Below, one piece after another: positions 1 to 64,000 of a DNA stretch of 64,000 bases; positions within the stretch are counted from its first letter, which is position 1, and each line of letters begins with the position of its first letter. Both the position numbers and the translations under genes were made by a program. This DNA is from an uncultured Clostridia bacterium (GTDB taxonomy: Bacteria > Bacillota > Clostridia > TANB77 > CAG-465), in NCBI GenBank assembly GCA_947626975.1, contig CANQUF010000001.1:22980-86979 (forward strand), given 5' to 3'. The notes beneath the pieces are model-generated. The model did no database searches. It saw only the letters and a program-made list of their open reading frames with translations, and was not told where the DNA came from.

Positions 1-786
1 TTTTGTGATTTATTAAAAAGTCTTCCTGAATATAAAAAACTGCTATGGAATTTTCCGAGGAACATATCTGTCTGCGACAACAGATTGTTAATTAACATTA
101 AGTTTCCTCCTTCTTATACGTATGATAAGGAAGTAATTTCATACGATGTTTTAATAGACGAGGATTTTTTAAAGGGATGTATGCAAGATGCTATATATAC
201 GTTACTAGAAAAAACTATAGCTCCATCTCCAAATAGTATTATAAAACTAGCATTAAAAATTTATTGTAAGGCTTTTTCAGTTACCATCATTAATAGTGAT
301 AAATTATTCCTTTGCTTCCTTAAAATTCTAAATGAATTAGAATCTTATAAAAACATTTTAAATAATGTGAGAACCAAAAGTTTAGTGTTTAAAGATAAAA
401 AGTTTTGCATAAAAACAACTTATCCTGGACACTTTGGTATCAATAGTACCTACGAAGAGATACTTTTTGACCCAATTGAAATAAGGTCATGTATAATTGA
501 TTCAATCATTGCGTTAATGCCTGAGGGACATCGTGCTCTAAATTCAGGAAATATAATTTCGCATGCATTAAAGCTTTATACAGGTGTTTATTCATTTACA
601 TTTCCCCAAAATACTGTCCCTGTTCTAGAGAAATTGCGAGATATGGTAAATGAAGAATTTATACCTATATATAAAAAGCTTGGTACACCTATATCTGAGT
701 CTAAGATTAGACAAAAAGCTATTAATGATTATCCAGCAGTTAGACCAAAGGATATAATCGGGTATGCAATTTCAAAAAAATTCTAA
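1..786 (+). CDS. hypothetical protein, 5'-truncated at window edge
   Basis: The frame of the listed 85..786 ORF stays open back to nt 1 with no stop, so the 'start' at 85 (TTG) is probably internal. No recognisable family motif. It is on the opposite strand to the downstream locus. Confidence 0.4.
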   Translation, partial: FCDLLKSLPEYKKLLWNFPRNISVCDNRLLINIKFPPSYTYDKEVISYDVLIDEDFLKGCMQDAIYTLLEKTIAPSPNSIIKLALKIYCKAFSVTIINSDKLFLCFLKILNELESYKNILNNVRTKSLVFKDKKFCIKTTYPGHFGINSTYEEILFDPIEIRSCIIDSIIALMPEGHRALNSGNIISHALKLYTGVYSFTFPQNTVPVLEKLRDMVNEEFIPIYKKLGTPISESKIRQKAINDYPAVRPKDIIGYAISKKF

Positions 787-796
787 ATAACAAAAT

Positions 797-830
797 GGCA
801 CCCTAGAATTTACTAGGGTACCGTTTTTAT
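797..830. terminator. bidirectional rho-independent terminator (hairpin ggcaccctag/ctagggtacc plus T-tract)
   Basis: 10-bp inverted repeat 797-806/813-822 with a 6-nt loop, followed by TTTTT on the plus strand and a U-rich run on the minus strand. It lies between convergent genes. Confidence 0.6.
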
Positions 831-831
831 T

Positions 832-1722
832 TTAATATATAATATTTACTTTTGATTTTCTTAAATAACTAGAAAATTCATCTATACTCATACTTCTATT
901 AGCATAAATTCTTGGAATTTCATATAAATTATGCTTATTAGAATAATATACTCCACCACTCATAGCAAGACCGTATTTATAATTATTTTTTGCAACTTCT
1001 ATTATATTTTTATTATACTTACCTATAGGATAACATATTGTATCTACTTTTATATCATATGTACTTTCCAAATATTTTTTAGAGTCTACTAGCTCTTTTT
1101 GCATCTCATTTAATGAAAGAGATGTAAGTTCACGATGAGTTAAAGTATGAGTTTGAACTGATACAAGGCCACTATCTATCATTTCTTTTATTTGATCACT
1201 AGTTAAATAATTAGGTCCATTAACATAGTTGCATATTATATAGATACTTGCTTTTTGATTATATTTTTTTAGCAATGGAAAAGCATTATTATAAAAATAT
1301 ACAAAGCAGTCATCAAATGTAAGTGCTACTGGTTTAGTATAATTTGATAAGTCCTCAATCTCATTTACAAATACAGTTTGATATCCATTATCAACAATAT
1401 ACTTTAATTGTTCTTCTAAAGTAGATGGTCTTAAAAAATTTTCAACATCTAAATTCTCACCATAATCATCTAAAATAAAATGATACATAAAAATTGGAAG
1501 TGATACGTCTAATTCTTTATATATTTTTTCTTCACCATTTGCAATACTAATATTTTCAATGTTTATATAATTTTTATCTTCTTTAAAAAAATTAAAAGTT
1601 TTTATTGCTATTAAATCTTTATTTTTTACAAAATAAAGAAAAGCTGGAGATAATAATAAAATTAAAATAATAAGAATAAACTTTATTCTATTTTTTACTT
1701 TAATTGTCATATATACCTCCAT
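832..1722 (-). CDS. polysaccharide deacetylase (NodB/CE4 family), N-terminal signal-anchor
   Basis: NodB motifs: LTFDDC, HTLTHRELTSLS and PIFMYHF. There is a single N-terminal TM after a basic stretch, so the catalytic domain is probably extracytoplasmic. It is paralogous to the 9050..9949 product. Confidence 0.75.
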   Translation of the reverse strand: MEVYMTIKVKNRIKFILIILILLLSPAFLYFVKNKDLIAIKTFNFFKEDKNYINIENISIANGEEKIYKELDVSLPIFMYHFILDDYGENLDVENFLRPSTLEEQLKYIVDNGYQTVFVNEIEDLSNYTKPVALTFDDCFVYFYNNAFPLLKKYNQKASIYIICNYVNGPNYLTSDQIKEMIDSGLVSVQTHTLTHRELTSLSLNEMQKELVDSKKYLESTYDIKVDTICYPIGKYNKNIIEVAKNNYKYGLAMSGGVYYSNKHNLYEIPRIYANRSMSIDEFSSYLRKSKVNIIY

Positions 1723-1783
1723 ATTTATTTTTATAAAATATTAATATTTAAATGATTTTAAATTTTATGTATTAATAATACAA

Positions 1784-3130
1784 TTATTTGTCTTTATCAA
1801 ATATTTTGGCACCTGTTCTCTTCTTAGAACTTAATTCATCTGACTTATTAACTAAATCTTCTTTATATTCTTTTTTATTATTTAATCTTTTTCTAATCTT
1901 AAGATCTTCATCTTTAGTTTTACTATTTACACTATTTTTATTATTTTTTTTGTATAAATATAAGATAAATATAAATTCAATAAGTATTATTGCTAACATT
2001 GCTAATATACCATACTTTGATCTTACTAAATTATATACTTTTCTTAAGAAACTATCATTATCATTTTCACTCTTTAAATAATTAATTTCTTCGTCTTCTA
2101 CTAAACTAGGATCTTTTACAACTTTTATTACGTATTCTTTCGTAGTAGTGCCATCTTCAGATGTTACTTTTACTGTAATAGTATTTTCTCCATCTTGTAA
2201 TCTGTCATTACCAATTATTTCAATATTTACATTTTCATTTTCTCCGAATGCAAGAATTTTTAAATTTTCTATACTTGCACCTACAGTACCGCAATCATAT
2301 TCAAATATTTCCTTTGAAAACTCAGGTGACAATGTAGCATTTTCTACAATCAAATTAAGCAAATATGAATTAGATTTTACCGGGTCAGCTGTTTTTGTAG
2401 CAACAATTGTATAAACTTTTTTTGTTCCATCTTGTGCAGTTACAGTTATAGTAATATTATTATCTCCTGCTTTTAAATCTTTATTACCAGTAATAGTAAC
2501 TTTTGAAGTTGATGCTTCTGGAACTGCTGTAATATTCAATTCACTTATATTTTCACCAATAGTTATAGTATAATTAGTTTTATTTTTATTAAAATTAGGC
2601 GTTAATCCTTCTTGATCTACTTGTAATTTTGATAAATATGCATTATTGTTTTTTACAGATGTATTTGATACTGTATTATTAGTAGTATTAATATTATTAT
2701 TATTAGTATTAGTATTATTTACTTGAGGTGCACTAACAGTTATAGTTTTTGATGCTGTTATAACACCAGTGCCATTAACTTTAGTATCAGTTTTAAAATC
2801 TACTGCTTCTAACATTTTAAATTCAAAGGTGTATGTTCCAACTGAAGTTGGTGTATAAGAATATGTCTTTGAAGCAATACCATTAATAGTGCTGCTATCA
2901 AAATTCCATAATCCTTCTGATTTTATTACTTGACCATTGCAAGTTAATGTTGCTGAGGTATATGCACCAACAGAAGTACCTAAATTAACATTTATATTAA
3001 CACTCTGTCCCAAAGTAATATTATTTGCACTCATACTAGCTGCTCTAATATCTTTAGATATAAAGAAATAAAATAAAATAATAAATACAAATATTATATA
3101 TCTAAACTTACTTTTCATATTTACCTCCAT
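1784..3130 (-). CDS. surface protein with two cadherin-like beta-sandwich domains, type-I membrane anchored
   Basis: Signal peptide, an Ig-like N-terminal domain and an N/T-rich linker. Two repeats of the LSxLxVxxGxLxPxFxxxxxxYxxxV...VTAxDGTxKxYTIxV pattern (cadherin-like beta-sandwich). C-terminal TM (ILAMLAIILIEFIFILYLY) plus a ~60-aa Lys-rich cytoplasmic tail. Confidence 0.6.
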   Translation of the reverse strand: MEVNMKSKFRYIIFVFIILFYFFISKDIRAASMSANNITLGQSVNINVNLGTSVGAYTSATLTCNGQVIKSEGLWNFDSSTINGIASKTYSYTPTSVGTYTFEFKMLEAVDFKTDTKVNGTGVITASKTITVSAPQVNNTNTNNNNINTTNNTVSNTSVKNNNAYLSKLQVDQEGLTPNFNKNKTNYTITIGENISELNITAVPEASTSKVTITGNKDLKAGDNNITITVTAQDGTKKVYTIVATKTADPVKSNSYLLNLIVENATLSPEFSKEIFEYDCGTVGASIENLKILAFGENENVNIEIIGNDRLQDGENTITVKVTSEDGTTTKEYVIKVVKDPSLVEDEEINYLKSENDNDSFLRKVYNLVRSKYGILAMLAIILIEFIFILYLYKKNNKNSVNSKTKDEDLKIRKRLNNKKEYKEDLVNKSDELSSKKRTGAKIFDKDK

Positions 3131-5649
3131 TACTCTTGTACAATTTTATTTATATTCAATATATGTTTTTGTAATTTTTGTAAATCAATCGTTGTTGGTT
3201 CACCACCATCTTTTTTTATATCAGATGATAGTTTTTGTATATTTGATAAAGCTTTTATTTTTAATATAGCTTTCTGCATTATTTGTAAATCAATTGTATT
3301 TATTAACCCTTCTCCATTTATATCACCATAAATAACAACTGAATAACTTTGAATCACATCTTTACTCTCTTTATCAGTAAGTTCAATAGTTGTTCCTGTT
3401 CCAACTAAATCATTATCTAAAATAATCTTGTTATTAATATCTTTTATTACAACTTCATATTTTTCTTTATTATATGTTAGTTTATTTAACAATTCAGAAA
3501 TTTTAGTATTTGGCTCTATTTTACTTATAATATTTTCTTTATCATTAACATTTATTTCTTTGTCAAATGTTAAGAAATCAGCTTCAGATATATCAATAAC
3601 TTTTACTTTAGCAGTTACACTTTTTTCACCATCTTTTGTCTTAAATACAACATCTGTACTACCAGAATTTACACCCTTTATTTTATTATTTTCAATTTTT
3701 ACAATATTTTCATTTTTACTTGTTACACTATACTCTTTATTTGTAGCATCATCTGGTGATATAGTAGGTACTATTGTCAAATACTTTCCTTTAATCATAG
3801 TATAATTTTCTTTAGGTATTGTTATATTTTCAACTTTTGATATAACTGTAACATTACAAGTTGAAGTAAGTCCAGTATCAATAGCTTTAACTGTTATTGT
3901 TGCATTACCTGATTTATTTGCAGTAATCTTTCCATTTTCTACTGATACAATACTTGAATCACTACTAGACCATTCTACATTTTTATTTGTGGCATCCTCT
4001 GGCTCAATTTTATACGTTAATTCTTTATTTTCGCCTTTATTTAAAGTAAGTTCAGTATCATCTAAAGTTATTTTTGTAACTTTTTTTACTACATTAACTT
4101 TACATGTTGCAGTCATTTCATTATCTAGAGATTTTACAGTAATTGTAGCTTCACCTTTTGATTTTGCTGTAAGTTTTCCATTTTCAACACTTACAATATC
4201 ACCATTACTACTAGACCATTCTACATCTTTGTTTGTTGCATTATTTGGTAATATTGTACAAGTAAGATCATATGTATCACCTAAATTCATTTCTAAATTT
4301 GTAGTATTTAAAGATATTCCTGTTACTTTTACATTTGTGTCAACTTCTTTTGTATAGTCTCTAAATACATATCCTTCTATACCGTTATCAAGTCTTACTT
4401 TATCCCATTGTGTATTTAAACTTTTAGCAATTCTTGTCATTTGGTCACCTTCATCAAGTTTTGCTACTATAGAGTATGTTGTTCCTGGACCTGATCTAAT
4501 ATACAATTTTGATGGAGCTACATCATAAGCGGCTATTCTTGTATTATCAGATACATACTCCTCTGAATTATTACCTGGATATGGTGAAAGAGAATCAGGC
4601 ATATTATTAAATACAGGAATATGAAACTCAAATACATTATTTAACATACCCATTTTTTCATATGCTGTATATGTACTATATGATTCATTTGTTGGTGCAA
4701 GAATATTTGTCATATATTGATACGCATAAAGTGCTATTGCATTTCCATATGGATTGTTTACGTCAAATTTTTGAAAGTATGTTGTATCTTGTCCCCACTT
4801 TATCCATTGATTTTTTAAGATATCTGTTCCACCTTTAATAGCACTATCAGGATCAGTCCAATTTTTATTTTTTGCATATTTAAGACCATTAGTAATAGAA
4901 TCTGGTGGAGTTGCACCAATATTAAAATAGTTGTATGGAACTACTCCATCAATAACAGTTGAACCGTTTATTGAACGATTAGAAGTAATATTTCCACCAG
5001 TTTCTTGTTTTATTCTTGATGCAATATATACACCACTAACGTTATATTGTTTTGCAGCATCTAGAATAATACTAGAATAAGTCTTATTCATATTAATCAT
5101 TGATCCTTGTTTTTGATATTCTGATCTATTATACATTGATGTACCATATAATACTTTTTCAATAGAATCTATAGTATCCATAGATTTACTATAGCTTAAA
5201 GTTTGAAATTGAAATACTTCTTTTTCATTTATATGGTTTCTTGGATCTAACATATATTTTACAGCTGGTATTGAAGCAATAACCCAACCACCATCATCAA
5301 TCTGATAATCTTGTCCATCTTTTTTCCATGCAGGATCATAACTTGATGGGACAGCACTAATTCCAGTATTTACTTCATAGCTTTCATGACTTACTGCCTC
5401 ATTCCAATCAAGACCTGTATATACTGCTTTAAATACCCAATTTGGATGAGCTTGCTTTAAGGCATTTATGTATGGTACGTAACTTGCTGGAAAATCATCT
5501 CTCATTTGTGATATAGGAAGTCCAGTCGTAATTTTTGCTTGTACTTGATTTATATTTGTAAATAATGGCATTATACTACATGTGATAATAGAAATTATTA
5601 CAAATAATATTGATATTTTCTTTATTTTTCCTTTTTTCTCATACATCAC
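3130..5649 (-). CDS. secreted multidomain glycan/peptidoglycan hydrolase (GH73-like catalytic region, SH3b, 3-4 Big_2 Ig-like domains, C-terminal dockerin-like module)
   Basis: Signal peptide. The N-terminal ~420 aa are paralogous to the N-terminus of the 1254-aa protein, with a QETGG...YNYFNIGA...GQDTTYFQKFDV pattern resembling glucosaminidase (GH73) motifs. The SH3b-like segment is SKLYIRSGPGTTYSIVAKL...GYVF. Big_2-like repeats follow (VTGISLN..., KITLDDTELTL..., ITIPKENYTMI...). The last ~65 aa look like a dockerin. Confidence 0.55.
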   Translation of the reverse strand: MMYEKKGKIKKISILFVIISIITCSIMPLFTNINQVQAKITTGLPISQMRDDFPASYVPYINALKQAHPNWVFKAVYTGLDWNEAVSHESYEVNTGISAVPSSYDPAWKKDGQDYQIDDGGWVIASIPAVKYMLDPRNHINEKEVFQFQTLSYSKSMDTIDSIEKVLYGTSMYNRSEYQKQGSMINMNKTYSSIILDAAKQYNVSGVYIASRIKQETGGNITSNRSINGSTVIDGVVPYNYFNIGATPPDSITNGLKYAKNKNWTDPDSAIKGGTDILKNQWIKWGQDTTYFQKFDVNNPYGNAIALYAYQYMTNILAPTNESYSTYTAYEKMGMLNNVFEFHIPVFNNMPDSLSPYPGNNSEEYVSDNTRIAAYDVAPSKLYIRSGPGTTYSIVAKLDEGDQMTRIAKSLNTQWDKVRLDNGIEGYVFRDYTKEVDTNVKVTGISLNTTNLEMNLGDTYDLTCTILPNNATNKDVEWSSSNGDIVSVENGKLTAKSKGEATITVKSLDNEMTATCKVNVVKKVTKITLDDTELTLNKGENKELTYKIEPEDATNKNVEWSSSDSSIVSVENGKITANKSGNATITVKAIDTGLTSTCNVTVISKVENITIPKENYTMIKGKYLTIVPTISPDDATNKEYSVTSKNENIVKIENNKIKGVNSGSTDVVFKTKDGEKSVTAKVKVIDISEADFLTFDKEINVNDKENIISKIEPNTKISELLNKLTYNKEKYEVVIKDINNKIILDNDLVGTGTTIELTDKESKDVIQSYSVVIYGDINGEGLINTIDLQIMQKAILKIKALSNIQKLSSDIKKDGGEPTTIDLQKLQKHILNINKIVQE
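3133..3340 (-). other. dockerin-like C-terminal module (two Ca-loop + helix segments)
   Basis: The first segment, GDINGEGLINTIDLQIMQKAIL, fits the type-I dockerin pattern (D-x-N-x-[DE]-G-x-I-N-x-x-D then LxxLxKxIL). The second, DIKKDGGEPTTIDLQKLQKHIL, has a conserved helix but a degenerate loop. Confidence 0.45.
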
Positions 5650-6413
5650 TTATTATCTCCTTTATTTAAAATTTGTATATAAGTTTTAACCTCTATAAAA
5701 TTATATCATAAAAGAAAAAAATGCAAAAGTATTTTGTAGAAATTTGTATACAGAATATATTATGTAAAAATGATATAGAGAAAAATTTTCAAGATAATTC
5801 TTGAATACTTTTTCCTTGTTAATTTCAATATGAAAATAGTTCTTCTACAATTTATTTAATATGTTAGTATCTTCGATATATTTTTTCCTTTGCCTTTTGT
5901 TGCTTTTAATAATGCATATTTATCTGTGCTATATGTTTTAACACATTATTTATGCTATAACTTCTGGAAGTAGTTGCATCAGTATGTATAAGGTACTATT
6001 TAGTATTTTCTTTTCTATATTTTCAATTAATAGTACAGATTTGTTTTTAATTCTATAATGAAATTTTCTATATTTCCATTAGATATATTTAGCTTGTTTT
6101 TTGATATCGATTTTATTAAATATGATAGTCTGTCAATTGCAACTAACCCTTCTATATTTAGAAAAGAGAATAAAGCTTTTATATCAGATCCATATTGTAC
6201 ATCTGTCTTAAATTCTTTTGGTATATTATATTTTCCATTTTCATCTTGATAAAATCTATATTCTTTAGCACTACATCTATTTTTATATCCAATACATATT
6301 TAGATATATATTTATCTGATACTTACCTACATTAATTACTTCATGAGTAACTTCTTATTATTTATTTGGTTTAATATCAGATGATGGAGGTAAGAGACGA
6401 ATTATCACTATTA

Positions 6414-6665
6414 TTACCTAATTGTTTTTTTAAGTCTATCTACTTCATTATATAATTTATTATTCTTGTCTTTTAAATCTTTTATTTTCTTTTTTAAGGC
6501 ATGTACTTCTTCTTTATGTGTTTTCTTTATTTGTTTAATTTCTTTTAAATATTTTTGAGAAGTTTGTCCTTTTACAATTTTTATTTCTTGTGATAAATTA
6601 TCACATTTTTTCATAACTTCTTCTAATTGTTTATACATATCATTCATCTGACCAATTGAAGACAT
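6414..6665 (-). CDS. small coiled-coil protein (83 aa), unknown function
   Basis: Heptad-rich Lys/Glu sequence with a plausible RBS (AAGGACGGTG) 7 nt upstream. It stands alone in a 1.4-kb AT-rich spacer. Confidence 0.3.
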   Translation of the reverse strand: MSSIGQMNDMYKQLEEVMKKCDNLSQEIKIVKGQTSQKYLKEIKQIKKTHKEEVHALKKKIKDLKDKNNKLYNEVDRLKKTIR

Positions 6666-7091
6666 AGTTTATCACCGTCCTTTAAATATATTATACAATA
6701 TATTTAGAGTAATACAAATTAAATTTATGTTACAAAATTGAGATAACAAACGAAAAAATATGAAAATGAGATAGAGTTATCCACATTTCCATATTTATAT
6801 TAAAAAAATTACTATTTTAACTTTTATTATATTAATATTTTCTTTGTATAATTATCCACAAATACATAATTTTGTTACTTAAATTTTATTTTTCTAGTCT
6901 AAATAGTAACAGATAACCGGTTTAATATATCAAATCTTATTGCATTGATACTTTTCTTGTTCTAATCCTTTAGTGACTCATTTAGAATAGTCGGGCTATA
7001 AAGGAATAAATTTTTTAGTATTATATTTTTTTCTGCACTATGTTATAATTTATTAATTTAACTATACATTATCGCGCTTTTTTGTATTATG

Positions 7092-8108
7092 TCAGTCACT
7101 ATTTAAAATATTCTTTTGATAATTCCAACTATCTCTACAAATATCCTCCAAAGTTTTTTCTGTTTTAAATCCTAATTCTTCTCGTGCTTTTGTTGGATCT
7201 GCATAATAGCAAGCTAAATCTCCAGGTCTTCTTTCTACAATTTTATATGGTATTTTTATATTATTTACTTTCTCAAAAGTTTTCACAATATCAAGTACAC
7301 TATATCCTGTTCCTGTTCCAAGATTATATATATATAATCCATTATCAGATGTATCTAATTTATTTAAAGCAAGCAAATGTCCTTTTGCTAAATCTACAAC
7401 ATGTATATAATCTCTAACTCCCGTTCCATCAGGTGTGTCATAATCATCGCCAAATACTGATAATTCACTTAAACTACCACTTGCAACTTTTTGAATATAT
7501 GGCATCAAGTTGTTTGGAATTCCTTGAGGTTCTTCACCTATAATTCCAGAACTATGTGCTCCAACAGGATTAAAATATCTTAAACTTACTATATTCCAAG
7601 TATTATCAGATTTATACAAATCATCAAGAATTATTTCTATCATTGACTTTGTAGTACCATAAGGACTTGTACCTCTTTTTATCTCCATACTTTCAACATA
7701 TTTTGTTGTACCTGGATTTCCGTATATAGTTGCTGATGAACTAAAAATGAATTTTTTAACATTATATTTTTTCATAACATCTAGTAATGTAAGTGCACCT
7801 GTAACATTATTTATATAATATTCTAAAGGTTTTTGTACAGACTCTCCTACTGCTTTATACCCTGCAAAATTTATTACTGCATCAATATCATTATTTTTAA
7901 AAATTTCTTCTAAAGTTTCTCTATTAGTATAATCTCCTTCATAAAATTTAAAGTCCTTATTTGTAATCTTTTTTATATTATCTAATGTTTTGGGTTTACT
8001 ATTAGAAAAGTTGTCAATAATAATTATTTCCCTTCCTGCATTTAATAGTTCTACACATGTATGAGAGCCAATATAACCTGCTCCTCCAGTTACTAGTATT
8101 TTCTTCAT
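7092..8108 (-). CDS. galE: UDP-glucose 4-epimerase
   Basis: Rossmann motif VTGGAGYIGSH, catalytic YGTTK (YxxxK), and a length (338 aa) and overall pattern typical of GalE. Confidence 0.85.
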   Translation of the reverse strand: MKKILVTGGAGYIGSHTCVELLNAGREIIIIDNFSNSKPKTLDNIKKITNKDFKFYEGDYTNRETLEEIFKNNDIDAVINFAGYKAVGESVQKPLEYYINNVTGALTLLDVMKKYNVKKFIFSSSATIYGNPGTTKYVESMEIKRGTSPYGTTKSMIEIILDDLYKSDNTWNIVSLRYFNPVGAHSSGIIGEEPQGIPNNLMPYIQKVASGSLSELSVFGDDYDTPDGTGVRDYIHVVDLAKGHLLALNKLDTSDNGLYIYNLGTGTGYSVLDIVKTFEKVNNIKIPYKIVERRPGDLACYYADPTKAREELGFKTEKTLEDICRDSWNYQKNILNSD

Positions 8109-8138
8109 ATAATTTCCTCCAAAAATTAAAACAAAAAA

Positions 8139-9059
8139 CTAATGTTTTAGTATTTTCTTTATTAATATTTCGAATATAAGTTCAAATTTCCTTATATATT
8201 TTAGAATTTTAAAAATTAATATTTGAAATAAATTAGCCTGGTTATACTTTTTTTGAAAGTATATCTTACTGTCAAATAATATATCTTGTTTTTTAAATAC
8301 ACTCATTATTTTACCTATAGTTTTGCTTTCATAATGAGTAAATGATAATTTATTTAAAGAGTATATATCGTAATTAAATTTCTTTGCATTTACACTTATA
8401 ATATCCTCTTCATAGAATAAAAAAGTATTATCATCAAAATATCCTATATTTTTAAACAGTTCGTGATTTGCAATAAAAAAAGATCCAGCTATTGCATCGA
8501 CTTTTAATATTTCTTTTTTAAAATCATCTTTAGAATATTCTCCTTTTTTAAAAAATGGATATAGTAAAAACTGTGTTATACGAGTAGAATTTGCAATATC
8601 AGTTATAACATTTCTATGCTTCCAAGCACTTCTTCTTGCAGGGCCATTTATGTAATTCATTCTTGGAGATGCTATTACACAATTTTCATTTTTATCTAAA
8701 AATTGAATTGTATTTATTATATCTTGCTCTTTTATATATACATCAGGATTTGATATTATAACGTATTTAAACGTATCAACTCCATAATGTTTATCAATAT
8801 ATTTTAAGCCATAATTATTACCATATGCATATCCACCATTCTTATTACTAACTATAACCTCAACTTTACTAGAAGTAAGCTTTTGTAGACTTTTAACTTC
8901 ATCTTTATTAGTGGAGTTATTGTCTACTATTATAACCTTATCTAATATTTTATAGTCTTTTATATTTTTTATAATTTCCTCTGTATTTTCTTTATCGTTA
9001 TAATTTAATATTATCATTGCTATAGACATAACAGTTACCTTTCTTAACTTTATTCCCAT
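8139..9059 (-). CDS. glycosyltransferase family 2
   Basis: GT-A N-terminus (IILNYNDKENT...IIVDNNSTN) and an acidic DxD region. It overlaps the upstream deacetylase gene by 10 nt. Confidence 0.7.
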   Translation of the reverse strand: MGIKLRKVTVMSIAMIILNYNDKENTEEIIKNIKDYKILDKVIIVDNNSTNKDEVKSLQKLTSSKVEVIVSNKNGGYAYGNNYGLKYIDKHYGVDTFKYVIISNPDVYIKEQDIINTIQFLDKNENCVIASPRMNYINGPARRSAWKHRNVITDIANSTRITQFLLYPFFKKGEYSKDDFKKEILKVDAIAGSFFIANHELFKNIGYFDDNTFLFYEEDIISVNAKKFNYDIYSLNKLSFTHYESKTIGKIMSVFKKQDILFDSKIYFQKKYNQANLFQILIFKILKYIRKFELIFEILIKKILKH

Positions 9060-9949
9060 TCTACATTAACTTTAGATTTTGTTACATAATCTTTAAATGT
9101 ATCCATTGACATAGATCTATTTACGTATATTCTAGGTATAGCATACATATTCTTATGTTTTGATGTATAATATGTACCACCAGTCATAGCGAGTCCATTT
9201 TTATATCCTATTTCTTTAGATAAATCTAATACTACATTATTAAATGATCCATAAGGATAACATATTGTTGTAGAATCTATACCTAAGTTCTCTTTTAAAT
9301 AAATTTTAGATTTATTTAATTCATTATATATACTATCTTTATTTAAATCTGCAAGTCTTGGATGCGTTACTGTATGAGATTGAATGTCGACAAGTCCACT
9401 ATCTTTCATTTCTTTTAACTCATCTAATTTAATATATCCAGGAGTACCAATTAAAGATGTAATAACATAATACGAAGCTTTCATATTATATTCTTTTAAT
9501 AACGGAAAAGCATTAATATAAAAGTCTTCCAAACCATCATCAAAAGTAAGCCAAACTGGTTTTGTAAAATTTTGTAAGTTTTCAATATCATCTTTATATA
9601 TTGTTTCATATCCATTATCTTTTAAATATTGAAGTTGCTTTTTTAACGTTTCTGGACGTACCATATTTTCTGGAAATTCATAATCACCTGTATCATCTCT
9701 TACAAAATGATACATAAATATTGGTACTGCTGCATCTAAACTTTTTACTTTCTTTAATTCGGCATTTGCTATATTATCTTGTAAAATAAAATTTACTGTA
9801 TTTTCTTTTTTATTTTCATTAGCTAAAGTTTTATTATTTAAACTTATTTTACTAAAATATATAGTTATTGCAACTATTATAGCTAATATTATACAAATGA
9901 ATATAACAAAAAACATTTTTTTATTTATTTTAGTAATTATATATACCAC
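9050..9949 (-). CDS. polysaccharide deacetylase (NodB/CE4), N-terminal signal-anchor
   Basis: WLTFDDGLEDFY, HTVTHPRL and PIFMYHF motifs, with a single N-terminal TM. It is paralogous to 832..1722. Confidence 0.75.
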   Translation of the reverse strand: MVYIITKINKKMFFVIFICIILAIIVAITIYFSKISLNNKTLANENKKENTVNFILQDNIANAELKKVKSLDAAVPIFMYHFVRDDTGDYEFPENMVRPETLKKQLQYLKDNGYETIYKDDIENLQNFTKPVWLTFDDGLEDFYINAFPLLKEYNMKASYYVITSLIGTPGYIKLDELKEMKDSGLVDIQSHTVTHPRLADLNKDSIYNELNKSKIYLKENLGIDSTTICYPYGSFNNVVLDLSKEIGYKNGLAMTGGTYYTSKHKNMYAIPRIYVNRSMSMDTFKDYVTKSKVNVEWE

Positions 9950-9975
9950 CTCTTATTAATTTAATTATTAAAGTT

Positions 9976-10365
9976 CTAATTACTACCTTTCAAAGTTTTT
10001 TTTGGTTTGATATTAATTACAATTATCCCAATTATAACAAGAGATACACCTATTATTCCATTTATAGTAATTTTTTCTTTAAAAAGTAAATAACCTGACA
10101 ATAAAGTTAAAACTTGTGTTATTCCAGAACTAATTGGCATTATATAACTTAAATCAAATTTTACTATAAGATTAGTAAATAAAAGAAAACTTAATATATA
10201 ACTAATAAATCCAAGTAAACTTATTAAACTCATAGAAAAAGAAAATGATCCTTGTCCAAATAAAAAAGTTCCTGTATTTCCTCCTATTTTCATTAATACT
10301 AATCCTAAAACTGTAAGTATTAAATATGATATAACAAATATAGTTTTTTTCATTTTTCCCCCCAT
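9976..10365 (-). CDS. small 4-TM EamA/SMR-like transporter subunit (ArnE/ArnF-like)
   Basis: About 125 aa, four predicted TM helices, and a tandem paralog immediately upstream. The pair architecture resembles heterodimeric undecaprenyl-phosphate-sugar flippases. Confidence 0.5.
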   Translation of the reverse strand: MGGKMKKTIFVISYLILTVLGLVLMKIGGNTGTFLFGQGSFSFSMSLISLLGFISYILSFLLFTNLIVKFDLSYIMPISSGITQVLTLLSGYLLFKEKITINGIIGVSLVIIGIIVINIKPKKTLKGSN

Positions 10366-10366
10366 A

Positions 10367-10732
10367 TTATACTATTTTTAAATTCATTATAACAATACCA
10401 ACTATTATAATACTTGCTCCTATTATTGAAGTTTTACTAATTTTTTCCTTAAATAACAAATTAGCAGATATCAAAGTTAATATTTGTACTATACCAGTAA
10501 CTATTGGCATTATATAACTCAAATCAAACATTACAACAAGTCTTGTAAATAACAAAAAACTACATAAATAACTTAAGAAGCCTAATGCACTAATAGGACT
10601 CATTGATAAACTTATATCTTTTTTATTTAGTTTGATTTTACCGGGATTTCCACCTTTTTTCATTAAAATAAGTCCTAAAAGTGTTAATATAAGGTAAACT
10701 ATTATCATTAAATATTTCATTTTTTCCCCCAA
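10367..10732 (-). CDS. small 4-TM EamA/SMR-like transporter subunit (ArnE/ArnF-like), paralog
   Basis: Clear paralog of the 9976..10365 product, sharing FDLSYIMPI and LLFKEKI. The two genes are separated by 1 nt. Confidence 0.5.
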   Translation of the reverse strand: MGEKMKYLMIIVYLILTLLGLILMKKGGNPGKIKLNKKDISLSMSPISALGFLSYLCSFLLFTRLVVMFDLSYIMPIVTGIVQILTLISANLLFKEKISKTSIIGASIIIVGIVIMNLKIV

Positions 10733-10735
10733 AAT

Positions 10736-11518
10736 CTATTTCTTTTTATTTAATTTATACACTAAATATATGATTATAATTATTAGAATTCCAACAATTC
10801 CAATAAACACTCTAATATCAATAGTTTTTCTACTTTTATCAGTATTCATATTTGAATCCTCTTGTGATGTTTCAACTACATCACTAATTGCTTTATCTAT
10901 TGTATCTTTTTTTAAATTTAGTGTATATTCTTTTGCGGTACTTCCATCTTCAGAATTTACTTTTATTTTTATAACATTATTACCATCTTTTAAATTTTCA
11001 TTTCCAGATATTTCTACAGTAGCTCCTTCTTGTCTTGGAGCAGCGAAAATTGAAACATTATTTATCTTATTTGGTACACTACCTAAATCATAGTTTAAGG
11101 TTTCAGGTACAAATGGTGGCACTAACTCTAAGTTTTCAACAATTAAAGTTTGCAAATATGAATCTGATTTATCTTTATCTGATGCTTTAGTTACAGTTAT
11201 AGTATAAACATTTTCTTTACCATTTTTATCAGTTACTTCAATTAATACTGTATTATCACCAGATTTTAAATTATCATTTCCTGATACTTTCACTGTAGAA
11301 TCAGTAGAACTTGCTACTGCATTTACATCAATAGAATTTATAGTATCTTTTACAAACAAAGAATAACTTGTTTGCGATGGAGTGAAATTTGGGGATAAAC
11401 CTTCTTGGTTTACCTCCAATTTCATTAATTCAGTATTTGTAGCTGCCATACATACACAAATGTTAGTAAGAAAAAAAACACTAAAAAAGAACACAATTTT
11501 CTTAAAATATTTTGACAT
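10736..11518 (-). CDS. surface protein with two cadherin-like beta-sandwich domains, C-terminal TM anchor
   Basis: Signal peptide, two cadherin-like beta-sandwich repeats (LMKLEVNQEGLSPNF...YTITVTK and LQTLIVENLELVPPF...YTLNLKK), and a C-terminal TM ending in KKK. It is a shorter paralog of the 1784..3130 product. Confidence 0.6.
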   Translation of the reverse strand: MSKYFKKIVFFFSVFFLTNICVCMAATNTELMKLEVNQEGLSPNFTPSQTSYSLFVKDTINSIDVNAVASSTDSTVKVSGNDNLKSGDNTVLIEVTDKNGKENVYTITVTKASDKDKSDSYLQTLIVENLELVPPFVPETLNYDLGSVPNKINNVSIFAAPRQEGATVEISGNENLKDGNNVIKIKVNSEDGSTAKEYTLNLKKDTIDKAISDVVETSQEDSNMNTDKSRKTIDIRVFIGIVGILIIIIIYLVYKLNKKK

Positions 11519-11531
11519 ATTTTCCTCCTAT

Positions 11532-14500
11532 CTATTTTACTAATATATATATCATAGATTTAATATTATTATTTTCATCTTTTATAAATAATGTTGCATC
11601 TCCTGAACCTTTTGGAGTTATTATTCCATTCTCATCAACTGTAAACACTGAAGTATTATTTGTTTCATAATGTACATTAATATATTTACTATCAGCTAAA
11701 TTTATGAAGTCTGATACTTTATATGTATTTTCTAAACTTAAAGTTCTATGATCAGTATATTCTACATTCAATTTTAGTTGAGCATATACAAGATTTGAAC
11801 TATCATTAGAAACTACAGTTATAATTGTTTCACCTAAGCTTTTTGCGACTATATTTCCATCTGAATTTACATCAGCAATATTGCTATCTGCTACTTTAAA
11901 AGTTACATCCTTATATTTTGCATTATCAGGCAAAATTTTATAATTTATTTTACATGAATCACCAGATTTTAAGGTAAGTTCTTTTTTATCTAATACAATT
12001 TCTGTTACTTTTACATAATCTATAACTTTTATATAAACCATTGCTAAATTATTGCCATTAATATCTTGCACAAATACAGTGGCATCTCCTTTTCCAGTTG
12101 GTGTTAATTTCCCATCTTGTGATATCTTAGCTACAGATTCATTATTTATTTTTAATATCGCATCAGAATATTTCTTATTATTAACATCTAATACATTCCA
12201 AATTGACTTAGGAGTTACCATATCTGTTTCAATAGAAGCAGTATATTGCAAGTTAACATTACATGTTACATCATTAAAAGTTTTATCCTCTGAAGAAATA
12301 ATTATTTTAGAATTTCCTAAAAATTTAGCATATATATTTCCATCATCATCAATTGTAAATAGATCTTCATTTGCACTTTTATATTTTAATTTTTTATACT
12401 TAGCATTATCAGGAACTACAGTAGCATCTAATTTGTCACTTTCACCTACTTTTACATTAAATTCATCTTTATTTAATTCTATTTTTTCTACTTTAATATA
12501 TTCCTTTACATTTACATATATCATACTCTTAGTATTACCTGATGAATCAATTATAAATAGCGTACAATCTCCTAATGAACTATTGACTGTTACTAATTTA
12601 TTTTTATTATCAATAGATAAAAGAGTATTATTATTTGTACTAAGAGTACAATTTCCATATTTTTCTGTATCAAAGAAATATGAAAAAGATAATTTATCTT
12701 CAAAATATACTGTTTTACTGTCAGTATATCCAACTTTAATATAACATAATTCAATAATATTTCCATTTTTATCTTCTACAAATACACTTGCATCTCCTAA
12801 AAATTTTCCTGTTACATTTCCTGAACTATCTACATTAATTACATCATTATTGTTAGTATAATATTTTATGCCAATTTTATCAATATTTATTTTCTCTCCT
12901 ACTTTTATTGATTTTGAATCCGTATAGTGTACTCCCACATAGTATATTCCAATTAAATTACCATTTTTATCTTCTACAAATACACTTGCATCTCCTAAAA
13001 ATTTTCCTGTTACATTTCCTGAATTATCTACATTAATTACACTATTATTATTTGTATAATATCTTGTACCAATTTTACCAATATTTATTGTCTCTCCTAC
13101 CTTTATTGATTTTGAATTTGTATAGTGTACTCCCACATAGTATAGCCCAATTAAATTACCATTTCCATCTTCTACAAATACACTTGCATCTCCTAAAAAT
13201 TTTCCTGTTATATTTCCTGAACTATCTATATTAATTACACTATTATTGTTAGTATAATATTTTATTCCAGTTTTACCAATATTTATTGTCTCTCCTACTT
13301 TTATTGATTTTGAATCTGTATAGTGTACTCCCACATAGTATAGCCCAATTAAATTACCATTTCCATCTTCTACAAATACACTTGCATCTCCTAAAAATTT
13401 CCCTGTTATATTTCCTAAATTATCTAAATTAATTACACTATTATTGTTGGTATAATATTTTTTACCATTACCATCAATATGTATCTTTTCTCCTATTTTT
13501 AATGAAAATTGATCTGTGTATTTTACTGCAACATAAAACATAGCTAATCTTCTTCCATCTAATGAATCTATAAATACAGTAGCGTCTCCTAAGAATTTTC
13601 CCTTTACATTTCCTTTTGAATCCACATATAAAACTTCATTATTATTAGTATATATCTTACAATTTCCATATTTTTCTAAATCTATATTAATAGTTTCGCC
13701 AACTTTAACAGAAAAAGAATCTGTATATCCAACTGCAACATAGCAAGTATCTTGTATTGATAAATCATCATCACTCATTGCAAATACAGTTGCATCTCCT
13801 ATATTTCTTCCTGTTACAATACCATTTTTATCTACTGTTACAACATCAGAGTTGTTTGTAGTATATATAACATCTTTAAATCTTGCATTATTTGGAGATA
13901 TTGTCGCATTAAGTTGTTCACTTTGTCCAGATTTTATTTTTATTTTTTCTTTATTTAATGTCAGTCCTGTTACTCTTGTATATCCAGTATATTCCTTAAC
14001 ATAGCTAGAGAAAACATAACCTTCAGTTCCATCACTTAGTTTTACCTTATCCCATTGAATATTTATACCTTTTTTTATTCTAGTCATTATTGTTCTATTC
14101 TCTTGGCCTTCAAAATCTTCTATAATTTTTGTAACTACTGCAGAATTAGAATTTGGTTCAGCTCTGATTATAAAGGTATCTTTTACTCCAAAATCAGATG
14201 TATCATCAAGATATACTTTTGTATGATCATCTTCAAATTTTGCTTCTTCACCAACTTGAACCGGTGTAGGAGTCATATTATTAAATACAGGTATATGAAA
14301 TACAAATGATGAATCTAACATGTTACATGCCTTATATGAAGAATATATTCGACTTGATTCACTAGACGGAGCTAATATATTAGTCATATATTGCATCCAA
14401 TACAAAGATTGACCTCCTGTAATATCATTTACATCCCACTTTTCAAAATATACTGTATCTTGTCCCCATTTTACATAATCGTTATATATCTTTTTAGCAG

Positions 14501-15296
14501 CTCCTTCAATTGATGATGATGGATGTGTCCAACCTTCATCACGAGCTCGTAAAAGTGCATTAACAACTATAGATCTACCACCTGCTGTATTAGCTCCAAT
14601 ATTGAAAAAGTTATATAAGCCTTCATATCCAGGATATGACCCATTTATGCAATTATTATTTATTATGTCACCACTATTTTCTTGCCTTATTCTTGATGCT
14701 AAATGTACAGGGCTAACATTATATTTTTTACCATTTTCAGTTATTATATCAGAATATGACTTTTTTCCCGTTTCTCCATCAAGAAATAGCCAATTACCAT
14801 TATTTTTATATCTAACTCCGTAATATGAGTCACCCATAGGAGTTCCGTATAAAACTTTTTTTACCACATCTGATGTATCTACATTATTATTACTTGTTAC
14901 TGCAAATTGGAATATTTTTTCCTCATTTAAAAAATTTCTTGGATCTAAGCAATAACCAACTGCAGATTCTGAAGCATTAACCCATCCAGGTTCTATATTT
15001 TCTTCACTCTTTTTCCATTCTGATGAATAACTAGATGGTACCAAACTTCTTCTGTCAACAGTTTCATTATCTACTGTATTTTGCCAATCTAAATCAGTAT
15101 ATACAGCAACAAACTTCCAGTTGGGATGAATACTATGCAAATTTTGCAAATAAGTTTGATAGCTTTCAGGAAAAGCATTAATTCCTTCTACATATTGAGA
15201 TTTTGCATAAATAACATTTTTACCTAAAAATATTATAGCGATGAATATAAATAGTTTTATTATATTAATTTTACATTTTTTTATTTTATTTATCAT
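11532..15296 (-). CDS. secreted multidomain glycan/peptidoglycan hydrolase (GH73-like region, SH3b, many Big_2-like repeats)
   Basis: The N-terminal ~430 aa are paralogous to the 839-aa protein. The SH3b-like segment is GYVFSSY. After that come about eight ~65-aa Big_2-like repeats, the central four nearly identical, and further Big_2 domains to the C-terminus. Confidence 0.55.
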   Translation of the reverse strand: MINKIKKCKINIIKLFIFIAIIFLGKNVIYAKSQYVEGINAFPESYQTYLQNLHSIHPNWKFVAVYTDLDWQNTVDNETVDRRSLVPSSYSSEWKKSEENIEPGWVNASESAVGYCLDPRNFLNEEKIFQFAVTSNNNVDTSDVVKKVLYGTPMGDSYYGVRYKNNGNWLFLDGETGKKSYSDIITENGKKYNVSPVHLASRIRQENSGDIINNNCINGSYPGYEGLYNFFNIGANTAGGRSIVVNALLRARDEGWTHPSSSIEGAAKKIYNDYVKWGQDTVYFEKWDVNDITGGQSLYWMQYMTNILAPSSESSRIYSSYKACNMLDSSFVFHIPVFNNMTPTPVQVGEEAKFEDDHTKVYLDDTSDFGVKDTFIIRAEPNSNSAVVTKIIEDFEGQENRTIMTRIKKGINIQWDKVKLSDGTEGYVFSSYVKEYTGYTRVTGLTLNKEKIKIKSGQSEQLNATISPNNARFKDVIYTTNNSDVVTVDKNGIVTGRNIGDATVFAMSDDDLSIQDTCYVAVGYTDSFSVKVGETINIDLEKYGNCKIYTNNNEVLYVDSKGNVKGKFLGDATVFIDSLDGRRLAMFYVAVKYTDQFSLKIGEKIHIDGNGKKYYTNNNSVINLDNLGNITGKFLGDASVFVEDGNGNLIGLYYVGVHYTDSKSIKVGETINIGKTGIKYYTNNNSVINIDSSGNITGKFLGDASVFVEDGNGNLIGLYYVGVHYTNSKSIKVGETINIGKIGTRYYTNNNSVINVDNSGNVTGKFLGDASVFVEDKNGNLIGIYYVGVHYTDSKSIKVGEKINIDKIGIKYYTNNNDVINVDSSGNVTGKFLGDASVFVEDKNGNIIELCYIKVGYTDSKTVYFEDKLSFSYFFDTEKYGNCTLSTNNNTLLSIDNKNKLVTVNSSLGDCTLFIIDSSGNTKSMIYVNVKEYIKVEKIELNKDEFNVKVGESDKLDATVVPDNAKYKKLKYKSANEDLFTIDDDGNIYAKFLGNSKIIISSEDKTFNDVTCNVNLQYTASIETDMVTPKSIWNVLDVNNKKYSDAILKINNESVAKISQDGKLTPTGKGDATVFVQDINGNNLAMVYIKVIDYVKVTEIVLDKKELTLKSGDSCKINYKILPDNAKYKDVTFKVADSNIADVNSDGNIVAKSLGETIITVVSNDSSNLVYAQLKLNVEYTDHRTLSLENTYKVSDFINLADSKYINVHYETNNTSVFTVDENGIITPKGSGDATLFIKDENNNIKSMIYILVK
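12600..13750 (-). repeat. tandem ~195-bp intragenic repeats (encode ~65-aa Big_2-like units), core copies near-identical
   Basis: The DNA unit '...atcttctacaaatacacttgcatctcctaaaaattttcctgtta[ct]atttcctga...' recurs at about 12.78, 12.97, 13.17 and 13.36 kb with only a few mismatches. More diverged copies flank the core. Confidence 0.7.
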
Positions 15297-15408
15297 ATAT
15301 TACACTCCTATTTACATATAATTTACTAACATAAATTTTATATACCTAAAATAATTAATATAGTAAATAAAAAATACATAACTAATGGTAATATTTTTTA
15401 TATCCATA

Positions 15409-17577
15409 CTAATACGAAACCTTAAAAATCAATAAACCATATTCATCATAAAGTTTTTCAAATTTTATATTATCATTATTATATTTTTCTAAATTTTTGC
15501 TAGATAAAACATATTTAACATTAATATCGTCTAATTTGTCAGGATTAATATTTATCTTTATAGAATCAGGATATAATAATTCTAAATTTGTATCAATATC
15601 ATCAATATTGACACTTACATGTGCATATCTATTATAGATTTTTCTTATTTCTTCTTTTTGACTATCCTCACCTAATAAAGTTTTATATAATTCATAATTA
15701 GGATAATAATTTGTAGAATTTATTACTCTTGCACCATTTGCAACAACGTAATTTGGAACTGTAAAATTTAAATTATCAACTAGCCATAAGGCGTCTTTAT
15801 TTTCATTTACAATTTTTTGTATTTCTAAAGATACAGGTTTGTTATATATTACATTTATTCCTTTTATGATAGGATTTACTATAGCACCAGATAATATTGC
15901 AACAGACGATAGTATTACCATAAAATATTTCTTATATTTTGGTTTATTTAAATTAAACATAAGATAAAACAAAATAAATACTATTGTGCCTGATATAAAA
16001 CCTGAAACTGGTCCTAAATAATTAGATGGTCCATACTTAACAGCAAAAATTAAACATATAGTTGCAAAAACTCCAGAGAGTATAAAGCTAACTTTTTCTT
16101 TTAATAATTTGGTATCATCTTTAAAATTATTAATTAAATATATAATTAACAATATTTGTATATATCCTAAAGCTATTGCTGCCCTATGTGAAGGTATCAT
16201 ATATAATAATGTTATCTTTGCAAATATTTTATTAGTAGGGATAAAACACCATATAGAAAGTAAGATACTAACTAGTAATAACGGTATTAAAAAACTTAAT
16301 ATCTTTTTAAAATCTTTGCTTTTTCTTTTTCTATATAAATAGAGTAAAGCAATAATAATCGGCATAGGATATAAAGATAGCATATTTGAATTTTCACAAG
16401 GGTTTATCATGTCCTTAAGCGGTACAAAAATCGAATATACATATGAAAACATGTTATCTTGAGAATTTCCACCAATTTCAAATCTCTCTCCTGGATAGTC
16501 AGCATTAAGCGTTGCTGTAATAGCCTCATTTGAGATGATAAAAAATCTAGCAACGATTAAAACAACTAAAATGATTGTTATAATTATAGATAATACATCA
16601 ATTTTATTAATATGAAAATCTTTTCTATTTTTTAAAATAATCCATATTAGAATTGCAAGATAAACATATGCAAATGAAATCATCCATGCTGGATATAGTA
16701 TAAATATATAACAAATAGCACAAAATCCCACACCTAATATGTATAGACTTCTAAAATACCATTTTTTTTCAAGCATAAATTTATCTATTAAAACTAGCGC
16801 CAATTGTCCAAATATTAGTATATCTACTATAAAATTAGAATACCACCATTGCACAGCTGGAGAAAAAGTTATTACAAGCATTCCGAATAATGATACAAGC
16901 TTGTTTTTCTTAGTAAGTAACATACAAAATTCAAATGATATTAACATTAATGCTACTAATCTACCATACCACCAAAAAGATAATCCTACTTCATTACCAA
17001 ATAGAAGATACCCGATATTAAAAGGTTTCCCTATAATTAGAATATCTTTAACAGGAGCATTTATTACTGTAAACATGTCTGTTTTTGTTCCTCTAATATT
17101 CATATTAAAATATGGATAATTTTCATTTTCTTGTAAATTTTGAGAAAATATTAAAGGAGAATTTACGGCCCATTCATCTGAACGTATTGTCCTTGCTTTT
17201 CCTAAAATAGGAGTATACGTACTATCATTAGCCTCACTTTGTACAAAAAAATTATATGATGTAATTGATGAGCCTGAATATTTCATTATCATAGCAAAAA
17301 AAAGGAATAATAAAGCTAAAATAAATCTTTTTTTATATATCCACTGATACATATCATTAAGCCTAAAAATTAAATGTAATCCGGTAAATAATATAACTCC
17401 TGCAATTATAATAATTCTGTCTATACTAAAAGCTCCACTTTTTTTATAAATCACAAAAAACTCCATAAGAAAAGATAGTAATACGGCAACTAAAAACAAT
17501 ATAATTATTTTGATAAGTTTAAAATTATCTTTATTAAAAAAATTCAAAACTTTATTTCTTATCTTCTTTTTTGTCAT
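15409..17577 (-). CDS. polytopic membrane protein, candidate GT-C glycosyltransferase / oligosaccharyltransferase (YfhO- or WsaB-like)
   Basis: At least 12 predicted TM helices over ~520 aa, followed by a ~200-aa soluble C-terminal domain. The genomic context is GT2 plus a small membrane protein. No motif-level assignment was possible. Confidence 0.4.
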   Translation of the reverse strand: MTKKKIRNKVLNFFNKDNFKLIKIIILFLVAVLLSFLMEFFVIYKKSGAFSIDRIIIIAGVILFTGLHLIFRLNDMYQWIYKKRFILALLFLFFAMIMKYSGSSITSYNFFVQSEANDSTYTPILGKARTIRSDEWAVNSPLIFSQNLQENENYPYFNMNIRGTKTDMFTVINAPVKDILIIGKPFNIGYLLFGNEVGLSFWWYGRLVALMLISFEFCMLLTKKNKLVSLFGMLVITFSPAVQWWYSNFIVDILIFGQLALVLIDKFMLEKKWYFRSLYILGVGFCAICYIFILYPAWMISFAYVYLAILIWIILKNRKDFHINKIDVLSIIITIILVVLIVARFFIISNEAITATLNADYPGERFEIGGNSQDNMFSYVYSIFVPLKDMINPCENSNMLSLYPMPIIIALLYLYRKRKSKDFKKILSFLIPLLLVSILLSIWCFIPTNKIFAKITLLYMIPSHRAAIALGYIQILLIIYLINNFKDDTKLLKEKVSFILSGVFATICLIFAVKYGPSNYLGPVSGFISGTIVFILFYLMFNLNKPKYKKYFMVILSSVAILSGAIVNPIIKGINVIYNKPVSLEIQKIVNENKDALWLVDNLNFTVPNYVVANGARVINSTNYYPNYELYKTLLGEDSQKEEIRKIYNRYAHVSVNIDDIDTNLELLYPDSIKININPDKLDDINVKYVLSSKNLEKYNNDNIKFEKLYDEYGLLIFKVSY

Positions 17578-17929
17578 TTATAGTCTCCTCCAAAGCTAAA
17601 ATTTTCGCCTTCAAAATAGAAATTTCTTGTATTAATAATATAGTTCTATTTGCTTGCTTAGTTAATATCATAGTAAGTGAAAAAATCAAACCAAATGCAA
17701 TAAAAATAGTTAAACAAAATATCATATTTGAGGTTTGCTCAAATCCTAATAAATTAGATATTAATTCTATAAAATTAGGTATTAATATAGCCACCATTAA
17801 CAATATTCCTGTTATAATCCAAAAAATAGCAATAGAAGATTGCATTTTCCTTTTTTTTACTGAACTTATAATTAGATATAAATATATCACTGTTATAATT
17901 ATTAAAGCTACTCTAAGTGTAATAGACAT
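17552..17929 (-). CDS. small membrane protein, DUF2304-like (GT2-associated)
   Basis: Three TM helices plus a C-terminal amphipathic/coiled segment (LIQEISILKAKILALEE). The pattern (R-KGK-x-LxxSxxxIWI...LLGxE-P-N-LF) matches the DUF2304 family, which usually neighbours a Dpm1-like GT2. Confidence 0.45.
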   Translation of the reverse strand: MSITLRVALIIITVIYLYLIISSVKKRKMQSSIAIFWIITGILLMVAILIPNFIELISNLLGFEQTSNMIFCLTIFIAFGLIFSLTMILTKQANRTILLIQEISILKAKILALEETINDKKEDKK

Positions 17930-17930
17930 A

Positions 17931-18671
17931 TTATTCCTCCTTATATTTTCTTCTTTTCTTAAATCTCATACTATCAATAATAATAGAAATAGAAACCTTA
18001 ATCATGTAATCTATACTTTTTAAAAAATTAATAGAAGATTTTCCATTTTCTCTTTCGTTCATTGATACAGGAACTTCTTTAATATTATAACCTTCTTTAA
18101 TAACATTAACAAGTGATTCAGGTTCAGGATAATCAGTTGGATAGTCTAAAGTAAATAATTTAATAATTTCTTTATTAACTGCTCTAAATCCAGAGGTAGG
18201 ATCAGTTATCTTTTTACTAGTACATATTTTAATAATTATAGATATAATGTTTTTTCCTAGCCTTCTCATAAAAGTAGATTTAAATTTACTAGATTCATTA
18301 TCTAAATACCTAGAACCAATACATATATCTACATTTTCATTAATTAATGGTTTACAAATATCATTTACATAATTTATATCATGTTGCCCATCACCATCAA
18401 ATTGAATTGCAATGTCATAATTATTTTGATATGCATAATGATATCCTGTTTGAACAGCACCACCAATTCCTAGATTACTTATTAGATTAATTACATTCAT
18501 ACTATACTTTTTACAAATTTCTAACGTATTATCAGTAGAAGCATCATTTATTATTATATAATCTAATTTTACTTTGCTTTCTTTTTTATTAAATTCTTTA
18601 ATTTTTTTATATACACTTAAAATGTTTTTAGATTCATTATAAGCAGGTATAATCAATAATATTTTTTTCAT
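17931..18671 (-). CDS. glycosyltransferase family 2 (Dpm1/GtrB-like polyprenyl-phosphate sugar synthase, soluble form)
   Basis: IPAYNE N-terminus, INDASTDNT and a DGDGQHD (DxD) motif. Stop/start abuts the DUF2304-like gene. Confidence 0.7.
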   Translation of the reverse strand: MKKILLIIPAYNESKNILSVYKKIKEFNKKESKVKLDYIIINDASTDNTLEICKKYSMNVINLISNLGIGGAVQTGYHYAYQNNYDIAIQFDGDGQHDINYVNDICKPLINENVDICIGSRYLDNESSKFKSTFMRRLGKNIISIIIKICTSKKITDPTSGFRAVNKEIIKLFTLDYPTDYPEPESLVNVIKEGYNIKEVPVSMNERENGKSSINFLKSIDYMIKVSISIIIDSMRFKKRRKYKEE

Positions 18672-18702
18672 AATTCTATAAATCCTTTTACATATAATTC
18701 AA

Positions 18703-20931
18703 TTAAGTTATTCTATTTTTTATTTTTTTAGCTAATTTCCATATTCTAGATCTTCTAATATTTTCATATTTATATACAACATGTCCATATAGTGATTTAT
18801 AATTTTTAAATTCTGTTTCTATATAATTCTTCTTGTAATCATTAAACTTATATACATTAATATACTTATTTTTACTTTCTATATTCTCATATAATTTTTG
18901 ATAATATTTCTGCATTTCTTCTATTGTCTTATATTTATATTTTTTAAAATTATTTTTCTTACTATAATACTCTTCTTCATTATTACATATTTTCGCAATT
19001 TTTTCAAGTATTTCTTCATAAGTAGAATTAATATCAATAACCCATCCTAAATCATCGTTTTTAACTCTATCACCAACAGCACCTATATTAAAAGTTAAAA
19101 CAGGTATATGTGCCATATAACTTTCAGTTAAAGTATATGAATATGTCTCAGGCCACGTAGTAAAAATACATACTAAATCTATATTGTTATCTACAAGTAA
19201 TTGAGGTAATTCCCCTCTTCTATATTCTCCATGATTTATGTAATTTTTTTGTTTAGTATTTAAAAATTTATCATTTGATTTACCAAATAAATGTATCTTT
19301 ATATTTGAATTTTTATTTCTAATTATTAGATTTTTTAATACATTGATACCTTTATGTATAGCCATAGCACCGACAAAAGCTATATTAAATTGTTTTCTTT
19401 CATCTTTACTATTATTTTTCTTAAAATTAACATTTTTTACTTCAACACCATGCTCTACAACTTCAAAATTCAAATCATTATATACTTTTTTAAACATATT
19501 CTTAGTATTTTGAGATGGAAGCAAAATTCTATCAAATTTTCTTAAAACTTCTCTACAAATATTTTGCCAATTTTTTAATATATTACTATTGACACCAAAC
19601 CTCATTTTTAAACATCTTAAGCAATCTTTTTCCTTATCATACTCACAAAATTTTTCCTTATATACCATATTAATAGAAGGACATATCATATATAAATCAT
19701 GTAGAGTAATTACTGAATATATGTTTAATTCTTTTGCTATATCTATAGCATCAAAAGTTTGAAATAAAAAATGATGAACATGTAATATATCAATGTTAAA
19801 ACATTCAAATATATTTCGTACAATATCTTTATATGTATTATTTGTATAATTTATTTGCCCATAATAATTTATATCTGTGCTATAACTTGCAATCTTTTTT
19901 TTAAATTTTTTTACATACAGATATAAATCAAATCTAGACAAGTCATATTTATTAGGTACTAACACAAAACTTGCAATATTATTATTTAAATTTGAATTAA
20001 TAATATCTTTTAAATGAAGAGATGTCCCACCTGTCATTTCCATATTTTCTTCCCATTCATTTACTAAATATAATATTTTTTTGTTATTATATAATAAAAT
20101 ATTAAAATTTATATTTTCTTGTATATCACTTATTGGATTTAATCCCAAAAAATTGTCAGTTTTTTGAACATATATAGGATGTTTTTTTCTCAATAATTCC
20201 ATATGTTCCTTAATTAATGCAGCTCTAGTAGAAGTTAAGTTTTCTTTTTTAAAACTTTGAGTACCTTTATGAAAAATAAATGTATTATCACACAAAACAT
20301 TAGTATATCCATGATCTAATGCTCTATAACAAAAATCATTTTCTTCTCCATATCCTTTACCAAACGTTTCATCATCAAATAGTCCTATTTCATCAATAAC
20401 GTCTCTCTTTATAAACATACAAAATCCATTACCAGTAGTTAATTGTGGATATCTAGAAATCGAAATTTTTTCTACCATATTAGCATATTCATCTAATGTC
20501 ATGTTGTCCGGTAATTCATTATCCACCCCAAAATTTGGTACTGAAGCAATAGTCCCATTATTAGTTAAAGGTGTAACTGTTGCTATATATCTATTTGAAT
20601 ATGCACATTTACATATTTTTTCAATCCAATTTTTCGTTACCTCAGTATCACTATTTAATAATATAACATCGTTTTTAGAATATTGCATTCCTCTATTTAC
20701 TGTTTTAACAAATCCCATATTTTCTTTATTTTCAAGTACTATAATATTTAAATTTTCATAATCAGACTTGTACTTAGTAAGCATTGGAAGTATATTTTTA
20801 TCAGGGCTTTTATCATTTATTAAAAGTAAATTATTTTTCTTTAAATCTGTGTTTTTAATTATACTTTTTATACAATCAGATGTATATTCATATGCATTAT
20901 ATATTGGTACAACTATATCTATATTTTTCAT
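18703..20931 (-). CDS. bifunctional glycosyltransferase (N-terminal GT2 + C-terminal GT4/GT-B domain)
   Basis: The N-terminus is IDIVVPIYNAYEYT...LINDKSPD (GT-A). The C-terminal half has a GT-B signature (FGxS..., E-x7-E-like TESYMAHIPVLTFNIGAVGDRV). Confidence 0.7.
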   Translation of the reverse strand: MKNIDIVVPIYNAYEYTSDCIKSIIKNTDLKKNNLLLINDKSPDKNILPMLTKYKSDYENLNIIVLENKENMGFVKTVNRGMQYSKNDVILLNSDTEVTKNWIEKICKCAYSNRYIATVTPLTNNGTIASVPNFGVDNELPDNMTLDEYANMVEKISISRYPQLTTGNGFCMFIKRDVIDEIGLFDDETFGKGYGEENDFCYRALDHGYTNVLCDNTFIFHKGTQSFKKENLTSTRAALIKEHMELLRKKHPIYVQKTDNFLGLNPISDIQENINFNILLYNNKKILYLVNEWEENMEMTGGTSLHLKDIINSNLNNNIASFVLVPNKYDLSRFDLYLYVKKFKKKIASYSTDINYYGQINYTNNTYKDIVRNIFECFNIDILHVHHFLFQTFDAIDIAKELNIYSVITLHDLYMICPSINMVYKEKFCEYDKEKDCLRCLKMRFGVNSNILKNWQNICREVLRKFDRILLPSQNTKNMFKKVYNDLNFEVVEHGVEVKNVNFKKNNSKDERKQFNIAFVGAMAIHKGINVLKNLIIRNKNSNIKIHLFGKSNDKFLNTKQKNYINHGEYRRGELPQLLVDNNIDLVCIFTTWPETYSYTLTESYMAHIPVLTFNIGAVGDRVKNDDLGWVIDINSTYEEILEKIAKICNNEEEYYSKKNNFKKYKYKTIEEMQKYYQKLYENIESKNKYINVYKFNDYKKNYIETEFKNYKSLYGHVVYKYENIRRSRIWKLAKKIKNRIT

Positions 20932-20945
20932 ATACTCTCCTTTTC

Positions 20946-23900
20946 TTAATCAAATTTAATTGATAATCCTGTATTTTTTTTACTTAAATTTGGACTAAAG
21001 AATATATCACCTTTATCGTAATATTTTTCCCATTTTTTTATAAATTCTTCATCATTTTTATAGTTTTCTCCTATAATAGATAATTCTTCTATACAAAATG
21101 ATACCATAGGATTTATAACAACTTGTTTTTCTATATCTAATATTTTTAAACAAGTATCTATACTTGTTAACAAACCTTCAAAATCTTCAGTAAATCCATT
21201 AATTGCATTATATACATTTCTATCAATCATAGCATATTTTATATAGACGCATGACAAATTATGTATTATCTCAAGCCTTTGCATATATGTTCCTATATCT
21301 TTAGATACACCTTTATATATAAAATCACCTACTCCATTCATACCTAATACTATACCACAATGTTCAACTAAATTTTGTGAATTATACAACTTAGTTCCAA
21401 CAATTCCAACACTTGGATCTTGACATATTCCTAATAAATTTTCAATAAATAATTCATCATCTATTTCTAATAATTCATTATCAAAAATTATAAAATAATC
21501 TCCTGTACTATTATTTATAGCTTTATTATAACTACATATTATATTTTTATCTCCAAGAATTATTTTATCTACATCAAAGTTTTGTGATTTAAAATCAGTA
21601 ATAAGCACTAATTCCAAATTAGAATATTTAGATATTTTTATTTTTTGAATAATCTTTTTAATATCATCTACACTTGTGTTAAGTCCATCTATTATTATAC
21701 TAACTTTTGGATTTCCTTTCACCTTATAAGTTATATCATAGCTTCCCGGAGATAAACCATCAGTTACTTCTACTTCTGTATTTAGGCTTCTCATTATATG
21801 ATCTTTTATTACTTTCTTACCAATTTCATACGCGTATGGTTTAGAATCAGCATTTTGAGCAGTTGAATTAATATGTGAACGCCAATGGTATAAAACTTTA
21901 GGAATATGAATGATATTTTTTGTATTTTCCACTGCTCTGCAAACTATATCATAATCCTGACTTCCATCATATTCACTCCTAAATCCACCTATTTTTTCTA
22001 ATAAATCTTTCTTAAATATACTAAAATGACAAATATAATTAGCACTATTTAAAGTATAAGGTGAAAAGTCTGGTTTGAAAAATACTCCAAATCTATTTGA
22101 AAGACTATTTTCAAATTTATCTTCATCAGTATATATAAATTCAACATAAGGATTATCATTTATTGCTTTAGCTACCTCATACAAAGAAAATTTTGGCAAT
22201 AGGTCGTCATGATCTAAAAGTCCAATATAATCTCCTGTTGCAAGTTTTAATGCCTCATTAGTATTCCCAGAAATACCTTTATTTTCAGAAATAACAGTAT
22301 ATTTAATTCTTGAATCTCCTTTAAAAAATTTTTTAGCAAACTCTAATGGTTTAGGACTACCATCTGCAAGACACAATTCCCAATTAGAATAAGTTTGTTC
22401 AAACATGCAGTCAATTAATTCTTTTAAAAACTTTTTGGGAGTATTGTATAAAGGTACTACAATACTAATTTTAGGTTTAAAAAAAATTTTTTCTTCCTTT
22501 TGTTTACTAATTTCAATAGGATTAGGCTCATTTTTCTTTATCCATTTTTCATATATATATTTCTCTGAATGTAACTTTTCAACTTTATTTCTAAATATTT
22601 TTTTTACGAAATTTCTTCTTTTACTATTTAATGGAAACAATTTTCCGAATTTTATATTATTATTTGTTATTTTTTCTAATTCTAAAGTTTTTATATAGTC
22701 TTGCTTTTTTTTGTTATCACTTTCTAATAATTTTATATATTCGTTTTGCCTAATATTATTTAATTCATAATCTTCCAATTTTCCCTTTAATACACTAACG
22801 TAATTTGTATCATATAAATTTTCTAAAGAATTTTTATTTATATATTGCATTGTACTATCTACAATTTGACTTTGAATATATTTTTCAATTTTATCAAATA
22901 ATTTAATATATTGAGTAATATTATATCTATAAAACATTTCTTCTTTTGAAATTACACTCTGAATTTCAATATTATAAGAATAAAGATTTCTTATTGCTCT
23001 ATAAATTATAAATTCTAGAGGAATTCCAGTAAAACACCACTCTTGATCAAAAAAAACAAATTTTTCATCATTGATAAAAGTATTTTCAAAAACTAAATCT
23101 ATATAACAATTTTTTAAAATTATTAAATTTTCATAATTTTCTTTATCATCTAATAAAATATTTTCATTTAGTCTATATCTTTCAGAGTTTTGTAATTTTA
23201 ACTTTATTTCTTTATACCATAAATCAATTATTTTATAAACATCTTCGAATTGTTTGTTTAATATTTTTTTTACTATTATTTTATCTAATGTATCACCACT
23301 TATATAAGGACTAATTATCTTATTACTATCCAAGTAATCTGCAATATTGAAGTTCAATTTTTTTAATTCTTTTGTATTTTTATCTATATTTATAAGATGA
23401 TTTTTTGAACATTCGTTAATGTTATTCTTTATTACTATATTTGAATATATCTTTGTTAATAATTGGTATTGTTTCTTTCTATTATTATTATAACTTACAA
23501 ATTTCACTTTGGATAAATTAGTATCATTGCTTGCACCAATTTCAATTAAATAAGAATTAGAAAAAAAAGGTAATTGTTTATTTTTAGTTATTTGCTTTAA
23601 TGCTCTTAACTCATCAAATGTTACTACACTACCTTTAGTATATAAAACATTATACATAAGTTTAGTAGAAGTTTCACTTGGAATATATTCATCTGAAAAA
23701 ATAACATTTGGTATTTTATAATTTGGGAAAGGATAGTAAAATTTATAATTTAAAAGTCCAAGTTCCTTTAATTTGTTTTCTATTTCGTACTTACTAAATA
23801 TTATTGTATCATTACTAAGTATTGATTCATATAAATTTAGCTCTTCATACTTTGAGCCAGCAAAATACGTAATTCCAAATCTATTATCAGTTGCAAGTAA

Positions 23901-24365
23901 AATTATAGTTGTTTTTTTTGTAAATTTTTTTAAAAATGGTAATAATTCTAGTCTATATAAAAGAATATAATCAAATTTTTCATCTAATGTTATACTATCA
24001 ACATCACCTACTATTATTTCTAAATTCAGTTTATCTTCATATCTTTTAGCAATTGCCTTAGCTTTATCTATTGAAGGTTCAATTGCCACAACTTTATCCA
24101 GCTTATCACATAACTCTCCAGTAATTTCACCAAAATTAGCACCTATTTCTAAAATAGAACATTTTGGATTAAAATCATACCAATTTACAATATTTCTTCT
24201 ATAATCTGATAAAGCATAAATTTTCTCTATATCAGGATATTTCTTTAATATTTCTTCATACTCACTATTTGTACAATTATTTATGCAATCTAATATGCTT
24301 TTTTCATTACTATTTATATCAGATTCTTCATTTTTCTGTGTAATATAGCTTAAGTTTAACTTCAA
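20946..24365 (-). CDS. trifunctional SAM-methyltransferase / coiled-coil / dual-GT2 glycosyltransferase (WsaE-like)
   Basis: N-terminal class-I MTase (LEIGANFGEITGEL...IVGDVD) paralogous to the 428-aa protein. A ~150-aa Lys/Glu-rich predicted coiled region lies at aa 480-620. Two GT2 domains follow (ISIVVPLYNTPKKF...DGS and VSIIIDGLNT...), paralogous to the whole 599-aa protein. Apparent TTG start with an AAGGAGG RBS. Confidence 0.65.
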   Translation of the reverse strand: MKLNLSYITQKNEESDINSNEKSILDCINNCTNSEYEEILKKYPDIEKIYALSDYRRNIVNWYDFNPKCSILEIGANFGEITGELCDKLDKVVAIEPSIDKAKAIAKRYEDKLNLEIIVGDVDSITLDEKFDYILLYRLELLPFLKKFTKKTTIILLATDNRFGITYFAGSKYEELNLYESILSNDTIIFSKYEIENKLKELGLLNYKFYYPFPNYKIPNVIFSDEYIPSETSTKLMYNVLYTKGSVVTFDELRALKQITKNKQLPFFSNSYLIEIGASNDTNLSKVKFVSYNNNRKKQYQLLTKIYSNIVIKNNINECSKNHLINIDKNTKELKKLNFNIADYLDSNKIISPYISGDTLDKIIVKKILNKQFEDVYKIIDLWYKEIKLKLQNSERYRLNENILLDDKENYENLIILKNCYIDLVFENTFINDEKFVFFDQEWCFTGIPLEFIIYRAIRNLYSYNIEIQSVISKEEMFYRYNITQYIKLFDKIEKYIQSQIVDSTMQYINKNSLENLYDTNYVSVLKGKLEDYELNNIRQNEYIKLLESDNKKKQDYIKTLELEKITNNNIKFGKLFPLNSKRRNFVKKIFRNKVEKLHSEKYIYEKWIKKNEPNPIEISKQKEEKIFFKPKISIVVPLYNTPKKFLKELIDCMFEQTYSNWELCLADGSPKPLEFAKKFFKGDSRIKYTVISENKGISGNTNEALKLATGDYIGLLDHDDLLPKFSLYEVAKAINDNPYVEFIYTDEDKFENSLSNRFGVFFKPDFSPYTLNSANYICHFSIFKKDLLEKIGGFRSEYDGSQDYDIVCRAVENTKNIIHIPKVLYHWRSHINSTAQNADSKPYAYEIGKKVIKDHIMRSLNTEVEVTDGLSPGSYDITYKVKGNPKVSIIIDGLNTSVDDIKKIIQKIKISKYSNLELVLITDFKSQNFDVDKIILGDKNIICSYNKAINNSTGDYFIIFDNELLEIDDELFIENLLGICQDPSVGIVGTKLYNSQNLVEHCGIVLGMNGVGDFIYKGVSKDIGTYMQRLEIIHNLSCVYIKYAMIDRNVYNAINGFTEDFEGLLTSIDTCLKILDIEKQVVINPMVSFCIEELSIIGENYKNDEEFIKKWEKYYDKGDIFFSPNLSKKNTGLSIKFD

Positions 24366-24395
24366 TATACTACCTCCTTGTATAAAATTTAATAA

Positions 24396-26195
24396 TTAAT
24401 ATTTTTTACCAACATCAATTACAAATAAATAGCTATCTAATCTAAAATTTTTATTAAAATATGGATCTCCATCATTTAATTGTTTTTCCCATTTATTCTT
24501 AAATAATTCTATTTCACTAGCAAATCTTTTTCTTTTTTCAGGAGTATCTTCATTTCCCCTAGTTTTTGATTCATAATGATATAATTTTGCAAAAGGTGTA
24601 TATACAACTAAATACCCTTTTTCCCTTACTTTCATACAAAAATCAACATCATTAAATGCTACTTTAAAATCTGTATCCAGACCATTTACCTGATCATACA
24701 CTTTAGATTTTACTAATAAACATGCTGCAGTAACTGCAGAGAAATTATTGATGATATTTGCTCTTGAAAAATACCCCGGATCATTATCTTTTATGTTTTT
24801 ATGAATATGTCCTGCTACTCCTCCTATACCAATTATTACTCCAGCATGCTGTACTGTATTATCATAATATAATAATTTTGCACCTACAATTCCTACATTG
24901 TTTTGTTGACAAATTCCAAGCATTTCTTCAATCCAATTTTTAGTTATAATTTCAACATCATTATTTAATAATAATATATACTCACCTTTAGCAAATTTTC
25001 TACCAAAATTATTTATTTTAGAAAAATTAAATTCTTTTTCTTTATAATTTACAACTTGTACATTTTGATACTTTTGTAATGAATTATAATATTCAAAAAT
25101 ATCATCTTTTTCACTATTATTTTCTACAATTATAATTTCATAATTTTTGTATGATGATTTAAAAATTGAATGTAAACATTTTTTTAAATCCTCCAAAGAA
25201 TCTTTGTTAGGAATTATAATACTAACTAAAGGAGCTCCAACAATATCATAATTTACTTTATATGTACCTGGAACTTCAAGTAACTCAACACTTCCTTTTA
25301 TATTAAGTCTTTTAAGTTGATCTTCTATTGCATTTTTCCCTGCAATAAAAGCATAAGATTTAGAGTCAGTATTTTTTGAAGTTGAATTCTCATGCGCTCT
25401 CCAATGATATAAAATCTTAGGAATATGAACTATATTATTTGTACTCTCAGTTGCTCTTAATATTATATCATAATCTTGTGCACCATCGTATTTACTTCTA
25501 AAATTACCAATTTTATCTAATAAAGTCTTTTTAAATATACTAAAATGACATATATAATTATAACTTCTTAAAGTATCTGGTGAAAAATCTGGCTTAAAAT
25601 GTGGATTTTTTCTTACATACTTAGAATCTATTATATCCTCATCAGAATATATAAATTCTACACCAGGATTATTGTTTATAGTTTGTACCACTTCAAATAA
25701 AGAAAATTTAGGCAATAAATCATCATGATCTAGCAATGCAATATATTCTCCTGTAGCTAGTTTTAAAGCTTCATTCGTATTCTCTGATATTCCTTTATTA
25801 ACTCCTAAAAATTTATATACAAACCTATTATCATTCTCAAAGTACTTTTTTAACAATTCGTTTTCTTTTTCACTACCATCTGCTAAACACACTTCAAAAT
25901 TGCTGTATGTTTGATTTTTTAAACTTTCTATTAATTCAGCAAAGAATTTTTCATTTGTATTATACATTGGTACTAAAATGCTAATTTTAGGAGTATATTT
26001 AAATTTATAGTTAACTTGTTTCTTTAATTGATTATTATTAGGTTCATTGTTTTTAATCCATGTTTTATAGTCTACATTAAATCTAGAATATGTTTTAAAA
26101 ATTTTTATTTTCCTGATGACTTTTCTAATTGTCTCTTTTATTCCATAATTCTTTAAGTAATAAAATAATTTCTTTAACAATTTCATATATAACAC
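24396..26195 (-). CDS. dual-domain GT2 glycosyltransferase (polymerase-type)
   Basis: Two GT-A domains (ISILVPMYNTNEKF...LADGS and VSIIIPNKDSLEDL...IIVENNS), each with DxD-type motifs (LLDHDD, LLLNNDVE). Strong similarity to residues ~600-1139 of the upstream 1139-aa protein. Confidence 0.7.
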   Translation of the reverse strand: MLYMKLLKKLFYYLKNYGIKETIRKVIRKIKIFKTYSRFNVDYKTWIKNNEPNNNQLKKQVNYKFKYTPKISILVPMYNTNEKFFAELIESLKNQTYSNFEVCLADGSEKENELLKKYFENDNRFVYKFLGVNKGISENTNEALKLATGEYIALLDHDDLLPKFSLFEVVQTINNNPGVEFIYSDEDIIDSKYVRKNPHFKPDFSPDTLRSYNYICHFSIFKKTLLDKIGNFRSKYDGAQDYDIILRATESTNNIVHIPKILYHWRAHENSTSKNTDSKSYAFIAGKNAIEDQLKRLNIKGSVELLEVPGTYKVNYDIVGAPLVSIIIPNKDSLEDLKKCLHSIFKSSYKNYEIIIVENNSEKDDIFEYYNSLQKYQNVQVVNYKEKEFNFSKINNFGRKFAKGEYILLLNNDVEIITKNWIEEMLGICQQNNVGIVGAKLLYYDNTVQHAGVIIGIGGVAGHIHKNIKDNDPGYFSRANIINNFSAVTAACLLVKSKVYDQVNGLDTDFKVAFNDVDFCMKVREKGYLVVYTPFAKLYHYESKTRGNEDTPEKRKRFASEIELFKNKWEKQLNDGDPYFNKNFRLDSYLFVIDVGKKY

Positions 26196-26210
26196 CTACA
26201 TAAATTATAT

Positions 26211-27350
26211 TTATTTAATATTTTTAAAAATATCCACACTATCAAGTTTTTCCCAATAACACTCAATTTCTTCTTTATCATCTAAATATTTTCTTCCAAA
26301 ATGCCCACCATTACAAGAATTAGTGTAAATAGGTGTACGTAAATTAAGTTTTTCAATTATTCCCTTTGGAGATAAATCAAAGTTATCATATATTGATTTA
26401 ATTATTTTGGCCTCTTCCACTTTATTAGTTCCTTTACAATTTACACTTATCGAAATTGGCTGTGCTACCCCAATTGCATAAGAAAGTTGAATTAGACATT
26501 CGTCTGCAATTTTTGACGCAACTATATTCTTAGCTAAGTATCTTGCCATATATGCAGCAGAACGATCAACTTTAGTAGGATCTTTTCCAGAGAAAGCACC
26601 GCCCCCATGTGGAGCATATCCGCCATATGTATCAACTATTATTTTCCTTCCTGTAAGACCAGCATCTCCCTCTGGTCCCCCAATAACAAATCTTCCAGTA
26701 GGATTAATAAGTATTTTAAAATCTTCATTTAAATTATATTTTCTAGCAATAACCTTCATAATGTGTTCGATAATATATTTTTTAAACTTGTCCTCATTAT
26801 AATTACTATCATGTTGAATAGACATTAACATTGTATCAATTCTTACTTTTTTTGATGTATAATCTAATGTTACTTGAGATTTCATATCAGGACCTGCCCA
26901 TTCAAATTTTCCAGATTTTCTTAGTACTGTAGCAAGTTTAACAAGTTCATGTGCCATAGTAATAGCTAGAGGCATAAATTGTGGTGTTTCAGTATTTGCA
27001 TATCCAAACATTATACCTTGATCACCTGCTCCACCAACATCATCATTTGTACCAAGTGCAATATCTTGTGATTGTTTTTGTAATAAATTTAATACTCTTG
27101 GAGTATATGTATATCCTATACTTTTAATAGTTTTTTTTACAATTTCTTCTACATTTATATTTGCTTTTGTTGTAATTTCACCTGAAAGAATAATAAAATC
27201 ATCTTTTGCCATTGTTTCACATGCAACTCTAGAATATTTATCTTCTTTTAAACAAGCATCAAGTATTGAGTCTGATATCATATCACATACATGATCAGGA
27301 TGTCCGATTGATACTGCTTCAGATGTAAATAATTTTTTATACTCACTCAT
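26211..27350 (-). CDS. metK: S-adenosylmethionine synthetase (methionine adenosyltransferase), divergent copy embedded in glycan locus
   Basis: MetK signatures: FTSEAVSIGHPDHVCDMISDSILDA, GAGDQG and GGGAFSGKDPTKVDRSAAY. The 27-nt upstream gap leaves no room for an S-box riboswitch. Confidence 0.85.
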   Translation of the reverse strand: MSEYKKLFTSEAVSIGHPDHVCDMISDSILDACLKEDKYSRVACETMAKDDFIILSGEITTKANINVEEIVKKTIKSIGYTYTPRVLNLLQKQSQDIALGTNDDVGGAGDQGIMFGYANTETPQFMPLAITMAHELVKLATVLRKSGKFEWAGPDMKSQVTLDYTSKKVRIDTMLMSIQHDSNYNEDKFKKYIIEHIMKVIARKYNLNEDFKILINPTGRFVIGGPEGDAGLTGRKIIVDTYGGYAPHGGGAFSGKDPTKVDRSAAYMARYLAKNIVASKIADECLIQLSYAIGVAQPISISVNCKGTNKVEEAKIIKSIYDNFDLSPKGIIEKLNLRTPIYTNSCNGGHFGRKYLDDKEEIECYWEKLDSVDIFKNIK

Positions 27351-27377
27351 AAAAAACCTCTTTTCTTTTTAATTTCT

Positions 27378-28664
27378 TTATTTTTTTATTTTCTTGTTAA
27401 TTTTTCTTATTATATTTGTATATCTCCATGTTCTTGAATGATATATTTTCTCTAATTCTTCCTTTAATAACTTTGACTCATTAGTTAATTTACAAACGGA
27501 ATTATTTAAATTTGCAATATTTTCTTCTTGTGTCATATATCTGTTAGAAAAAAATCTACAAAGATTCTCATTTTCTCCTTTTTCACCAAGTTTTAATTCT
27601 TTTTTAAGTTCACCAGAATTTGTTATATTAATTTTTTCTCTTTTTTTATCTTTAAACAAATCCAATTTTTCTTTTTCATATACTCCATTACTTGTTTTCG
27701 TAATCATATATAAATCGTTTAAATTAGCCTTACTATTGAATACTGCAAAATCAATTTCATTTTTTAACTTATCTTCACTACATTCAATGAAAAAAGAATT
27801 AGCAAAAAAGTCAAATTTATTTTCTTTAATTAACTCTTTATATGCTTTTTTTTCTTCAAAATTTAGTATTGTATTATCATAATAATATGGAGAATATAAA
27901 TTATCTATATCTTCTTCTAGTGGCAAACATTCATCAGAAAATATAACATTTGGTAATTTATAATCTGGAAGAGGATAATAAAATCTAACATTTGATAATC
28001 CATTTCTAGTAAGTAGATCCTGAATTTCTTTTTTTCCAAATGTAATAGGCCCTTTTTTGTTACTATATCCAACAATACCATCATATTTTATACTTGTATG
28101 ATCTTCAACTGCACCTGCAAAATATTTAATACCAAATTTATTTTCAATTGCAATTAAAAGCTTTCCATCAGGTTTTAATAGCTTTTTAATATTAGTTAAA
28201 AATTCATCAAAAGGATTATCTGATTTAGTAAATAAATTAGCATATTCTAAAACCCCAATAAGAGTAATATAATCAAATTTTTTGTCAAATTTTATATCAT
28301 TCAAATTACCTACAATAATTTCTAAATTATCACATTTTTTATGTTTAGAAGCAATAACACTTGCCCTCTGCTTAGAAAGCTCAATTGAAGTAACAGATTT
28401 TGCTTTTTTACAAAGTACTCCAGTAATAGCACCCATTCCAGCTCCAATTTCAAGAATATCAGAATTTTTCTTAAATGGATACCAATTTAATATATTTTCT
28501 CTTATATATGTAAAATGATAAAAAACAGGCCATCTCATATCATTAGATAATATATCATTATATTTATCTCTAGAAAAATTTTCAGAATATTTCATTATAT
28601 CTTTTTCTACTTCACCATCACAATATGAATCTTCTCCATTATAATAATCATAGTTTATTTTCAT
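27378..28664 (-). CDS. class-I SAM-dependent methyltransferase with C-terminal coiled-coil (WbdD-like chain terminator candidate)
   Basis: MTase motif I LEIGAGMGAITGVL, an acidic motif II and LLKPDGKLLIA. The C-terminal ~60 aa are predicted coiled-coil. It overlaps wzt by 17 nt. Confidence 0.65.
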   Translation of the reverse strand: MKINYDYYNGEDSYCDGEVEKDIMKYSENFSRDKYNDILSNDMRWPVFYHFTYIRENILNWYPFKKNSDILEIGAGMGAITGVLCKKAKSVTSIELSKQRASVIASKHKKCDNLEIIVGNLNDIKFDKKFDYITLIGVLEYANLFTKSDNPFDEFLTNIKKLLKPDGKLLIAIENKFGIKYFAGAVEDHTSIKYDGIVGYSNKKGPITFGKKEIQDLLTRNGLSNVRFYYPLPDYKLPNVIFSDECLPLEEDIDNLYSPYYYDNTILNFEEKKAYKELIKENKFDFFANSFFIECSEDKLKNEIDFAVFNSKANLNDLYMITKTSNGVYEKEKLDLFKDKKREKINITNSGELKKELKLGEKGENENLCRFFSNRYMTQEENIANLNNSVCKLTNESKLLKEELEKIYHSRTWRYTNIIRKINKKIKK

Positions 28665-29997
28665 TATTTATCCCCTTTTTTAGTTCTATCTGTGTTTTTA
28701 TATCAAATACACCTAAACAATCTCTATTTGCTAGGACTTCTACAAACATAACATCATATTTTCTTTGAAAAACTTCAAGATTACCGTTATGATCCAATTT
28801 TGTACATCCAAATGATAATGTATACTTATCTGGAGCTAATGGTAATACTTGTTTAAACTCAACAATAACAATATCTCCCTTTTCATAAGTTCCTGTAATT
28901 TTTTTATATGCAAAAGTATTTGCACCACATAATTCTAGCCCTTTAAAATCTTTAATTGACATTGCAAATATTGGCTCATCTATTTGCTCAATAAACTTAA
29001 CTTTCATTTTAATAACTACTTCATCATTATTATTTATTGTAGTCAAAAAATTATTATTAACATCAAATATACCATAATCTATTATTTCAGCCTTCCCGTT
29101 ACCATATACAAGCTCATCAGAATTAAGAGTGAAATGTTCTTTCCAAACCTCACCTTTTTTTTCTTTTCTCTTCTCTTCTTTTATAACATTTAGTTCTTTT
29201 TCTTCTTTTTCCTGTTCATCAATTTGTTTTTTATCAAGTCCTACAATTATTTTTTTATATTTATCTACACCTTGTTTTACATCTCCATCATATATCTTTC
29301 TTCCAGATGAAATTATAATAGCCCTATTGCAATTTTTTATTACATCTACTATATTATGAGTAACAAAAAGTATTGTTTTTCCTTTTTTCTTAAATTCTTC
29401 AAATTTTTTAAAACACTTTAATTGAAAAGCCATATCACCTACAGATAAAACTTCGTCGACTATTAAAACTTCAGGATCTACATTTATAGCACAGGCAAAT
29501 GCTAAACGTGCAAACATACCTGACGAATAGGTTTTTACTGGCTGATATAAATGTTCACCTATATCAGCAAACTCTATAATTTCTTTTTCTGTTTGTTTTA
29601 CTTGTTCCATTGTAAGGCCCATAACTAAACCATTTTGATATATATTTTCATATCCTGTAAGTTCAGGATTAAAAGCTGTACCTAGCTCTAGTAAAGAACT
29701 TATTTTCCCATTTACTTCTATATTACCAGATGTTGGAGTTACTACTCCAGTAATCATTTTTAAAAGTGTAGATTTACCAGCACCATTTTTCCCAAGTATT
29801 CCTACAACTTCTCCTTTATTTATGTTTAAATTTAAATCTTGAATCGCATTAAATGTACTATGTCTAGAGACTGCCGGAATTACAGTTTCTATTAGCCTAT
29901 CTAACTTTCTATTATACATTTTGTACTCTTTATTTAAATTAGTTATACAAATTACTGGTTTTTCTTTATTATTTTTGATTTTTATATCTTTTGCCAT
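28648..29997 (-). CDS. wzt: polysaccharide ABC exporter ATP-binding protein with C-terminal extension (Wzt/TagH/RgpD-like)
   Basis: Walker A GKNGAGKST, signature YSSGM, Walker B LIVDE and an H-loop. About 190 extra C-terminal residues are predicted beta-rich, consistent with a glycan-binding domain. Confidence 0.8.
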   Translation of the reverse strand: MAKDIKIKNNKEKPVICITNLNKEYKMYNRKLDRLIETVIPAVSRHSTFNAIQDLNLNINKGEVVGILGKNGAGKSTLLKMITGVVTPTSGNIEVNGKISSLLELGTAFNPELTGYENIYQNGLVMGLTMEQVKQTEKEIIEFADIGEHLYQPVKTYSSGMFARLAFACAINVDPEVLIVDEVLSVGDMAFQLKCFKKFEEFKKKGKTILFVTHNIVDVIKNCNRAIIISSGRKIYDGDVKQGVDKYKKIIVGLDKKQIDEQEKEEKELNVIKEEKRKEKKGEVWKEHFTLNSDELVYGNGKAEIIDYGIFDVNNNFLTTINNNDEVVIKMKVKFIEQIDEPIFAMSIKDFKGLELCGANTFAYKKITGTYEKGDIVIVEFKQVLPLAPDKYTLSFGCTKLDHNGNLEVFQRKYDVMFVEVLANRDCLGVFDIKTQIELKKGINNENKL

Positions 29998-30006
29998 TTT
30001 TATTTA

Positions 30007-30984
30007 TCACACCCTTTTTATTAATGATCTTATTTTATATAGTGGCTTAACTAAAATAGGAAAATTAAATATAAAAAATAAAGCTAAATATAATAAAATT
30101 CTTTCATTTTTATATATTTTATTAAAAGTTATTAATCCTTTAAAGTTCATATATTTTTTATCTTTTATATTTAAATAGTATTGTAAATATTTTTTATTAA
30201 GTTCATTTTGATAATTTGTAAATAAATTACTATTTTCAATAAAAGTAGAAAAATTATTAATTCTTAAATTTATTAAATGCTCCCTTACGCTGTCAAAATC
30301 ACTTAATTTATCAACATATCTAGATGAGCCTACTTGATTATTTGAATGTTGTCTATACTTTATAGTTGGTATATCTAAATATACTACTTTACCTTTTAAA
30401 GCTACAATAAGTCCTATCCAATAGTCATATAAAATATTTTTATTATTTGGAAATGGAAGAAAGTTTATAATCCAACTTTTTTTTGAAAGTATAGTACATC
30501 CTGTAATAGTATTATATAATACTTCTAAGTCATAACCATTATTTATGCATTTTTTTATTTTACGATTATAATTTTTTAATCTATTAAACGATTTATTTAT
30601 AGTAATCAATTTTTCATCAACAACTTCTAAATCTGTAAATACTAAATCTGCTTTTTCTTCAATTAGTTTGTTATATGTTAATTCTATTTTATCTTTATTC
30701 CATATATCATCTTGATCAGCAAACATAAAATATTTATTTTCAACTTTAGATAACAAAAATTCAAAAGTTTTATTTGAGCCTATATTTTTAGAATTTTTAT
30801 ATAACTCAATTCTATTATCTTTTTTTATATAATCTTCTATTATTGATACTGTATTATCCGTAGAGCAATCATCACATACTAATAATCTAAAGTTGATATA
30901 TGTTTGATTTATTATAGAATTTATTAATTCACCTATATACTTTTTTCCATTATATGTAGCAAGAAGTATATCAATTTTTTCCAT
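30007..30984 (-). CDS. glycosyltransferase family 2 (rhamnosyltransferase-like, RgpB/WbbL-type)
   Basis: ATYNGKKYIGELINSIINQTY...CDDCSTDNT N-terminus and a DQDDIW acidic motif. It sits between wzt and wzm. Confidence 0.7.
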   Translation of the reverse strand: MEKIDILLATYNGKKYIGELINSIINQTYINFRLLVCDDCSTDNTVSIIEDYIKKDNRIELYKNSKNIGSNKTFEFLLSKVENKYFMFADQDDIWNKDKIELTYNKLIEEKADLVFTDLEVVDEKLITINKSFNRLKNYNRKIKKCINNGYDLEVLYNTITGCTILSKKSWIINFLPFPNNKNILYDYWIGLIVALKGKVVYLDIPTIKYRQHSNNQVGSSRYVDKLSDFDSVREHLINLRINNFSTFIENSNLFTNYQNELNKKYLQYYLNIKDKKYMNFKGLITFNKIYKNERILLYLALFFIFNFPILVKPLYKIRSLIKRV

Positions 30985-30995
30985 GGTTGCTCTCC

Positions 30996-31787
30996 TTATA
31001 ATACATCTGCAAAATCTTTTTTATTTTTCTTAAATACATAATTACTCCATATAAATATTATGAATACAAAAATCCAAAATATTATAGTTGGTATTCCATG
31101 CATTGCTAATATATGTGTTTCACCTGTAAAAGCACATCTAAATCCATTTACTAAATAAGTAAATGGCATACAACTTACTATCTTATATAATAGTTGATGA
31201 CCTTGTAGCATTGATATATTCCAAATAATTGGAGTAAACCAAAATAAAAGTTGCATAAGCACACCCAAAAGTTGTACAAAGTCAGGAACCAAAGTACAAA
31301 TTGCAGAGGTTAGCCTAGTTATAGAAATTATAAGAGCATATACTGCTATAAGTAAATATATTAATTCTATTACATTTATAATATATCCATATATAGCACA
31401 TACAACAATTGATATTATAAATAGAAATATTCCTACAATACCTGCAGATGTTAATGATATAACAGGAATTATATCAACAGGAAAAACTACTTTTTTTACT
31501 AAATAACTATAATTTCTTATAGAACCACTTGCATTTAAAATGCTGTCATTTATTAACATCCACATGGACATACCTGGTAAGAACCAAACAACATAAGGAT
31601 AATTACCAGCACTACCAGTTTTTAATATATATTGAAAAACAATAACATAAGTAAGCATAAATATAAATGGAGAAACAAAGCCCCATATGGCTCCTAGACT
31701 TGTACCCGCAAATCTATTTTTAAAATCATTTTTCCCTAGTTGAGCAACTAGTTTTCTATTCTTAATCAATGTTTTTATAAATTCCAT
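30996..31787 (-). CDS. wzm: polysaccharide ABC exporter permease (ABC-2 type; Wzm/TagG/RgpC-like)
   Basis: Six predicted TM helices, 263 aa, paired with wzt. Confidence 0.75.
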   Translation of the reverse strand: MEFIKTLIKNRKLVAQLGKNDFKNRFAGTSLGAIWGFVSPFIFMLTYVIVFQYILKTGSAGNYPYVVWFLPGMSMWMLINDSILNASGSIRNYSYLVKKVVFPVDIIPVISLTSAGIVGIFLFIISIVVCAIYGYIINVIELIYLLIAVYALIISITRLTSAICTLVPDFVQLLGVLMQLLFWFTPIIWNISMLQGHQLLYKIVSCMPFTYLVNGFRCAFTGETHILAMHGIPTIIFWIFVFIIFIWSNYVFKKNKKDFADVL

Positions 31788-31904
31788 TTCTATTCCCCTT
31801 TAATATTATGATATAAGTATGGTACAATTATATCATTAGTATTATTTTTTTTCAACAAAAAAACATATAAATCGTTAATAATTTATATGTTTTTATAGTA
31901 TTTA

Positions 31905-32867
31905 CTAATATTCTTTATTCTCATACCATTCAATTGTCTGTCTTAATCCTTCTTCAACTGTAACTGATGGCTCCCATCCAAGTTCTCTTTTTATTTTAGA
32001 AGAATTAATAGCATATCTATAATCATGCCCTTTTCTATCTTCAACAAAACTAATTAAATCCTCTGATTTTCCAAGTTGTTTTAATATTGTTTTTACAATC
32101 TCTAAGTTAGTTTTTTCGTTATTTCCACCAACGTTATATATCTCACCTTTAACACCTTTATGAAGTACAGTATCAATTGCAATACAATGATCCTTAACAA
32201 ATAACCAATCTCTTATGTTATTGCCTGTCCCATATATAGGTAATTTTTCACCTGCTTTTGCTTTTTTTATCATTAACGGAATTAACTTTTCTTCATGCTG
32301 ATTAGGTCCATAATTATTTGAACATCTTGTTATACAAACATTCATTTTAAAAGTTTCACCGTATGCTCTTACAACTAAATCAGATCCTGCTTTTGAAGCA
32401 GAATATGGACTATTAGGTGCAAGTGGTAATGTCTCTACAAACATATCATCACCATCTTTTAAAGTTCCATAAACTTCATCAGTAGAAACATGAACAAATC
32501 TATTTTCAGAGCCTTCTCCCCATACTCTTTTGCATGCTTCAATTAAAGAGTTAGTTCCCAATACATTATTTTCAGTAAATGTAAGTGGCCTTTTAATACT
32601 ATTATCAACATGAGATTCAGCAGCAAAATGAACTACCGCATCGATGTTATACTTTTTTAAGGTTTCTTCTACTTTATCAATATCACAAATATCTGCTTTT
32701 ACAAATTCATATTTACCTTCCGATGGTTTTAAATTATCAATATTTGCAGCATATGTCATTTTATCATATACAACATATGTATATTTATCTTTATATTTTT
32801 CTACCATATAATTTACAAAATTTGATCCAATAAATCCTGCTCCACCTGTTATTAATATATTTTTCAT
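31905..32867 (-). CDS. rmlB: dTDP-glucose 4,6-dehydratase
   Basis: ITGGAGFIGSNFV, catalytic YSASKA, and 320 aa. Confidence 0.9.
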   Translation of the reverse strand: MKNILITGGAGFIGSNFVNYMVEKYKDKYTYVVYDKMTYAANIDNLKPSEGKYEFVKADICDIDKVEETLKKYNIDAVVHFAAESHVDNSIKRPLTFTENNVLGTNSLIEACKRVWGEGSENRFVHVSTDEVYGTLKDGDDMFVETLPLAPNSPYSASKAGSDLVVRAYGETFKMNVCITRCSNNYGPNQHEEKLIPLMIKKAKAGEKLPIYGTGNNIRDWLFVKDHCIAIDTVLHKGVKGEIYNVGGNNEKTNLEIVKTILKQLGKSEDLISFVEDRKGHDYRYAINSSKIKRELGWEPSVTVEEGLRQTIEWYENKEY

Positions 32868-32881
32868 TTAATTTCCTCCAT

Positions 32882-33475
32882 TTATTTTAGATTTTTAAAT
32901 AAATCTGACTTTTTTAATTCTTGTAAAGATGGCCATTTAGCATCTTTCTCAGATGTTAAAAGTTCTTCTTTAGAAATATTATCCATAGGCCAATTAATAC
33001 CTACATCTGGATCATTCCATTTAAGTCCACCCTCAGATTCATGATTATATACATCATCACATTTATATGCAAATTCTGCTTCATCAGATAGTACTAAAAA
33101 TCCATGAGCAAATCCTCTTGGTATCATAAACATTTTTTTATTTTCTTCAGAAAGAATCACACCTTCCCATTTACCATAAGTTTTACTATTTGGTCTTAAA
33201 TCAACAGCCACATCAAAAACTTTACCTTTTAGACACCTTACAAGTTTTGCTTGTGAATTTTCTTTTTGAAAATGAAGACCTCTTAAAACACCTTTCTTGG
33301 ATTTAGATTGATTGTCTTGAACAAATTTATTTGTTATTCCAATTTCAGCGAACTCACTTTCACTATATGTTTCCATAAAATACCCTCTACTATCGCCAAA
33401 AACTGTTGGTTCAATAATATATACTCCCTCAATACTAGTATCAGTTTTTTTAAATTTTCCCATTAAATTATTCAC
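32882..33475 (-). CDS. rmlC: dTDP-4-dehydrorhamnose 3,5-epimerase
   Basis: Cupin-fold RmlC pattern ([17 protein letters not shown]), 197 aa. Confidence 0.85.
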
Positions 33476-34334
33476 CTACTATTCTTTTAATATATTTACC
33501 ATACTCAGTCTTTTTATATTTATCTGCAAATTCTAAAGCTTTAGTTTTATCAATCCATTTATTTTTATAAGCTATTTCTTCTAAACACGCAATTTGTATT
33601 CCTTGTCTTAATTCAATTGCTTTTACAAAATCGGCAGCATCATTAAGTCTATCTGCAGTTCCTGTATCAAACCAAGCAAATCCACGTCCTAGAGGTATAA
33701 CTTTAAGTTTGCCTTCTTCCATATATACTCTGTTTACATCTGTAATTTCTAATTCTCCTCTCGCTGATGGTTTAATTTCTTTTGCAATTTTAACTACATC
33801 ATTATCATAAAAATACAACCCTGGAACAGCCAAGTTTGATTTTGGAATTTTTGGCTTTTCTTCTATTGATATAGCATTACCATTTTTATCTATTTCAACA
33901 ACTCCATAAGAAGTAGGATCAGAGACTTCATATCCAAAAATTACTCCACCCTCTTTTAGATTTCCTGCATCTTTTAACATATCTTCAAGTCCAGGACCAT
34001 AGATCATATTGTCTCCTAATATTAATGCAACATTATCATTACCAATAAAATCAGCACCCAATCTAAAAGCATCTGCAAGTCCAACTGGCTTTTCTTGTAC
34101 TTTATATGAAAGACTCATGCCAAGCTCAGAACCATCTCCTAGTAACATTTCAAACATAGGCAAATGCACAGGTGTAGATATAATTAATACCTCTCTTATA
34201 CCAGCTTGCATTAATGTTGATAATGGATAATATATCATTGGTTTATCATATACAGGTAACATTTGTTTTGAAACTGCTAAAGTAACAGGATATAATCTTG
34301 TGCCGCTTCCACCAGCTAAAATAATTCCTTTCAT
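33468..34334 (-). CDS. rmlA: glucose-1-phosphate thymidylyltransferase
   Basis: [11 protein letters not shown] motif. The likely true ATG (MKGIILAGG) is at 34334 with a GGAGG RBS; the listed ORF start at 34379 is an upstream extension. ATG overlaps the rmlD stop (TAATG). Confidence 0.9.
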
Positions 34335-35200
34335 TATTTTAATTCCTCCTTTAAATACTCTTTTAATGCATCCTCCCAATTTTTTGGATAGATTCCAACA
34401 CTATGTAATTTATTTTTTAGTAATTTACTATTTGCTGGTCTATCACTAGAATTTGGATACATTTCTTTATACTGTTTAGAAGTTATAGGTATAACTTTTG
34501 TAGATACATTTGCAAATTCAAATATCTTTTTTGTAAAATCACTCCATACAGTAAATCCTTCATTTGTTGAATGATATATACCATACTTTGGTTCTTTTTC
34601 TAGAATTTGTTCTATAATTTCACAAAGACTTGTAGTAGAAGTTGGACTGCCATGTTGATCATTTACAACACTTATTTCATCTTTTGTTTCAGATAATTTA
34701 AGCATTGTTTTAACGAAGTTTTTTCCTCTTAGTCCATATAACCACGCTGTTCTTAAAATATAGTATTTATTAGCCTTCATGGCATTTTGTTCACCTAAAT
34801 ATTTTGTTTTCCCATAAGCACTCACTGGATTTGCAGGCATATCTTCAGTATATTCTTCTGAGATATCTAATTTTCCATCAAAAACATAATCAGTACTAAT
34901 TTGTATTAAAGTAGCATCTACTAAGTTAGTAGCTTCTGCAATATTTTCTAAGGCAATTCCGTTTACTGAATTTGCTAAATCAAAATTTGTTTCACAACCA
35001 TCAACATTTGTATATGCTGCGCAATTTATTATATAATATGGATTTATTTTTTTAACTTCGTTTATCACATCTTGTTTATTACATATATCTAAAGTTTCAA
35101 TAGTTGTTTTATATACATCATATTCTTTATTATTAGATAATCTTTCGTATAACTCTCCTCCAAGCATTCCATCTTGACCAATAACTAAAATCTTTTTCAT
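34334..35200 (-). CDS. rmlD: dTDP-4-dehydrorhamnose reductase
   Basis: RmlD-like Rossmann N-terminus ([12 protein letters not shown]), YGKTK catalytic motif, 288 aa. Confidence 0.85.
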
Positions 35201-35240
35201 ATATAATTAATCCTTTCTTAAAATATTTAATTTTTTTATA

Positions 35241-36647
35241 TTATATATTTAGTAATTTCATAAACTCATCTTGAATTTTCTTCATATCTTCTTTAGTTTT
35301 ACCCTCAAATCTAGCAGTAATATTAGGTCCTGTATTTGATGCTCTAACTAGAGCCCAACCATTATCAAATTCAGCTCTAACACCATCAATATCATTTATT
35401 TTATATCCTTTATTAACACAATATTCTTTTATTTTTTCTATAACTTTAAATTTTTCGTCATCACTAGATACAAATTTTATTTCAGGTGTAGAATAATATT
35501 TATTTATTCCTTCTAATAATCCACTTACAGACTTATCAGTATTTGATAATATTTCAATAAGCCTTAATCCTGCATAAAGTCCATCATCAATATTTGGCCA
35601 TTTATCCCTAAAGAAAACATGACCTGAAAGTTCACTTCCAAAAGAGAAATCTCCTTCTTTCATTTTAGCTTTCATATATGAATTACCTGTTCTATAGCAT
35701 ACAGGTTCTCCACCAAGTTTTATAATCTCATCTGCTAAAGATTTTGTACATTTAACATCAAATAAAGCCTTTTTATTTGATACTTTATCCATTATATTTC
35801 TCCAAATAATTATTGCATAATAATCAATAAATACCATTTTTCCATTTTCATCGATTATTCCAACTCTATCTCCATCTCCATCAATACCTATACCAAGATC
35901 TGCTTTATTTTCCAATACAGCTTTTTTAAGATCTGCATTATTTTCTTCAACACTTGGATCTGGATGATGATTTGGAAAATTAGAATCAGACTCCATATAT
36001 AACGGAATTAATTCAACTTTATCTTTAAACATATCAAATACATCTTTTGCAATTATGGATGCAGTACCATTTGCAGTATCAACAACCACTTTTATCTTTC
36101 TATTTCCAAGTTTAATAGAATCTTTTATTAAATTTAAATATCCATCTTTTATATCTTCTTTTATTATATTACCTTTTACTTCATTATTATTTTTTTCTGA
36201 TTTTGAATTTTCTTCAACAAATTTTCTAAAATCTTGTATCATATCTCCACAAGCATTTCCAAAGTCATTAAAAGATATTTTAAGTCCATTATACTCTTTT
36301 GGATTATGGCTTGCAGTAATCATAATACCAGGCATAATATTTTTTCCGTCATTTAGAAAAATTTGAGCGTAATAATACATTGGCGTAGTACAAAGCCCTA
36401 TATCTATTACTTCTATATTTTCTCCTTCAATTATACCTTGTACTAGAGCTTTAAATAAAGGCATAGATGAACTCCTATTATCTCTTCCTATAACACACTT
36501 AGTATAACCATTATTTTTAATATATTTTGCATATGCAAGCCCTATTGTATAAGCTATATTTTCATCTAAATCATTACCATATATTCCACGTATATCATAC
36601 CCTCTATATATATTAGGGTTAATATTTTTTATAATTTCATATTTCAT
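35241..36647 (-). CDS. phosphoglucomutase/phosphomannomutase family protein
   Basis: Active-site TASHNP (phospho-Ser loop), metal loop GIDGDGDR, 468 aa. Confidence 0.8.
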   Translation of the reverse strand: MKYEIIKNINPNIYRGYDIRGIYGNDLDENIAYTIGLAYAKYIKNNGYTKCVIGRDNRSSSMPLFKALVQGIIEGENIEVIDIGLCTTPMYYYAQIFLNDGKNIMPGIMITASHNPKEYNGLKISFNDFGNACGDMIQDFRKFVEENSKSEKNNNEVKGNIIKEDIKDGYLNLIKDSIKLGNRKIKVVVDTANGTASIIAKDVFDMFKDKVELIPLYMESDSNFPNHHPDPSVEENNADLKKAVLENKADLGIGIDGDGDRVGIIDENGKMVFIDYYAIIIWRNIMDKVSNKKALFDVKCTKSLADEIIKLGGEPVCYRTGNSYMKAKMKEGDFSFGSELSGHVFFRDKWPNIDDGLYAGLRLIEILSNTDKSVSGLLEGINKYYSTPEIKFVSSDDEKFKVIEKIKEYCVNKGYKINDIDGVRAEFDNGWALVRASNTGPNITARFEGKTKEDMKKIQDEFMKLLNI

Positions 36648-36783
36648 ATTATCACCTGTTTGGATTATATCATATCATTTTATATTTTTAAACCTTTTTT
36701 CAAAAAAAACTACAAAATCAGTTAACGTTAACATAAATATAAAGCTAATTTTAAATAATATAAAATTAGCTTTATATGTAAAT

Positions 36784-37731
36784 TTATTTCTTTTTATTAA
36801 GATCCTTTTCAGTTTCTTTTATAAAATAAACTGGTCTTTTCTTTACTTCCAAATATGATTTTGACAAATATTCACCTATAATTCCAAGGAAAAATAATTG
36901 AATACCACTAAGCATAAATATAATACACACAAGAGATGGCCATCCAGATGTAGGGTCACCATATATTAATGTTTTTACAATTATGAATGCTATCATAATA
37001 ATTGCTATTATACAAAATAAAAAGCCTGTAAATGATGCCATTTTTAATGGTGCAGTCGAAAAAGAAGTTATTGCCTCTATTGCGTAAGAACATAATTTAA
37101 AAAACGAAAATTTAGATTTTCCTGCAATTCTTTCTTGATTTTCAAAATCTATCCATTTTGTATCATAGCCTACAAAAGCATAAATTCCATTTAAATATCT
37201 ATTATATTCTGACATTTCAAGTATACTATCTAGCATTTGTCTAGTCATAAGTCTATAATTTCTTGATCCATCTACAATTTTTACATTAACCATCTTATTT
37301 ATTATTTTATAATATAATTTAGAGCATATTGTTTTAATTATATTTTCACCTTTTCTATTTTTTCTTCTTGTAGCTACTGAGTCATATCCTTCTTCTTTTA
37401 TTATTCTATACATTTCTTTTAATAATTGTGGCGGATCTTGTAGATCTGCATCTATTGTTGCTATATAATCTCCTGTTGCCTCTTTAAACCCAGCAAGCAT
37501 TGCTGCCTCTTTACCAAAATTTCTTGAAAATGATAAATACCTTACATATTTATTTTCATTTGCATATTTTCTTATTATTTCTAATGTTTTATCTTTACTT
37601 CCATCATTTACAAATAATAATTCAAATTCTACATAATCCATATCTTTAATTACTTTATTTATCTCAATAAAAAAATTAGGTAATGCCTGTTCTTCATTAT
37701 AACAAGGAACTATAATTGATATTTTCTCCAT
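36784..37731 (-). CDS. GT2 polyprenyl-phosphate glycosyltransferase with C-terminal TM pair (GtrB/CsbB-like); first gene of locus
   Basis: ISIIVPCYNEE...VNDGSKD with a DADLQD (DxD) motif and two C-terminal TM helices. The likely start is MEKIS at 37731; the listed ORF extends to 37776. Confidence 0.7.
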   Translation of the reverse strand: MEKISIIVPCYNEEQALPNFFIEINKVIKDMDYVEFELLFVNDGSKDKTLEIIRKYANENKYVRYLSFSRNFGKEAAMLAGFKEATGDYIATIDADLQDPPQLLKEMYRIIKEEGYDSVATRRKNRKGENIIKTICSKLYYKIINKMVNVKIVDGSRNYRLMTRQMLDSILEMSEYNRYLNGIYAFVGYDTKWIDFENQERIAGKSKFSFFKLCSYAIEAITSFSTAPLKMASFTGFLFCIIAIIMIAFIIVKTLIYGDPTSGWPSLVCIIFMLSGIQLFFLGIIGEYLSKSYLEVKKRPVYFIKETEKDLNKKK

Positions 37732-37923
37732 AAATTTCTCCTTTAAATTGTTTATATTTATACCATATAATAACATAATTTTGCTTAAAAATCAATATAT
37801 TACTTATTTTAAACAACTATAAATATTTATTAATATATAAAATTTTAATATATATAATATTTTATTATCATATTTTTTACAAAAAAAATAATGGCACACT
37901 TTACTTAAGTATACCATTAACTT

Positions 37924-40062
37924 TTAAAACTTAATATTTTGTTTAGTTACATTTTGTTCTTTTTCATTATTTTTATTTTCAGTAAGAATATTAAAATATT
38001 CCTCCATTATTGGCTTTACAACATTTGCTGTATATGTTCCTTCTCCGCCATGTTCAATTACTGCGACAACTGCAATTTTTGGATTATCATAAGGTGCAAA
38101 TCCAACAAATATTCCATTATTATTTCCGCTTGGAACTTGAGCAGTACCAGTTTTACCAGCAACTTGTATATTACTATTTTTAAATACTATATTTGCAGTT
38201 CCACCTGTATCAGTTGTAACAGAAAGCATACCTTTCTTTATAGAATTAATATATTCAGAGTTTATATATAAGTCTCTTTCTTCAAAATTTACACCTGTAT
38301 ATTCACTTGCATACTTATTTATTTCATCAAGTGAAACGCTAGTACCTTGAGTTTCATTTTCAATAGATTTTATTAGTGTTATTTTATTTAATTTTCCACC
38401 ATTTGCAATGGTTGAAATATAATTTGCAAGTTGGACAGGTGTAAAGGAATTTCCAGATTGACCTATTGAAGCAGAAAGCGTATCACCTAAATACCAAGGG
38501 CTCTTAAGTCCATCTTCAGAATTTGGATCATACCCTGCTATTGTTCCAGTAGCTTCTCCAGAAAGTTCAATTCCTGTTTTTTGACCAAGCCCAAAAAGTT
38601 TTGTGTATTTTATTATTTCTGCAATACCAATTCTTCTTCCAACCTCGTAAAAATAACAATTACATGATCCTTTTATTGCACCTTCTATATTTATTGACCC
38701 ATGTGTCATACCTCTATCTGTATATAACCAACATTTAGGATTATATCCATATGGATATATACCTGGATCATAGTATTTTTCATCTACAGTTATTTTACCA
38801 TTCATAAGTCCTGCCATACCAACAAGCATTTTATACGTAGAGCCAGGAGAATATATTCCTGAAATTACACGATTTACCATTGGATATAACGGATCATTTT
38901 GTAATTTACTCCAGTCACTACTTGACATACCAGAAATTAAACTATTTATATCATAAGTAGGATAACTAGCAGATGCTAATACTTCTCCACTTTGTACATC
39001 TAAAACTACAACTGCACCTGCATTTGCATCAGTATATTTTTTACTAGTAACAGTTCCATTTTGAAGTCCATTTATAGTATTAAGCAATGCTTCTTCAGAG
39101 ACTTTTTGTAATCTATAATCTATTGTAAGAGTAACATTATTTCCAGACTTTGCTTCATCTGTTATAGTCTCAGATGATATATTTCCAAGTGAATCTGTTT
39201 CTACCTTTTTTATTCCATCTGTACCTTTTAAATATTTTTCAAAAGATTGTTCAATACCAGATTTTCCTATCATACTATTTACTGTATATCCATCATCTTT
39301 TAACTCTTTATATTCATCTGTATTTATTTTGCTTACATAACCAAGTGTATGCGCTAAAATAGTACCATTTGGATAATATCTACTTGGTACACTTACAGTA
39401 GAAACCCCATATAACTCATATTTTAATTCTTCAATTTGAGCAAGAGATTTTTCAGAAATATTTTTTGCAATAAGTGCACTATTAAATAATGAATAACCAT
39501 TAAGATTTGCTTCATATTTTATTTGAATTATTCGTTTTTGCATTATTTGATCATTATTATAGTTTTCTAAGCCATACAATTCTACATAATGTTTTATTAC
39601 CTCATCAAATGAATATTCTTCTTTAATATTCATTTCTTCCTTCCACTTTTTTTCTTCATCCAAATTAGAAAAACTAAAGCCATTTAATTCATCATTTATC
39701 GGAAAAGTTGAATATATTTTATCACCATTTGAATATAATATATTTATTAATTTTTCAAGTGCCGTGTTTTGTTGTTCTACGTCAACTTTTACTTTATATA
39801 GTTCAATATTATATGCTAGTTTACTAGTAGCAAGCACTATACCATTTCTATCATAGATTTCTCCTCGTGTGGCTGTTATATTCTCTATTCTTAACATTCT
39901 TTTTTCTGAAGTTTCTCTATAATGCTCTCCATTAATTATCTGTAAATTAAATAATTGAGCTATAAATGCAATTGCAACAAGTACTACAACAATATATAGC
40001 ATTAAACTTCTGTTATTTATAAATTCTAAAAACTTTATATATATATTTTTTACTTTACTCAC
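37924..40062 (-). CDS. mrdA: penicillin-binding protein 2 (elongasome transpeptidase)
   Basis: N-terminal TM and dimerisation domain, then SxxK (SPGSTYK), SCN (KGSCN) and KTGTA (AGKTGTA). Confidence 0.85.
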   Translation of the reverse strand: MSKVKNIYIKFLEFINNRSLMLYIVVVLVAIAFIAQLFNLQIINGEHYRETSEKRMLRIENITATRGEIYDRNGIVLATSKLAYNIELYKVKVDVEQQNTALEKLINILYSNGDKIYSTFPINDELNGFSFSNLDEEKKWKEEMNIKEEYSFDEVIKHYVELYGLENYNNDQIMQKRIIQIKYEANLNGYSLFNSALIAKNISEKSLAQIEELKYELYGVSTVSVPSRYYPNGTILAHTLGYVSKINTDEYKELKDDGYTVNSMIGKSGIEQSFEKYLKGTDGIKKVETDSLGNISSETITDEAKSGNNVTLTIDYRLQKVSEEALLNTINGLQNGTVTSKKYTDANAGAVVVLDVQSGEVLASASYPTYDINSLISGMSSSDWSKLQNDPLYPMVNRVISGIYSPGSTYKMLVGMAGLMNGKITVDEKYYDPGIYPYGYNPKCWLYTDRGMTHGSINIEGAIKGSCNCYFYEVGRRIGIAEIIKYTKLFGLGQKTGIELSGEATGTIAGYDPNSEDGLKSPWYLGDTLSASIGQSGNSFTPVQLANYISTIANGGKLNKITLIKSIENETQGTSVSLDEINKYASEYTGVNFEERDLYINSEYINSIKKGMLSVTTDTGGTANIVFKNSNIQVAGKTGTAQVPSGNNNGIFVGFAPYDNPKIAVVAVIEHGGEGTYTANVVKPIMEEYFNILTENKNNEKEQNVTKQNIKF

Positions 40063-40584
40063 CTACTTTACACTATAATCTCCTATATTTTTATCAAAAT
40101 ATCGTAATAATTTATATAATAGTGAATGAACTATATACACTATTATAATGTTAAGTAACGAACTAAGTACTATATGAATTAATAAAGTAAATATATTACT
40201 ATATATTCCTGTATTAATTAGATGTATAAAATACTGTAATATTTCAAATATCGAACTTGCAATAAGTGTTACATAAACAAGTGCTATTTTATTTTCTTTT
40301 CTATAATTATTATTAATAAGTGAAATTACCGTGCCAGTAATAAAATAACAAATAGTAAACGTACCGTAATTTCCAAAAATCAAATCAGTTATAATTCCAA
40401 TTATTAATGAATAAGTAACACCTACATATGCTCCATACCAAAGACTTGCTACAATAACAGTTATTAATATTAAGTTAGGTTTTATACCAAATAATTCTTT
40501 ACCATCTATTATCATTGTTTGAAACAAAAATATTATAAATATAAATAAAACTATATATACAAAAGTTAAAAATTTTTTAAGCAT
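40063..40584 (-). CDS. mreD: rod shape-determining protein MreD
   Basis: 173-aa polytopic membrane protein immediately downstream of mreC. Confidence 0.6.
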   Translation of the reverse strand: MLKKFLTFVYIVLFIFIIFLFQTMIIDGKELFGIKPNLILITVIVASLWYGAYVGVTYSLIIGIITDLIFGNYGTFTICYFITGTVISLINNNYRKENKIALVYVTLIASSIFEILQYFIHLINTGIYSNIFTLLIHIVLSSLLNIIIVYIVHSLLYKLLRYFDKNIGDYSVK

Positions 40585-40605
40585 CTTTATCTCCTATTTT
40601 CTTTT

Positions 40606-41451
40606 TTAATTTATAATTACACCTACTTCTGATATTTTTTTTATATCAACACATGGTTCAACTATTGCATATCTATTAATATCATTCTTTCCATTTACTA
40701 TTTTAGTTATTTTGCCTACAGGTATAGAGTTAGGATAATTTGTGCCAAGTCCAGATGTATATAACATATCTGCAATTGATATATCAGAATCTAATTGTAT
40801 AAATGTAAGTTTTAACTCATTTTTTGATTTTAAATCTAAATCACCTTGTAAAATTGCTGGTTCATTTGTAGTACTAATTACAACGCTTACAGAAGATGAA
40901 GGATCTAAAATAGTAGTAACTACACTAGTAGTATCATTAACTTTTGAAATATAGCCAACTAATCCATCATTATGTACAACTGCTTGATTTAACTTTATAC
41001 CATCATTTTTTCCTAAATCAATAGTAAATGTTTTAGACCAATTATCATGCTCTCTATATAATATTCTTGAATATTTTATATTAAAATGCTGATACGTTTT
41101 CTTTATATCCAACATTTTTTTTAATGATTCATTTTCTTCTAATATAGAATTACTTTCTAACAATTTAGCTTTCAACTCTTTTACTTCATTCTCCAAATTT
41201 TCTTTTTCTTTATTTACTTTTTCTTTATTTGAAAAATATACTCCTGCATTTTTAAATACAGAGCCTAAAGCATTAGATACTATCTTTACTGGATAAATAA
41301 CTATGTTTGAGGTTTTACTAATAAAAGAGTTATTACTTTCTTTTAATAAAAAAGCTGTTATAAATACTGCTATTATAAAAGAAAAAAGTACAAAAATTAT
41401 AATGTGTTTCTTTTTTCTTTTTTTTCCATCAAAATCATATCTATATTTCAT
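40606..41451 (-). CDS. mreC: rod shape-determining protein MreC
   Basis: N-terminal TM, a coiled-coil (ENLENEVKELKAKLLE), and a C-terminal beta-rich domain with a GLVGxI motif. Confidence 0.8.
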   Translation of the reverse strand: MKYRYDFDGKKRKKKHIIIFVLFSFIIAVFITAFLLKESNNSFISKTSNIVIYPVKIVSNALGSVFKNAGVYFSNKEKVNKEKENLENEVKELKAKLLESNSILEENESLKKMLDIKKTYQHFNIKYSRILYREHDNWSKTFTIDLGKNDGIKLNQAVVHNDGLVGYISKVNDTTSVVTTILDPSSSVSVVISTTNEPAILQGDLDLKSKNELKLTFIQLDSDISIADMLYTSGLGTNYPNSIPVGKITKIVNGKNDINRYAIVEPCVDIKKISEVGVIIN

Positions 41452-42479
41452 TAAAATCTCCTATTATCTTTCCTAATCTTAGTTGATTTTTTTAAGACCT
41501 CAATATTATCAAGTGCAAGACCTACACCTTTTATAACACTTCTTTCTGGATTTTCTGAAATAAATACAGGCATTCCTACTTCATCACTTATAAACCTATC
41601 AATATTTTTAAGATGAGAAAGTGCACCTGTCATTACAATACCTCTTTCCATAATATCAGCTGCTATTTCTGGTGGTGTTTCTTCTAATGCTTGTTTTATA
41701 CATCTTAAAATCTCATTTAATGAATCATTAATTGCAAGATTAATATCTTTTGAAGATACTGTAACTGTTTCTGGAAGTCCTGTAGTTAGATTTCTTCCCT
41801 TTACTTGTACTTTTTCTTCAGTCATTGAAGCACTAGCAGAGCCGATTTGTTTTTTTAGTTCCTCTGCTTCACCTTCACCAATTATTATATTAAAATTTTG
41901 TTTAATATAATCTACTATATTTTTATCTAATTTATCCCCTGCTACTTTAATAGATTTAGAAACAACTATACCGCCAAGTGATAAAACTGCCATTTCACTT
42001 GTACCTCCTCCTAAATCTATTACCATAGCTCCCTCAGGTTTTTCAATTTTAATACCACTTCCTATAGCAGCAGCCATTACTTCCTCCATAAGATAAACTT
42101 CTTTTGCTCCCGCTTTATATGCAACACCTTCTACTGCTCTTTCTTCAACATCTGTTATTTCAGATGGAATGGAAATAACAAGCCTTGGTTTTGAAAAAAT
42201 ATTTTTTTGTGTAACTTTTTGTATTAATGTTTGCATTAACATTTTAGTTGCGCCAAAATCTGCAATAACACCATCTTTTAAAGGTTTTAATGCAACTATA
42301 TTATCAGGTGTTCTACCTAACATTTCTTTTGCTTGATTACCCACTGCTAATACCTCACCAGTTATTTTATTTATAGCAACAACTGATGGCTCAGAAAGTA
42401 CGATTCCCTTTCCTCTTACATGCACTCTTATATTTGAAGTACCTAAATCTATTCCTATGTCTTTTGATATTATACCCAT
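41451..42479 (-). CDS. mreB: rod shape-determining protein MreB (actin homolog)
   Basis: GIDLGTSN phosphate-1 motif, DLGGGTSE phosphate-2, 342 aa. Confidence 0.9.
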   Translation of the reverse strand: MGIISKDIGIDLGTSNIRVHVRGKGIVLSEPSVVAINKITGEVLAVGNQAKEMLGRTPDNIVALKPLKDGVIADFGATKMLMQTLIQKVTQKNIFSKPRLVISIPSEITDVEERAVEGVAYKAGAKEVYLMEEVMAAAIGSGIKIEKPEGAMVIDLGGGTSEMAVLSLGGIVVSKSIKVAGDKLDKNIVDYIKQNFNIIIGEGEAEELKKQIGSASASMTEEKVQVKGRNLTTGLPETVTVSSKDINLAINDSLNEILRCIKQALEETPPEIAADIMERGIVMTGALSHLKNIDRFISDEVGMPVFISENPERSVIKGVGLALDNIEVLKKSTKIRKDNRRF

Positions 42480-42521
42480 TTTTTCTCACCTTTTCTACTT
42501 TCTATATAATTTTTAAAATTT

Positions 42522-43277
42522 TTATATAAAATTATTTTCTTTAAAACTAAAATAATTATTATTTGAAATTATTATATGATCTAGCACTTTTATATCAAAT
42601 ATTTGTGCATACTCAATTACATTGTTAGTAAAATTTCTGTCCTGCAAGCTAGCCTTTAAATTACCGCTTGGATGATTATGTACTAAAATTACACTATGTG
42701 CCATTTGCTTTATAGGTTCACTTAAAACTTCTTTTAAACTTATATCAATTTTATCACAATTACCAATATAATTTGTAATTATTGATAGAACATCATTATT
42801 TTTATTTAAAATAATTGTCTTTAAAATCTCTTGCTTTTTACCTAAAAAATCCTGAAATACAATTTTAAAAGCATCCTTTGGACATCTAATTTTATTTTTA
42901 TTATTATCTTTATATACATTAGATATTCTTTTTGCAAGTTCTAACACAGCTTTTATTTGTATAGCTTTTACCCTACCAATTCCTTCATATCTTTTTAGCT
43001 GTGCAATTGAAAGAGATGTTAAGTATTCTAAATCAGATATATTAGTAATATTATTATTTTCGCTTAATATTTTTTGTGATATATCCAAACAACTGTATTT
43101 TTTTGTGCCTGTTTTTATTATTATTGCAAGTAATTCAGAATTTGTTAAATTGCCTTCCCCCATAAGTTCCAGTTTTTCATAGGGTCTATCATTAAATGGC
43201 AATTTTTTTATATTTTTAGCCAACTTAATATTTGTTTTGCAAGTAGAGCAAATATTACCATACATAATACTCCACAT
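42522..43277 (-). CDS. radC: RadC/JAMM-domain protein
   Basis: LPxxDRPxEKL N-terminus, helix-hairpin-helix region, and JAMM motif HNHPSG at the C-terminus. Confidence 0.8.
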   Translation of the reverse strand: MWSIMYGNICSTCKTNIKLAKNIKKLPFNDRPYEKLELMGEGNLTNSELLAIIIKTGTKKYSCLDISQKILSENNNITNISDLEYLTSLSIAQLKRYEGIGRVKAIQIKAVLELAKRISNVYKDNNKNKIRCPKDAFKIVFQDFLGKKQEILKTIILNKNNDVLSIITNYIGNCDKIDISLKEVLSEPIKQMAHSVILVHNHPSGNLKASLQDRNFTNNVIEYAQIFDIKVLDHIIISNNNYFSFKENNFI

Positions 43278-43468
43278 ATACTAACTTTACACCATATTCC
43301 TATTGTAAATTGCATAAAGCTTAAATCAATAGTAATAGGATTTGGAAATCCAAACGAACCTCCTATTGCTAAGAAACTTAAGAAACTTACTCCTTTTAAG
43401 CTTTCACCCACAGCTATTCCTACTATCATTCCTAATATAGCAGCTACAATTATTAAAAATTTTCTCAT
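43208..43468 (-). CDS. small membrane protein (DUF4321-like)
   Basis: 86 aa with two TM segments. It sits in a conserved position upstream of radC/mreB in Firmicutes. Confidence 0.4.
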   Translation of the reverse strand: MRKFLIIVAAILGMIVGIAVGESLKGVSFLSFLAIGGSFGFPNPITIDLSFMQFTIGIWCKVSICGVLCMVIFALLAKQILSWLKI

Positions 43469-43698
43469 TAGTTAATCCTCCCCTTATATGTTTTTGTGCA
43501 TTTTATAATGAACATATTATATAACTTTTTTTTAATTTTTTCAACCTATTTAGTAAAATTTATAATCCTGGATTTAGTAAAATCTATTTTTACAAAACAT
43601 AAAAAAATATTTTTTAACCTCATATAACAATATCTTTTTATTTAATTTAAAAAATTGCTATATGAGGTTATACTATTTTATATAATTTTAATAATTGC

Positions 43699-44904
43699 TT
43701 AATTATAATTGTTTATTCTATAACTTTTTTTATAATAACGGTTTTTACTTGATATCTTTTTTAGTATAATCCCTAAAGCTGTTATAACCATAACTCCCAT
43801 AATTCCAATACCTATTACATATAATATATATTTTTTAATAAGTATATTTACTAAAAATGAATTATTAAAAAATAAATTTACAATAATCATTATTATTACA
43901 CCTAAAATATAAGGGACATATTTACTTAAATTTTCATTATTTTTAAATATTTTTTTTATGCTTGTTGTTACAAAGTATAAGCTTAATGTTAAAAATACAA
44001 AAACATTGAAAATAAATTGTAAAGCTAATATATTTTCTATTCTTTCTAATATACTAAATAAGCTAAATGCTTTTAGTGCTGTATATTCTGGATATTTATA
44101 TAGTCCTACAACATCTCCGCCTAAAACTAGTGTAGTAATAACTATTAAAGTTATTATTATTATATTTACAAAAACATACATTAATATAATTCTTTTTACT
44201 TTTCCTTTTTCTTCTTTTACCTGAGAATCTTTTATAATTGTAAGTAAAAATATTGGAAATGTTGTAAATATTGTATACATTATTGCACTAGATAAAGTTG
44301 GTTTTACTCCTGTAGATAAGACTGGTAAAATATTATTTATATTATATGCATTCATTAATCCAAAAAAAGATAATAAAAAGAACATAATATTTATAATTAA
44401 TAAAATTTGACTTACTCTACTAATAACAGCAATATCTTTTGTAGCAGTATATGTTACTACTAAAATAATAAGGAATCTACAATAATTTATATTAGTCTCT
44501 GGCATATATTCTGAATTTATAAATTGTGTTATATTATAAAAAACAATAATACACATAAAAAATACAGTTAAGTTAAGTATTGTATTAAATATTATACCTA
44601 TAGGTTTGCCAAATAAATGATTATTTAAGTCTATTATATCTTTTCCCTCACTATTTTTAATAATAAATATAAAAATAAGTAAAGGAATAAGTCCTATTAT
44701 TGCACCTAATATTGCTGATATATATGTGTCTACACCGGATTTTTCAAACATAAATCCTATAGCCATTCCTATAAATGAACTTTTAGCAAGTGTAAAAAGA
44801 AAGCTTGAATATCCTCTTCCTTCTATAGTTTTACTATCATTTACTGATGTATTATTTATTGCTTTTGAATTATAATTACTCATTCTTATTTGCACTCCCC
44901 TCAT
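43699..44904 (-). CDS. spore germination protein, GerAB-type (APC-superfamily permease-like)
   Basis: About 10 predicted TM helices, 401 aa, and the last gene of the gerA-type tricistron. Confidence 0.7.
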   Translation of the reverse strand: MRGVQIRMSNYNSKAINNTSVNDSKTIEGRGYSSFLFTLAKSSFIGMAIGFMFEKSGVDTYISAILGAIIGLIPLLIFIFIIKNSEGKDIIDLNNHLFGKPIGIIFNTILNLTVFFMCIIVFYNITQFINSEYMPETNINYCRFLIILVVTYTATKDIAVISRVSQILLIINIMFFLLSFFGLMNAYNINNILPVLSTGVKPTLSSAIMYTIFTTFPIFLLTIIKDSQVKEEKGKVKRIILMYVFVNIIIITLIVITTLVLGGDVVGLYKYPEYTALKAFSLFSILERIENILALQFIFNVFVFLTLSLYFVTTSIKKIFKNNENLSKYVPYILGVIIMIIVNLFFNNSFLVNILIKKYILYVIGIGIMGVMVITALGIILKKISSKNRYYKKSYRINNYN

Positions 44905-46141
44905 TTGGAAATGTTGCTTTTACTTTAACATTTGTATCTATTGTTTTAAATAAATCTTTATTAAATTCTTCTTCATGTTTTTTATACTCTTTGTTTAGTT
45001 TTTTAAAAAAAATCTCTTTGTATCCTACTAAATCAGTATTATATACATTTTTACAATTATCTATGTATTTATATATATTTTTTTCAACTTCCTTTGCAAT
45101 TATATCTTGATATTTATTTATATCTTCATCTGTTTTAAATTTTACATTCTTACCAGTTTCTGTTACATTAAATTTCATTTCTACATTTATATCTAAAGTA
45201 AGTTTATCATCTACTACTTTTGGCTTTAAATCAGTTTTACTGTTTAACAATTCAACAACAATTTTATCACTATTTTCACCAGAACGTACAATAGCTGCTT
45301 TTACATTATTATTTAAAACATTATATATAAGCGAGTCATCTTCACTCATAAAGCCACCAAATTTATTGTCCTTAAAATATGATAGTGCTCCAATTTTTAT
45401 ATTTGTTTTTTTACCCTCTGAAGATAAAGATGAATCACTAGAATTTGAACTGTCTGTTTCTTTTGAACTTGAGTCCTCTTCAGAATTATCTAATATTTTA
45501 TTATCATCAATATCAGGTATCTTTTCTTTAGAAGAATCTTGTAAATATATACTAGTAGCAACTAATTCCTTTTTATCTGATAATAACATAGATAAATTTT
45601 TACTAAGTATATTATCTATACTTGTTCCTCGATATTTATATGTTGCTTTTATACTTTGCACCATACTTTCTGCAGGACTTTTTAATAACGGTGATGTTTT
45701 CGTTAAAATTTCTTGCGGTGTTGTATCCTTAGTAACAGCTAATATATAATTATTACTAGTTTCATTATCCCTTAAGAAGAAATCAAGAGTCTCTATCATG
45801 TCTTTTTTAGCTGCTTTTTCAGAAATTAATAAAAGTTGCATATGTGCAAGGTACATTCTTTGTGGAGATTCATTTACAAAACTCCTCAGTGCTTCTTGTA
45901 TCGAATTAGACTTTGATTCAAAAACAACTATATCAGATGAACTTCCAGATGATGAGTCAGAGCCAGAACTATCCATTTTTTTCTCAATGTTAGTTACTTG
46001 CGCTGAAATTATATATTTATCATCATCACTTATATCTATACCAATAGCTGGTACTATTTCTATTTCATTTAATTCTCTAGAATTTTTGAGTCCACTTAAA
46101 AGTATCATGGCTACAACTACAAGTAAAATCTTACCTTTCAT
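44876..46141 (-). CDS. spore germination protein, GerAC-type
   Basis: GerxC-like N- and C-terminal regions, positioned between the A and B subunits. There are S/D-rich low-complexity inserts, and the signal peptide lacks the usual lipobox Cys (LLSGLKN). Confidence 0.65.
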   Translation of the reverse strand: MKGKILLVVVAMILLSGLKNSRELNEIEIVPAIGIDISDDDKYIISAQVTNIEKKMDSSGSDSSSGSSSDIVVFESKSNSIQEALRSFVNESPQRMYLAHMQLLLISEKAAKKDMIETLDFFLRDNETSNNYILAVTKDTTPQEILTKTSPLLKSPAESMVQSIKATYKYRGTSIDNILSKNLSMLLSDKKELVATSIYLQDSSKEKIPDIDDNKILDNSEEDSSSKETDSSNSSDSSLSSEGKKTNIKIGALSYFKDNKFGGFMSEDDSLIYNVLNNNVKAAIVRSGENSDKIVVELLNSKTDLKPKVVDDKLTLDINVEMKFNVTETGKNVKFKTDEDINKYQDIIAKEVEKNIYKYIDNCKNVYNTDLVGYKEIFFKKLNKEYKKHEEEFNKDLFKTIDTNVKVKATFPNEGSANKNE

Positions 46142-46155
46142 ATATATTTCCTTTC

Positions 46156-47754
46156 TTATTTTATATTAGCTTTTGTTAAATTATCTGTAAGCATTTTAGA
46201 TCTTTTAGTATCTTTTGCAATGCTTTTTCTTTTTATTACTTCTTTTTCTATTCTATCCAAATTCATAGGTGCTATAGGATAAGTAAAAGGTTTAGTAAAA
46301 CTTGATGTACTAGCAATATTTACTATTAAAAATAATATTGCCACACACATTCCAATAAGTCCAGCTACACCTGAAAATATTAAGAATATTATTCTCCATG
46401 TTCTAAGTGCATTTGCCATGCTAAGCTCTGTAAAAAGAAGTCCAGATATAGTAGATAGTGCAATTACTATTATCATTATTGGAGATACAATTCCAGCATT
46501 TACTGCTGCATCACCAAGTATCAATGCACCTACAATTGAAAGAGTACTTCCTGATGCACTCGGCACTCTATAATCTCCTTCTCTTAAAATCTCAAACGAG
46601 ATTATCATAAGAAAAGCTTCTATAAAAGCTACAAATGGTACACCTTTTTTTTGAATAGCAAAAGATACTAATAAATCATTTGGTATAGACTCTTGATCAA
46701 AAGTAGTAAGTGCTACGTATAAAGCTGGAGTAATTATAGTAATTATAAATGCTAAATATCTTATAATTTTAGTAAAAGTTACATTATTGTTCTTCTGATA
46801 ATAGTCTTCTATATTATTTATAAAATCGCCAATAAAAACAGGCAGTACAAGTACAAATGGACTATTTTCAACTACAATTGCCACTCTTCCCTGTAACATA
46901 TAAAAACAAACTAAATCAGGTCTTTCTGTACTAAATATAGTAGGAAAATCTGCCTTTGTTGATTGTTCTATAAACTCAGATATATAATTACTATCTAATA
47001 TAGCATCAATATCAATTTTATCTAGTTTTTTACTTACATATTCTACTAATTCTGGTCTTGCAATATCAGAAATATACATTAGTCCTACTTTAGTTTTAGA
47101 CCTTCTTCCAATTATTTTTTCATCTAAAATCAAGTCTTCACTTTTTATCCTTTTCCTTATTAAACCTATATTATCTGAATAATTTTCTAAAAAAGCATCT
47201 TTTGGCCCTTTAATTGAACCCTCTGTTTTAGGTTCTGATACACCTCTATCTAACTTACTTTTTGTCTCAGCTACTAATATATCAGTATTGTGTATTATAC
47301 ACGTAAATCCTGAAAATAAATAATAAAATAAATTATCCTCTTTTAAATCTAATTTTTTTACTTTACTTATGGATATACTATTTTCAAGTACATCTATAAT
47401 ATGATATATATTTAACTTATTATTTCTATTTATATTATTTTCTAAACTAGACTCTGACAATTTCCTTTTTTTTATGACTTTAGGTAATGAATTATCTTCT
47501 AATTTTTTTTCTATTTTATCGTTTATATCATTTTCTTCTTCACATTTTTTTAGTCTTTTTTCTATCTTCTTTATACTTCTTATAACATAGTTTGATATAA
47601 TCTTTGTATCAGTTAGTGGCTCATTAAATACTATATATACAATTTCATTATTTACAGATATTTCTCTATAAGAAATATCTTTACTATTATTTGTTTTTTC
47701 TTTTATATAATCAATTATTTCTTTAGAAGTATTAAAATTTTCTAATTTTTCCAT
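46156..47754 (-). CDS. spore germination protein, GerAA-type
   Basis: Soluble N-terminal domain plus a C-terminal 5-6 TM domain (GerA family), 532 aa. Confidence 0.75.
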   Translation of the reverse strand: MEKLENFNTSKEIIDYIKEKTNNSKDISYREISVNNEIVYIVFNEPLTDTKIISNYVIRSIKKIEKRLKKCEEENDINDKIEKKLEDNSLPKVIKKRKLSESSLENNINRNNKLNIYHIIDVLENSISISKVKKLDLKEDNLFYYLFSGFTCIIHNTDILVAETKSKLDRGVSEPKTEGSIKGPKDAFLENYSDNIGLIRKRIKSEDLILDEKIIGRRSKTKVGLMYISDIARPELVEYVSKKLDKIDIDAILDSNYISEFIEQSTKADFPTIFSTERPDLVCFYMLQGRVAIVVENSPFVLVLPVFIGDFINNIEDYYQKNNNVTFTKIIRYLAFIITIITPALYVALTTFDQESIPNDLLVSFAIQKKGVPFVAFIEAFLMIISFEILREGDYRVPSASGSTLSIVGALILGDAAVNAGIVSPIMIIVIALSTISGLLFTELSMANALRTWRIIFLIFSGVAGLIGMCVAILFLIVNIASTSSFTKPFTYPIAPMNLDRIEKEVIKRKSIAKDTKRSKMLTDNLTKANIK

Positions 47755-47907
47755 AATGAAAATTCTCCTTAGTTTTTATTATGTTAATTTTTTAAATAAT
47801 TATTCTATTTTATTTAAAATTTAAATAAACTATTATTTTATTATCACTTTACAATTTTTATGAATATAATATTATGAGTATATCTCAATAGAAAAGGGGA
47901 ATAAAAA

Positions 47908-48813
47908 ATGAGTATATTTAGAGATAATTTTATGTGCCAAAATGATTGTAATTCTAATTTCGATAACTGTTGTCAAAATAGTTGTTGCCATCATGAAACT
48001 TGTTGCTTAATTCCAGGTCCAACTGGACCTACAGGTCCATCTGCTGTTTCAGTAAATGTTAATTCAACTACTACTGGAGCACCTGGTAGTGCTGCATCAG
48101 TAACAAATGTAGGTACAGATCAAAACGTATTATTAGATTTTGTAATACCTGCAGGATTTAATGGAGCAACTGGTGCAACTGGTGCAACTGGCGCTACTGG
48201 TGCTACTGGTGCTACCGGTCCTCAAGGTATTCAAGGACCTCAGGGTATTCAAGGTGCTACAGGCGCTACTGGTGCTACTGGACCTCAAGGTATTCAAGGA
48301 CCTCAAGGTATTCAAGGTGCTACTGGTGCTACAGGCGCTACCGGTGCTACTGGGGCTACAGGTGAAACTGGAGCAACTGGCGCTACTGGACCTAGTGTAG
48401 GACTTACTGCTTATGGTGGACTATATAGTACTACAACACAAAGTTTTACAACAACTCAAGGTACTCCTACTGTTATAACTTTAGGTACACAAATGCCTAA
48501 TTTAAATGTTGGTACAGCTACTGCAAATACTTTAACTATTAATGAAGCTGGTGATTATGAAATATCATACACCGTACTTGCAGATCTTGATAACGCAGGT
48601 GATTTAACTATTGCAGTTCAAAATGCTGGTGCTGATATTCCTGGAACATCACAAACTATTGATATGAATGGAAATGAAGATGACTTATTTAATAAAAGTA
48701 TAATTACGACATTAACAGCAGGAAGTACTATCACTTTAGTTTTAACATCAACAACAGATTCGACTGATGGTAGCATAAATGAGGCATATTTAATTATAAA
48801 AAAATTAGATTAA
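47908..48813 (+). CDS. collagen-like exosporium protein (BclA-like) with Cys-rich N-terminus
   Basis: N-terminus [24 protein letters not shown]. About 40 GxT/GPQ/GIQ triplets. The ~140-aa C-terminal beta domain resembles the BclA C-terminal (C1q-like) domain. RBS AAAGGGGA. Confidence 0.8.
48163..48395 (+). repeat. perfect/near-perfect 9-nt (GCWACTGGT)n collagen triplet repeat with internal 54-nt duplication
   Basis: ggtgcaactggtgcaactggcgctactggtgct... encodes (GAT)n; the [21 protein letters not shown] block occurs twice. Confidence 0.8.
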
Positions 48814-48822
48814 CAAAAAAAT

Positions 48823-48858
48823 GGGATTGAATTATAAATTAATTCAATCTCATTTTTT
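48823..48858. terminator. bidirectional rho-independent terminator
   Basis: Stem gggattgaatt/aattcaatctc (one G-U pair) followed by TTTTTT. It sits between convergent collagen-like and ung genes. Confidence 0.55.
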
Positions 48859-48930
48859 AAGTTTGTAAATATTCAATATTATAATAATTATAATAATTAT
48901 ATTATTTAACTTTAGCTAAAGTAATATAAT

Positions 48931-49593
48931 TTATATATTATCAATTTGCCAATTTATTGGAGGTATTTTATTCTTTTTTAAAAACTGATTAGCAAGTATA
49001 AAATGTCCACATCCCTCAAATCCATAATGTACGGAAAAAGGGCTAGGGTGAGATGATGTTAAAACTAAATGTTTAGGATTAGTTATTAATTCTTGCTTCT
49101 TTTTAGCAAAATTTCCCCATAACATAAATACTACTGGTGTAGCTTTTTTATTTATTTCTTCTATTATTCTATCAGTAAATATTTCCCAACCAATACCTTG
49201 ATGTGAAGCTGGCTTATCTTTTTCAACTGTTAATACACTATTTAACATTAGTACACCTTGTTTTGCCCATTTTAAAAGATATCCATTATTTGGTATATAA
49301 CAATTAAGTTCTCTATTTAATTCTCTAAAAATATTTTGGAGAGATGGTGGAATTTTAATACCAGGATTTACTGAAAATGCCATTCCATGTGCCTCACCTT
49401 CACCATGATAAGGATCTTGACCTAGTATTACCACTCTTATATACTCATAAGGCGTATTTTCTAAAGCAAAAAATATATTTTCTTTAGGCGGAAATATAGT
49501 TTTTGTCATATATTCATTTTCTATAAATTTATGTAATTTAATATAATATTCTTTTTTAGATTCTTCTTTTAAAATTTCACTAAATCTTCCCAT
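48931..49593 (-). CDS. ung: uracil-DNA glycosylase
   Basis: GQDPYHGEGEAHGMAFSV (water-activating loop) and HPSPFS (HPSPLS-like) C-terminal motif. Confidence 0.85.
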   Translation of the reverse strand: MGRFSEILKEESKKEYYIKLHKFIENEYMTKTIFPPKENIFFALENTPYEYIRVVILGQDPYHGEGEAHGMAFSVNPGIKIPPSLQNIFRELNRELNCYIPNNGYLLKWAKQGVLMLNSVLTVEKDKPASHQGIGWEIFTDRIIEEINKKATPVVFMLWGNFAKKKQELITNPKHLVLTSSHPSPFSVHYGFEGCGHFILANQFLKKNKIPPINWQIDNI

Positions 49594-49607
49594 ATTTTAC
49601 CCCTAAT

Positions 49608-50294
49608 TTATATTGTAATATTCTTCATTTTTAATAATAATTTTATATACTTTTTGGTAGAATTTATATTAGTAGACTTACCATGACCTGGATAAATTGT
49701 AATATCACTAAACCTAAAAAATAATTTTTTTATAGAATCTACCATTTCATTAAAATTTGCGGTTGCTAAATCACATCTCCCATAACAATCATAAAATAAA
49801 GTATCTCCTGTAAATAAACTTTTACTAAGCTTTTCAAATATACAAATTCCACCACTAGTATGTCCTGGAGTATGTATTACTTCAAATTCAAGTCCTTTTA
49901 CACAAAAACTATATCCATCTTTTATTTTTATAATTTTACATTTACTTAAATCTTGTAAAGCAACACCCTGGATTTTACTATAATTTTCTACTTTTCCAAG
50001 TAACATATTATAATCATTTTCATGAACTATTATAGGGCATTTTGTATATTCATATATACTTTTAAGAGCTCCTATATGATCACCATGAGCATGAGTTATT
50101 ACAATATACTTTAAGTTTATATTAAGATTTTTTATTTTATTTATAATCTTATCTTCTTCAAAGCCTGGATCAATTAAAATTCCCTCTTTTTCTATATCAT
50201 CATAAATAATATATGAATTTGTTATATGTCCTCTATTTGCAACATTAACTTTTATATTTTCTATGCTAATCATTTTTCCTCCATCACTTTTCAC
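49608..50294 (-). CDS. MBL-fold metallo-hydrolase
   Basis: HxHxDH motif (ITHAHGDHIG) with downstream His/Asp ligands. It overlaps the relA stop by 11 nt, and the likely start is the internal MISIEN. Confidence 0.7.
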   Translation of the reverse strand: MKSDGGKMISIENIKVNVANRGHITNSYIIYDDIEKEGILIDPGFEEDKIINKIKNLNINLKYIVITHAHGDHIGALKSIYEYTKCPIIVHENDYNMLLGKVENYSKIQGVALQDLSKCKIIKIKDGYSFCVKGLEFEVIHTPGHTSGGICIFEKLSKSLFTGDTLFYDCYGRCDLATANFNEMVDSIKKLFFRFSDITIYPGHGKSTNINSTKKYIKLLLKMKNITI

Positions 50295-52434
50295 GTTTTA
50301 CTTCAAAAACACTATCTATTTTCTTTAAGTTTCTCATTATTTGTTGTAACTCAGTAAGATCAGATATACTAATTGTAAATTCCATTATATTTTCTTTATC
50401 TTGAGTTACTTTTGTATTCATACCTTCTATCTTAACTTTAAGTTCATTTAATTTAGATATTACATCTGTTAAAATACTTTTTCTATTATTTGCTTTTACT
50501 ATAATTTTTGTAGAAAATGAACTAACTTCACTTTTAGCCCAACATACATTAATTTTTCTAGAGCTATTTTTAAGCTTAGTTATATTATTACAGTTGATAT
50601 TGTGAATAGATACACCATTTGAATTTGTTATATATCCTATTATTTCATCTCCTGGAATTGGATTACAGCATTTTGCAAATTGTATTTTGCAATTAGGAAT
50701 ATTTTCAACATTTACTAAATTAAAATTTGATTCTTTTAATAATCCTTTATTTTTATTTGTATAACTATCAATTATATTAGGATTATATTTTTCATATATT
50801 TCTTTTAGCTTATTCATTATTTTAAGTATAGATATACTTCCAAATCCAATATTTTCATAACAATCTTCAATTGTACTAAAATTAAATTTTGATAACAGTT
50901 CATCCATATATTTTTCTTTAGTAAGTTCATCTTTTGATATTTTCTGTTTTCTTAAATATTTTTCAAAAATGTCCTTACCATGAGCTATATTAACTTCTTT
51001 TCCTTGTTTTTTTAAGAAACTAGATATTTTAGATTTAGCATTAGATGTTTTTACATATTTTAACCAATCTCTACTTGGTCCTTTAGAGGTTTTAGATGTA
51101 ATAATCTCTACTATATCAGTATTAGATAGTTTAGTATTAATTGGCACCATTTTAGAGTTTACTTTAGCACCTACCATTTGTTCTGCAATCTTTTGATGAA
51201 TTATATACGCAAAATCTATTGGAGTAGAACCTACTGGTAAAGATTTTATTTCTCCTTTTGGAGTAAATACATATATTTCTTCTCCAAATATTTCAGTTTT
51301 TAGGCTTTTTACATCATTATTTTCATTTGTATATTGATTATTTTCCAAAGCTTGTCTAAACCATATTAATTTTTCATCTAACTTACTTAGTTTATTAGTT
51401 TTTTCTTTATATGAAAAATGTGCTGCAATTCCTTCTTCTGCAACCTTATGCATATTCCAAGTTCTAATTTGAACTTCAAAAGGTCTTGCACTATCTCCAA
51501 ATACAGTAGTATGCAAAGATTGATACATATTTGTCTTTGGAACTGCTATATAGTCTTTAAAACGTCCGGGCATTGGTTTATACATATCGTGTATAATTCC
51601 AAGTACGTTATAACAGTCACGTACTGAATTTACAATTACTCTTATAGCAAACAAATCAAATAAATCATCTGCTCTACATCCTTTTTGTTTCATTTTTCTA
51701 TATATACTATAAAAATGTTTAGGTCTACCATAAATTGTAGATTCTATATTATTTTCTTTTAAAACTTTTGTTATTTCATCTATTCTTGCTTTTATATATG
51801 CTTCTCTTTCTGACTTTTTTTCATCAATTTGTCTTTTTATTTCTTGATATTCTTCTTTGTATAATATTCTAAATGAAATATCTTCAAGTTCTGCTTTTAA
51901 TTTAGACATACCAAGCCTATGTGCAATTGGTGCATAAATATCTAAACATTCTTTTGCCATTTCTTTTGATATTTTTTCATCATAGCTTTTTATATTTTGC
52001 ATATTATATAGCCTATCTGCAAGTTTTATAATTACTGTCCTTATATCTTTTGCAATAGCCATAAACATATTCCTTAAAGTATCTTTATCTACTTTATCTA
52101 CATGCCTAAAATTAAAATATGATAATTTTGAAATTGTATTTACCATATCTACTACTTCTTTAGAAGATATTTTACATAGTTCTTCTTCACTATATTCATC
52201 ATATTTTACAACTTCATGCAAAAGAGCAGCATAGACTGAGTCTGCATCAAGCTTTAATGTAGCAACATAATTTGCAACACCTAAAGCATGTTCTAATACA
52301 GGTTTCCCACTTATTCCTATATTATCTTTGTATATTAATTTAGCATATCTTACTACTTTTTCCAAATCTTCCTTATTATAACTTATATCATATTTTGCCA
52401 TAGTACTAGATATACTATCTATTATTTCATTCAT
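50284..52434 (-). CDS. relA: bifunctional (p)ppGpp synthetase/hydrolase
   Basis: HD hydrolase domain, synthetase motif RPKHFYSIYRKM, TGS and ACT C-terminal domains, 716 aa. Confidence 0.9.
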   Translation of the reverse strand: MNEIIDSISSTMAKYDISYNKEDLEKVVRYAKLIYKDNIGISGKPVLEHALGVANYVATLKLDADSVYAALLHEVVKYDEYSEEELCKISSKEVVDMVNTISKLSYFNFRHVDKVDKDTLRNMFMAIAKDIRTVIIKLADRLYNMQNIKSYDEKISKEMAKECLDIYAPIAHRLGMSKLKAELEDISFRILYKEEYQEIKRQIDEKKSEREAYIKARIDEITKVLKENNIESTIYGRPKHFYSIYRKMKQKGCRADDLFDLFAIRVIVNSVRDCYNVLGIIHDMYKPMPGRFKDYIAVPKTNMYQSLHTTVFGDSARPFEVQIRTWNMHKVAEEGIAAHFSYKEKTNKLSKLDEKLIWFRQALENNQYTNENNDVKSLKTEIFGEEIYVFTPKGEIKSLPVGSTPIDFAYIIHQKIAEQMVGAKVNSKMVPINTKLSNTDIVEIITSKTSKGPSRDWLKYVKTSNAKSKISSFLKKQGKEVNIAHGKDIFEKYLRKQKISKDELTKEKYMDELLSKFNFSTIEDCYENIGFGSISILKIMNKLKEIYEKYNPNIIDSYTNKNKGLLKESNFNLVNVENIPNCKIQFAKCCNPIPGDEIIGYITNSNGVSIHNINCNNITKLKNSSRKINVCWAKSEVSSFSTKIIVKANNRKSILTDVISKLNELKVKIEGMNTKVTQDKENIMEFTISISDLTELQQIMRNLKKIDSVFEVKREK

Positions 52435-52522
52435 ATATTTTACACCTCACATTAAAGTTATTAAGTTAAAATTCTAAACATACACATACTTATTTATAAC
52501 AGATGTCTATTAGTCCTTATAC

Positions 52523-54221
52523 TTAATTAATTGCTTTTTTAAAATCTTGAATTATAAGCTGTATAGTTTTTGGTGTATTATACGTATTAACATCAACATT
52601 ACATATTACATCTATTTTATCACCTATTTTTATTTCGTCTCTTCTATTTCCTTGTGAAAAAGCTAAAGCTTCTAATAAATATTTATCATCTCTTAAAGTT
52701 AACTTTAAATGTTTTTCATCTTTTATAGTTCTTATAGCTTGTACTCTAAGTGATTTATACAAAAATAAAGGTTCTTTGTTTGACTGACCATATGGCTTTA
52801 ACCTATGCAAATCTTTTAGAATTGATATATTTAAATTACGATAAGTAATAGCTAAATCTATATCTATTATCTGTTCCTGTAATCCTTTTAATTTATATGT
52901 AGATTCTCTTTCAAAAGCCTCTTTAAATTCTTCTATTTTATTTATATCAATACTAAGTCCGTGCTGCCAGTTCATGTCCTCCAAATTGCAATAGACAATC
53001 TTTACATTTTGTTAAAGTATCATATAACGAAAATCCTGGTTGGCATCTACCAGATCCACGTATTATTCCATTTTCTTTTGTTAGTAATATTACTGGTTTA
53101 TAATATATATTAACAAGTCTTGAAGCTACTATTCCAATTACACCATTATGCCAATTTTCATTATATAATACTATACTATTTTTTTTATCTATATTTTCTT
53201 TTACTATAATATTTGTAGCCTCATCAAATATGTTTTTTTCTACTTGTTGTCTTAAGGTATTTAACTTATCTAATTTTATAGCAAGATTATTTGCTTCTAT
53301 TTTATTATTTTCTAATAATAATTTTACTGCAACTTTTGCATTTCCCATTCTACCACATGCATTAATTCTTGGTGCCATTCCAAAGGATACCATAACACTA
53401 TCTATTTCTTTAAAATTCGTTATATCTAATAACGCTTTCAATCCAATATTTTTAGTATTTTTTAATTTTAATAATCCATACTTAGATATGATTCTGTTTT
53501 CATCTACTAATGGAACTATATCTGATATAGTTCCAATTGCTACAATATCTATATATTGTAAATAACTTTCCTTATCTAATTTAAATTCTTCTGCAAGAGC
53601 TTCAATACATTTAAAAGCTACTCCAACACCAGCCAACATTTTAAATTCATAATTATCATCTTTTTGTTTTGGATTAATAATTGAAATGGCATCTGGCAAT
53701 ATTTCAGAACATTCATGATGATCTGTAATACACATATCTAAACCTATTTTTTTTGCATAATTAGTTTCTTCCACAGCAGTTATTCCACAATCTACAGTAA
53801 TTACTAAACTTGCATTTTGTCTTTTTATTTCATCTAATGCTTTAATATTTATACCATAGCCTTCAACCAATCTATCTGGTAAATAGTACATTACATCTGC
53901 ACCTAAATTTGTTAAAAATTTATACATAATAGTTATACTAGTTATACCATCTACATCATAATCGCCATAGATACATATTTTTTCATTATTACTTATTGCA
54001 GTTTTTACTCTATTTACAAATTTTTTCATATCTTTCATTATATATGGATCTCTTAAGTCATCAATATTACCATTTAGAAAATTATCTATATCTTTAATAT
54101 CTCTTGATATAATTAATTTTGCTAATATTTCAGATATATTATACTTATTTTGAATATCTTTTACTTGATTTTCATCATAAACCTTTACATTCCATTTTTT
54201 TTGCATAATTTCTCCTAACAT
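52523..54221 (-). pseudogene. recJ: single-stranded-DNA-specific exonuclease RecJ, interrupted by a +1 frameshift
   Basis: The DHH domain (422-aa ORF) ends ...FGGHELAART*. The DHHA1/C-terminal continuation (...HGLSIDINKIEEF...) is in the next frame, overlapping by 32 nt. The expected GGHELAAGLSI reading requires deleting one nucleotide near 52959-52965 (gcagcaCgga). Confidence 0.7.
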
Positions 54222-54333
54222 AATTTAAACCTTACATGTACATTTTACTACAAATTGTAATAAAAATAAAGGAAAACTATAAAAAAAATAACTATATTAT
54301 AATTTTATATTTTAAATAATATTTATTTAAAAT

Positions 54334-54368
54334 AGTACCTGCATATACAAAAAGTATATACAAGTACT
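54334..54368 (-). terminator. rho-independent terminator downstream of the thrS / zinc-ribbon unit
   Basis: 15-bp stem (two G-U pairs on the minus strand), 5-nt loop and a U-rich tail. Confidence 0.5.
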
Positions 54369-54389
54369 TTTATTTAAATATAACTTAAA

Positions 54390-54773
54390 TTAATTTTTTT
54401 CAATACTTATAATTTTGGGCTCTGAAGCTAGTGCTCCCATACATAACTTAAAATTTACTTTTACATTTGGATATTTATCATTTAATTCAATATCATAAAA
54501 ATTGTTACCACTCCATAAATCAAAAGCAATTTTATGTTTTCCAATACTAACTGGTACTTTTGCTTGATTTCCAGATTTTACAGATGCTACTTCTTTACCA
54601 TCTACATATACTCTTATTGGTACTAACACTCCATAAAAACTACTTTCTCTTGCAAAAGTAATTGTTCCCTCTTTGACATTTAAATCACTATTATCATATT
54701 CAATTTTATTTCCACATTTTGTGCAAAATTTAGAATTACTTTCAAGTTTAAAACCACATTTAGTGCAATACAT
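54390..54773 (-). CDS. zinc-ribbon domain protein
   Basis: N-terminal CxxC-x10-CxxC (MYCTKCGFKLESNSKFCTKCG) followed by a beta-rich domain. Its start is 21 nt after the thrS stop. Confidence 0.5.
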   Translation of the reverse strand: MYCTKCGFKLESNSKFCTKCGNKIEYDNSDLNVKEGTITFARESSFYGVLVPIRVYVDGKEVASVKSGNQAKVPVSIGKHKIAFDLWSGNNFYDIELNDKYPNVKVNFKLCMGALASEPKIISIEKN

Positions 54774-54794
54774 AATATTTTCCTCCTTTTATCA

Positions 54795-56549
54795 TTATTT
54801 ATCAAGTTGACTAGTTATTTCATCTTTTAATTTATATATAAAATCAGAAATCGAAATGTTATCTGTTTTATTTCCATCTCTTGACCTTACTGATATCGTA
54901 TTATTTTCTAATTCATTTTTACCTATAACAATCATGTATGGCACTTTTTCAATTTGTGCCTCACGTATTTTATATCCTATTTTTTCATTTGAAGAATCTA
55001 TTTCTATTCTTATATTATTTTCTTCTAATTTTCTCTTTAAAGTATTTGCATAATCAATTTCATTTTCAGATATTGGAAGAATTTTTACTTGAGTTGGTGC
55101 AAGCCATAATGGAAATGCTCCAGCAAAATGTTCTGTTATAATTCCTATAAATCTTTCTATACTACCAAAAATAACTCTATGTAACATAACAGGTCTATGT
55201 TTTTCCCCATCTTCTCCAATATATGTTAAATCAAATCTCTCTGGCATTTGAAAGTCTAATTGTATTGTTCCACACTGCCAATCTCTTCCTAAACAATCTT
55301 TTATATGAAAATCTATTTTTGGGCCATAGAAAGCTCCATCACCTTCATTTAATTGATAATCTCTTCCTAAATCTTTTAATACCTTACCTAATGCTCCTTC
55401 AGCCATTTCCCATAATTCATCAGATCCCATTGAATCTTCAGGTCTTGTCGATAATTCGATTGTATACTCAAATCCAAATCTACTATATACTTCATCAACC
55501 AAATTTATTATACCTTTAATTTCATCTTCTATTTGACTTGGCAAACAAAATATGTGTGCATCATCTTGAGTAAAACATCTTACTCTAAATAGCCCATTTA
55601 ACTCACCTGATTTTTCATGTCTATGAACTAATCCAAGTTCTCCAGCTCTTATTGGTAATTCTTTGTATGAATGTAATTTTGATTTATATACAATCATTCC
55701 TCCTGGACAATTCATTGGTTTTACACCATAATCGACTTCATCAATCTTAGTTGTATACATATTATCTTTATAATGATCCCAATGTCCTGAACGATGCCAT
55801 AACTCTTCATTTAATAATATTGGAGTTTTAATTTCTACATATCCATGTTGTTTATGTATCTTCCTCCAATAATCTTCTAGTAAATTTCTAAGTACCATTC
55901 CTTTAGGTAAAAAGAATGGGAATCCCTGTCCTTCTGGTGCTAACATAAATAATTCTAACTGTTTACCTAATTTTTTATGATCTCTTTTTTTAGCCTCTTC
56001 TCTTTTTAGAATAAACTCATCAATTTCTTCTTGTGTCTTAAATGCTGTACCATATATTCTTGTAAGCATTTTATTTTTTTCGTTTCCTCTCCAATAGGCA
56101 CCAGTTGTTGATATAAGTTTAATTTTACCTACACCTTTTGTATATAACATATGAGGTCCTACACAAAGATCAGTAAATTCACCTTGTTTGAAAAATGTAA
56201 TCCTCTCATCGTCTTTTAAATCATTTATTAATTCTTCTTTATAATTTTCATTATTTTCCTTTGCCCACTTTATAGCATCTTTTTTTGATAATTCAAAAGT
56301 TTCAATTTTTAAATTTTCTTTTATTATTTTTTTCATTTCCTCTTCAATTTTTAAAAGATCTTCTTGCTTTATAGAAATATTATCAAAATCATAATAAAAT
56401 CCTGTGTCTATTGCAGGTCCTATTGCAAGTTTTGCATCTGGATATAATCTTTTTATAGCCTGTGCTAATATATGAGATGAAGTATGCCTTGCAATATTAA
56501 TATCATAATCTCCTTCAAATATTTCTCCCTTATTGTTTAAAAACTTCAT
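54795..56549 (-). CDS. thrS: threonine--tRNA ligase (short form lacking N-terminal TGS domain)
   Basis: Class-II aaRS motifs (FRVRCFTQDDAHIF, HRVIFGSIERFIGII) and a C-terminal anticodon-binding domain. The protein begins at the position equivalent to residue ~60 of canonical ThrRS. Confidence 0.9.
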   Translation of the reverse strand: MKFLNNKGEIFEGDYDINIARHTSSHILAQAIKRLYPDAKLAIGPAIDTGFYYDFDNISIKQEDLLKIEEEMKKIIKENLKIETFELSKKDAIKWAKENNENYKEELINDLKDDERITFFKQGEFTDLCVGPHMLYTKGVGKIKLISTTGAYWRGNEKNKMLTRIYGTAFKTQEEIDEFILKREEAKKRDHKKLGKQLELFMLAPEGQGFPFFLPKGMVLRNLLEDYWRKIHKQHGYVEIKTPILLNEELWHRSGHWDHYKDNMYTTKIDEVDYGVKPMNCPGGMIVYKSKLHSYKELPIRAGELGLVHRHEKSGELNGLFRVRCFTQDDAHIFCLPSQIEDEIKGIINLVDEVYSRFGFEYTIELSTRPEDSMGSDELWEMAEGALGKVLKDLGRDYQLNEGDGAFYGPKIDFHIKDCLGRDWQCGTIQLDFQMPERFDLTYIGEDGEKHRPVMLHRVIFGSIERFIGIITEHFAGAFPLWLAPTQVKILPISENEIDYANTLKRKLEENNIRIEIDSSNEKIGYKIREAQIEKVPYMIVIGKNELENNTISVRSRDGNKTDNISISDFIYKLKDEITSQLDK

Positions 56550-56554
56550 AAAAT

Positions 56555-56805
56555 CACTCCTTTTTTATATATAAAAATGTACCTCTATAGAAAGAGAATA
56601 CACTCTTACTATAGGGGTACAATATATATTTATTGCACGGTTCCACCCTATTTTTTTACTTCATTATGATTTTACGTAATCAACGATGGTTTCCCATTAA
56701 CTCAGGGGTAGTCTTCAGTAAATTCTTACTAAAGTTAGCTTACAGCCCATGACTAACTCTCTCTTTTAGCAGTGTATAAACTTACTCGTCCCTTCAACGT
56801 TATAT
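56555..56805 (-). promoter_or_regulatory. T-box riboswitch leader of thrS
   Basis: The T-box sequence AATAGGGTGGAACCGTGC lies on the minus strand (56635-56654), with an overlapping alternative terminator hairpin, a U-run, and an RBS GGAGTG before the ATG. Confidence 0.7.
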
Positions 56806-56810
56806 TATAT

Positions 56811-56839
56811 ATTATACTCCTAAAAACTCTATTTTGCAA
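56811..56839 (-). promoter_or_regulatory. sigma-A-type promoter for thrS leader (TTGCAA-N17-TATAAT)
   Basis: -35 TTGCAA at 56839-56834, a 17-nt spacer, and -10 TATAAT at 56816-56811 on the minus strand. Confidence 0.5.
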
Positions 56840-56945
56840 TACATATTTAAATTTTTTTAATTATACTATAAATCTTTATTTTATCTACAAAATATTGACT
56901 TTTACATATATTTCTTATATAATATTAAACATAAAAATATATTTT

Positions 56946-56963
56946 TAGTCTACACTAAGGCTA
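56946..56963 (+). promoter_or_regulatory. conserved palindromic element upstream of repeat-protein gene 1
   Basis: tagtct-acacta-aggcta (imperfect inverted repeat), conserved with 57757..57774. Confidence 0.3.
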
Positions 56964-57010
56964 AAGTTTTTTAATTATTTTTACTAAAATATTATAAAGG
57001 AGCGGTTAAT

Positions 57011-57574
57011 ATGTATACGTATATGAACCAGAAAAAGGAAATAATAAAACAAGAAAAGGAAATATCTGAACTTTTAAGTAATGTAAGTGACCAAAAATTG
57101 CTATACGATTTTACAAAAGATATTAATACATATTCGTCAAATATACGTGAAAAAGCACTACAAAAAATAACTGATGACAAATATCTATACAAACTAGCTG
57201 TTTTGACGCGTAATTTGTATTTAATGTTTCATTTAAATATAGTACATTATACTACAGGCTTTACTATGCATGAAATTGTTAAACAAATTACTAATAACAA
57301 ATATCTATACAAAATAGCTAAATCAAAGCTTGATACTTTACCTTTGATTGAACAAAACATATCTTTATATTTTATAGCAACTAATTTAAAAAATCAAAAG
57401 TATCTATCAAAATTTATTTGTATTAAAGATGTATCTCCAACAGAAGATTATTTCGATATAGCTCTAAATAAGATTACTGATATTTCTATTTTAAACAAAG
57501 CTTTATCTCATACACGTAATACAATAAAAAAACTGAAAATTAAAATAAGAATTAAAGAATTAAAACATACTTAA
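57011..57574 (+). CDS. small alpha-helical repeat protein (HEAT-like LYDFxK / KITDxxxLxKxA repeats), paralog 1
   Basis: Repeated KLLYDFTK / KITDDKYLYKLA / NNKYLYKIAK motifs. The C-terminal 60 aa are ~70% identical to paralog 2. RBS AAAGGAG. Confidence 0.5.
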   Translation: MYTYMNQKKEIIKQEKEISELLSNVSDQKLLYDFTKDINTYSSNIREKALQKITDDKYLYKLAVLTRNLYLMFHLNIVHYTTGFTMHEIVKQITNNKYLYKIAKSKLDTLPLIEQNISLYFIATNLKNQKYLSKFICIKDVSPTEDYFDIALNKITDISILNKALSHTRNTIKKLKIKIRIKELKHT

Positions 57575-57590
57575 AGTTATAATTTTTTAA

Positions 57591-57626
57591 AACTCTACGA
57601 ATTACAATTAATATTTCGTAGAGTTT
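57591..57626 (+). terminator. terminator-like hairpin (aactctacgaa / ttcgtagagtt)
   Basis: 11-bp stem with a 13-nt loop and a weak T-tract. The same hairpin follows paralog 2. Confidence 0.4.
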
Positions 57627-57756
57627 ATCGTATTTTATATTAAAATACATATAAATATAATTTAATAATTTTGTCGAATTTACATAATATTTTAAAAAAA
57701 CATTGACATTTAATTATTAATTTGGTACAATAAAAAAACATTTAAAAAGAATTTTA

Positions 57757-57774
57757 GTCTATATTAAGACTAAA
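57757..57774 (+). promoter_or_regulatory. conserved palindromic element upstream of repeat-protein gene 2
   Basis: tagtct-atatta-agacta (perfect 6-bp arms). Confidence 0.3.
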
Positions 57775-57812
57775 GGAATTTTTAATTAATAATTTTATTA
57801 AATATTAAAGGA

Positions 57813-58316
57813 GTGGCAAAAATGTCTATATCTAAAAAAGAACAAGAAATTTTACTAAGAGTTTTAATTGAAAAGGGGGATGAAAATTTATTGTATGATT
57901 TTGCAAAAAATCATACATACAATAAGACTTTAAGAAAATTAGCTATTTCTTATATCACTAATCCTAAATTACTTTATAATATGCTTATAAACAATCAATG
58001 CAAATTTTGCACAGAGTATATTGTTGAACGTATTTCTGATCAGAGATGTTTGTATAAATTAGCTAATAACATTTATCTTTATAACCCTATCATTGATGAA
58101 AAAACAGTATTACAATCTATAGCAAAAACATTAAAAGATGAAAAATACCTATCTAAATTTATATGTGTTCAATCTGTTTATCCAGAAAAAGATTATTTTG
58201 ATTTAGCATTGGGGAAAATTACTGACATTTCTCTTTTAAAAAAATGTCTATCTCATACATTTAATGTAACTAAACGTAAAAAAATAAAAAGAAGAATTAG
58301 AGAATTGAAGAATTAA
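57813..58316 (+). CDS. small alpha-helical repeat protein (HEAT-like), paralog 2
   Basis: NLLYDFAKNH, NPKLLYNML, CLYKLANN and KYLSKFICVQSVYPEKDYFDLALGKITDISLLKK motifs. RBS AAAGGAG. Confidence 0.5.
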   Translation: MAKMSISKKEQEILLRVLIEKGDENLLYDFAKNHTYNKTLRKLAISYITNPKLLYNMLINNQCKFCTEYIVERISDQRCLYKLANNIYLYNPIIDEKTVLQSIAKTLKDEKYLSKFICVQSVYPEKDYFDLALGKITDISLLKKCLSHTFNVTKRKKIKRRIRELKN

Positions 58317-58343
58317 CACATACTTAAAGTTATGATTATTTAG

Positions 58344-58386
58344 GGCTCTACGAATTATAATTAATATTTCGTAGAGTCTTTATTTT
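58344..58386. terminator. rho-independent terminator (bidirectional, between paralog 2 and GH3 gene)
   Basis: Stem ggctctacgaa/ttcgtagagtc followed by TTTATTTTT. Confidence 0.55.
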
Positions 58387-58410
58387 TAAAAATTTTTTAA
58401 CGTAAAACTT

Positions 58411-59619
58411 TTAAAGTCCCATACTATACTTCCATGATAAAATTCTTCTTACTGCTAAGTTTATTGTCTCTTCTGATATAGTTCCATCTTTTATTGCTCC
58501 TAATACCGCATTTTTATCATTTTCAAAATCAGACGATATTAACATATCATTTCCAGCATTTACTGCAAGAATAGCAGCATTTTTTCCATCTGTATAATTA
58601 GTAATTCCTTTCATAATTAAATCATCGGTTATAATTATACCAGAAAATTCTAACTCGTCTCTAAGTAACTTATGTACTTCTTTAGATAAAGACGATGGTA
58701 ATTTATTATCATAGCATTCCACTATATTATGTGATACTAAAATGCTTGGTACACCACTTTTAATACCTTGTTTAAAAGGTATTAAATCTACTGCTTCAAA
58801 TTGTTCTTTAGTTTTTTTGTCTATAGATATTCCTGTATGCGTATCTACATTTGAACCATATCCTGGGAAGTGCTTTAGTGTACTACCTAAATTTAAGCTA
58901 TTATATGCCTCTACTACATCTTTTACATATTCAGCAGTTTCATTTGCACCTTTTCCAAAACTTCTAGAATATATATAATCATTTTTGTTTACTGACACAT
59001 CTGCAACAGGTGCTAAATTCAAGTTTATTCCAAGACTTAGTAATAATTTTGCTTTTTCTTTGGTATCTGATTTTATAGCCTCATAGCCTCCCTCATTATA
59101 TAATTCTTGAGAAGACTTAAAAGTATAACTTGATAAATTTCTATTACTACTTACTCTTACTACACTTCCACCTTCTTCGTCTACTGCAATTAACATTGGT
59201 ATTTTACTAGCTTTTTGATATGAATTTATTGTAGTAATAATTTGCTCTTTAGTCTTGTTATTAAAATCTCTACCAAATAATACATAGCCCCCAGGTTTTA
59301 AACTAGATATTTGATTTACAGCTGATGAATCACTAGGGCATCTTGCAAGAAACATCTGTCCTACTTTTTCCTCAATTGTCATATCCTTCATCATTTCTTC
59401 TGCTTTTGAATAATAATCTTCAAATAATTCTTTTTTATTATTTTCTTCATCAACTTTTAAATTTTCATCTTCATTATTATTTTCACTATTATCATTATTT
59501 ATATTATTATCTATATTACTAATTTTTGTATCATTTTTTAAAAAAACTTCTTTACATACAAATATAGCTGCTATTATAAATACTAAAACTAATAATATAA
59601 TTACTAATTTTTTTAACAT
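58411..59619 (-). CDS. glycoside hydrolase family 3 beta-N-acetylhexosaminidase (NagZ-like), membrane-anchored
   Basis: KHFPGYG motif, GH3 N-terminal domain, an N-terminal TM and an N/E-rich linker. Confidence 0.8.
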   Translation of the reverse strand: MLKKLVIILLVLVFIIAAIFVCKEVFLKNDTKISNIDNNINNDNSENNNEDENLKVDEENNKKELFEDYYSKAEEMMKDMTIEEKVGQMFLARCPSDSSAVNQISSLKPGGYVLFGRDFNNKTKEQIITTINSYQKASKIPMLIAVDEEGGSVVRVSSNRNLSSYTFKSSQELYNEGGYEAIKSDTKEKAKLLLSLGINLNLAPVADVSVNKNDYIYSRSFGKGANETAEYVKDVVEAYNSLNLGSTLKHFPGYGSNVDTHTGISIDKKTKEQFEAVDLIPFKQGIKSGVPSILVSHNIVECYDNKLPSSLSKEVHKLLRDELEFSGIIITDDLIMKGITNYTDGKNAAILAVNAGNDMLISSDFENDKNAVLGAIKDGTISEETINLAVRRILSWKYSMGL

Positions 59620-59744
59620 ATAATCACATTCCTATCTAAATAAATATTACTTTATATTATTATACTTTATTTATTAATATATTCATACTGATATTTAAAA
59701 TTTCTAAATATTTTATTTAATTAATTTATTTTTAAAATAAATTA

Positions 59745-59951
59745 TTAAAGTTCATTAAAAAGTTTTTCTAAATACTCTCTTCTTTTCTTAGTTGCCTCTA
59801 TATCTACAGTAATATTATCATTTTCTATTAATAATATATCTCCTTCTTTACAACCTTCTGGCAACTTACTTTTAAGTAAATTAATCATTTCTTCGTCTTC
59901 TTTTTGACAAATAGCGTATTTATCTTCAAATCTATCAATAATTACTCGCAT
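59745..59951 (-). CDS. DUF3006-family small protein
   Basis: MRVIIDRFEDKYAI... pattern, 68 aa, in its typical pairing with the following MBL gene. Confidence 0.55.
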   Translation of the reverse strand: MRVIIDRFEDKYAICQKEDEEMINLLKSKLPEGCKEGDILLIENDNITVDIEATKKRREYLEKLFNEL

Positions 59952-59960
59952 ATTTTCCTC

Positions 59961-61010
59961 CTATTTCATATAACTATATGTTCCTGGCTCTTTATTAAAT
60001 GTAATATTATTTCCATCGCTAACTGCAATTATTGTACCTGATTCATCAGTTCTATATACCTTTATATTATTATTTTTTAATCTATTCATAACTGTTTTTT
60101 TAGGTAAGTTATATTGATTATCTTTTCCAACAGAAATAACTGCATACTTTGGATTTACGGCATTTAAAAATTTTAAACTAGTTGATGTACTAGAGCCATG
60201 ATGACCTACTTTTAATAAATCACATTTTAAATCTATATTATTTTTTAAAATTTCATCTTCAGACAATGTCTCAGCATCTCCTGAAAATAAAAATGTGTTA
60301 TTTCCATATTTTAATTTTATTACTATAGAATAATTATTTAACTCTTCATAATTATTAGAATTAGGAGCTAATATAGTAAAACTTGCATTACCTAGATTAT
60401 ATTCTTCACCAACTTTTGGAATTATTTTTTCACATCCATTATTTTTTATTGCAAGTAATAAATTCTCGTAAGTTTTAGTAGTAGTTACCTTATCTGGCAT
60501 CAAAATTTTATCTATTTTAAAGTTATTTAATACCTCATCCATACCACCTATATGATCCTCGTGAGGATGTGTAGCAATAACATAATCCAAAGAATCTATA
60601 TGTTGTTCTTTTAAATAATTTACTAACTCATTTGCTGTATCATTTTTTCCAGCATCTATTAACATTGAATTATTTCCATTATTAATATATATAGCATCGG
60701 CTTGTCCAACATCAATAAAATGAATATATAAATTTCCATTTACTGATGTATTATTATTTTCTTCTATTATATCTTTATAATTATTAATATCTTCTACTTT
60801 ACCAATATTAAACTTATTTTTTAATAATACACTTATTATAACTAAAGATATTGCAAGTATGGTATATATTATTTTATTATTTTTTTCTTTTTTCATTTTT
60901 AACCTCTTCTTTATGTATATAACTATTATACCATAATAAATCAAAAATATATATTTTTTTATATTTTTTATTTTTATTTTATTTAGTTTATATATAAAAA
61001 AAATACACAT
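59961..61010 (-). CDS. MBL-fold metallo-hydrolase (ComEC C-terminal-like), membrane-anchored
   Basis: HPHEDHIGG motif. The likely true start is the internal MKKEKNN with RBS AAGAAGAGG near 60896. The region upstream of it in the listed ORF is low-complexity AT-rich. Confidence 0.65.
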   Translation of the reverse strand: MCIFFIYKLNKIKIKNIKKYIFLIYYGIIVIYIKKRLKMKKEKNNKIIYTILAISLVIISVLLKNKFNIGKVEDINNYKDIIEENNNTSVNGNLYIHFIDVGQADAIYINNGNNSMLIDAGKNDTANELVNYLKEQHIDSLDYVIATHPHEDHIGGMDEVLNNFKIDKILMPDKVTTTKTYENLLLAIKNNGCEKIIPKVGEEYNLGNASFTILAPNSNNYEELNNYSIVIKLKYGNNTFLFSGDAETLSEDEILKNNIDLKCDLLKVGHHGSSTSTSLKFLNAVNPKYAVISVGKDNQYNLPKKTVMNRLKNNNIKVYRTDESGTIIAVSDGNNITFNKEPGTYSYMK

Positions 61011-61042
61011 AATATTTATATATTTTAAAAGGAGTTTTTAAA

Positions 61043-61855
<813 letters not shown>

Positions 61856-61915
61856 TAATTTAGAATTTTAAAATAAAATCACTAAGTTTACATATGAGTA
61901 AATTTAGTGATTTTT

Positions 61916-62224
61916 TTATTTATTTGTATCAATAAAAACTTTTTCATATGGCTTTACATATCCTAAAGTTTCTCTTGCCACGCTTTCTATATATTCATCA
62001 GAATTAATATTTTTTTCTTGATTGTTATAATATTCAACTAGTGAAGCTTTTGCTTCCATATCTTCTTCATACATACTAATTTGAGAATTATATTTATTTA
62101 TTTGTATTTGCTGATCAACAACAGTATAAATAAAGTATATAACAAATGCAAGCAAAAATAAATATGAAAATCTAAAATTAAACTTTATTTTTGTTTTTTC
62201 TTTTGTTTTCTTTCTTTTTTTCAT
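61916..62224 (-). CDS. divIC: septum formation initiator family protein (FtsB/DivIC-like)
   Basis: Single TM, coiled-coil, and a C-terminal ARETLGYVKPYEKVF motif. Confidence 0.6.
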   Translation of the reverse strand: MKKRKKTKEKTKIKFNFRFSYLFLLAFVIYFIYTVVDQQIQINKYNSQISMYEEDMEAKASLVEYYNNQEKNINSDEYIESVARETLGYVKPYEKVFIDTNK

Positions 62225-62696
62225 TAATACGACCTCTTTTTATCTTTTTTAATAAATTATATATATACAATACCACATTTAAAAATAATTTGCAACATTT
62301 TTTTATAAATTTAACTATTTTTCTACATATTTTGTTAAAAGAATTAAACAATAAGTTTAAAGGTAATATACTAAACTTAAAAAAAGCCTTTATTTTTTTT
62401 ATTAAGATAGTAAAAATTTTAAAAAAATATTTACTAAATAAAGAAAAATATATACTTGAACCAATAATTATACCAATAAAAATATATAATCTTAATTGTG
62501 TACTAAGAAAATTTATAATACTTAAAACTATTATAACTGTTATTATTACAAAAAAAATTATATCTTGTATTAATACACTCAAATTGTTTGTTTTCCTTAA
62601 TTTTCTATATCCTCTAAAGAAATCAAAAATACAAGATATAACTGCACCTACAACTATAAATTGCAAAAAATCCACTAATTGATTAGATACATACAT
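62178..62696 (-). CDS. yabQ: spore cortex biosynthesis protein YabQ-like
   Basis: Multi-TM protein with a YabQ-like N-terminus (LQFIVVGAVISCIFDFFR) and a Lys-rich C-terminus, located immediately downstream of yabP. Confidence 0.55.
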   Translation of the reverse strand: MYVSNQLVDFLQFIVVGAVISCIFDFFRGYRKLRKTNNLSVLIQDIIFFVIITVIIVLSIINFLSTQLRLYIFIGIIIGSSIYFSLFSKYFFKIFTILIKKIKAFFKFSILPLNLLFNSFNKICRKIVKFIKKCCKLFLNVVLYIYNLLKKIKRGRINEKKKENKRKNKNKV

Positions 62697-62711
62697 ATTA
62701 ACTTTCTCTTC

Positions 62712-63056
62712 CTATTTAAACAATTTATTCATAAAACCTGATTTTTTACCATTTGTTATATCGCTGTATGCTACTGCTACTATTTGCCCCTCAACTATTA
62801 ATTCATTATTATCTAAATTTAATTTATTCATTTTTAGGTCATTACCTTTTATAGTAAGTATTCCTAAATCAGTTTGTGCTAAAACAAGTTCATCATCAAA
62901 ACTATGAATATCTATTACACCAGTAACTGACACCTTTTCTCTATTTTCCATAATAATATTTTGATTACTTGATACTTTATTTATCTTTTTATCTTCCATT
63001 TCATTTACCTCCACTTTCTCTTTTTGTACAATACTATCTACAATATATATATTCAC
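62712..63056 (-). CDS. yabP: sporulation protein YabP
   Basis: YabP/YqfC pattern (NREKVSVTGVIDIHSFDDELVLAQTDLGILTIKGNDLKMNKL...EGQIVAV). Confidence 0.75.
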   Translation of the reverse strand: MNIYIVDSIVQKEKVEVNEMEDKKINKVSSNQNIIMENREKVSVTGVIDIHSFDDELVLAQTDLGILTIKGNDLKMNKLNLDNNELIVEGQIVAVAYSDITNGKKSGFMNKLFK

Positions 63057-63143
63057 TTTATTACAAATTTATGATAAATAATTGCTATTAAAAAGAAAAA
63101 ACTATATATCTTAAATAAAACAATTTAAAGATATATAGTTTTC

Positions 63144-63995
63144 CTATTTTAAATTATGTCTTATAACTTTTTTTGCAACTTTGTTTATTCTATCTATTAA
63201 AATATCACCAGACATGTTATACTTTTCTTTTTTCTTATTCTGATTTAAAAATTCTATTCTTTTTGAAATATAATCTATATTATCAATTCCTTTTTTAAAA
63301 ACATCTGAAAAAATTTCCTCTGCTTTTTGATATCCATTCTTTATCATATTATTTGCTGATTCATTATCAAAAGATAAAGATTTACTAATAGATGTTCTTG
63401 TATTAAAATTTACTTCAATTACATTTTTATTTTTTAAATTAGAATATACATAATTATTTTTATCGAAATGTACAATAATTATATAATCTAAATCATATTT
63501 AGAAATTGGTATTATTGGTATATTATCTACCATTGCACCATCTAAATAATTTACATTATCTATATTTATGGCTTTAAATACTGGTACAAAAGATATTGAA
63601 GCTTTAAAATATGAATTAAGTAAATTACTTTTTACATTTTTTAAATTTATATAATCAATACTCATTTTATTCATATTAATTAATGCAGTATAAAAATCCT
63701 TATTTATTTTATCTTTTTTATCCAATAGACTTGATACCTTATCTAATATGACACTTCTTTTTATAGTACTTCTTAAAAAAGTTCTCATATTAAAAGATTC
63801 GTTTTCAAGCCATAATTTTTCATAAATATCAAGTTTATCTGAAAGATATGCAAAACCTGCAAGAGTACCTATTGAAGCTGCTGAAATACATTTTATTGAA
63901 TCTATGTCCATATATTTTCTAAGAGATTTTAGTACACCTATTTGATACGCACCCTTTACCATTCCTCCAGATAGCACTAGACCTATGTTTGCCAT
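63144..63995 (-). CDS. patatin-like phospholipase
   Basis: Oxyanion GGMVKGAYQIG and nucleophile elbow (AASIG) near the N-terminus. A catalytic Asp in a DGA/DGG context was not located in this sequence. Confidence 0.7.
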   Translation of the reverse strand: MANIGLVLSGGMVKGAYQIGVLKSLRKYMDIDSIKCISAASIGTLAGFAYLSDKLDIYEKLWLENESFNMRTFLRSTIKRSVILDKVSSLLDKKDKINKDFYTALINMNKMSIDYINLKNVKSNLLNSYFKASISFVPVFKAINIDNVNYLDGAMVDNIPIIPISKYDLDYIIIVHFDKNNYVYSNLKNKNVIEVNFNTRTSISKSLSFDNESANNMIKNGYQKAEEIFSDVFKKGIDNIDYISKRIEFLNQNKKKEKYNMSGDILIDRINKVAKKVIRHNLK

Positions 63996-64000
63996 TATTT

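Follow-up and report, generated by a model that had tools for sequence, protein, structure and literature searches.

Phage receptors, antigenicity and resistance to host cationic proteins all depend on how wall polymers are decorated outside the cytoplasm. In the GacI/J/K/L system of S. pyogenes, a GT2 enzyme without transmembrane (TM) segments works with a DUF2304 protein to make an undecaprenyl-phosphate (Und-P) sugar, the genes lie inside a rhamnan locus, GacK, a Wzx-type protein, occupies the flippase slot, and a GT-C enzyme transfers the sugar to ABC-exported rhamnan. The same GT2-to-GT-C logic governs the other Gram-positive three-component systems compared here, CsbB/GtcA/YfhO and CsdAB/CflA, in which the flippase slot is filled by a GtrA-type protein (GtcA or CflA). 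To our knowledge, only GtrA- and Wzx-type proteins have been credited with the flippase step in Gram-positive bacteria, and none of them has been shown directly to perform it. A review of the field lists only these two flippase types (PMC8035078), and the role of the DUF2304 family, as activator or anchor partner of the GT2, is likewise described (bioRxiv 10.1101/180810). Two further systems offer points of comparison, namely ArnE/ArnF with their partners ArnC and ArnT, and the mycobacterial and corynebacterial pathway that places GalN on arabinogalactan (GalE1/Rv3634c, PpgS, Rv3632 and Rv3779), of which the flippase and deacetylase are as yet unidentified (PMC9671496).

The window analysed here, 64,000 nucleotides from an uncultured spore-forming Clostridium of about 24% GC, carries a rhamnose-type cell-wall polysaccharide locus, and all genes considered below lie on its minus strand. 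The four reading frames of the original prediction were recovered with unchanged coordinates as a tightly packed operon. They comprise smA (10367..10732), encoding a small 4-TM SMR-fold protein of 121 aa, or 117 aa from the database start, the ATG at 10720 being the probable true start; its 4-TM SMR-fold paralog smB (9976..10365, 129 aa, 61% identity), which follows after a gap of 1 nt; CE4-299, a PplD-like de-N-acetylase (9050..9949, 299 aa; Pfam Polysacc_deac_1, E = 2.3e-31); and GT2-306 (8139..9059, 306 aa; Pfam Glycos_transf_2, E = 1.6e-12), which overlaps the CE4 gene by 10 nt. A UDP-hexose 4-epimerase, GalE (7092..8108; TIGR01179, E = 5.9e-132), lies beside GT2-306. The remaining components are a predicted polyprenyl-phosphate-sugar synthase of the PpgS/GacI/AglJ/DPMS/ArnC-like kind, GT2-246 (17931..18671; NCBIfam PpgS, E = 1.4e-24), a small DUF2304 membrane protein of the GacJ/Rv3632 family (17552..17929; Pfam DUF2304, E = 1.6e-21) and a polytopic membrane protein of GT-C fold with a Pfam match to DUF7657/DUF7654 (15409..17577). 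Two genes separate the GT-C gene from the small pair, one for an anchored, cadherin-like protein (10736-11518), the other for a GH73-like autolysin of 1254 aa that carries Big_2 repeats (11532-15296). This interruption (10736..15296) is peculiar to the window genome, and two related loci, L012 and L014, have the unbroken order GT-C, GT2, DUF2304, smA, smB. The pair, CE4, GT2-306-type and epimerase genes occur together again, in shuffled order, in several unrelated metagenome-assembled genomes, so that their arrangement is not due to chance. Promoter and terminator scans of positions 5600-19000 returned sites no more numerous than in shuffled sequence, the DNA being AT-rich.

The small proteins belong to a widespread, unnamed SMR-fold family, defined here, of 577 clusters at 50% identity, which appears to fill the flippase slot. 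An AlphaFold2 model of smA has four helices (pLDDT 79), and a Foldseek comparison with the PDB ranks EmrE and Gdx-Clo highest, the best match reaching TMq 0.68 and TMt 0.76. EmrE is also the sole sequence relative of the family in the PDB, with a profile probability of 94.7% spanning TM2-TM4. The family shares with the EmrE/Qac and Gdx exporters its fold, length and antiparallel-dimer logic, and the pocket equivalents of EmrE Y40, S43 and Y60 are conserved; it differs in its sub-threshold family scores, its glycan-biosynthesis context and two key positions. The position of Glu14, the proton- and drug-binding residue of EmrE, is Thr in 73 of 87 family sequences, smA among them, and that of Trp63 is an invariant proline (Pro76). 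The Tyr switch is retained in 85 of the 87, again including smA. Thr at the Glu14 position together with a kept Tyr switch agrees with the residue pattern reported for lipid-flipping SMRs (PMC9574504). The same work supplies criteria for the glycolipid-flippase subtype exemplified by ArnE/ArnF, and the pair displays the features concerned: a 4-TM SMR fold, adjacent genes of opposite topology and no central Glu. The proposed analogy with ArnE/ArnF stands for fold, topology, the missing Glu and a context of ArnC-like GT2 and ArnT-like GT-C, but it does not extend to sequence or to the host, which is Gram-positive. Membership of the ArnE/F sequence family was rejected on negligible scores, both in direct hhalign comparison (probability 6.8% for ArnE and 0.5% for ArnF) and against the NCBIfam equivalog models (ArnF 17.7 bits, cut-off 99; ArnE 18.8 bits, cut-off 92), the family being nearer to EmrE. 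This negligible match counts against the flippase model set out below.

The opposite topology of the two subunits is a regular feature of paired genes. In all 14 loci that carry a pair, the window included, the Lys/Arg biases are of opposite sign, negative for the first gene and positive for the second (-5 for smA and +5 for smB), whereas the bias of 59 singleton homologs is near zero (mean +1.1). Because opposite biases are what a fixed antiparallel heterodimer would show, smA is presumed to be the N-out and smB the N-in subunit of such a dimer, and the label "heterodimer-type" given to the pair in the original prediction holds. In the tree the A subunits form one clade and the B subunits another, which points to a single ancient duplication. 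The family presents a natural series, with the dual-topology homodimer at one end and the heterodimer of fixed, opposite topology at the other; being small and tractable, it lends itself to the question of how lipid-linked sugars traverse membranes without proton coupling. All 69 genome loci retrieved come from genome bins of uncultured Clostridia or Bacilli, mostly animal- or human-associated.

Gene linkage ties the family to wall-glycan synthesis. Every one of the 68 distinct related loci carrying the small gene is a wall-glycan locus, and at least 39 of them have GT-C-like genes. An adjacent GT2 and DUF2304 couple, of the GacI/PpgS-like kind, is present in 46 of the 68; wherever DUF2304 occurs (47 loci) the small gene is found no more than seven genes away, directly adjoining it in 14. 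The couple is missing from the sequence examined in 22 of the 68, many of these contigs being incomplete. When 56 hydrophobic reading frames from the related loci that had no classification were scanned in bulk against Pfam, GtrII and PMT_2 were detected, as well as DUF6056, DUF6020 and DUF6077 proteins, the last three suspected to be further GT-C enzymes; GtrA turned up in four cases, and Wzx and MurJ in none. The window itself contains no other flippase candidate, whether of the GtrA or the Wzx family. Since the small genes travel with GT2, DUF2304 and GT-C genes, while no Wzx was found among the frames scanned and GtrA is rare, the pair is best read as the Und-P-sugar flippase of a three-component system for decorating wall glycans. 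The presence of GtrA together with the small gene in four loci, like the 22 loci that lack the couple, counts against this model.

Both enzymes that would flank a flippase, an Und-P-sugar synthase (a GT2, with DUF2304) and a GT-C transferase, are encoded in the window. GT2-246, which has no TM segments, resembles ArnC over its length (NCBIfam ArnC, E = 3.8e-11; 244 aa aligned to E. coli ArnC by BLASTP at E = 2e-12), and its PDB matches are DPMS, ArnC and GtrB; its best NCBIfam match, PpgS, reaches 87 bits against a cut-off of 370. GT2-330 (36784..37776; PgfS, E = 1.6e-93; ArnC, E = 1.8e-55; GtrB structure 5ekp, E = 9.7e-75) is a classical Und-P-sugar synthase of the GtrB/ArnC type, its C-terminus bearing two TM helices. 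Full-length similarity to ArnC, GtrB or DPMS is found in GT2-246 and GT2-330 and is lacking in GT2-306, and by this measure the ArnC-type enzymes of the window are GT2-246 with DUF2304 (17552-18671) and GT2-330, the latter possibly a second supplier of substrate for smA/smB. For the AlphaFold2 model of the GT-C protein (pLDDT 83, pTM 0.86), the 13 highest Foldseek matches in the PDB are without exception GT-C enzymes, ArnT being the best (E = 1.5e-4), and its first external loop bears an invariant R132-x-D134-E135-W136 motif. This protein is presumed to move the flipped sugar to the wall polymer. With an SMR heterodimer devoid of the Glu, an Und-P-sugar synthase and an ArnT-like GT-C in one locus, an ArnE/F-like flippase role is the best reading of the pair, and the earlier proposal that it feeds the GT-C protein at 15409-17577 is retained as a prediction.

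From these folds, topologies, residue patterns and linkages we infer a flipping activity, and with it a mechanism which, taken as a whole, we favor with moderate confidence: the region would form the downstream half of a module that decorates a rhamnose-type wall polysaccharide with side chains. GT2-246 and DUF2304, possibly joined by GT2-330, would load a sugar on undecaprenyl phosphate at the cytoplasmic face; smA/smB, having no proton-coupling Glu, would let the Und-P-sugar reach the outer leaflet through facilitated diffusion, filling the place of GtrA or Wzx (GacK) in the known Gram-positive systems; and the GT-C protein (DUF7657/DUF7654) would place the sugar on exported rhamnan. GT2-306 and GalE may carry out an ordinary cytoplasmic hexosyl transfer, probably galactosyl, and CE4-299 would act separately, outside the cell, by PplD-type de-N-acetylation of polymer GlcNAc, most likely in the linkage unit, leaving a free amine. 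Precedents are GacI/J/K/L, with which the module has in common a TM-less GT2 and DUF2304 partner, a GT-C enzyme and a place inside a locus for an ABC-exported rhamnan, and ORF14 of C. youngae, a 4-TM flippase candidate similar to both EmrE and ArnE, which its authors place in the MATE family. The module would differ from the described three-component systems in two respects, as its flippase slot is taken by an SMR-fold homo- or heterodimer, not by Wzx or GtrA, and its GT-C enzyme is of the uncharacterised DUF7657/DUF7654 family.

The assignment of CE4-299 derives from its likeness to PplD, the best PDB match (6DQ3, E = 1.3e-31, 35% identity; pairwise E = 5e-38). The two have in common an N-terminal TM helix, a linker and an extracellular CE4 domain, the His of an MYH motif, a D-H-H metal triad, an MT3 motif without Arg, a late Arg that compensates, and a tie to a rhamnopolysaccharide. 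The corresponding residues of CE4-299 are H81 (MYH), D137/D138 (TFDD), H192/H196, the ICYPYG motif and R273, so that none of those specific to PplD is lost. Three to five Lys/Arg residues followed by one strongly hydrophobic helix begin all 10 homologs compared, so the caveat of the original prediction, that the deacetylase faces outward, was correct; the predicted architecture is an N-in type II membrane anchor, a linker and an extracytoplasmic catalytic domain, the tether being short enough to hold the domain close to the membrane. An ArnD-like identity was rejected, the catalytic domain lying outside and similarity to ArnD being undetectable (BLASTP E = 3.8; no ArnD model among the NCBIfam matches). 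The best NCBIfam matches are PgaB and IcaB, for which a PNAG (Ica/Pga)-type synthase-deacetylase was considered and dismissed, there being no processive multi-TM GT2. Judged on these motifs and matches, CE4-299 is a putative extracellular de-N-acetylase of the PplD/PgaB/IcaB type, unrelated to ArnD. At 35% identity it need not be the ortholog of PplD, and the window holds a second PplD-like paralog of 296 aa (832..1722, 51% identical to CE4-299). Other differences from PplD are the Clostridium host, the position of the CE4 gene inside the glycan locus, and its co-inheritance with a flippase-like heterodimer. PplD homologs were described mainly in streptococci, a point that, with the 35% identity and the two paralogs, weighs against the favored mechanism; wall de-N-acetylases of this type would extend beyond that group.

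The distribution of CE4 suggests a second reading, which we judge unlikely, in which the amino sugar is made outside the cell: GT2-246/DUF2304 would make Und-P-HexNAc, the heterodimer would flip it, CE4 would deacetylate the lipid-linked or newly transferred sugar, and the GT-C protein would add a GlcN or GalN side chain. CE4 is confined to loci of the heterodimer clade (8 of 11, against 0 of 57 others; Fisher test, p = 2e-8) and stays linked despite the shuffling of gene order, but the p value is overstated, since the clade arose once and the association represents a single evolutionary event. That this exclusive link is unexplained if CE4 and the heterodimer act independently is an observation that counts against the favored mechanism. 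The short tether, which keeps CE4 near the membrane, favors this reading; PplD, the nearest characterised relative, works instead on the linkage unit of the rhamnan (GlcNAc-1-phosphate to peptidoglycan) and not on a lipid-linked sugar. GalE-type epimerases are likewise co-linked with the heterodimer clade (7 of 11 loci, against 10 of 57 others). An epimerase with Cys at the gatekeeper position accepts UDP-HexNAc, and one with Tyr is restricted to UDP-Glc/Gal. The linked epimerases of related loci mostly have Cys, but the window GalE, by alignment, has Tyr at the position of E. coli Y299, and its use as evidence for a GalNAc donor was dropped. The match of GT2-246 to PpgS recalls the GalN-on-arabinogalactan pathway, all four of whose elements (epimerase, PpgS-like GT2, DUF2304 and GT-C) are present here, although that match falls far short of the model cut-off; flippase and deacetylase candidates lie beside these genes here, and they are the very functions still missing from the described pathway. 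That the pair, the tethered CE4, the PpgS-like GT2, DUF2304 and the GT-C protein jointly install GlcN or GalN on rhamnan, by flipping Und-P-HexNAc, deacetylating it outside and transferring it, seems to us slightly less probable again. If true, it would for the first time put forward classes of protein as candidates for the two missing steps, flipping and deacetylation, in mycobacteria and corynebacteria, and would connect the homodimer-to-heterodimer shift of a lipid flippase with altered cargo.

The small domain is also found fused with GT2, GT4 or DUF2304 domains (GT2::4TM, GT4::4TM and 4TM::DUF2304), and the small gene frequently adjoins GT2 or GT4 genes. The fusions were counted among the evidence for the flippase model. 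Both features would also suit proteins that anchor or scaffold cytoplasmic glycosyltransferases at the membrane, bringing them to a lipid-linked acceptor, as DUF2304 does for GacI, and the GT::4TM fusions, which fix one topology and are awkward for an antiparallel dimer, count against the flippase model. A purely anchoring role is nonetheless improbable: the SMR transporter fold and the pocket equivalents of Y40, S43 and Y60 are retained, the strict dual- or opposite-topology pattern is typical of antiparallel SMR transporters, and these systems would otherwise have no flippase.

The Arn-like sub-module as originally drawn, in which an ArnC-like GT2-306 makes a lipid-linked amino sugar, an ArnD-like CE4 acts on it, the pair flips the product and the GT-C protein transfers it, is very improbable. 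It draws on the adjacent and probably co-transcribed GT2, CE4 and SMR-like genes and on the upstream GT-C protein that matches ArnT best, and its flippase-like pair is upheld, but two of its three enzyme assignments are contradicted. CE4, facing outward, could not act before flipping. The resemblance of GT2-306 to ArnC (E = 0.003) is limited to residues 13-147, the N-terminal nucleotide-binding part, and GT2-306 has no GtrB, DPMS or ArnC match in NCBIfam, no PDB match and no TM segment, so that an ArnC-type enzyme was rejected. A gene of its type is found with the small gene in just 7 of the 68 loci (CE4 in 8). Among the 8 loci with a GT2-306-type gene, 7 have it adjoining the epimerase gene or next but one to it. 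GT2-306 is a soluble or peripheral Leloir-type GT2, in a conserved couple with a GalE-type epimerase, and not a polyprenyl-phosphate-sugar synthase. Nor does the window encode equivalents of ArnA, ArnB or ArnD.

It is equally hard to credit that the pair is a common SMR exporter of drugs, guanidinium or polyamines which lies in the locus by chance: EbrA/B and EmrE head its named NCBIfam matches (E between 1e-4 and 1e-7), and the family profile matches EmrE, but the NCBIfam scores all fall far below the family cut-offs (EbrB, the best, 31 bits against 160), the Pfam Multi_Drug_Res threshold is missed as well (23.0 bits against 23.7 for smB and no match for smA), Glu14 and Trp63 are replaced by Thr and Pro, and the wall-glycan context is universal among the loci.

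The main interest of the locus lies in an unnamed family of SMR-fold flippase candidates and in its homodimer-to-heterodimer series. The window has a GC content of about 24%, with nearly all genes on the minus strand. There the four predicted ORFs are present and tightly packed, all on that strand: GT2-306 (8139-9059; 306 aa; Pfam Glycos_transf_2, E = 1.6e-12), the de-N-acetylase-type CE4 (9050-9949; 299 aa; Polysacc_deac_1, E = 2.3e-31) and the small 4-TM proteins smB (9976-10365; 129 aa; weak EamA/SMR/TMEM234 matches) and smA (10367-10732; 121 aa). CE4 and GT2-306 share 10 nt, while smA and smB are 1 nt apart. The surrounding locus is a rhamnose-type cell-wall polysaccharide locus, which contains rmlDACB, a Wzm/Wzt ABC exporter whose Wzt has a Wzt_C domain, and a methyltransferase adjoining MetK. 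Also encoded there are several large proteins of the GT2 and GT4 families, GT2-246 (246 aa, without TM segments), a member of DUF2304 and a membrane protein of 722 aa assigned to DUF7657/DUF7654. These are followed by a GH73-like autolysin and an anchored cadherin-like protein, and then by the pair, CE4, GT2-306 and the epimerase GalE (7092-8108).

smA and smB are 61% identical. The anticipated kinship with ArnE/ArnF did not emerge from profile comparison, in which the family matched EmrE across TM2-TM4 with 94.7% probability, as against 6.8% for ArnE and 0.5% for ArnF. Neither protein passed the curated SMR, ArnE or ArnF models, and only smA, narrowly, passed the Pfam EamA threshold. EmrE was the sole relative in a sequence search of the PDB, and the top 12 structure matches of the four-helix AlphaFold2 model (pLDDT 79) were EmrE and Gdx-Clo (best TMq 0.68 / TMt 0.76). 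Of 87 family members, 73 have Thr where EmrE has Glu14, and an invariant Pro stands in place of Trp63; the residues corresponding to Tyr40, Ser43 and the Tyr60 "switch" are kept. According to Burata et al. (PMC9574504), the central Glu is absent from SMRs that flip lipids and the Tyr switch is retained, and paired SMR genes encode subunits of opposite Lys/Arg bias. When the bias test of that study was applied to 14 pair loci, the window included, and 59 singletons, the first gene scored -4 to -7 and the second +2 to +6 in every pair locus, and the singletons averaged +1.1 (sd 1.4). Judged by this bias, the pair is predicted to be a heterodimer, as originally proposed, in a fixed antiparallel arrangement, and the singletons dual-topology homodimers. 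In a neighbour-joining tree all A subunits form one clade and all B subunits another, and therefore a single duplication is indicated.

Searched against 1.84 billion representatives, the family profile returned 577 clusters, and a scan of genome collections gave 69 loci (68 distinct: 11 pair, 57 singleton). Every one of the 69 comes from a genome bin of uncultured Clostridia, Bacilli or Bacillota, and most of the samples were animal or human. ORFs were called per locus and classified against window and locus references, so that counts refer to the available locus DNA. An adjacent GT2 and DUF2304 couple occurs in 46 of the 68 distinct loci (pair 8/11; singleton 38/57), and a GT-C-like gene (DUF2142, DUF7657 or a relative) in at least 39 (pair 9/11; singleton 30/57). 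The small gene lies at most seven genes from DUF2304 in all 47 DUF2304-bearing loci, directly adjacent in 14, and in 10 loci its direct neighbour is a GtrB-sized GT2 of about 312 aa. Two loci (L012, L014) show the uninterrupted order GT-C, GT2, DUF2304, smA, smB, CE4 or GT2-306, and epimerase, from which the window differs by the autolysin and cadherin-like genes between GT-C and pair. The small domain is also found fused to GT2 (P0139; L075 2463-3620) and to GT4 (P0191), and a partial 4-TM domain to DUF2304 (P0220). In the GT::4TM fusions the topology is locked N-in, a state difficult to square with an antiparallel homodimer. Some relatives (L075 27-2105; also L025, L050, L070) fuse a polytopic domain to a PpgS-like GT2 in proteins of about 690-776 aa; this domain is called GT-C-like on length and hydrophobicity only, family models having given no match. 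A bulk Pfam scan of 56 unclassified hydrophobic ORFs of related loci turned up neither Wzx nor MurJ flippases and no more than four GtrA proteins; it also gave GtrII, PMT_2, DUF6056, DUF6020 and DUF6077 proteins, the last three of which are suspected to be further GT-C enzymes.

The genes for the actual synthases are found outside the four-ORF segment to which the synthase had been assigned. GT2-246 (17931-18671) matches models for PpgS, AglJ, DPMS and ArnC, aligns with the E. coli ArnC catalytic domain over 244 aa (E = 2e-12) and has DPMS, ArnC and GtrB as PDB relatives. It is encoded beside a DUF2304 protein (17552-17929), a family whose members GacJ and Rv3632 stimulate GacI and PpgS (bioRxiv 10.1101/180810). 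A second synthase, GT2-330 (36784-37776), is a classical enzyme of the GtrB type that carries two TM helices at its C-terminus (GtrB 5ekp, E = 9.7e-75; ArnC, E = 3e-47); at the far end of the locus, it adjoins a PBP2-like penicillin-binding protein gene and has no GT-C gene beside it. For the DUF7657/DUF7654 protein (15409-17577), an AlphaFold2 model (pLDDT 83, pTM 0.86) gave 13 top PDB matches that were all GT-C, ArnT being best (E = 1.5e-4), followed by AftA, AftD, STT3, ALG6, PglB and EmbA, at modest TM-scores of 0.25-0.40.

GT2-306, by contrast with its proposed role as an ArnC analogue, lacks TM segments, is without PDB relatives at E <= 0.01, and matches ArnC in the nucleotide-binding part only; similarity to rhamnosyltransferase, GlfT1 and TuaG is weak. 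Its type is present in 7 of the 68 loci (pair 4/11; singleton 3/57), and a GalE-type epimerase is adjacent or next-but-one in 7 of the 8 loci carrying GT2-306. The enzyme seems to be an ordinary transferase of the cytoplasm that has a donor supply of its own. Between GalE and the next autolysin gene lies a gene-poor gap of 1.4 kb (5650-7091), whose sole ORF (6414-6665) encodes 83 Lys/Glu-rich aa, possibly a coiled coil.

CE4 likewise shows no detectable similarity to ArnD, its supposed counterpart. Its best characterised relative is the streptococcal PplD (PDB 6DQ3; E = 1.3e-31, 35% identity), a membrane-anchored extracellular enzyme that de-N-acetylates GlcNAc in the rhamnopolysaccharide-peptidoglycan linkage unit. 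Both window CE4s (the second at 832-1722) retain all features specific to PplD: an MYH motif with the catalytic His, metal ligands in TFDD and HxxxH, an MT3 without Arg and a late Arg that compensates. Since 3-5 Lys/Arg precede the single strongly hydrophobic helix in 10 of 10 CE4 homologs, the N-terminus is predicted inside and the catalytic domain outside, in keeping with the caveat originally attached to this enzyme. CE4 occurs in 8 of 11 pair loci versus 0 of 57 singleton loci (8/68), and the link survives gene-order shuffling, usually with an epimerase alongside; because the heterodimer clade arose once, the association represents one evolutionary event and not statistical proof. The window contains two sets (832-5649 and 9050-15296), each made up of a PplD-like CE4, a cadherin-like anchored protein and a GH73-like autolysin that has Big_2 repeats, the two CE4s being 51% identical; the pair and GT2-306 accompany only the second set. 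The 839-aa autolysin-like protein (3130-5649) has a terminal dockerin domain of type I, unusual in a peptidoglycan hydrolase, and the 1254-aa one contains a 198-bp tandem repeat (12752-13614; 3.6 copies, 92% identical) that encodes modules of about 66 aa and could vary the length of a surface protein.

We infer a scheme in which GT2-246 with DUF2304, and perhaps GT2-330, would make an Und-P-sugar, the smA/smB heterodimer would carry it across the membrane, GT-C would attach it to exported rhamnan, and CE4 would work extracellularly on polymer GlcNAc in the manner of PplD. What stands of the Arn-like module is thus its flippase-like heterodimer and GT-C link, not its ArnC and ArnD assignments. 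In described Gram-positive systems the flippase slot, here proposed for smA/smB, is filled by GtrA or Wzx, the only two types given in a review (PMC8035078). The closest published parallel is ORF14 of Citrobacter youngae, a 4-TM, EmrE/ArnE-similar flippase candidate in such a system, classed by its authors in the MATE family and with its flippase role inferred.

Another model is kept alive, wherein Und-P-HexNAc would be flipped and then lose its acetyl group outside, yielding a side chain of GlcN or GalN. It would fit the confinement of CE4 to heterodimer-clade loci and is similar to GalN modification in mycobacteria, a pathway for which PMC9671496 describes both flippase and deacetylase as "as yet unidentified". 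Against it, the position of the E. coli Y299 gatekeeper is Tyr in GalE of the window (and of L009); it is Cys in all 17 other locus-linked epimerases (L004-L070). Tyr here is presumably restrictive for UDP-Glc/Gal and Cys HexNAc-tolerant, and the split suggests differing donor-sugar ranges among otherwise similar modules.

Elsewhere in the rhamnan locus (26211-29997), because MetK and a SAM-dependent methyltransferase adjoin Wzt with its Wzt_C carbohydrate-binding domain, methyl-capped, terminator-recognising ABC export is suggested in a Gram-positive setting, by analogy with some Gram-negative O-antigens. The remaining genes are spore-former housekeeping (mreBCD, PBP2-like penicillin-binding protein, gerA operon, BclA-like protein, relA, recJ, thrS). 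The BclA-like exosporium protein, with collagen repeats, is encoded on the opposite strand (47908-48813, plus) within the only local GC bump (0.31). recJ (52523-54221) appears to be divided between two ORFs that overlap in different frames, DHH/DHHA1 (52953-54221) and RecJ_OB (52523-52984); a frameshift, a misassembly or a genuinely split gene could account for this.

Follow-up and report, generated by a model that had tools for sequence, protein, structure and literature searches.

The minus-strand gene at positions 11532-15296 of the window (the whole analysed stretch of 64 kb) contains a tandem array of four 66-aa units of the Big_2 kind, situated in the middle of a secreted GH73-like enzyme of 1254 aa. 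Our reading, which we consider probable, is that the units have been kept similar by recombination or gene conversion and that the array most likely serves as a spacer. The host organism is an uncultured gut Clostridium of very low GC content (25%). Unless stated otherwise, all features described below lie on the minus strand and coordinates refer to the window.

Tandem Repeats Finder (TRF) returned a repeat with a period of 198 nt, 3.6 copies, 92% matches and 0% indels (score 1201) at positions 12752-13467; the only other large tandem repeat in the window is a collagen-like GXY repeat. Together with the ORF list, this confirms the tandem array that the initial annotation had placed inside the gene, with the unit size corrected from about 195 bp and 65 aa to 198 nt and 66 aa. 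There are four central in-frame units, u2 (13323-13520), u3 (13125-13322), u4 (12927-13124) and u5 (12729-12926), and the consensus peptide quoted earlier matches u2-u4. In the coding register, their pairwise DNA identity is 77.8-92.4% with a mean of about 86%, corresponding to 15-44 mismatches per 198 nt (u3 is 92.4% identical to u4 and 87.9% to u2). Pairwise protein identity is 70-86%, and the adjacent pairs reach 80.3, 86.4 and 78.8%. The tandem similarity of the four units is real, but the description of near-identical copies with a few mismatches was overstated, and two of the six central pairs fall below the 85% DNA identity that had been named as the mark of substantial divergence. The mismatches are unevenly placed: sliding identity shows that they pile up at the outer edges of the array, where u2 is affected over its initial ~60 nt and u5 over its final ~35 nt. 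When the register is shifted by 60 nt, three interior units are 91-95% identical, and the sliding identity, the shifted register and TRF delimit a homogenised core of about 3.5 units at 12767-13461 in which neighbours show this same identity. Exact runs reach 63-84 nt, 84 nt being the longest that neighbouring units have in common.

More diverged copies flank the central units, as had been noted. Upstream lies u1 (13521-13727, aa 524-592), a short Ig-like unit of 69 aa with 52-58% amino acid identity to the central units, and the array is terminated by the 75-aa u6 (12504-12728, aa 857-931) with 30-32% protein identity to them. The core motifs YYTNN and GDA[ST]VF are kept in all units, also in orthologs. 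A plus-strand ORF at 12052-12744 that overlaps the host gene was rejected as an antisense artefact of the 25-27% GC sequence, there being no support for it. An Rfam scan of the window found no RNA family and so gives no hint that the repeat is constrained by an RNA.

The unit profile gave weak and partial matches to PDB sequences (E 0.004 or worse), which arise via the generic motif '..SSN..V..V...G.vta...G.a.v', and a comparison of folds was therefore needed. An AlphaFold2 model of two units (pLDDT 97.3, pTM 0.85) predicts seven strands per unit and a two-residue junction. The best Foldseek match of this model is the LigA Big_2 tandem 8gyr (E 4e-7), followed among the top matches by Big_2-CBM56 (7r3t/7quz), intimin and S-layer Ig-like domains. 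As modelled, the central units are thus Ig-like beta-sandwiches that resemble solved Big_2 domains. The earlier term 'Big_2-like' holds at the level of predicted fold; against the Pfam Big_2 model (PF02368, gathering score 22.8 bits) single central units give either no match or 18.5 bits over profile positions 36-72, below the cut-off. A four-unit segment reaches 39.5 bits when three stretches are summed, and the flanking canonical Big_2 domains score 34-57 bits. A further relationship was detected with NCBIfam NF053514 (BLB8/JUQZ-1), where the 70.2 bits (cut-off 40 bits) are only the sum of five partial stretches; these cover positions 44-106 of the ~107-position profile, and no full-length match to it was found in the 1254-aa protein. 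The alignment of the 66-aa unit to this part of the profile shows that the unit has a homologue which occurs on its own, as a free-standing domain.

According to the ORF list, Pfam and PDB searches, the host protein starts with a signal peptide, followed by a GH73-like and an SH3-like domain and then by about 12 Ig-like domains. The probable signal peptide (aa 1-31, 15204-15296; MINKIKKCKINIIKLFIFIAIIFLGKNVIYA followed by KS) was recognised by eye from its basic N-region, hydrophobic core and small residue at -1. The GH73-like domain occupies about aa 159-345 (14262-14822). In a single-sequence phmmer search of the PDB it matched AtlE (4pi7) with E=2.9e-6, and a family profile extended this to 6fxo (Atl, 1e-13), 6fxp (1.9e-13), 6u0o (2.2e-13), 4pi7 (4.9e-12) and 5wqw (2.8e-9). 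The putative catalytic residue E206 is invariant in 11 family members and aligns to the Glu of the AtlE motif ...LVETGNG, which we take to be the catalytic residue of AtlE. No match to Pfam Glucosaminidase (PF01832) was reported in the host protein. Judged from sequence homology, the domain belongs with characterised GH73 enzymes and is a predicted N-acetylglucosaminidase, which bears out the earlier designation 'hydrolase'. It is followed by a below-threshold SH3-like domain (aa 377-434, 13995-14168; Pfam SH3_3 17.9 bits, cut-off 27) and, directly before the array, by a canonical Big_2 domain (aa 440-523, 13728-13979; 56.9 bits) which matches the Big_2 of 7quz. Behind the array, motif spacing (161/162 aa) and Pfam on single segments delimit a C-terminal extension at 11535-12503 composed of two pairs of ~161 aa, each a Big_2 domain plus a short HL_N-beta-like unit. 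This extension occupies the position of the dockerin in shorter (~750-aa) relatives, and the protein ends with an Ig-like unit (...MIYILVK). Pfam and NCBIfam searches of the host protein found no anchor family (no LPXTG, SLH, cell-wall-binding repeat or dockerin).

The gene belongs to a locus for cell-envelope glycopolymer synthesis. Its downstream neighbour (10736-11518), which is also found in the related loci L001-L003, encodes a signal peptide, two Cadherin-like beta-sandwich domains and a C-terminal membrane anchor and is a candidate tethering partner. The window contains a second, paralogous pair of genes. The enzyme (3130-5649, 839 aa) has SH3_3, Big_2 and Dockerin_1 domains and is without the 66-aa array; it is 41% identical to the query over aa 15-518, and SH3_3 scores 36.4 bits in the aligned region. 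Its partner (1784-3130, 448 aa) has two Cadherin-like domains, a membrane anchor and an extra N-terminal domain, in which Pfam found no Cohesin match even at E<=10. In two related loci, L005 and L006, Dockerin_1 forms the end of the enzyme, and the gene that follows combines Cohesin (31-34 bits, cut-off 24.1) with Cadherin-like domains and a membrane anchor; a phmmer search of PDB sequences with the cohesin-like region of L005 gave no match. L005 and L006 are therefore the only loci in which a cohesin-dockerin pair is documented. They place the Ig-like domains of the family between the catalytic domain and the anchor.

The most likely role of the array would thus be that of a semi-rigid spacer, which sets the distance from the N-terminal catalytic and SH3-like part to the C-terminal Ig-like part. 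In the shorter relatives, a dockerin at the C-terminal position could pair with the cohesin-bearing membrane-anchored neighbour. The clade of the query lacks both dockerin and cohesin, and since no other anchor was found either, a 'stalk' would be without a demonstrated fixed end. The stalk of a surface enzyme, as the initial annotation had it, is therefore used here as an analogy only, as no anchor is recognisable. It is also conceivable, but in our judgement doubtful, that the tandem units bind glycopolymer or peptidoglycan multivalently, such that the number of units would adjust avidity or processivity and not reach. A stalk with no detectable anchor has nothing to stand on, the gene lies within a glycopolymer synthesis locus, and the matching structures show Big_2 beside carbohydrate-binding modules (Big_2-CBM56 in 7quz/7r3t) or belong to a carbohydrate-binding protein (6n1a). 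The homology of the unit to small secreted proteins with reported bioactivity (NF053514, 70 bits; PMC11747845) points in the same direction. The pN/pS between units is about 0.5-0.7 on small counts, and changes fall in predicted loops; relaxed constraint on a spacer could explain such values, but so could diversification of binding surfaces. However, the units revealed neither ligand-binding residues nor a CBM signature. The two-residue junction, together with the pTM of 0.85, suggests a fixed arrangement of the modelled unit pair, as in a rigid rod, and the corresponding Ig-like domains of the relatives have the catalytic domain on one side and the dockerin on the other.

The number of central units differs between species: four in the window and two, five and six in three orthologs from gut Clostridium MAGs. 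All four genes are syntenic and have a common overall design. In comparisons across orthologs, the first unit pairs with the first and the last with the last, at 55-65% identity (u1 is 55% identical to u1 of the ortholog P0001, and u6 60% identical to its last unit), whereas the central units group by protein and genome, with 70-86% protein identity within the query compared to 45-59% to ortholog units. The earlier expectation of copy-number change is therefore borne out between species; the only species with two complete alleles (P0003 and P0121) has 1317 aa in both, and no length variant was seen within it. A first scan of genome contigs with the host protein yielded no allele from the same species, and a 36-nt exact pattern common to the four units had no match in JGI metagenomes. 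One further database entry, P0122, is a protein identical to the query. ERZ27249348 is an example of another sample that contains the species.

All copy numbers were obtained from short-read metagenome assemblies, and two such assemblies break in the array. One of these is the contig L018, an independent low-coverage contig (2.2x) of the same organism from a second sample, which ends inside u3 at window position 13207, 5 nt short of where the longest exact repeat occurs for the second time. We rejected this contig end as proof of a repeat-induced break, which is unprovable at 2.2x coverage and with the first 84-nt copy already passed. The other is the scaffold of a sister species, which has a 100-N gap inside its array. 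The caution over assembly collapse that the initial annotation had voiced is reasonable in view of these two breaks. It is quite unlikely, however, that the array or its copy number is an assembly product, with a true gene of more or fewer units and a mosaic partly of mis-joined reads. The two breaks, that of L018 near the longest exact repeat, would fit this, as would exact runs of up to 84 nt, which exceed many assembler k-mers. On the other hand, L018 agrees with the window without substitution over u1, u2 and the initial 116 nt of u3, no break in the reading frame occurs across the array, and the four orthologs have the overall design in common. Moreover, in the self-comparison of the array every 150-nt window differs from the shifted copy by at least 4 mismatches, so that a collapse is not forced. 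In the ortholog P0002 (locus L001), two units are identical over 198 nt and there is an exact run of 321 nt at offset 198, which makes its count of six central units the least reliable of all. Within the gene family the array thus marks a spot of unreliable short-read assembly, at which two of two additional assemblies fail, and reported protein lengths and copy numbers need long-read confirmation.

Between adjacent units, pS is 0.12-0.23. The corresponding, saturated values are 0.51-0.65 for orthologs and for other (old paralogous) domain pairs in the host gene, and u1 and u2 are separated by 0.65. This low synonymous divergence indicates that the similarity between units goes beyond chance or mere protein constraint. 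That the units are old duplicates held similar by purifying selection on the protein alone, with no recent duplication or gene conversion, is scarcely credible: the core motifs kept in all units and orthologs fit such a history, but it is contradicted by pS values 3-5x below those of the other domain pairs and orthologs, by the grouping of the units by genome and not by position, and by the exact runs of 63-84 nt. Relative to the orthologs, the central units have thus undergone a lineage-specific expansion or homogenisation, which upholds the earlier proposal of expansion or concerted evolution; the two identical units of P0002 also speak for it. The attribute 'recent' holds only in this relative sense. 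The units differ from each other by at least 7.6%, compared to a single substitution in 2176 nt between L018 and the window.

We infer that unequal homologous recombination or gene conversion between adjacent 198-nt units would account for both the growth of the array and the upkeep of its similarity. Such events would homogenise the interior, and the two outer edges would drift apart because they have a recombination partner on one side only. Acting independently in sister lineages, the same process could have produced arrays of 2, 4, 5 and 6 central units, bracketed by the two presumably older, diverged copies u1 and u6. Given that the units are no more than 78-92% identical, any recombination still under way is expected to be far less frequent than in classic variable-length proteins.

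A close comparison is with the Periscope Proteins (SasG/Aap, Rib and Sgo_0707; Whelan et al. 2021, PMC8201768). In multidomain proteins, the identity of adjacent domains is usually below 50%; most Periscope arrays consist of Ig-like beta-sandwiches, and in Sgo_0707 the protein identity is 82-100% (PMC8201768). The window protein resembles this class in its N-terminal functional domain followed by tandem similar folded domains of more than 50 residues, in the high identity of adjacent domains (here 79-86% aa) and in a copy number that differs between related genomes. By the identity rule in the methods of that paper, the adjacent values of 78.8-86.4% are borderline. In contrast to Periscope Proteins, the DNA identity is lower here (78-92%, compared to 82-100% protein identity in Sgo_0707), Pfam and NCBIfam detected no LPXTG or other anchor opposite the head, length variation is shown between species only, and the head is an enzyme and not an adhesin. 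Leptospira LigA/LigB likewise have tandem Big_2 domains, which form an elongated surface-exposed region, and provide the best structural match (8gyr) of the two-unit model. However, the Lig proteins come from a spirochaete, where they are lipoprotein adhesins, their domains of ~90 aa pass the Big_2 model, which the single 66-aa units do not, and sequence identity is ~14%. The dockerin-bearing proteins of gut Clostridia (~750-850 aa; e.g. P0004, P0012, P0065 and ORF 3130-5649) have an N-terminal enzyme and SH3-like region 41-57% identical to the query, the same first Big_2 and the same kind of Cadherin-like membrane neighbour. They continue with 2-3 Big_2 domains and a C-terminal dockerin (with a cohesin neighbour in L005 and L006), whereas the query clade has the 66-aa array and a long Ig-like tail in place of dockerin and cohesin. 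Staphylococcal AtlE and Atl (4pi7, 6fxo) have a catalytic domain that is homologous and conserves the aligned Glu, but are distant (E about 1e-6, single sequence), and the staphylococcal enzymes rely for their targeting on GW/SH3b-type wall-binding repeats and not on Ig-like arrays. A homologous domain is also present in BLB8/JUQZ-1/PeBL1 of Brevibacillus laterosporus (NF053514), ~117-aa single-domain small secreted proteins described as bacteriocin or elicitor (PMC11747845); the 70-bit total of the window protein is a sum over five repeats and does not mean equivalence.

A change in the number of tandem domains is a familiar evolutionary route of bacterial surface proteins and not a new kind of feature, and the array findings leave current understanding unchanged. 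For an uncultured gut commensal, they document the usual hallmarks of concerted evolution, namely a homogenised interior, drifting edges and units that cluster by genome, and they add an enzyme-headed, anchor-less case to the variable-length repeat proteins, which so far have mainly been described for pathogen adhesins. A more far-reaching scenario, which we rate as rather unlikely, is that the clade lost dockerin and cohesin and that an expandable Ig-like rod instead binds the Cadherin-like neighbour or the glycopolymer of the locus directly, with the 2-6 units acting as an evolvable ruler. If so, the number of units would set the envelope depth at which the glucosaminidase cuts, and the family would provide a case in which an enzyme, and not an adhesin, is tethered independently of dockerin and tuned in length.

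The repeat array lies within one long ORF on the minus strand (window 11532-15296) that encodes the 1254-aa GH73-like enzyme. Tandem Repeats Finder (TRF) reported a single strong array inside this ORF at 12752-13467, with a period of 198 nt, 3.6 copies, 92% matches, no indels and a score of 1201. The initial annotation had put the period at about 195 bp and thus has to be corrected to 198 nt; its consensus peptide matches u2-u4. Unit borders were set by cutting the protein at the recurring motif YT[DN], which yields six short Ig-like units (u1-u6). The four central units, all on the minus strand and each exactly 66 aa long (u2, 13323-13520; u3, 13125-13322; u4, 12927-13124; u5, 12729-12926), span aa 593-856 and are flanked by u1 (aa 524-592, 69 aa) and u6 (aa 857-931, 75 aa).

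In the coding register, u2-u5 show 15-44 mismatches per 198 nt (77.8-92.4% identity, mean about 86%), u3/u4 being the closest pair, so that the earlier wording of “only a few mismatches” is clearly too strong. Protein identity among them is 70-86%. The mismatches are unevenly distributed, with clusters at the start of u2 (first ~60 nt) and at the end of u5 (last ~35 nt). Between these diverged edges, identity is 80-100% in 30-nt windows compared at an offset of 198, the longest exact run at this offset in the array is 84 nt, and three interior units are 91.4-94.9% identical when the register is shifted by 60 nt. The flanking units are old copies, u1 sharing 52-58% and u6 30-32% protein identity with the central units.

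The similarity of the central units exceeds protein constraint. Adjacent central units have synonymous difference proportions of 0.159, 0.117 and 0.231. The value is 0.51-0.65 for the pairs u1/u2 and u5/u6, among the three canonical Big_2 domains and between the two short units at the C-terminus, and 0.54-0.64 for the N-terminal 485 codons of the query against its three orthologs. In their DNA, the central units therefore have a common ancestry that long postdates the split from the nearest known relative, and in this sense the proposed recent expansion holds. It does not hold on the scale of strains: L018, a 2176-nt contig of the same organism from another sample (ERZ27249348), matches the window except for one substitution and a 25-nt gap, whereas the units are at least 7.6% apart.

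Among 945 homologs, nearly all are 750-850 aa long and consist of a GH73-like domain, SH3, 2-3 Big_2 domains and a dockerin. The long architecture is common to only three, P0001 (1103 aa), P0002 (1379 aa) and P0003 (1317 aa), which are 52-64% identical to the query over whole-length alignments. All three come from gut metagenome assemblies (the MAG with the P0003 contig is recorded as “uncultured Clostridium sp.”), and the gene order around query and orthologs is conserved: GT2, DUF2304, DUF7657/DUF7654, the GH73-like gene, a Cadherin-like membrane protein, deacetylase, GT2 and epimerase. By motif spacing, the number of central units is two in P0001, six in P0002, five in P0003 and four in the query.

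When all units were compared with each other, the central units clustered by protein, which together with the low synonymous divergence bears out the suggestion of expansion or concerted evolution. Query units share 45-59% protein identity with those of P0001-P0003, less than among themselves. Within the orthologs, the two units of P0001 are 93% identical, the first five of P0002 79-100% (edge unit 68-78%) and the first four of P0003 68-85% (edge unit 52-58%); paired across proteins, first units share 55-58% and last units 60-65%. At the DNA level, two P0002 units are identical over all 198 nt and there is an exact run of 321 nt, while the first four P0003 units are 73-87% identical and the fifth, at the edge, 63-67%. 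This pattern is a standard lineage-specific expansion or homogenisation, with an outcome that differs per lineage. P0019, a dockerin-bearing relative of 906 aa, has an unrelated tandem array of its own, with three ~78-aa units (KEYKIETDKEEYTVEVD...) at aa about 560-800, so independent module amplification recurs in this enzyme family. P0001 and P0130, a fragment from the same species (contig L019), share the C-terminal end ...LVTLGKRRCYIIC (about 11280-11312 of L002, the P0001 contig) and stop ~25 residues short of where the final Ig-like unit ends in the other orthologs; this is thus a C-terminal truncation or frameshift that both sequences of the species share, not a one-off assembly error.

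As a mechanism, we infer unequal homologous recombination or gene conversion between adjacent units. It would explain why the 198-nt period is in frame and free of indels, why the interior and the edges form a gradient, why synonymous divergence is low and why copy numbers differ. Neighbouring units still share exact tracts of 44-84 nt, a length sufficient for homologous recombination. The rate of homologous recombination drops steeply as divergence rises, so much greater stability is expected of the query array than of the P0002 array.

The caution that the array might have collapsed during assembly was reasonable: L018 stops inside u3, and L019, a scaffold of the P0001 species from another sample (98.8-99.3% identical), has a 100-N gap within its array. 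In the query, every 150-nt window of the array has at least 4 mismatches to shifted copies, so a collapse is not forced, and L018 independently recovers u1, u2 and 116 nt of u3. In the P0003 species both complete alleles encode 1317 aa (n=2). The caution applies most to P0002. The 25-nt gap of L018, at about 15035 near codon 87, causes a frameshift after aa 86 and a 92-aa product (P0123); at a coverage of 2.2x, this may reflect either faulty assembly or a genuine deletion that inactivates the gene.

Judged by eye, the query begins with a probable signal peptide. Both the GH73 glucosaminidase AtlE (4pi7, E=2.9e-6) and the glucosaminidase domain of Atl are matched by residues 180-291, and a profile of eleven family members strengthens the GH73 match (6fxo, 1e-13; 4pi7, 4.9e-12; 5wqw, 2.8e-9). 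E206, which aligns to the Glu of the AtlE ETGNG motif, is invariant in these eleven; the Pfam Glucosaminidase model did not match the query. An SH3-like segment follows (under threshold in the query, over it in the paralog), then a canonical Big_2, the six short units, and two pairs of Big_2 and short unit spaced 161 aa.

Single central units miss the Pfam Big_2 cut-off of 22.8 bits (best 18.5, C-terminal half of the profile only), and the four-unit block totals 39.5 bits. AlphaFold2 modelled u3-u4 from an alignment of 20 adjacent-unit pairs with very high confidence (pLDDT 97.3, pTM 0.85); the model has seven strands per unit, and just two residues separate the last strand of one unit from the first of the next. 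Its top Foldseek match in the PDB is Leptospira LigA (tandem Big_2 domains; 8gyr, E=4e-7), followed by Big_2-CBM56 (7r3t/7quz), intimin and S-layer Ig-like domains. Among 1.84 billion proteins, a unit profile hit 7329 representatives (E<=1e-3), most of them giant and rich in repeats, with full-length matches only in the clade's own representative and one ortholog fragment. The 66-aa unit belongs, in shortened form, to the Big_2-like superfamily and is limited to a small clade.

NCBIfam NF053514 (BLB8/JUQZ-1, “equivalog”) scores 70 bits against a cut-off of 40 on the query by summing five partial repeat matches (12729-13520, aa 593-856). The family models a ~107-aa Brevibacillus bacteriocin/elicitor, and such a score is a misannotation risk; there are hints that JUQZ-1/BLB8/PeBL1 may be a single short Big_2-like Ig domain. 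Elsewhere in the window (47908-48813, plus strand), a 301-aa protein combines a Cys-rich N-terminus and a C-terminal globular domain with a region of collagen-like GXY/GAT-GPQ triplets (48193-48344; period 63, 2.4 copies, 88%, TRF), and presumably resembles the BclA-type exosporium collagen-like glycoproteins of spore formers.

Two paralogous two-gene modules are found in the window (1784-5649 and 10736-15296, both minus), in each of which a GH73-like/SH3/Big_2 enzyme precedes a membrane-anchored Cadherin-like protein; the enzymes are 41% identical over aa 15-518 and the partners 46% over 178 aa. The first comprises a dockerin-bearing enzyme of 839 aa (3130-5649) and a partner (1784-3130) with an extra N-terminal domain, in which Pfam made no cohesin call. 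Query and orthologs are without dockerin, their conserved neighbour (10736-11518, minus, in the window) is without the extra domain, and a search of the query for LPXTG, SLH and cell-wall-binding repeats was likewise negative. In two Clostridium MAGs (L005 6001-9563, L006 240-3565), a dockerin-bearing GH73-like enzyme, split by a frameshift in L005 (6001-7200 / 7160-8275), is directly followed by a gene for a Cohesin, two Cadherin-like domains and a C-terminal membrane anchor. The Cohesin scores 31.2 and 34.1 bits (cut-off 24.1), visible only in a separate scan of the N-terminal 126 aa. This pair resembles a cohesin-dockerin tether dedicated to a cell-wall hydrolase, outside any cellulosome context.

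The repeat array is thus real, its earlier description partly wrong, and the finding an ordinary one of an already known kind. The closest concept is the Periscope Protein class, which was screened for repeats of >50 residues with at least 80% identity (PMC8201768). With neighbour identities of 80, 86 and 79%, the query is borderline; it shares the functional N-terminal head and the length variation, although the latter is between species, but it has no qualifying anchor. The query is best described as working like a Periscope-type array, without being classed as a member. In L005/L006 the Ig-like domains are placed between catalytic head and anchor, like a spacer, and a putative spacer is also our best guess for the query array; the main rival is that the Ig-like units bind wall polymer multivalently. 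The query gene is part of a long same-strand block (7092-26195, minus). Besides several GT2 and GT2-GT4/GT1 fusion glycosyltransferases (742, 1139 and 599 aa), the block encodes an epimerase/dehydratase, a polysaccharide deacetylase, DUF2304, a membrane protein with DUF7657/DUF7654 and two small membrane proteins resembling EamA/TMEM234. It is a locus for synthesis or decoration of a cell-envelope glycopolymer, so that the putative “peptidoglycan hydrolase” may have this polymer as its substrate or work in concert with it.

Follow-up and report, generated by a model that had tools for sequence, protein, structure and literature searches.

The 64,000-nucleotide stretch of DNA analysed here (the window) encodes a 1139-aa protein that probably acts as terminator and scaffold in an ABC-transporter-dependent rhamnose-polysaccharide pathway of the ORF6-O7 type, with intact paralogs of its altered domains encoded next door; we give this reading a probability of roughly 0.6. 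ORF6 of K. pneumoniae O7 combines methyltransferase, kinase, coiled coil and two GT2 domains and caps a rhamnan with methyl-phosphate (Kelly et al., J Biol Chem 2024; PMC11231755). The order in the 1139-aa protein is methyltransferase-like, kinase, helical spacer, GT2 and GT2, and profile comparison identifies its middle part as an overlooked kinase-like domain homologous to the kinase of ORF6-O7. The locus represents a modified form of a system already known, and reveals no new kind. Its features are:

20946-24365, minus strand: open reading frame of the 1139-aa protein, TTG start
23691-24365, minus strand: residues 1-225, N-terminal helices and a class I methyltransferase-like domain (MT-like domain)
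22821-23690, minus strand: residues ~226-515, kinase-like domain, aminoglycoside-kinase type
22497-22808, minus strand: residues 520-623, helical spacer (long helix and basic helical linker, ending in WIKKNEPN)
21720-22496, minus strand: residues 624-882, GT2-A, intact GT-A glycosyltransferase with DHDD (DXDD)
20949-21719, minus strand: residues 883-1139, altered GT2-B, GT-A-like fold without donor-side motifs
24396-26195, minus strand: open reading frame of the 599-aa protein, dual GT2
26211-27350, minus strand: metK, S-adenosylmethionine synthetase, between the methyltransferase and dual GT2 genes
27378-28664, minus strand: 428-aa protein, intact SAM methyltransferase (residues 39-244)
28648-29997, minus strand: wzt with C-terminal carbohydrate-binding domain (Pfam ABC_tran and Wzt_C, the latter E 8e-33)
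30007-30984, minus strand: 325-aa GT2 (Pfam Glycos_transf_2), probable adaptor transferase
30996-31787, minus strand: wzm (Pfam ABC2_membrane)
31905-35200, minus strand: rmlB, rmlC, rmlA and rmlD, dTDP-L-rhamnose synthesis

Both open reading frames singled out in an earlier note on this DNA are real, and NCBI holds a sequence identical to the 1139-aa protein (P0001). The exact GTG-start sequence of the 599-aa protein was not in the protein collection, and its translation probably begins at the fourth codon, an ATG. The two paralogies proposed in that note were recovered. Residues 1-336 of the 1139-aa protein align with the 428-aa methyltransferase (35% identity, E 3e-52), with the LEIGAxxGxITG and LEIIVG motifs inside the alignment, and the similarity of about 540 aa to the 599-aa dual GT2 spans residues 587-1127 (45% identity, E 6e-145) and includes the common WIKxNEPN junction. 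The accompanying domain parse was incomplete in that it missed the kinase-like domain, and Pfam recognizes a single GT2 in the 1139-aa protein (PF00535, residues 634-793, E 7e-29) and a sub-threshold methyltransferase (Methyltransf_11, E 0.0035 only). The host was placed as a low-GC, spore-forming Firmicute.

The MT-like domain has a Rossmann-type fold in the AlphaFold model (pLDDT >90), a motif I that reads GANFG, and a deletion of a ~15-aa loop past strand 4. It keeps 23 and has lost 12 of the 35 positions that are conserved across 28 family members with GxGxG, and of the six SAM-contact residues of ORF6-O7 it retains the equivalents of Y66, G91 and E112 and lacks three (Y28 is E, G93 is N, and Y158 is deleted). 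The 428-aa protein, by comparison, keeps 33 of the 35 positions and all six contact equivalents and matches Pfam Methyltransf_11/12/25 with E 1e-10 to 1e-12. Its methyltransferase is followed by a kinase N-lobe remnant (residues 245-363) without the catalytic loop, which covers no more than positions 2-119 of the 298 in the kinase HMM, the kinase core being lost, and then by a short coiled coil (heptad score 0.70 at 379-406) and an IYHSRTWRYT tail; its gene begins 17 nt before wzt ends. The supposed capping methyltransferase of the 1139-aa protein is in this light its most doubtful catalytic part, and the intact enzyme is the separate 428-aa protein. The nearest relatives (L003, L004) also have a separate intact methyltransferase, 63% identical to the 428-aa protein, and in P0006 and P0007 an intact 428-like methyltransferase is fused directly onto a degenerate-methyltransferase-kinase module.

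GT2-A contains LLDHDDLL and keeps 34 of 35 family-invariant columns, and the earlier assignment of two GT2 domains to the 1139-aa protein stands for this first one. It fails in the motifs of the second: the altered GT2-B keeps 11 of 36 family-invariant columns, has no match in Pfam, scores 87 bits against the GT2-B HMM (homologues, 185-337), shares 32% identity with its counterpart in the 599-aa protein, and forms the longest branch of the GT2-B tree. The changes are IIPNKD to IIDGLN, ENNS to TDFKS, NND to DNE, NDVD to TSID and HYESxxRG to IEELSIIG, with FNFS deleted. The fold is nevertheless predicted with pLDDT ~90, and the lineage is conserved in no fewer than 15 clusters (49-66% identity). 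It keeps H-x-G and one Asp each at the DXD and xDxC positions, and on these grounds may be active in an unconventional way.

The 599-aa protein, with GT2-A at 61-318 (DHDD) and GT2-B at 319-599 (NND, NDVD, HYES), has two PF00535 stretches (E 3e-43) and all family motifs, of which NXD and DXDD correspond to motifs that ORF6-O7 has been shown to require. Presumably the main rhamnan polymerase, the protein bears the pair's only canonical GT2-B, which makes it something other than the mere cap-less copy it had been taken for. A recent duplication had been suggested as well. The two GT2-A domains are 60.7% identical and no closer to each other than either is to homologues from other genomes, and the duplication is thus old. 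One or two further dual GT2 genes are present in related loci, a hint that the polymerases comprise several enzymes.

These observations bear on an alternative in which every domain of the 1139-aa protein is active, the kinase and both glycosyltransferases as well as a methyltransferase with a variant motif, and the 428-aa and 599-aa proteins do something additional, e.g., methylate a second time (sugar O-methyl), form another linkage or block, or make a second variant of the polymer. Inactivity of a methyltransferase does not follow from a GxNxG motif I; catechol O-methyltransferase is active despite its GAYCG motif. P0003, P0004 and P0005 all retain the ANFGE motif, and no other methyltransferase is found in the loci of P0003 (L010) and P0005 (L001), so that the MT-like domain may still bind SAM or some other ligand. 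The alternative also draws on the motif GANFGEITGELC, identical in P0005 (36% identical overall), on the ribose-binding Glu retained past strand 2, on the purifying selection and own conserved motifs of the altered GT2-B, and on the extra dual GT2 genes. We nevertheless regard it as unlikely, since the altered GT2-B lacks all donor-side motifs found without exception from Firmicutes to Proteobacteria, the MT-like domain has lost about a third of its conserved positions with half of the SAM contacts among them, and the closest relatives have deleted the N-terminal, SAM-binding half of the methyltransferase fold from a terminator whose gene is kept beside the intact methyltransferase.

The kinase-like domain carries a catalytic-loop motif IDLVFEN (D423, N428) followed by FFDQEW (D440, E442), and these four residues (D-x4-N ... 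D-x-E-W) are invariant in a 17-sequence alignment. Comparison by hhalign with the middle domain of proteobacterial ORF6-O7-like proteins (probability 98.9%, E 2e-17, 238 columns) pairs IDLVFEN with IDAVPQN and FFDQEW with LIDLEW. We infer from this that D423 is equivalent to D441 of ORF6-O7, by way of a proxy (P0098) rather than the ORF6 sequence itself; the proxy bears Y28, Y66, G91, G93, E112 and Y158 at exactly the published ORF6-O7 numbering. The AlphaFold model of the domain is confident (pLDDT 83). Among the 50 Foldseek PDB matches listed, only WbdD entries span both N-terminal domains, aligning over 518-540 columns, and the rest align over 197-326; for 4AX8, 4AZT, 4AZS and 4AZW the E values are 4e-8 to 2e-7 but the TM scores only 0.19-0.28. 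The domain has ~1006 cluster representatives in a library of 1.84 billion proteins. The coiled region of ~150 aa that had been predicted here is mostly this globular domain of ~290 aa (226-515).

It could be argued that the domain does not phosphorylate the glycan end and instead transfers another phospho-group or a nucleotide, or is a non-catalytic binder, with termination by another route. No Pfam model matches it, phmmer and hmmsearch against PDB sequences gave no match, WbdD included, its identity to the ORF6-O7-type family in the profile alignment is only ~16%, and the position of K313 is not conserved in the proteobacterial profile. Such a role is improbable in view of the D-x4-N and D-x-E-W motifs that are invariant across the family, their alignment with the motif that holds the experimentally essential Asp of ORF6-O7, and the consistent linkage of the domain to wzt genes bearing Wzt_C.

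Between kinase and GT2-A, AlphaFold predicts helices at 520-573 (pLDDT 55-82) and 581-611 (pLDDT <50), the first of which is a putative short coiled coil of ~55 aa at most. The heptad score of the spacer peaks at 0.30, compared with 0.53-0.70 in homologues, and the distance from the end of the kinase to the start of GT2-A is 100 aa, compared with 164-247 aa in the other fusions measured. The ruler-like coiled coil of the earlier note thus gives way to a kinase and a single long helix, and a ruler role for the spacer is uncertain because the helix is short and its heptads weak. A WsaE-like pathway, in which the N-terminal methyltransferase O-methylates the terminal rhamnose directly, a coiled coil serves as ruler and the 599-aa protein arose by recent duplication as a cap-less copy, can point to two real paralogies and to a methyltransferase...GT2-GT2 order and rhamnose context that resemble WsaE as described (PMC2943079), but it is very improbable, being contradicted on the coil and on recent duplication and facing a globular kinase-like middle with invariant catalytic-type residues and an in-protein methyltransferase that is a degraded copy.

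The surrounding genes agree with the earlier proposal of a terminator-plus-polymerase fusion in an ABC-transporter-dependent rhamnan pathway, with rmlDACB, wzm and a wzt that includes Wzt_C in the locus. MetK has the Pfam S-AdoMet_synt N, M and C domains (E 5e-33 to 7e-64), and the rml genes match GDP_Man_Dehyd/Epimerase, dTDP_sugar_isom, NTP_transferase and RmlD_sub_bind. Wzm and Wzt are predicted to form an exporter that reads the cap, and related loci keep the gene order wzm, GT2 (~324 aa), wzt. An initiating phosphoglycosyltransferase was not identified in the examined part of the locus.

In the terminator-and-scaffold reading that we prefer, RmlABCD would make dTDP-L-rhamnose, and a lipid-linked chain would be extended by the 599-aa dual GT2, the full polymerase, acting in trans, and probably also by GT2-A of the 1139-aa protein. 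The latter's kinase domain would phosphorylate the non-reducing terminal sugar in cis, and the 428-aa methyltransferase would methylate the terminal phosphate in trans, using SAM from the adjacent MetK. The cap would then be recognized by the C-terminal carbohydrate-binding domain of Wzt, and the chain exported by Wzm/Wzt. The MT-like domain and the altered GT2-B probably have structural, acceptor-binding or complex-forming roles. Homology of the domains, the state of their motifs and the neighbouring genes are observed directly; the chemistry of the cap, the inactivity of particular domains and the assembly of a complex are inferred. A division of labour with the neighbouring paralogs had been the right idea, as seen in the unequal conservation of the methyltransferase and GT2-B pairs and in a 428-aa protein without kinase core. 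A more tentative extension, which we consider possible but doubtful, is that an old duplication of terminator and dual-GT2 modules was followed by reciprocal single-domain decay, giving a heteromeric polymerase-terminator machine of three paralogs with an unusually short spacer. The 428-aa protein would in that case have kept the methyltransferase and the 1139-aa protein the kinase and GT2-A, and the MT-like domain and altered GT2-B would be conserved non-catalytic "pseudoenzyme" domains, the latter keeping acceptor-side loops and serving as a glycan-end reader or as a surface that docks the 599-aa protein to the kinase.

Export-coupled chain termination is how length is controlled in many O-antigens, S-layer glycans and cell-wall polysaccharides. 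For the rhamnose-rich cell-wall polysaccharides of Gram-positives, there is so far no experimental evidence on how rhamnan chain length is set (PMC9574508). The ORF6-O7-type methyltransferase-kinase was characterized only in 2024 and in Proteobacteria only, and the present locus places its kinase module in Clostridia-type Gram-positives; the domain as a whole has at least 1000 cluster representatives and no Pfam model. It also constitutes a natural experiment, in that for methyltransferase, kinase and second glycosyltransferase alike just one paralogous protein has the intact copy, and such a split could help to tell domains required for catalysis from those required for assembling the complex.

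Several known systems share parts of this organization. The best structural matches of the tandem GT-A/GT-A half are E. coli K4 chondroitin polymerase K4CP and Pasteurella PmHS2 (PDB 2Z86/2Z87, 8VH7; 530-580 columns), which differ in having 13-16% identity, other sugars, two active domains and no terminator module. WbdD of E. coli O9a and K. pneumoniae O3 is a bifunctional methyltransferase-kinase terminator followed by a coiled coil (PDB 4AZS, 4AZT, 4AZW, 4AX8; PMC3482155). It recruits the dual-GT polymerase WbdA, a separate protein, and the carbohydrate-binding module of Wzt reads the cap. Unlike the 1139-aa protein, WbdD has no fused glycosyltransferase, acts on a mannan and lacks a sequence-level match, and its eukaryotic-protein-kinase-like kinase has been described as structurally unlike the ORF6-O7 type. 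WsaE, of the Geobacillus stearothermophilus S-layer glycan, shares with the 1139-aa protein a Gram-positive ABC-transporter-dependent rhamnan and, according to its published description, an N-terminal methyltransferase with two rhamnosyltransferase domains and a methyl-containing cap that terminates the chain; it is reported to 2-O-methylate rhamnose directly, and no kinase is described (PMC2943079). The apparently intact kinase of the 1139-aa protein argues for a cap chemistry unlike that of WsaE.

With a kinase in the middle, the closest characterized analogue is K. pneumoniae O7 ORF6 rather than WsaE, the analogue first proposed, which is further away. ORF6-O7 adds first phosphate and then methyl to the terminal Rha in biochemical assays, the D441A mutant is dead, and the motif mutated in its first GT2 is DXDD (PMC11231755). 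The two proteins share their domain order, including a previously unannotated AmiN-like kinase and a DXDD GT2, and both loci have dTDP-Rha genes and Wzm/Wzt. The 1139-aa protein differs in having no Ig-like carbohydrate-binding module past the kinase, a much shorter spacer than fusions of this type, a second GT2 without NXD and other donor-side motifs, and a methyltransferase domain short of half of its SAM contacts. At the present locus, intact methyltransferase, metK and intact dual GT2 are instead separate genes, and the host is a Gram-positive of the Clostridia type where that of ORF6-O7 is a proteobacterium.

Two adjoining minus-strand reading frames carry the argument:

20946-24365, minus strand: 1139-aa ORF, TTG start
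24396-26195, minus strand: 599-aa ORF, GTG start as listed

Both lie where the earlier note had placed them, in a window of about 25% GC with nearly all genes on the minus strand, and the two paralogies drawn there are borne out by BLASTP. The 599-aa dual GT2 aligns with residues 587-1127 of the 1139-aa protein at 45% identity (E 6e-145), WIKxNEPN junction included, and the separate 428-aa methyltransferase with residues 1-336 at 35% identity (E 3e-52). The accompanying domain parse was incomplete, and the middle of the 1139-aa protein had been mis-parsed. Pfam recognizes one GT2 domain only in this protein (634-793) and a sub-threshold methyltransferase match (E 0.0035), and returns no match in residues 140-620. 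An identical copy of the 1139-aa sequence is present in NCBI. For the 599-aa ORF the listed GTG (26186-26195, minus strand; MLYMKLLKK...) is unlikely to be the true initiation codon, since the exact sequence was not found in the protein collection and an ATG stands at codon 4.

The region proposed to be a coil of about 150 aa is, on alignment and structure prediction, a putative kinase. In the AlphaFold model (pLDDT 83) a Rossmann-type domain reaches to about residue 225 and a second globular domain covers 226-515; one long helix at 520-573 and a low-confidence helix at 581-611 follow. The coiled part is short. When the N-terminal half is aligned with its homologues (17 sequences), D423, N428, D440 and E442 are invariant and W443 nearly so; they sit in IDLVFEN...FFDQEW, spaced as in a kinase catalytic loop plus metal-binding Asp. 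Among the 50 PDB matches listed by Foldseek, the only ones to align over more than about 330 columns are four entries (518-540) of WbdD, the methyltransferase-kinase terminator of E. coli O9a, and these alignments span both globular domains. Searches of PDB sequences with the 1139-aa protein, the 428-aa protein and the 17-sequence profile gave generic methyltransferase and GT2 matches and no WbdD. When the N-terminal half was compared pairwise by BLASTP with P0098, a protein resembling ORF6 of Klebsiella pneumoniae O7, only the methyltransferase region aligned, and the kinase homology needed profile-profile comparison. Forty Firmicute kinase-like domains, the present one included, matched 14 ORF6-like middle domains with a probability of 98.9% (E 2e-17, 238 columns), both catalytic motifs being in register. 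No Pfam model matches the domain, yet a search of 1.84 billion clusters gave about 1006 representatives of it at E ≤ 1e-3, most of them within proteins of 500-650 aa. Between the end of the kinase and the first GT2 domain (GT2-A) lie 100 aa, versus 164-247 aa in other fusions, and the heptad score of this spacer peaks at 0.30, versus 0.53-0.70 in homologues.

Of 35 positions with ≥90% conservation across 28 family members of the GxGxG type, the methyltransferase-like domain of the fusion, here MT*, keeps 23 and the 428-aa protein 33. A search from P0014, a homologous protein, for ORF6-O7 itself yielded only the near-orthologues P0098 and P0099, whose numbering equals that of ORF6-O7 in the methyltransferase domain and is offset by 3-5 residues further on; in P0098 the published numbering of the SAM-contact residues Y28, Y66, G91, G93, E112 and Y158 holds exactly. 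The 428-aa protein retains counterparts of all six residues, whereas the 1139-aa protein has lost those of Y28, G93 and Y158. We nevertheless reject calling MT* dead from motif I alone: COMT has GAYCG as its motif I and COMT-type enzymes accept a non-Gly residue at that position, and ANFGE is a conserved motif in proteins from loci with no other methyltransferase. A non-Gly residue in motif I of MT* is thus no proof of inactivity. The 428-aa protein in turn matches only the first 119 or so of 298 kinase-profile positions, lacks the catalytic motifs and runs on from this remnant into a short, clear coiled coil. Its C-terminus (27381-27440, minus strand) contains IYHSRTWRYT, an instance of the motif (N/G/H)S.(S/T)W(K/R/L).(T/S) that ends the coiled coil in stand-alone terminators and proteobacterial fusions, e.g. 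NSASWKISAPFR, and that recurs in P0012, P0005, P0014, P0095 and P0098; its S-x-S-W part is missing in the 1139-aa protein.

The two GT2 domains of the fusion have fared differently. GT2-A is 60.7% identical to that of the 599-aa protein. Of the 35 columns that do not vary among 18 homologues spanning Firmicutes to Proteobacteria, it keeps 34, DHDD among them. The altered second domain, GT2-B*, is 32% identical to its 599-aa counterpart, to which all other family members show about 40-55% identity; no branch of the tree is longer than its own, and 11 of the 36 invariant columns survive in it. Its losses cluster on the donor side (IIPNKD, ENNS, NND, NDVD, HxESxxRG and FNFS, the last deleted), although the fold is still confidently predicted, and it retains H-x-G and, at each of two motif positions, a single Asp. 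The tandem GT-A pair structurally resembles K4CP and PmHS2.

The surrounding genes form an operon-like array: rmlD-rmlA-rmlC-rmlB, wzm, a GT2 gene (325 aa) and wzt with Wzt_C, then the 428-aa methyltransferase, metK, the dual GT2 and the fusion, followed by a GT2-GT4 gene (742 aa) and GT2, DUF2304 and DUF7657/7654 genes. We propose, with a probability of about 0.6, that rhamnose would be polymerised by the 599-aa dual GT2, probably together with the fusion's GT2-A, and that the kinase domain of the fusion would phosphorylate the terminal sugar; the 428-aa methyltransferase, supported by the adjacent MetK, would methylate the phosphate, and the carbohydrate-binding module (CBM) of Wzt would read this cap for export of the chain. 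For MT* and GT2-B*, a structural, acceptor-binding or docking role is the most likely. That all domains of the 1139-aa protein are active we consider improbable given the losses in these two domains. The tolerance of motif I, the conservation of ANFGE and the residual residues of GT2-B* would suit such a protein, and these caveats set the weight of both readings. A recent duplication, as the earlier note had suggested, is rejected on the GT2-A and GT2-B trees: the GT2-A domains of the two proteins resemble each other no more closely than they resemble homologues from elsewhere, and the duplication is therefore old. Decaying junk is ruled out for GT2-B* because its lineage is conserved, being common to the closest relatives (loci L003 and L004) and to 15 or more metagenomic clusters (49-66% identity), with strongly conserved motifs of its own, e.g. 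VEHxGIxLGMNGxGDFxYKGxPKDxGTYMQRL.

A search with the single 1139-aa protein gave seven related loci. The related loci compared keep the order wzm, GT2 (about 324 aa), wzt with CBM, a variable slot, terminator and dual GT2. An intact stand-alone methyltransferase fills the slot in the window, L003, L004 and L011; it is empty in L010, and elsewhere holds a membrane-anchored metallo-beta-lactamase-fold protein (Pfam Lactamase_B, weak to clear):

L001, 7132-8043: metallo-beta-lactamase-fold protein
L012, 9107-9988: metallo-beta-lactamase-fold protein
L013, 9065-9988: metallo-beta-lactamase-fold protein

These proteins have about 300 aa and an N-terminal membrane helix; another probably lies at L011 5643-6488. 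Bearing on the division of labour are both fused and split forms. The metagenomic proteins P0006 (858 aa) and P0007 (846 aa) each carry a tandem pair of methyltransferase domains, in the order intact 428-like methyltransferase with kinase N-lobe remnant, degenerate methyltransferase, intact kinase and coiled coil, and are a single-chain version of the 428-aa protein and the N-terminal half of the fusion. In L003 (9890-13251) and L004 (9911-13183), both from uncultured Clostridia MAGs, the equivalent of the fusion is split into a terminator gene, in which the SAM-binding half of MT* is wholly lost, and a separate GT2-A/GT2-B* gene with its own ribosome-binding site, in L003 a GGAGGA, with a hairpin also lying between the two genes. 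The GT part is split once more in L004; some of these splits may be assembly errors, as several other genes of these MAGs look fragmented.

The complete metK (S-adenosylmethionine synthetase; 26211-27350, minus strand), between the putative capping methyltransferase and the dual GT2, occurs inside the polysaccharide operon in none of the related loci examined. After the locus (15409-18671, minus strand) come a GT2 (246 aa), DUF2304 (125 aa) and a 722-aa DUF7657/DUF7654 membrane protein, a trio or pair recurring in L001 and L012 and suggestive of a module that adds side chains outside the cytoplasm. Directly downstream of the glycan locus, a 1254-aa protein (11532-15296, minus strand) combines three Big_2 Ig-like domains with a hyaluronate-lyase N-terminal beta-sheet domain, and a cadherin-like/Big_13 protein is encoded at 10736-11518. 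Both may be surface proteins with a relation to the polymer. The glycan locus lies downstream of mreBCD and a PBP gene, and the same genome encodes a spore-germination permease. Its features are those of a Clostridia-like spore-former of about 25% GC.

This kind of system is already known. The methyltransferase-X-coil-GT2-GT2 architecture is widespread, with at least 663 matches in Proteobacteria alone (Pantoea, Pseudomonas syringae and E. coli among the carriers), and was characterised experimentally in 2024 (PMC11231755). The direct precedent is K. pneumoniae O7 ORF6, in which a methyltransferase at the N-terminus is followed by an AmiN-like kinase that had gone unannotated, a coiled coil and two GT2 modules (DXDD and NXD motifs) that depend on dTDP-Rha; a methyl-phosphate caps the rhamnan and the D441A mutant is inactive (PMC11231755). 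WsaE of Geobacillus stearothermophilus, compared by its published description, has the same outline as the 1139-aa protein and is reported to O-methylate rhamnose directly (PMC2943079). The window locus differs from ORF6 in its Gram-positive host, in the absence of the ORF6 CBM from the 1139-aa protein, in the very short spacer, and in the way intact and altered domains are divided reciprocally among three paralogous proteins.

Follow-up and report, generated by a model that had tools for sequence, protein, structure and literature searches.

A candidate rhamnan capping and export locus with an embedded S-adenosylmethionine synthetase gene in an uncultured gut Clostridia bacterium

To our knowledge, almost all that has been worked out on the cap-dependent export of glycans by Wzm/Wzt transporters comes from the O antigens of Gram-negative bacteria. 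In WbdD, WbbB and ORF6 of Klebsiella pneumoniae O7, experiments have shown that a layout in which a head is joined to glycosyltransferase (GT) modules through a coiled coil acts as a ruler of chain length. WbdD of Escherichia coli O9a is a protein of 708 aa in which a methyltransferase is followed by a kinase and a coiled coil, and its C-terminal domain occupies residues 460-708 (PMC3482155). ORF6 of K. pneumoniae O7 consists of a methyltransferase, a cryptic kinase, a coiled coil and two dTDP-Rha GT2 modules; its cap is a methyl-phosphate on rhamnose, and its stand-alone orthologues end after the coiled coil (PMC11231755). The cryptic kinase domain of ORF6(O7)-type proteins spans ~220 aa and contains a catalytic Asp (PMC11231755). 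In Geobacillus stearothermophilus, WsaE takes part in the formation of an S-layer glycan with a 2-O-methyl-rhamnose cap, and the wzm, wzt and wsaE genes overlap (PMC2943079).

The locus described here lies in a stretch of 64,000 nt from an uncultured gut Clostridia bacterium. This whole stretch is called the window, and its numbering is used for all coordinates (Table 1). The gene content supports a capping and export module of the ABC-transporter-dependent type, an already known kind of system, and the full tool-kit can be recognized: a Wzt bearing a carbohydrate-binding module (CBM), a candidate multidomain terminator-polymerase with a coiled coil, and a methyltransferase. The only novel element of the module is metK, a gene for S-adenosylmethionine (SAM) synthetase, which is embedded in the glycan operon. 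Taken as a whole, metK included, the locus can be explained with moderate confidence as the core that terminates and exports the chains in an ABC-transporter-dependent rhamnan operon; the lineage is one of spore-forming gut Clostridia, and the product would be a cell-wall or surface polysaccharide.

Table 1. Features of the locus in window coordinates
Feature	Position	Strand	Basis
MT2-GT, 1139-aa multidomain protein	20946..24365	-	Pfam, AF2 model, alignments
599-aa protein, two GT2 modules	24396..26195	-	Pfam Glycos_transf_2, two stretches, 2.7e-43
metK, S-adenosylmethionine synthetase, 379 aa	26211..27350	-	TIGR01034, PF00438, PF02772, PF02773
MT1, class I SAM methyltransferase, 428 aa	27378..28664	-	Pfam Methyltransf_11/12/25; motif I invariant
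wzt, ABC ATPase, 449 aa	28648..29997	-	PDB 8DKU, TagH/TarH; Pfam ABC_tran + Wzt_C
Wzt_C carbohydrate-binding domain, residues 296-433	28699..29112	-	Pfam PF14524
GT2 glycosyltransferase between wzm and wzt	30007..30984	-	Pfam Glycos_transf_2 3.5e-27
wzm, ABC-2 permease of glycan exporter	30996..31787	-	Pfam ABC2_membrane 6.2e-12
Candidate sigma-A promoter, extended -10	31827..31855	-	TTGAAA-17-TGaTATAAT, rmlB-wzm spacer
rmlB, rmlC, rmlA, rmlD (dTDP-L-rhamnose synthesis)	31905..35200	-	Pfam GDP_Man_Dehyd/Epimerase, dTDP_sugar_isom, NTP_transferase, RmlD_sub_bind

The arrangement of three genes from which the analysis started (wzt, the methyltransferase gene MT1 and metK) was found as described, with an overlap of 17 nt between wzt and MT1 and a gap of 27 nt before metK. 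The permease partner of Wzt is encoded in the same operon, upstream of wzt with one gene between them, and this upstream position of wzm is conserved across related loci. Wzm also gives a match, below the cutoff, to the galactan Wzm/RfbD-like family of NCBIfam. The GT2 slot between wzm and wzt is conserved in five loci (L002, L009, L010, L091 and L095). The 599-aa protein, which matches TIGR01556 (rhamnosyltransferase-like) below the cutoff, is judged from its sequence to be a candidate rhamnosyltransferase or polymerase component. Transcription of the unit that contains wzm and metK likely starts at the candidate promoter, whose match to the consensus (11/12, TG present) is the best on the minus strand in a region where promoter-like sites do not rise above shuffled sequences. 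An AT-rich hairpin with a T-run lies 3' of rmlB, ahead of this site.

The Wzt protein is composed of a nucleotide-binding domain (residues ~20-258), a charged linker and a C-terminal carbohydrate-binding domain. The first of these matches Wzt of A. aeolicus (PDB 8DKU, 2.9e-70), TarH/TagH (~1e-63) and Pfam ABC_tran (2.7e-24). The C-terminal extension had been proposed to correspond to the cap-recognising domain of O9a Wzt, and this homology is confirmed both by Wzt_C (8e-33; 113.9 bits against a gathering threshold of 30.4, with profile positions 3-143 of 143 covered) and by the O9a domain itself (PDB 2R5O, E=4.9e-13, chain residues 38-183); the carbohydrate-binding domain of A. aeolicus (6O14/8DKY) follows at ~3e-5. 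The likeness to the Wzm-Wzt systems of E. coli O9a and K. pneumoniae O3 thus includes the domain family and its position in Wzt, a 2R5O match that spans the whole domain, and the pairing of Wzt with Wzm and a methyltransferase gene. In contrast to these systems, the host is Gram-positive, the polymer would be a rhamnan and not a mannan, and a GT2 gene separates wzm from wzt.

The start codon of MT1 is backed by the family-invariant residues M1, N4 and Y8, and its motif I, LEIGAGMGAIT, is unchanged in all 51 of the 51 aligned homologues. In the AlphaFold (AF2) model (pLDDT 90.4), a beta-rich segment (residues 300-378) is followed only by C-terminal helices (379-408 and 411-427), and no kinase domain is present. 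The helical tail is missing in 16 of 120 homologues; its conserved motif is S(K/R)SW(K/R)xT...basic. The original prediction described this protein as a class I methyltransferase with a WbdD-like C-terminal coiled coil. The Pfam matches uphold the first part, but the helices amount to ~49 residues, against residues 460-708 in WbdD, and the comparison of the predicted structure returned generic methyltransferase folds only, with WbdD not among the best. As a WbdD-type terminator, MT1 was consequently rejected: the methyltransferase domain is there, and the kinase, the extended coiled coil and a fold closer to that of WbdD are not.

The long coiled coil is actually found in the 1139-aa neighbour, MT2-GT, outside positions 26211-29997. 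In the AF2 model of this protein (pLDDT 87.9), helices 520-573 and 583-611 form a coiled coil of ~90 residues that separates the head from the GT modules. The head begins with a degenerate methyltransferase-like domain (residues 1 to ~285) paralogous to MT1; the alignment of the two proteins ends at residue ~355, and MT1 has no DxxxxN / DxEW region. The middle domain of ~230 aa is modelled confidently, and its invariant residues (K313, D423xxxxN428 and D440-Q-E-W443) are kinase-like and mark it as a putative kinase. Residues 587-1127 form two GT2 modules and share 44.5% identity with the 599-aa protein. In relatives, stand-alone MT2 versions end after the coiled coil. The 1139-aa protein is therefore a candidate for the terminator scaffold, ruler and polymerase at once, and the likeness to WbdD, that is, SAM-dependent end-capping tied to a coiled-coil ruler, appears when it is considered together with MT1.

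The order of modules, with a head that is methyltransferase-like and kinase-like, is that of K. pneumoniae O7 ORF6, a likeness by described architecture and not by sequence, and both clusters include rml genes and a CBM-bearing Wzt. The 1139-aa protein differs from ORF6 in that no Ig-like CBM follows its middle domain and the SAM motif of its methyltransferase-like domain is degenerate, and it is accompanied by a separate paralogous methyltransferase. The WsaE system is similar in that a Gram-positive rhamnan would follow the ABC-transporter route, genes overlap, rmlABCD belong to the cluster, and two rhamnosyltransferase domains are preceded in one polypeptide by a methyltransferase domain, to which the methyltransferase-like domain corresponds here. 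Unlike in that system, no S-layer protein or WsaB-like oligosaccharyltransferase was identified here, a stand-alone methyltransferase and metK are additional, and the GacI/GacJ-like side-chain module points to a polysaccharide of the cell wall.

According to the proposed mechanism, dTDP-rhamnose from rmlABCD would be polymerised in the cytoplasm by the GT2 modules, and the coiled coil of the 1139-aa protein would hold its two GT2 modules apart from the methyltransferase-like/kinase-like head, as in a ruler. MT1 would methylate the chain end, giving an O-methyl cap, or a methyl-phosphate cap if the putative kinase is active, and the C-terminal domain of Wzt would let only capped chains into the Wzm/Wzt exporter. 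MT1 is the probable capping methyltransferase because the SAM motif of the MT2 head has decayed and that of its paralogue MT1 is perfect. In the window, motif I of MT2 reads GANFG and a deletion of ~15 residues follows FDYI; the central glycine of the motif is retained in only 5 of 56 homologues. The methyltransferase activity thus seems, from these motifs, to have been moved to a separate paralogue.

MT1 could instead decorate internal rhamnose or side-chain residues, in which case the cap would be added by the 1139-aa protein alone or would be absent. Good methyltransferase Pfam matches are still obtained for 40 of the 56 MT2 homologues (best 1.4e-11), the two paralogous genes are kept together in every related cluster, and heavy internal methylation would make a metK within the operon more understandable. 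Nevertheless, such a role is unlikely in view of the altered motif and the deletion in the MT2 of the window, the overlap of MT1 with wzt and its place directly after wzt in most loci, and the terminal signal on the chain that is implied by a CBM-bearing Wzt.

The MetK protein matches TIGR01034 over its full length (496 bits against a cutoff of 309.4), passes for all three Pfam MetK domains and aligns with MAT structures from the PDB at ~1e-118. It retains 97 of the 100 columns that are at least 95% conserved in 78 other bacterial MetKs, which agrees with the original description as motif-complete; the word "divergent" was less apt, since its median identity to these proteins is 53% and the proteins themselves share 56%. 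The change from GHPDK to GHPDH is fixed in the lineage. Judged by its sequence, metK would encode a normal SAM synthetase and be fully functional. The gene has its own Shine-Dalgarno sequence (AAGAGG) after MT1, the ORF of the 599-aa protein (GTG start) begins 15 nt past its stop, and in the window the non-coding sequence around metK is too short to hold a promoter or terminator of its own. No Rfam family reached the threshold in the window, and between 26000 and 32100 none was found at E<=1 except for a chance snoRNA match. The SAM riboswitch (S-box, SAM-I) is absent from the nine lineage metK loci examined and was detected in the positive controls (L011, L012, L013, L017, L019 and L026). The tight packing and the missing S-box leader, both part of the original prediction, were thus confirmed.

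In the lineage, metK lies within wzm/wzt/methyltransferase clusters in nine of ten species-level loci, at three positions. The order wzm-GT2-wzt-MT1-metK-MT2 occurs in L002, L009, L089, L091 and L095, with variants in L010, L005 and L099, and metK has presumably stood between both methyltransferase genes since the lineage ancestor and may well be transcribed together with them, no SAM riboswitch being present. The original prediction regarded metK as an additional, dedicated SAM synthetase free of SAM feedback, beside a WbdD-type terminator with its own ruler coiled coil. Its three insertion points in different chromosomal neighbourhoods, the toxin-antitoxin pair adjoining metK in L005 and the S-box carried by the nearest outgroup metK genes (59% and 56% identity), which the window metK has not, are in line with a dedicated gene. 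Collinear relatives also possess the cluster without metK (L097, compared with L005 and L099), so metK behaves as an optional cassette gene; together with the three positions, this is equally compatible with a mobile or accessory gene and with an essential gene that was relocated. However, the dedicated synthetase with its WbdD-type partner is improbable. Closely related clusters without metK weaken this reading, as does the ordinary degree of divergence of this MetK. In the L006/L093 clade the same metK (78% identity, motifs intact) persists after rpmA and beside a Wzy-type cluster, and neither a methyltransferase gene nor wzt lies within 10 kb. The S-box is likewise missing from outgroup metK loci of Clostridia and Bacilli (L014, L021, L027, L030, L034, L063 and L082). 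A query-specific peptide scan of low sensitivity found no second metK among the matches listed for two lineage genomes. Moreover, a cap would consume one methyl group per chain, which makes a dedicated SAM supply not quantitatively compelling, and MT1 has neither the kinase nor any specific similarity to WbdD.

Our preferred reading is that metK is most likely the only copy in the cell, so that SAM synthesis would ride on the promoter of the glycan operon and not the reverse. An essential metabolic gene would then be transcriptionally tied to cell-wall glycan synthesis in a whole lineage; an extra copy would represent a new way of supplying a pathway with its own cofactor. A single housekeeping metK might also have been moved by chance within and between glycan loci, which are hot spots of recombination, and its place there would have no functional meaning. 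Its retention in L006/L093, where the methyltransferases are absent, and the frequent lack of an S-box in outgroup loci agree with this, and in L099 a 180-nt upstream spacer and a downstream hairpin with a T-run suggest that metK has its own transcription unit. Pure hitch-hiking is still rather unlikely, given that metK adjoins glycan genes directly in all lineage loci examined, in at least four chromosomal contexts, that the order MT1-metK-MT2 is kept over MetK identities from 77% to 88%, and that the window leaves no non-coding room for separate control.

A further explanation is doubtful: a dedicated metK would have been recruited repeatedly, at the three insertion points, into methylated-rhamnan operons, where it would serve a split terminator with MT1 acting in trans on a ruler of pseudo-methyltransferase, kinase and coiled coil. 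If true, this pathway would be the first for a surface glycan to bring its own SAM supply, and it would imply that methylation is heavy and not confined to the chain end. A full-text literature search found no case of metK inside a surface-glycan cluster. The secondary-metabolite clusters of actinomycetes contain SAM synthetase genes next to pathway methyltransferases, as here, but those clusters belong to large genomes, in which the genes are additional copies, and serve small-molecule pathways, not a surface glycan. Under either reading of metK, the locus will have modest practical value before the glycan has been characterised. Homologues of this metK at 74-93% identity occur by the hundreds in gut metagenomes.

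The window has a G+C content of about 25% and carries a long gene array on the minus strand, in which a glycan locus lies downstream of radC and the mre genes (see the table). The original prediction described wzt, the 428-aa methyltransferase gene (MT1) and metK as three adjacent open reading frames with a 27-nt gap ahead of metK and a 17-nt wzt/MT1 overlap; ORF calls and the sequence agree with all of this exactly. The 27-nt gap contains a Shine-Dalgarno sequence, and the start codon of MT1 is supported by M1, N4 and Y8, which are invariant across 51 homologues. In the rmlB-wzm spacer, an AT-rich hairpin and a T-run are followed by a near-consensus candidate promoter with an extended -10, the best site of the region. 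Site counts in the promoter scan were those of shuffles in AT-rich DNA, and the site upstream of wzm alone is worth mentioning. This arrangement suggests that the rml genes and the genes from wzm to metK form separate transcription units. Since the hairpin, T-run and best promoter-like site all sit in this spacer, a single transcript probably covers wzm to metK and beyond.

Genes and features of the window, listed along the glycan locus and then by position
Feature	Position	Strand	Description
Upstream of glycan locus		-	radC, mreB, mreC, mreD, PBP2; terminator-like hairpin at end
Glycan locus, first block		-	GT2, phosphomannomutase/phosphoglucomutase, rmlD, rmlA, rmlC, rmlB (in order)
rmlB-wzm spacer	31788-31904	-	hairpin, T-run, promoter-like site
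Glycan locus, second block		-	wzm, GT2, wzt, MT1, metK
wzt	28648-29997	-	449 aa
MT1	27378-28664	-	428 aa, methyltransferase
MT1 tail	27378-27500	-	C-terminus
metK	26211-27350	-	379 aa
Glycan locus, third block		-	599-aa double-GT2 protein, 1139-aa multidomain protein
1139-aa protein	20946-24365	-	multidomain
Glycan locus, fourth block		-	GT2-GT4 protein, GT2 + DUF2304 pair, DUF7657/DUF7654 protein
GT2 + DUF2304 pair	17552-18671	-	GT2 (246 aa), DUF2304 small membrane protein (125 aa)
DUF7657/DUF7654 protein	15409-17577	-	722 aa, next after the GT2 + DUF2304 pair
Glycan locus, last block		-	large surface proteins: Big_2, cadherin-like, dockerin
Large surface proteins	1784-5649, 10736-15296	-	Big_2, cadherin-like, SH3_3, type I dockerin
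EamA/SMR-like pair	9976-10732	-	two adjoining small membrane proteins, 129 + 121 aa
GT2 + polysaccharide deacetylase	8139-9949	-	adjoin the EamA/SMR-like pair
gerA/gerAC/spore-permease operon	43699-47754	-	beside the BclA-like gene
BclA-like collagen-repeat protein	47908-48813	+	BclA_C domain (exosporium-type)

The extension of Wzt is a genuine Wzt_C domain (PF14524, 8e-33, whole profile covered). When the last 183 residues alone were compared with the PDB, they matched the C-terminal domain of E. coli O9a Wzt (crystal structure 2R5O, E=4.9e-13, chain residues 38-183) and, more weakly, the carbohydrate-binding domain (CBM) of Aquifex aeolicus Wzt. Because the C-terminus matches both PF14524 and 2R5O, the proposal that it is a CBM of the cap-recognising type stands.

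MT1 had been proposed as a coiled-coil ruler of the WbdD type. Its AlphaFold model (51 homologues; pLDDT 90.4, pTM 0.87) places a beta-rich segment (residues 300-378) and two C-terminal helices, 379-408 and 411-427, after a class I methyltransferase core. In WbdD, a kinase domain (211-459) precedes a C-terminal domain of roughly 250 residues that includes the coiled coil (PMC3482155). Both of these domains are missing from MT1, and its tail is limited to two short helices; for these reasons MT1 is a methyltransferase, yet no WbdD-type ruler. Against the PDB, the MT1 sequence retrieved generic methyltransferases only, and WbdD was not among the matches. The tail consists of a short coil followed by the motif S(K/R)SW(K/R)xT(x)P(F/L)R and basic residues. 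About 100 of the 120 homologues (P0124-P0243) carry the motif, and the tail is missing in 16; the forms of about 325 aa lack it. It may serve as a docking or membrane-association motif.

The real ruler candidate would be the 1139-aa protein, which lies outside the interval covered by the original prediction. Its N-terminus is an MT1 paralogue (35% identity over about 350 residues), and related loci encode its counterparts as stand-alone proteins (570-630 aa) whose genes come after metK. The model of residues 1-614 (pLDDT 87.9) predicts an MT-like domain, a confident middle domain of about 230 residues and long helices at 520-573 and 583-611, with a coiled coil of about 90 residues. The middle domain has an invariant K/DxxxxN/DxEW pattern, for which it is called kinase-like here; in isolation, it gave zero matches in profile searches of the PDB and Pfam. 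Residues 587-1127 contain two GT2 modules and share 44.5% identity with the adjacent double-GT2 protein. ORF6 of Klebsiella pneumoniae O7 combines a methyltransferase, a coiled coil and two dTDP-rhamnose GT2 modules, and it caps rhamnose with methyl-phosphate; orthologues of ORF6 are known with and without GT modules (Kelly et al. 2024, PMC11231755). Judged by this published description, its module architecture is matched by the 1139-aa protein, whose first domain is MT-like and degenerate. The protein also resembles Geobacillus WsaE, in which a methyltransferase is joined to two rhamnosyltransferase domains, producing a 2-O-methyl cap, and whose gene belongs to an overlapping wzm-wzt-wsaE set (PMC2943079).

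The two methyltransferase-type proteins differ in SAM-binding motif I. In MT1, LEIGAGMGAIT is invariant in 51/51 sequences. Of 56 sequences of the larger protein's MT-like domain, just 5 retain the central glycine, 32 have Asn there, and 36 retain the first glycine; the window's copy also has a deletion of about 15 residues following the FDYI strand. Because motif I is intact in MT1 and decayed in the MT-like domain, MT1 is taken as the competent methyltransferase, which would be partnered with the kinase-like/coiled-coil/polymerase protein. The role of MT1 as a probable cap maker is thus retained from the original prediction, and the role of ruler would fall to the other protein. The module is a Gram-positive instance of an already known type that combines a CBM-bearing Wzt, a coiled-coil terminator-polymerase and a methyltransferase. 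New relative to the literature searched are a methyltransferase function that has apparently been split off onto a stand-alone paralogue, and the position of metK between the two methyltransferase genes across the lineage. A literature search on metK in O-antigen or polysaccharide clusters found no relevant report. The closest analogue is the occurrence of SAM synthetase genes within actinomycete secondary-metabolite clusters.

MetK itself scores 496 bits against the TIGR01034 equivalog (cutoff 309) and contains the full set of three Pfam MetK domains. It had been called divergent, but it is ordinary: 97 of 100 columns with at least 95% conservation in 78 MetKs from across bacteria are kept, and its median identity is 53% vs 56% among the comparison set. 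The K-to-H change in GHPDK is shared throughout the lineage, that is, the gut Clostridia relatives with closely similar MetK. The claim that metK lacks a riboswitch was borne out. Rfam gave zero matches in the window at gathering scores and none relevant at E<=1 around the locus, and no SAM riboswitch lay within 10 kb in any lineage locus examined. Outgroup metK loci vary: an S-box lies upstream in L011, L012, L013, L017 and L019 and SAM-I/IV in L026, and L014, L021, L027, L030, L034, L063 and L082 have no riboswitch. For this reason, the missing riboswitch is real and not special. The closest solved relative is a short 377-aa MAT (6RJS/6RK5), and the lineage falls near Bacilli/Erysipelotrichales/Mollicutes-type MetKs in a rough NJ tree, apart from most Clostridia MAG MetKs. 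On this weak tree, the grouping would reflect either a deep-branching lineage or horizontal acquisition of metK; transfer from Bacilli/Mollicutes, prompted by the MAT match and the tree, was set aside because the tree is too weak.

The genomic context was surveyed in ten species-level loci. The order wzm-GT2-wzt-MT1-metK, with MT2 (the family of MT-like proteins including the 1139-aa neighbour) directly next, occurs in L002, L009, L089, L091 and L095; the window is the same but for one GT gene before MT2. L010 has wzt-metK-MT2, and L005 and L099 have wzm-metK-(toxin-antitoxin)-gtrA-GT2-wzt-MT1-MT2. In the L006/L093 group, the order is rplU-rpmA-metK-GT1-GT2...O-antigen-ligase-like, and the methyltransferase and wzt are absent within 10 kb. 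Chromosomal flanks vary among species (mreBCD-pbp2, ackA-IMPDH, era-recO-gltX), and no such cluster adjoined metK in the 78 genome loci from outside the lineage (<=59-60% identity). The linkage of metK to glycan genes is too consistent for a single accident. The order MT1, metK, MT2 is probably ancestral, because it is spread over all three sub-clades of the rough NJ tree. Within the L005 glycan cluster, metK is directly followed by a nucleotidyltransferase/HEPN toxin-antitoxin pair (11148-11871), which neither L099 nor L097 has, though both are collinear apart from this. An apparent duplication flanking the L005 metK insert was rejected, as the 42-nt overlap is merely a similar RBS and start region. 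In some L006-type strains, an integrated element with a serine recombinase, a Mob_Pre relaxase and a Bro-N protein (L007/L008 2930-7677, L094 735-6947) lies beside a tRNA gene upstream of rplU-rpmA-metK; L006 and L093 are without it. Close relatives are found in gut assemblies from chicken, rabbit and human that carry the label 'uncultured Clostridia bacterium'.

Two features of this context keep alive the explanation that metK is a dedicated copy for the glycan methyltransferases. The gene is mobile between positions, and three sister clusters (L096, L097, L098) have close MT1 homologues yet no metK; L097 aligns collinearly with L005 and L099 (76-81% nucleotide identity) except for the metK insert. 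On the other side, metK is retained at loci that have neither the methyltransferases nor Wzt, it is conserved to an ordinary degree, the great abundance of homologues at 74-93% identity in gut metagenomes fits the whole lineage, and one cap costs just one methyl group per chain. These points argue for an essential gene, and we lean towards metK being the cell's sole copy. A scan of genome contigs with query-specific MetK peptides, which has no power on copy number, returned at least two lineage genomes among the matches listed; a scan of metagenome contigs gave one lineage match of 1.3 kb, too short for context. In L099, a 180-nt spacer upstream of metK and a hairpin with a T-run downstream suggest that the gene is its own transcription unit. 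In the window, metK expression is inseparable from the neighbouring coding sequence.

The GT2 + DUF2304 pair resembles streptococcal GacI/GacJ, which produce a lipid-linked side-chain sugar for rhamnan. Together with the DUF7657/DUF7654 gene, the pair is also found in L091, L095, L096 and L097. The EamA/SMR-like pair resembles a flippase of two subunits that would move a lipid-linked sugar, and the large surface proteins are encoded directly downstream of the glycan locus. The GerA-type germination genes and the BclA-like collagen protein mark the organism, from its gene content, as a spore former. In bacilli, exosporium BclA proteins bear methylated rhamnose glycans, and for this reason spores, too, might draw on the rhamnose and methyl machinery.
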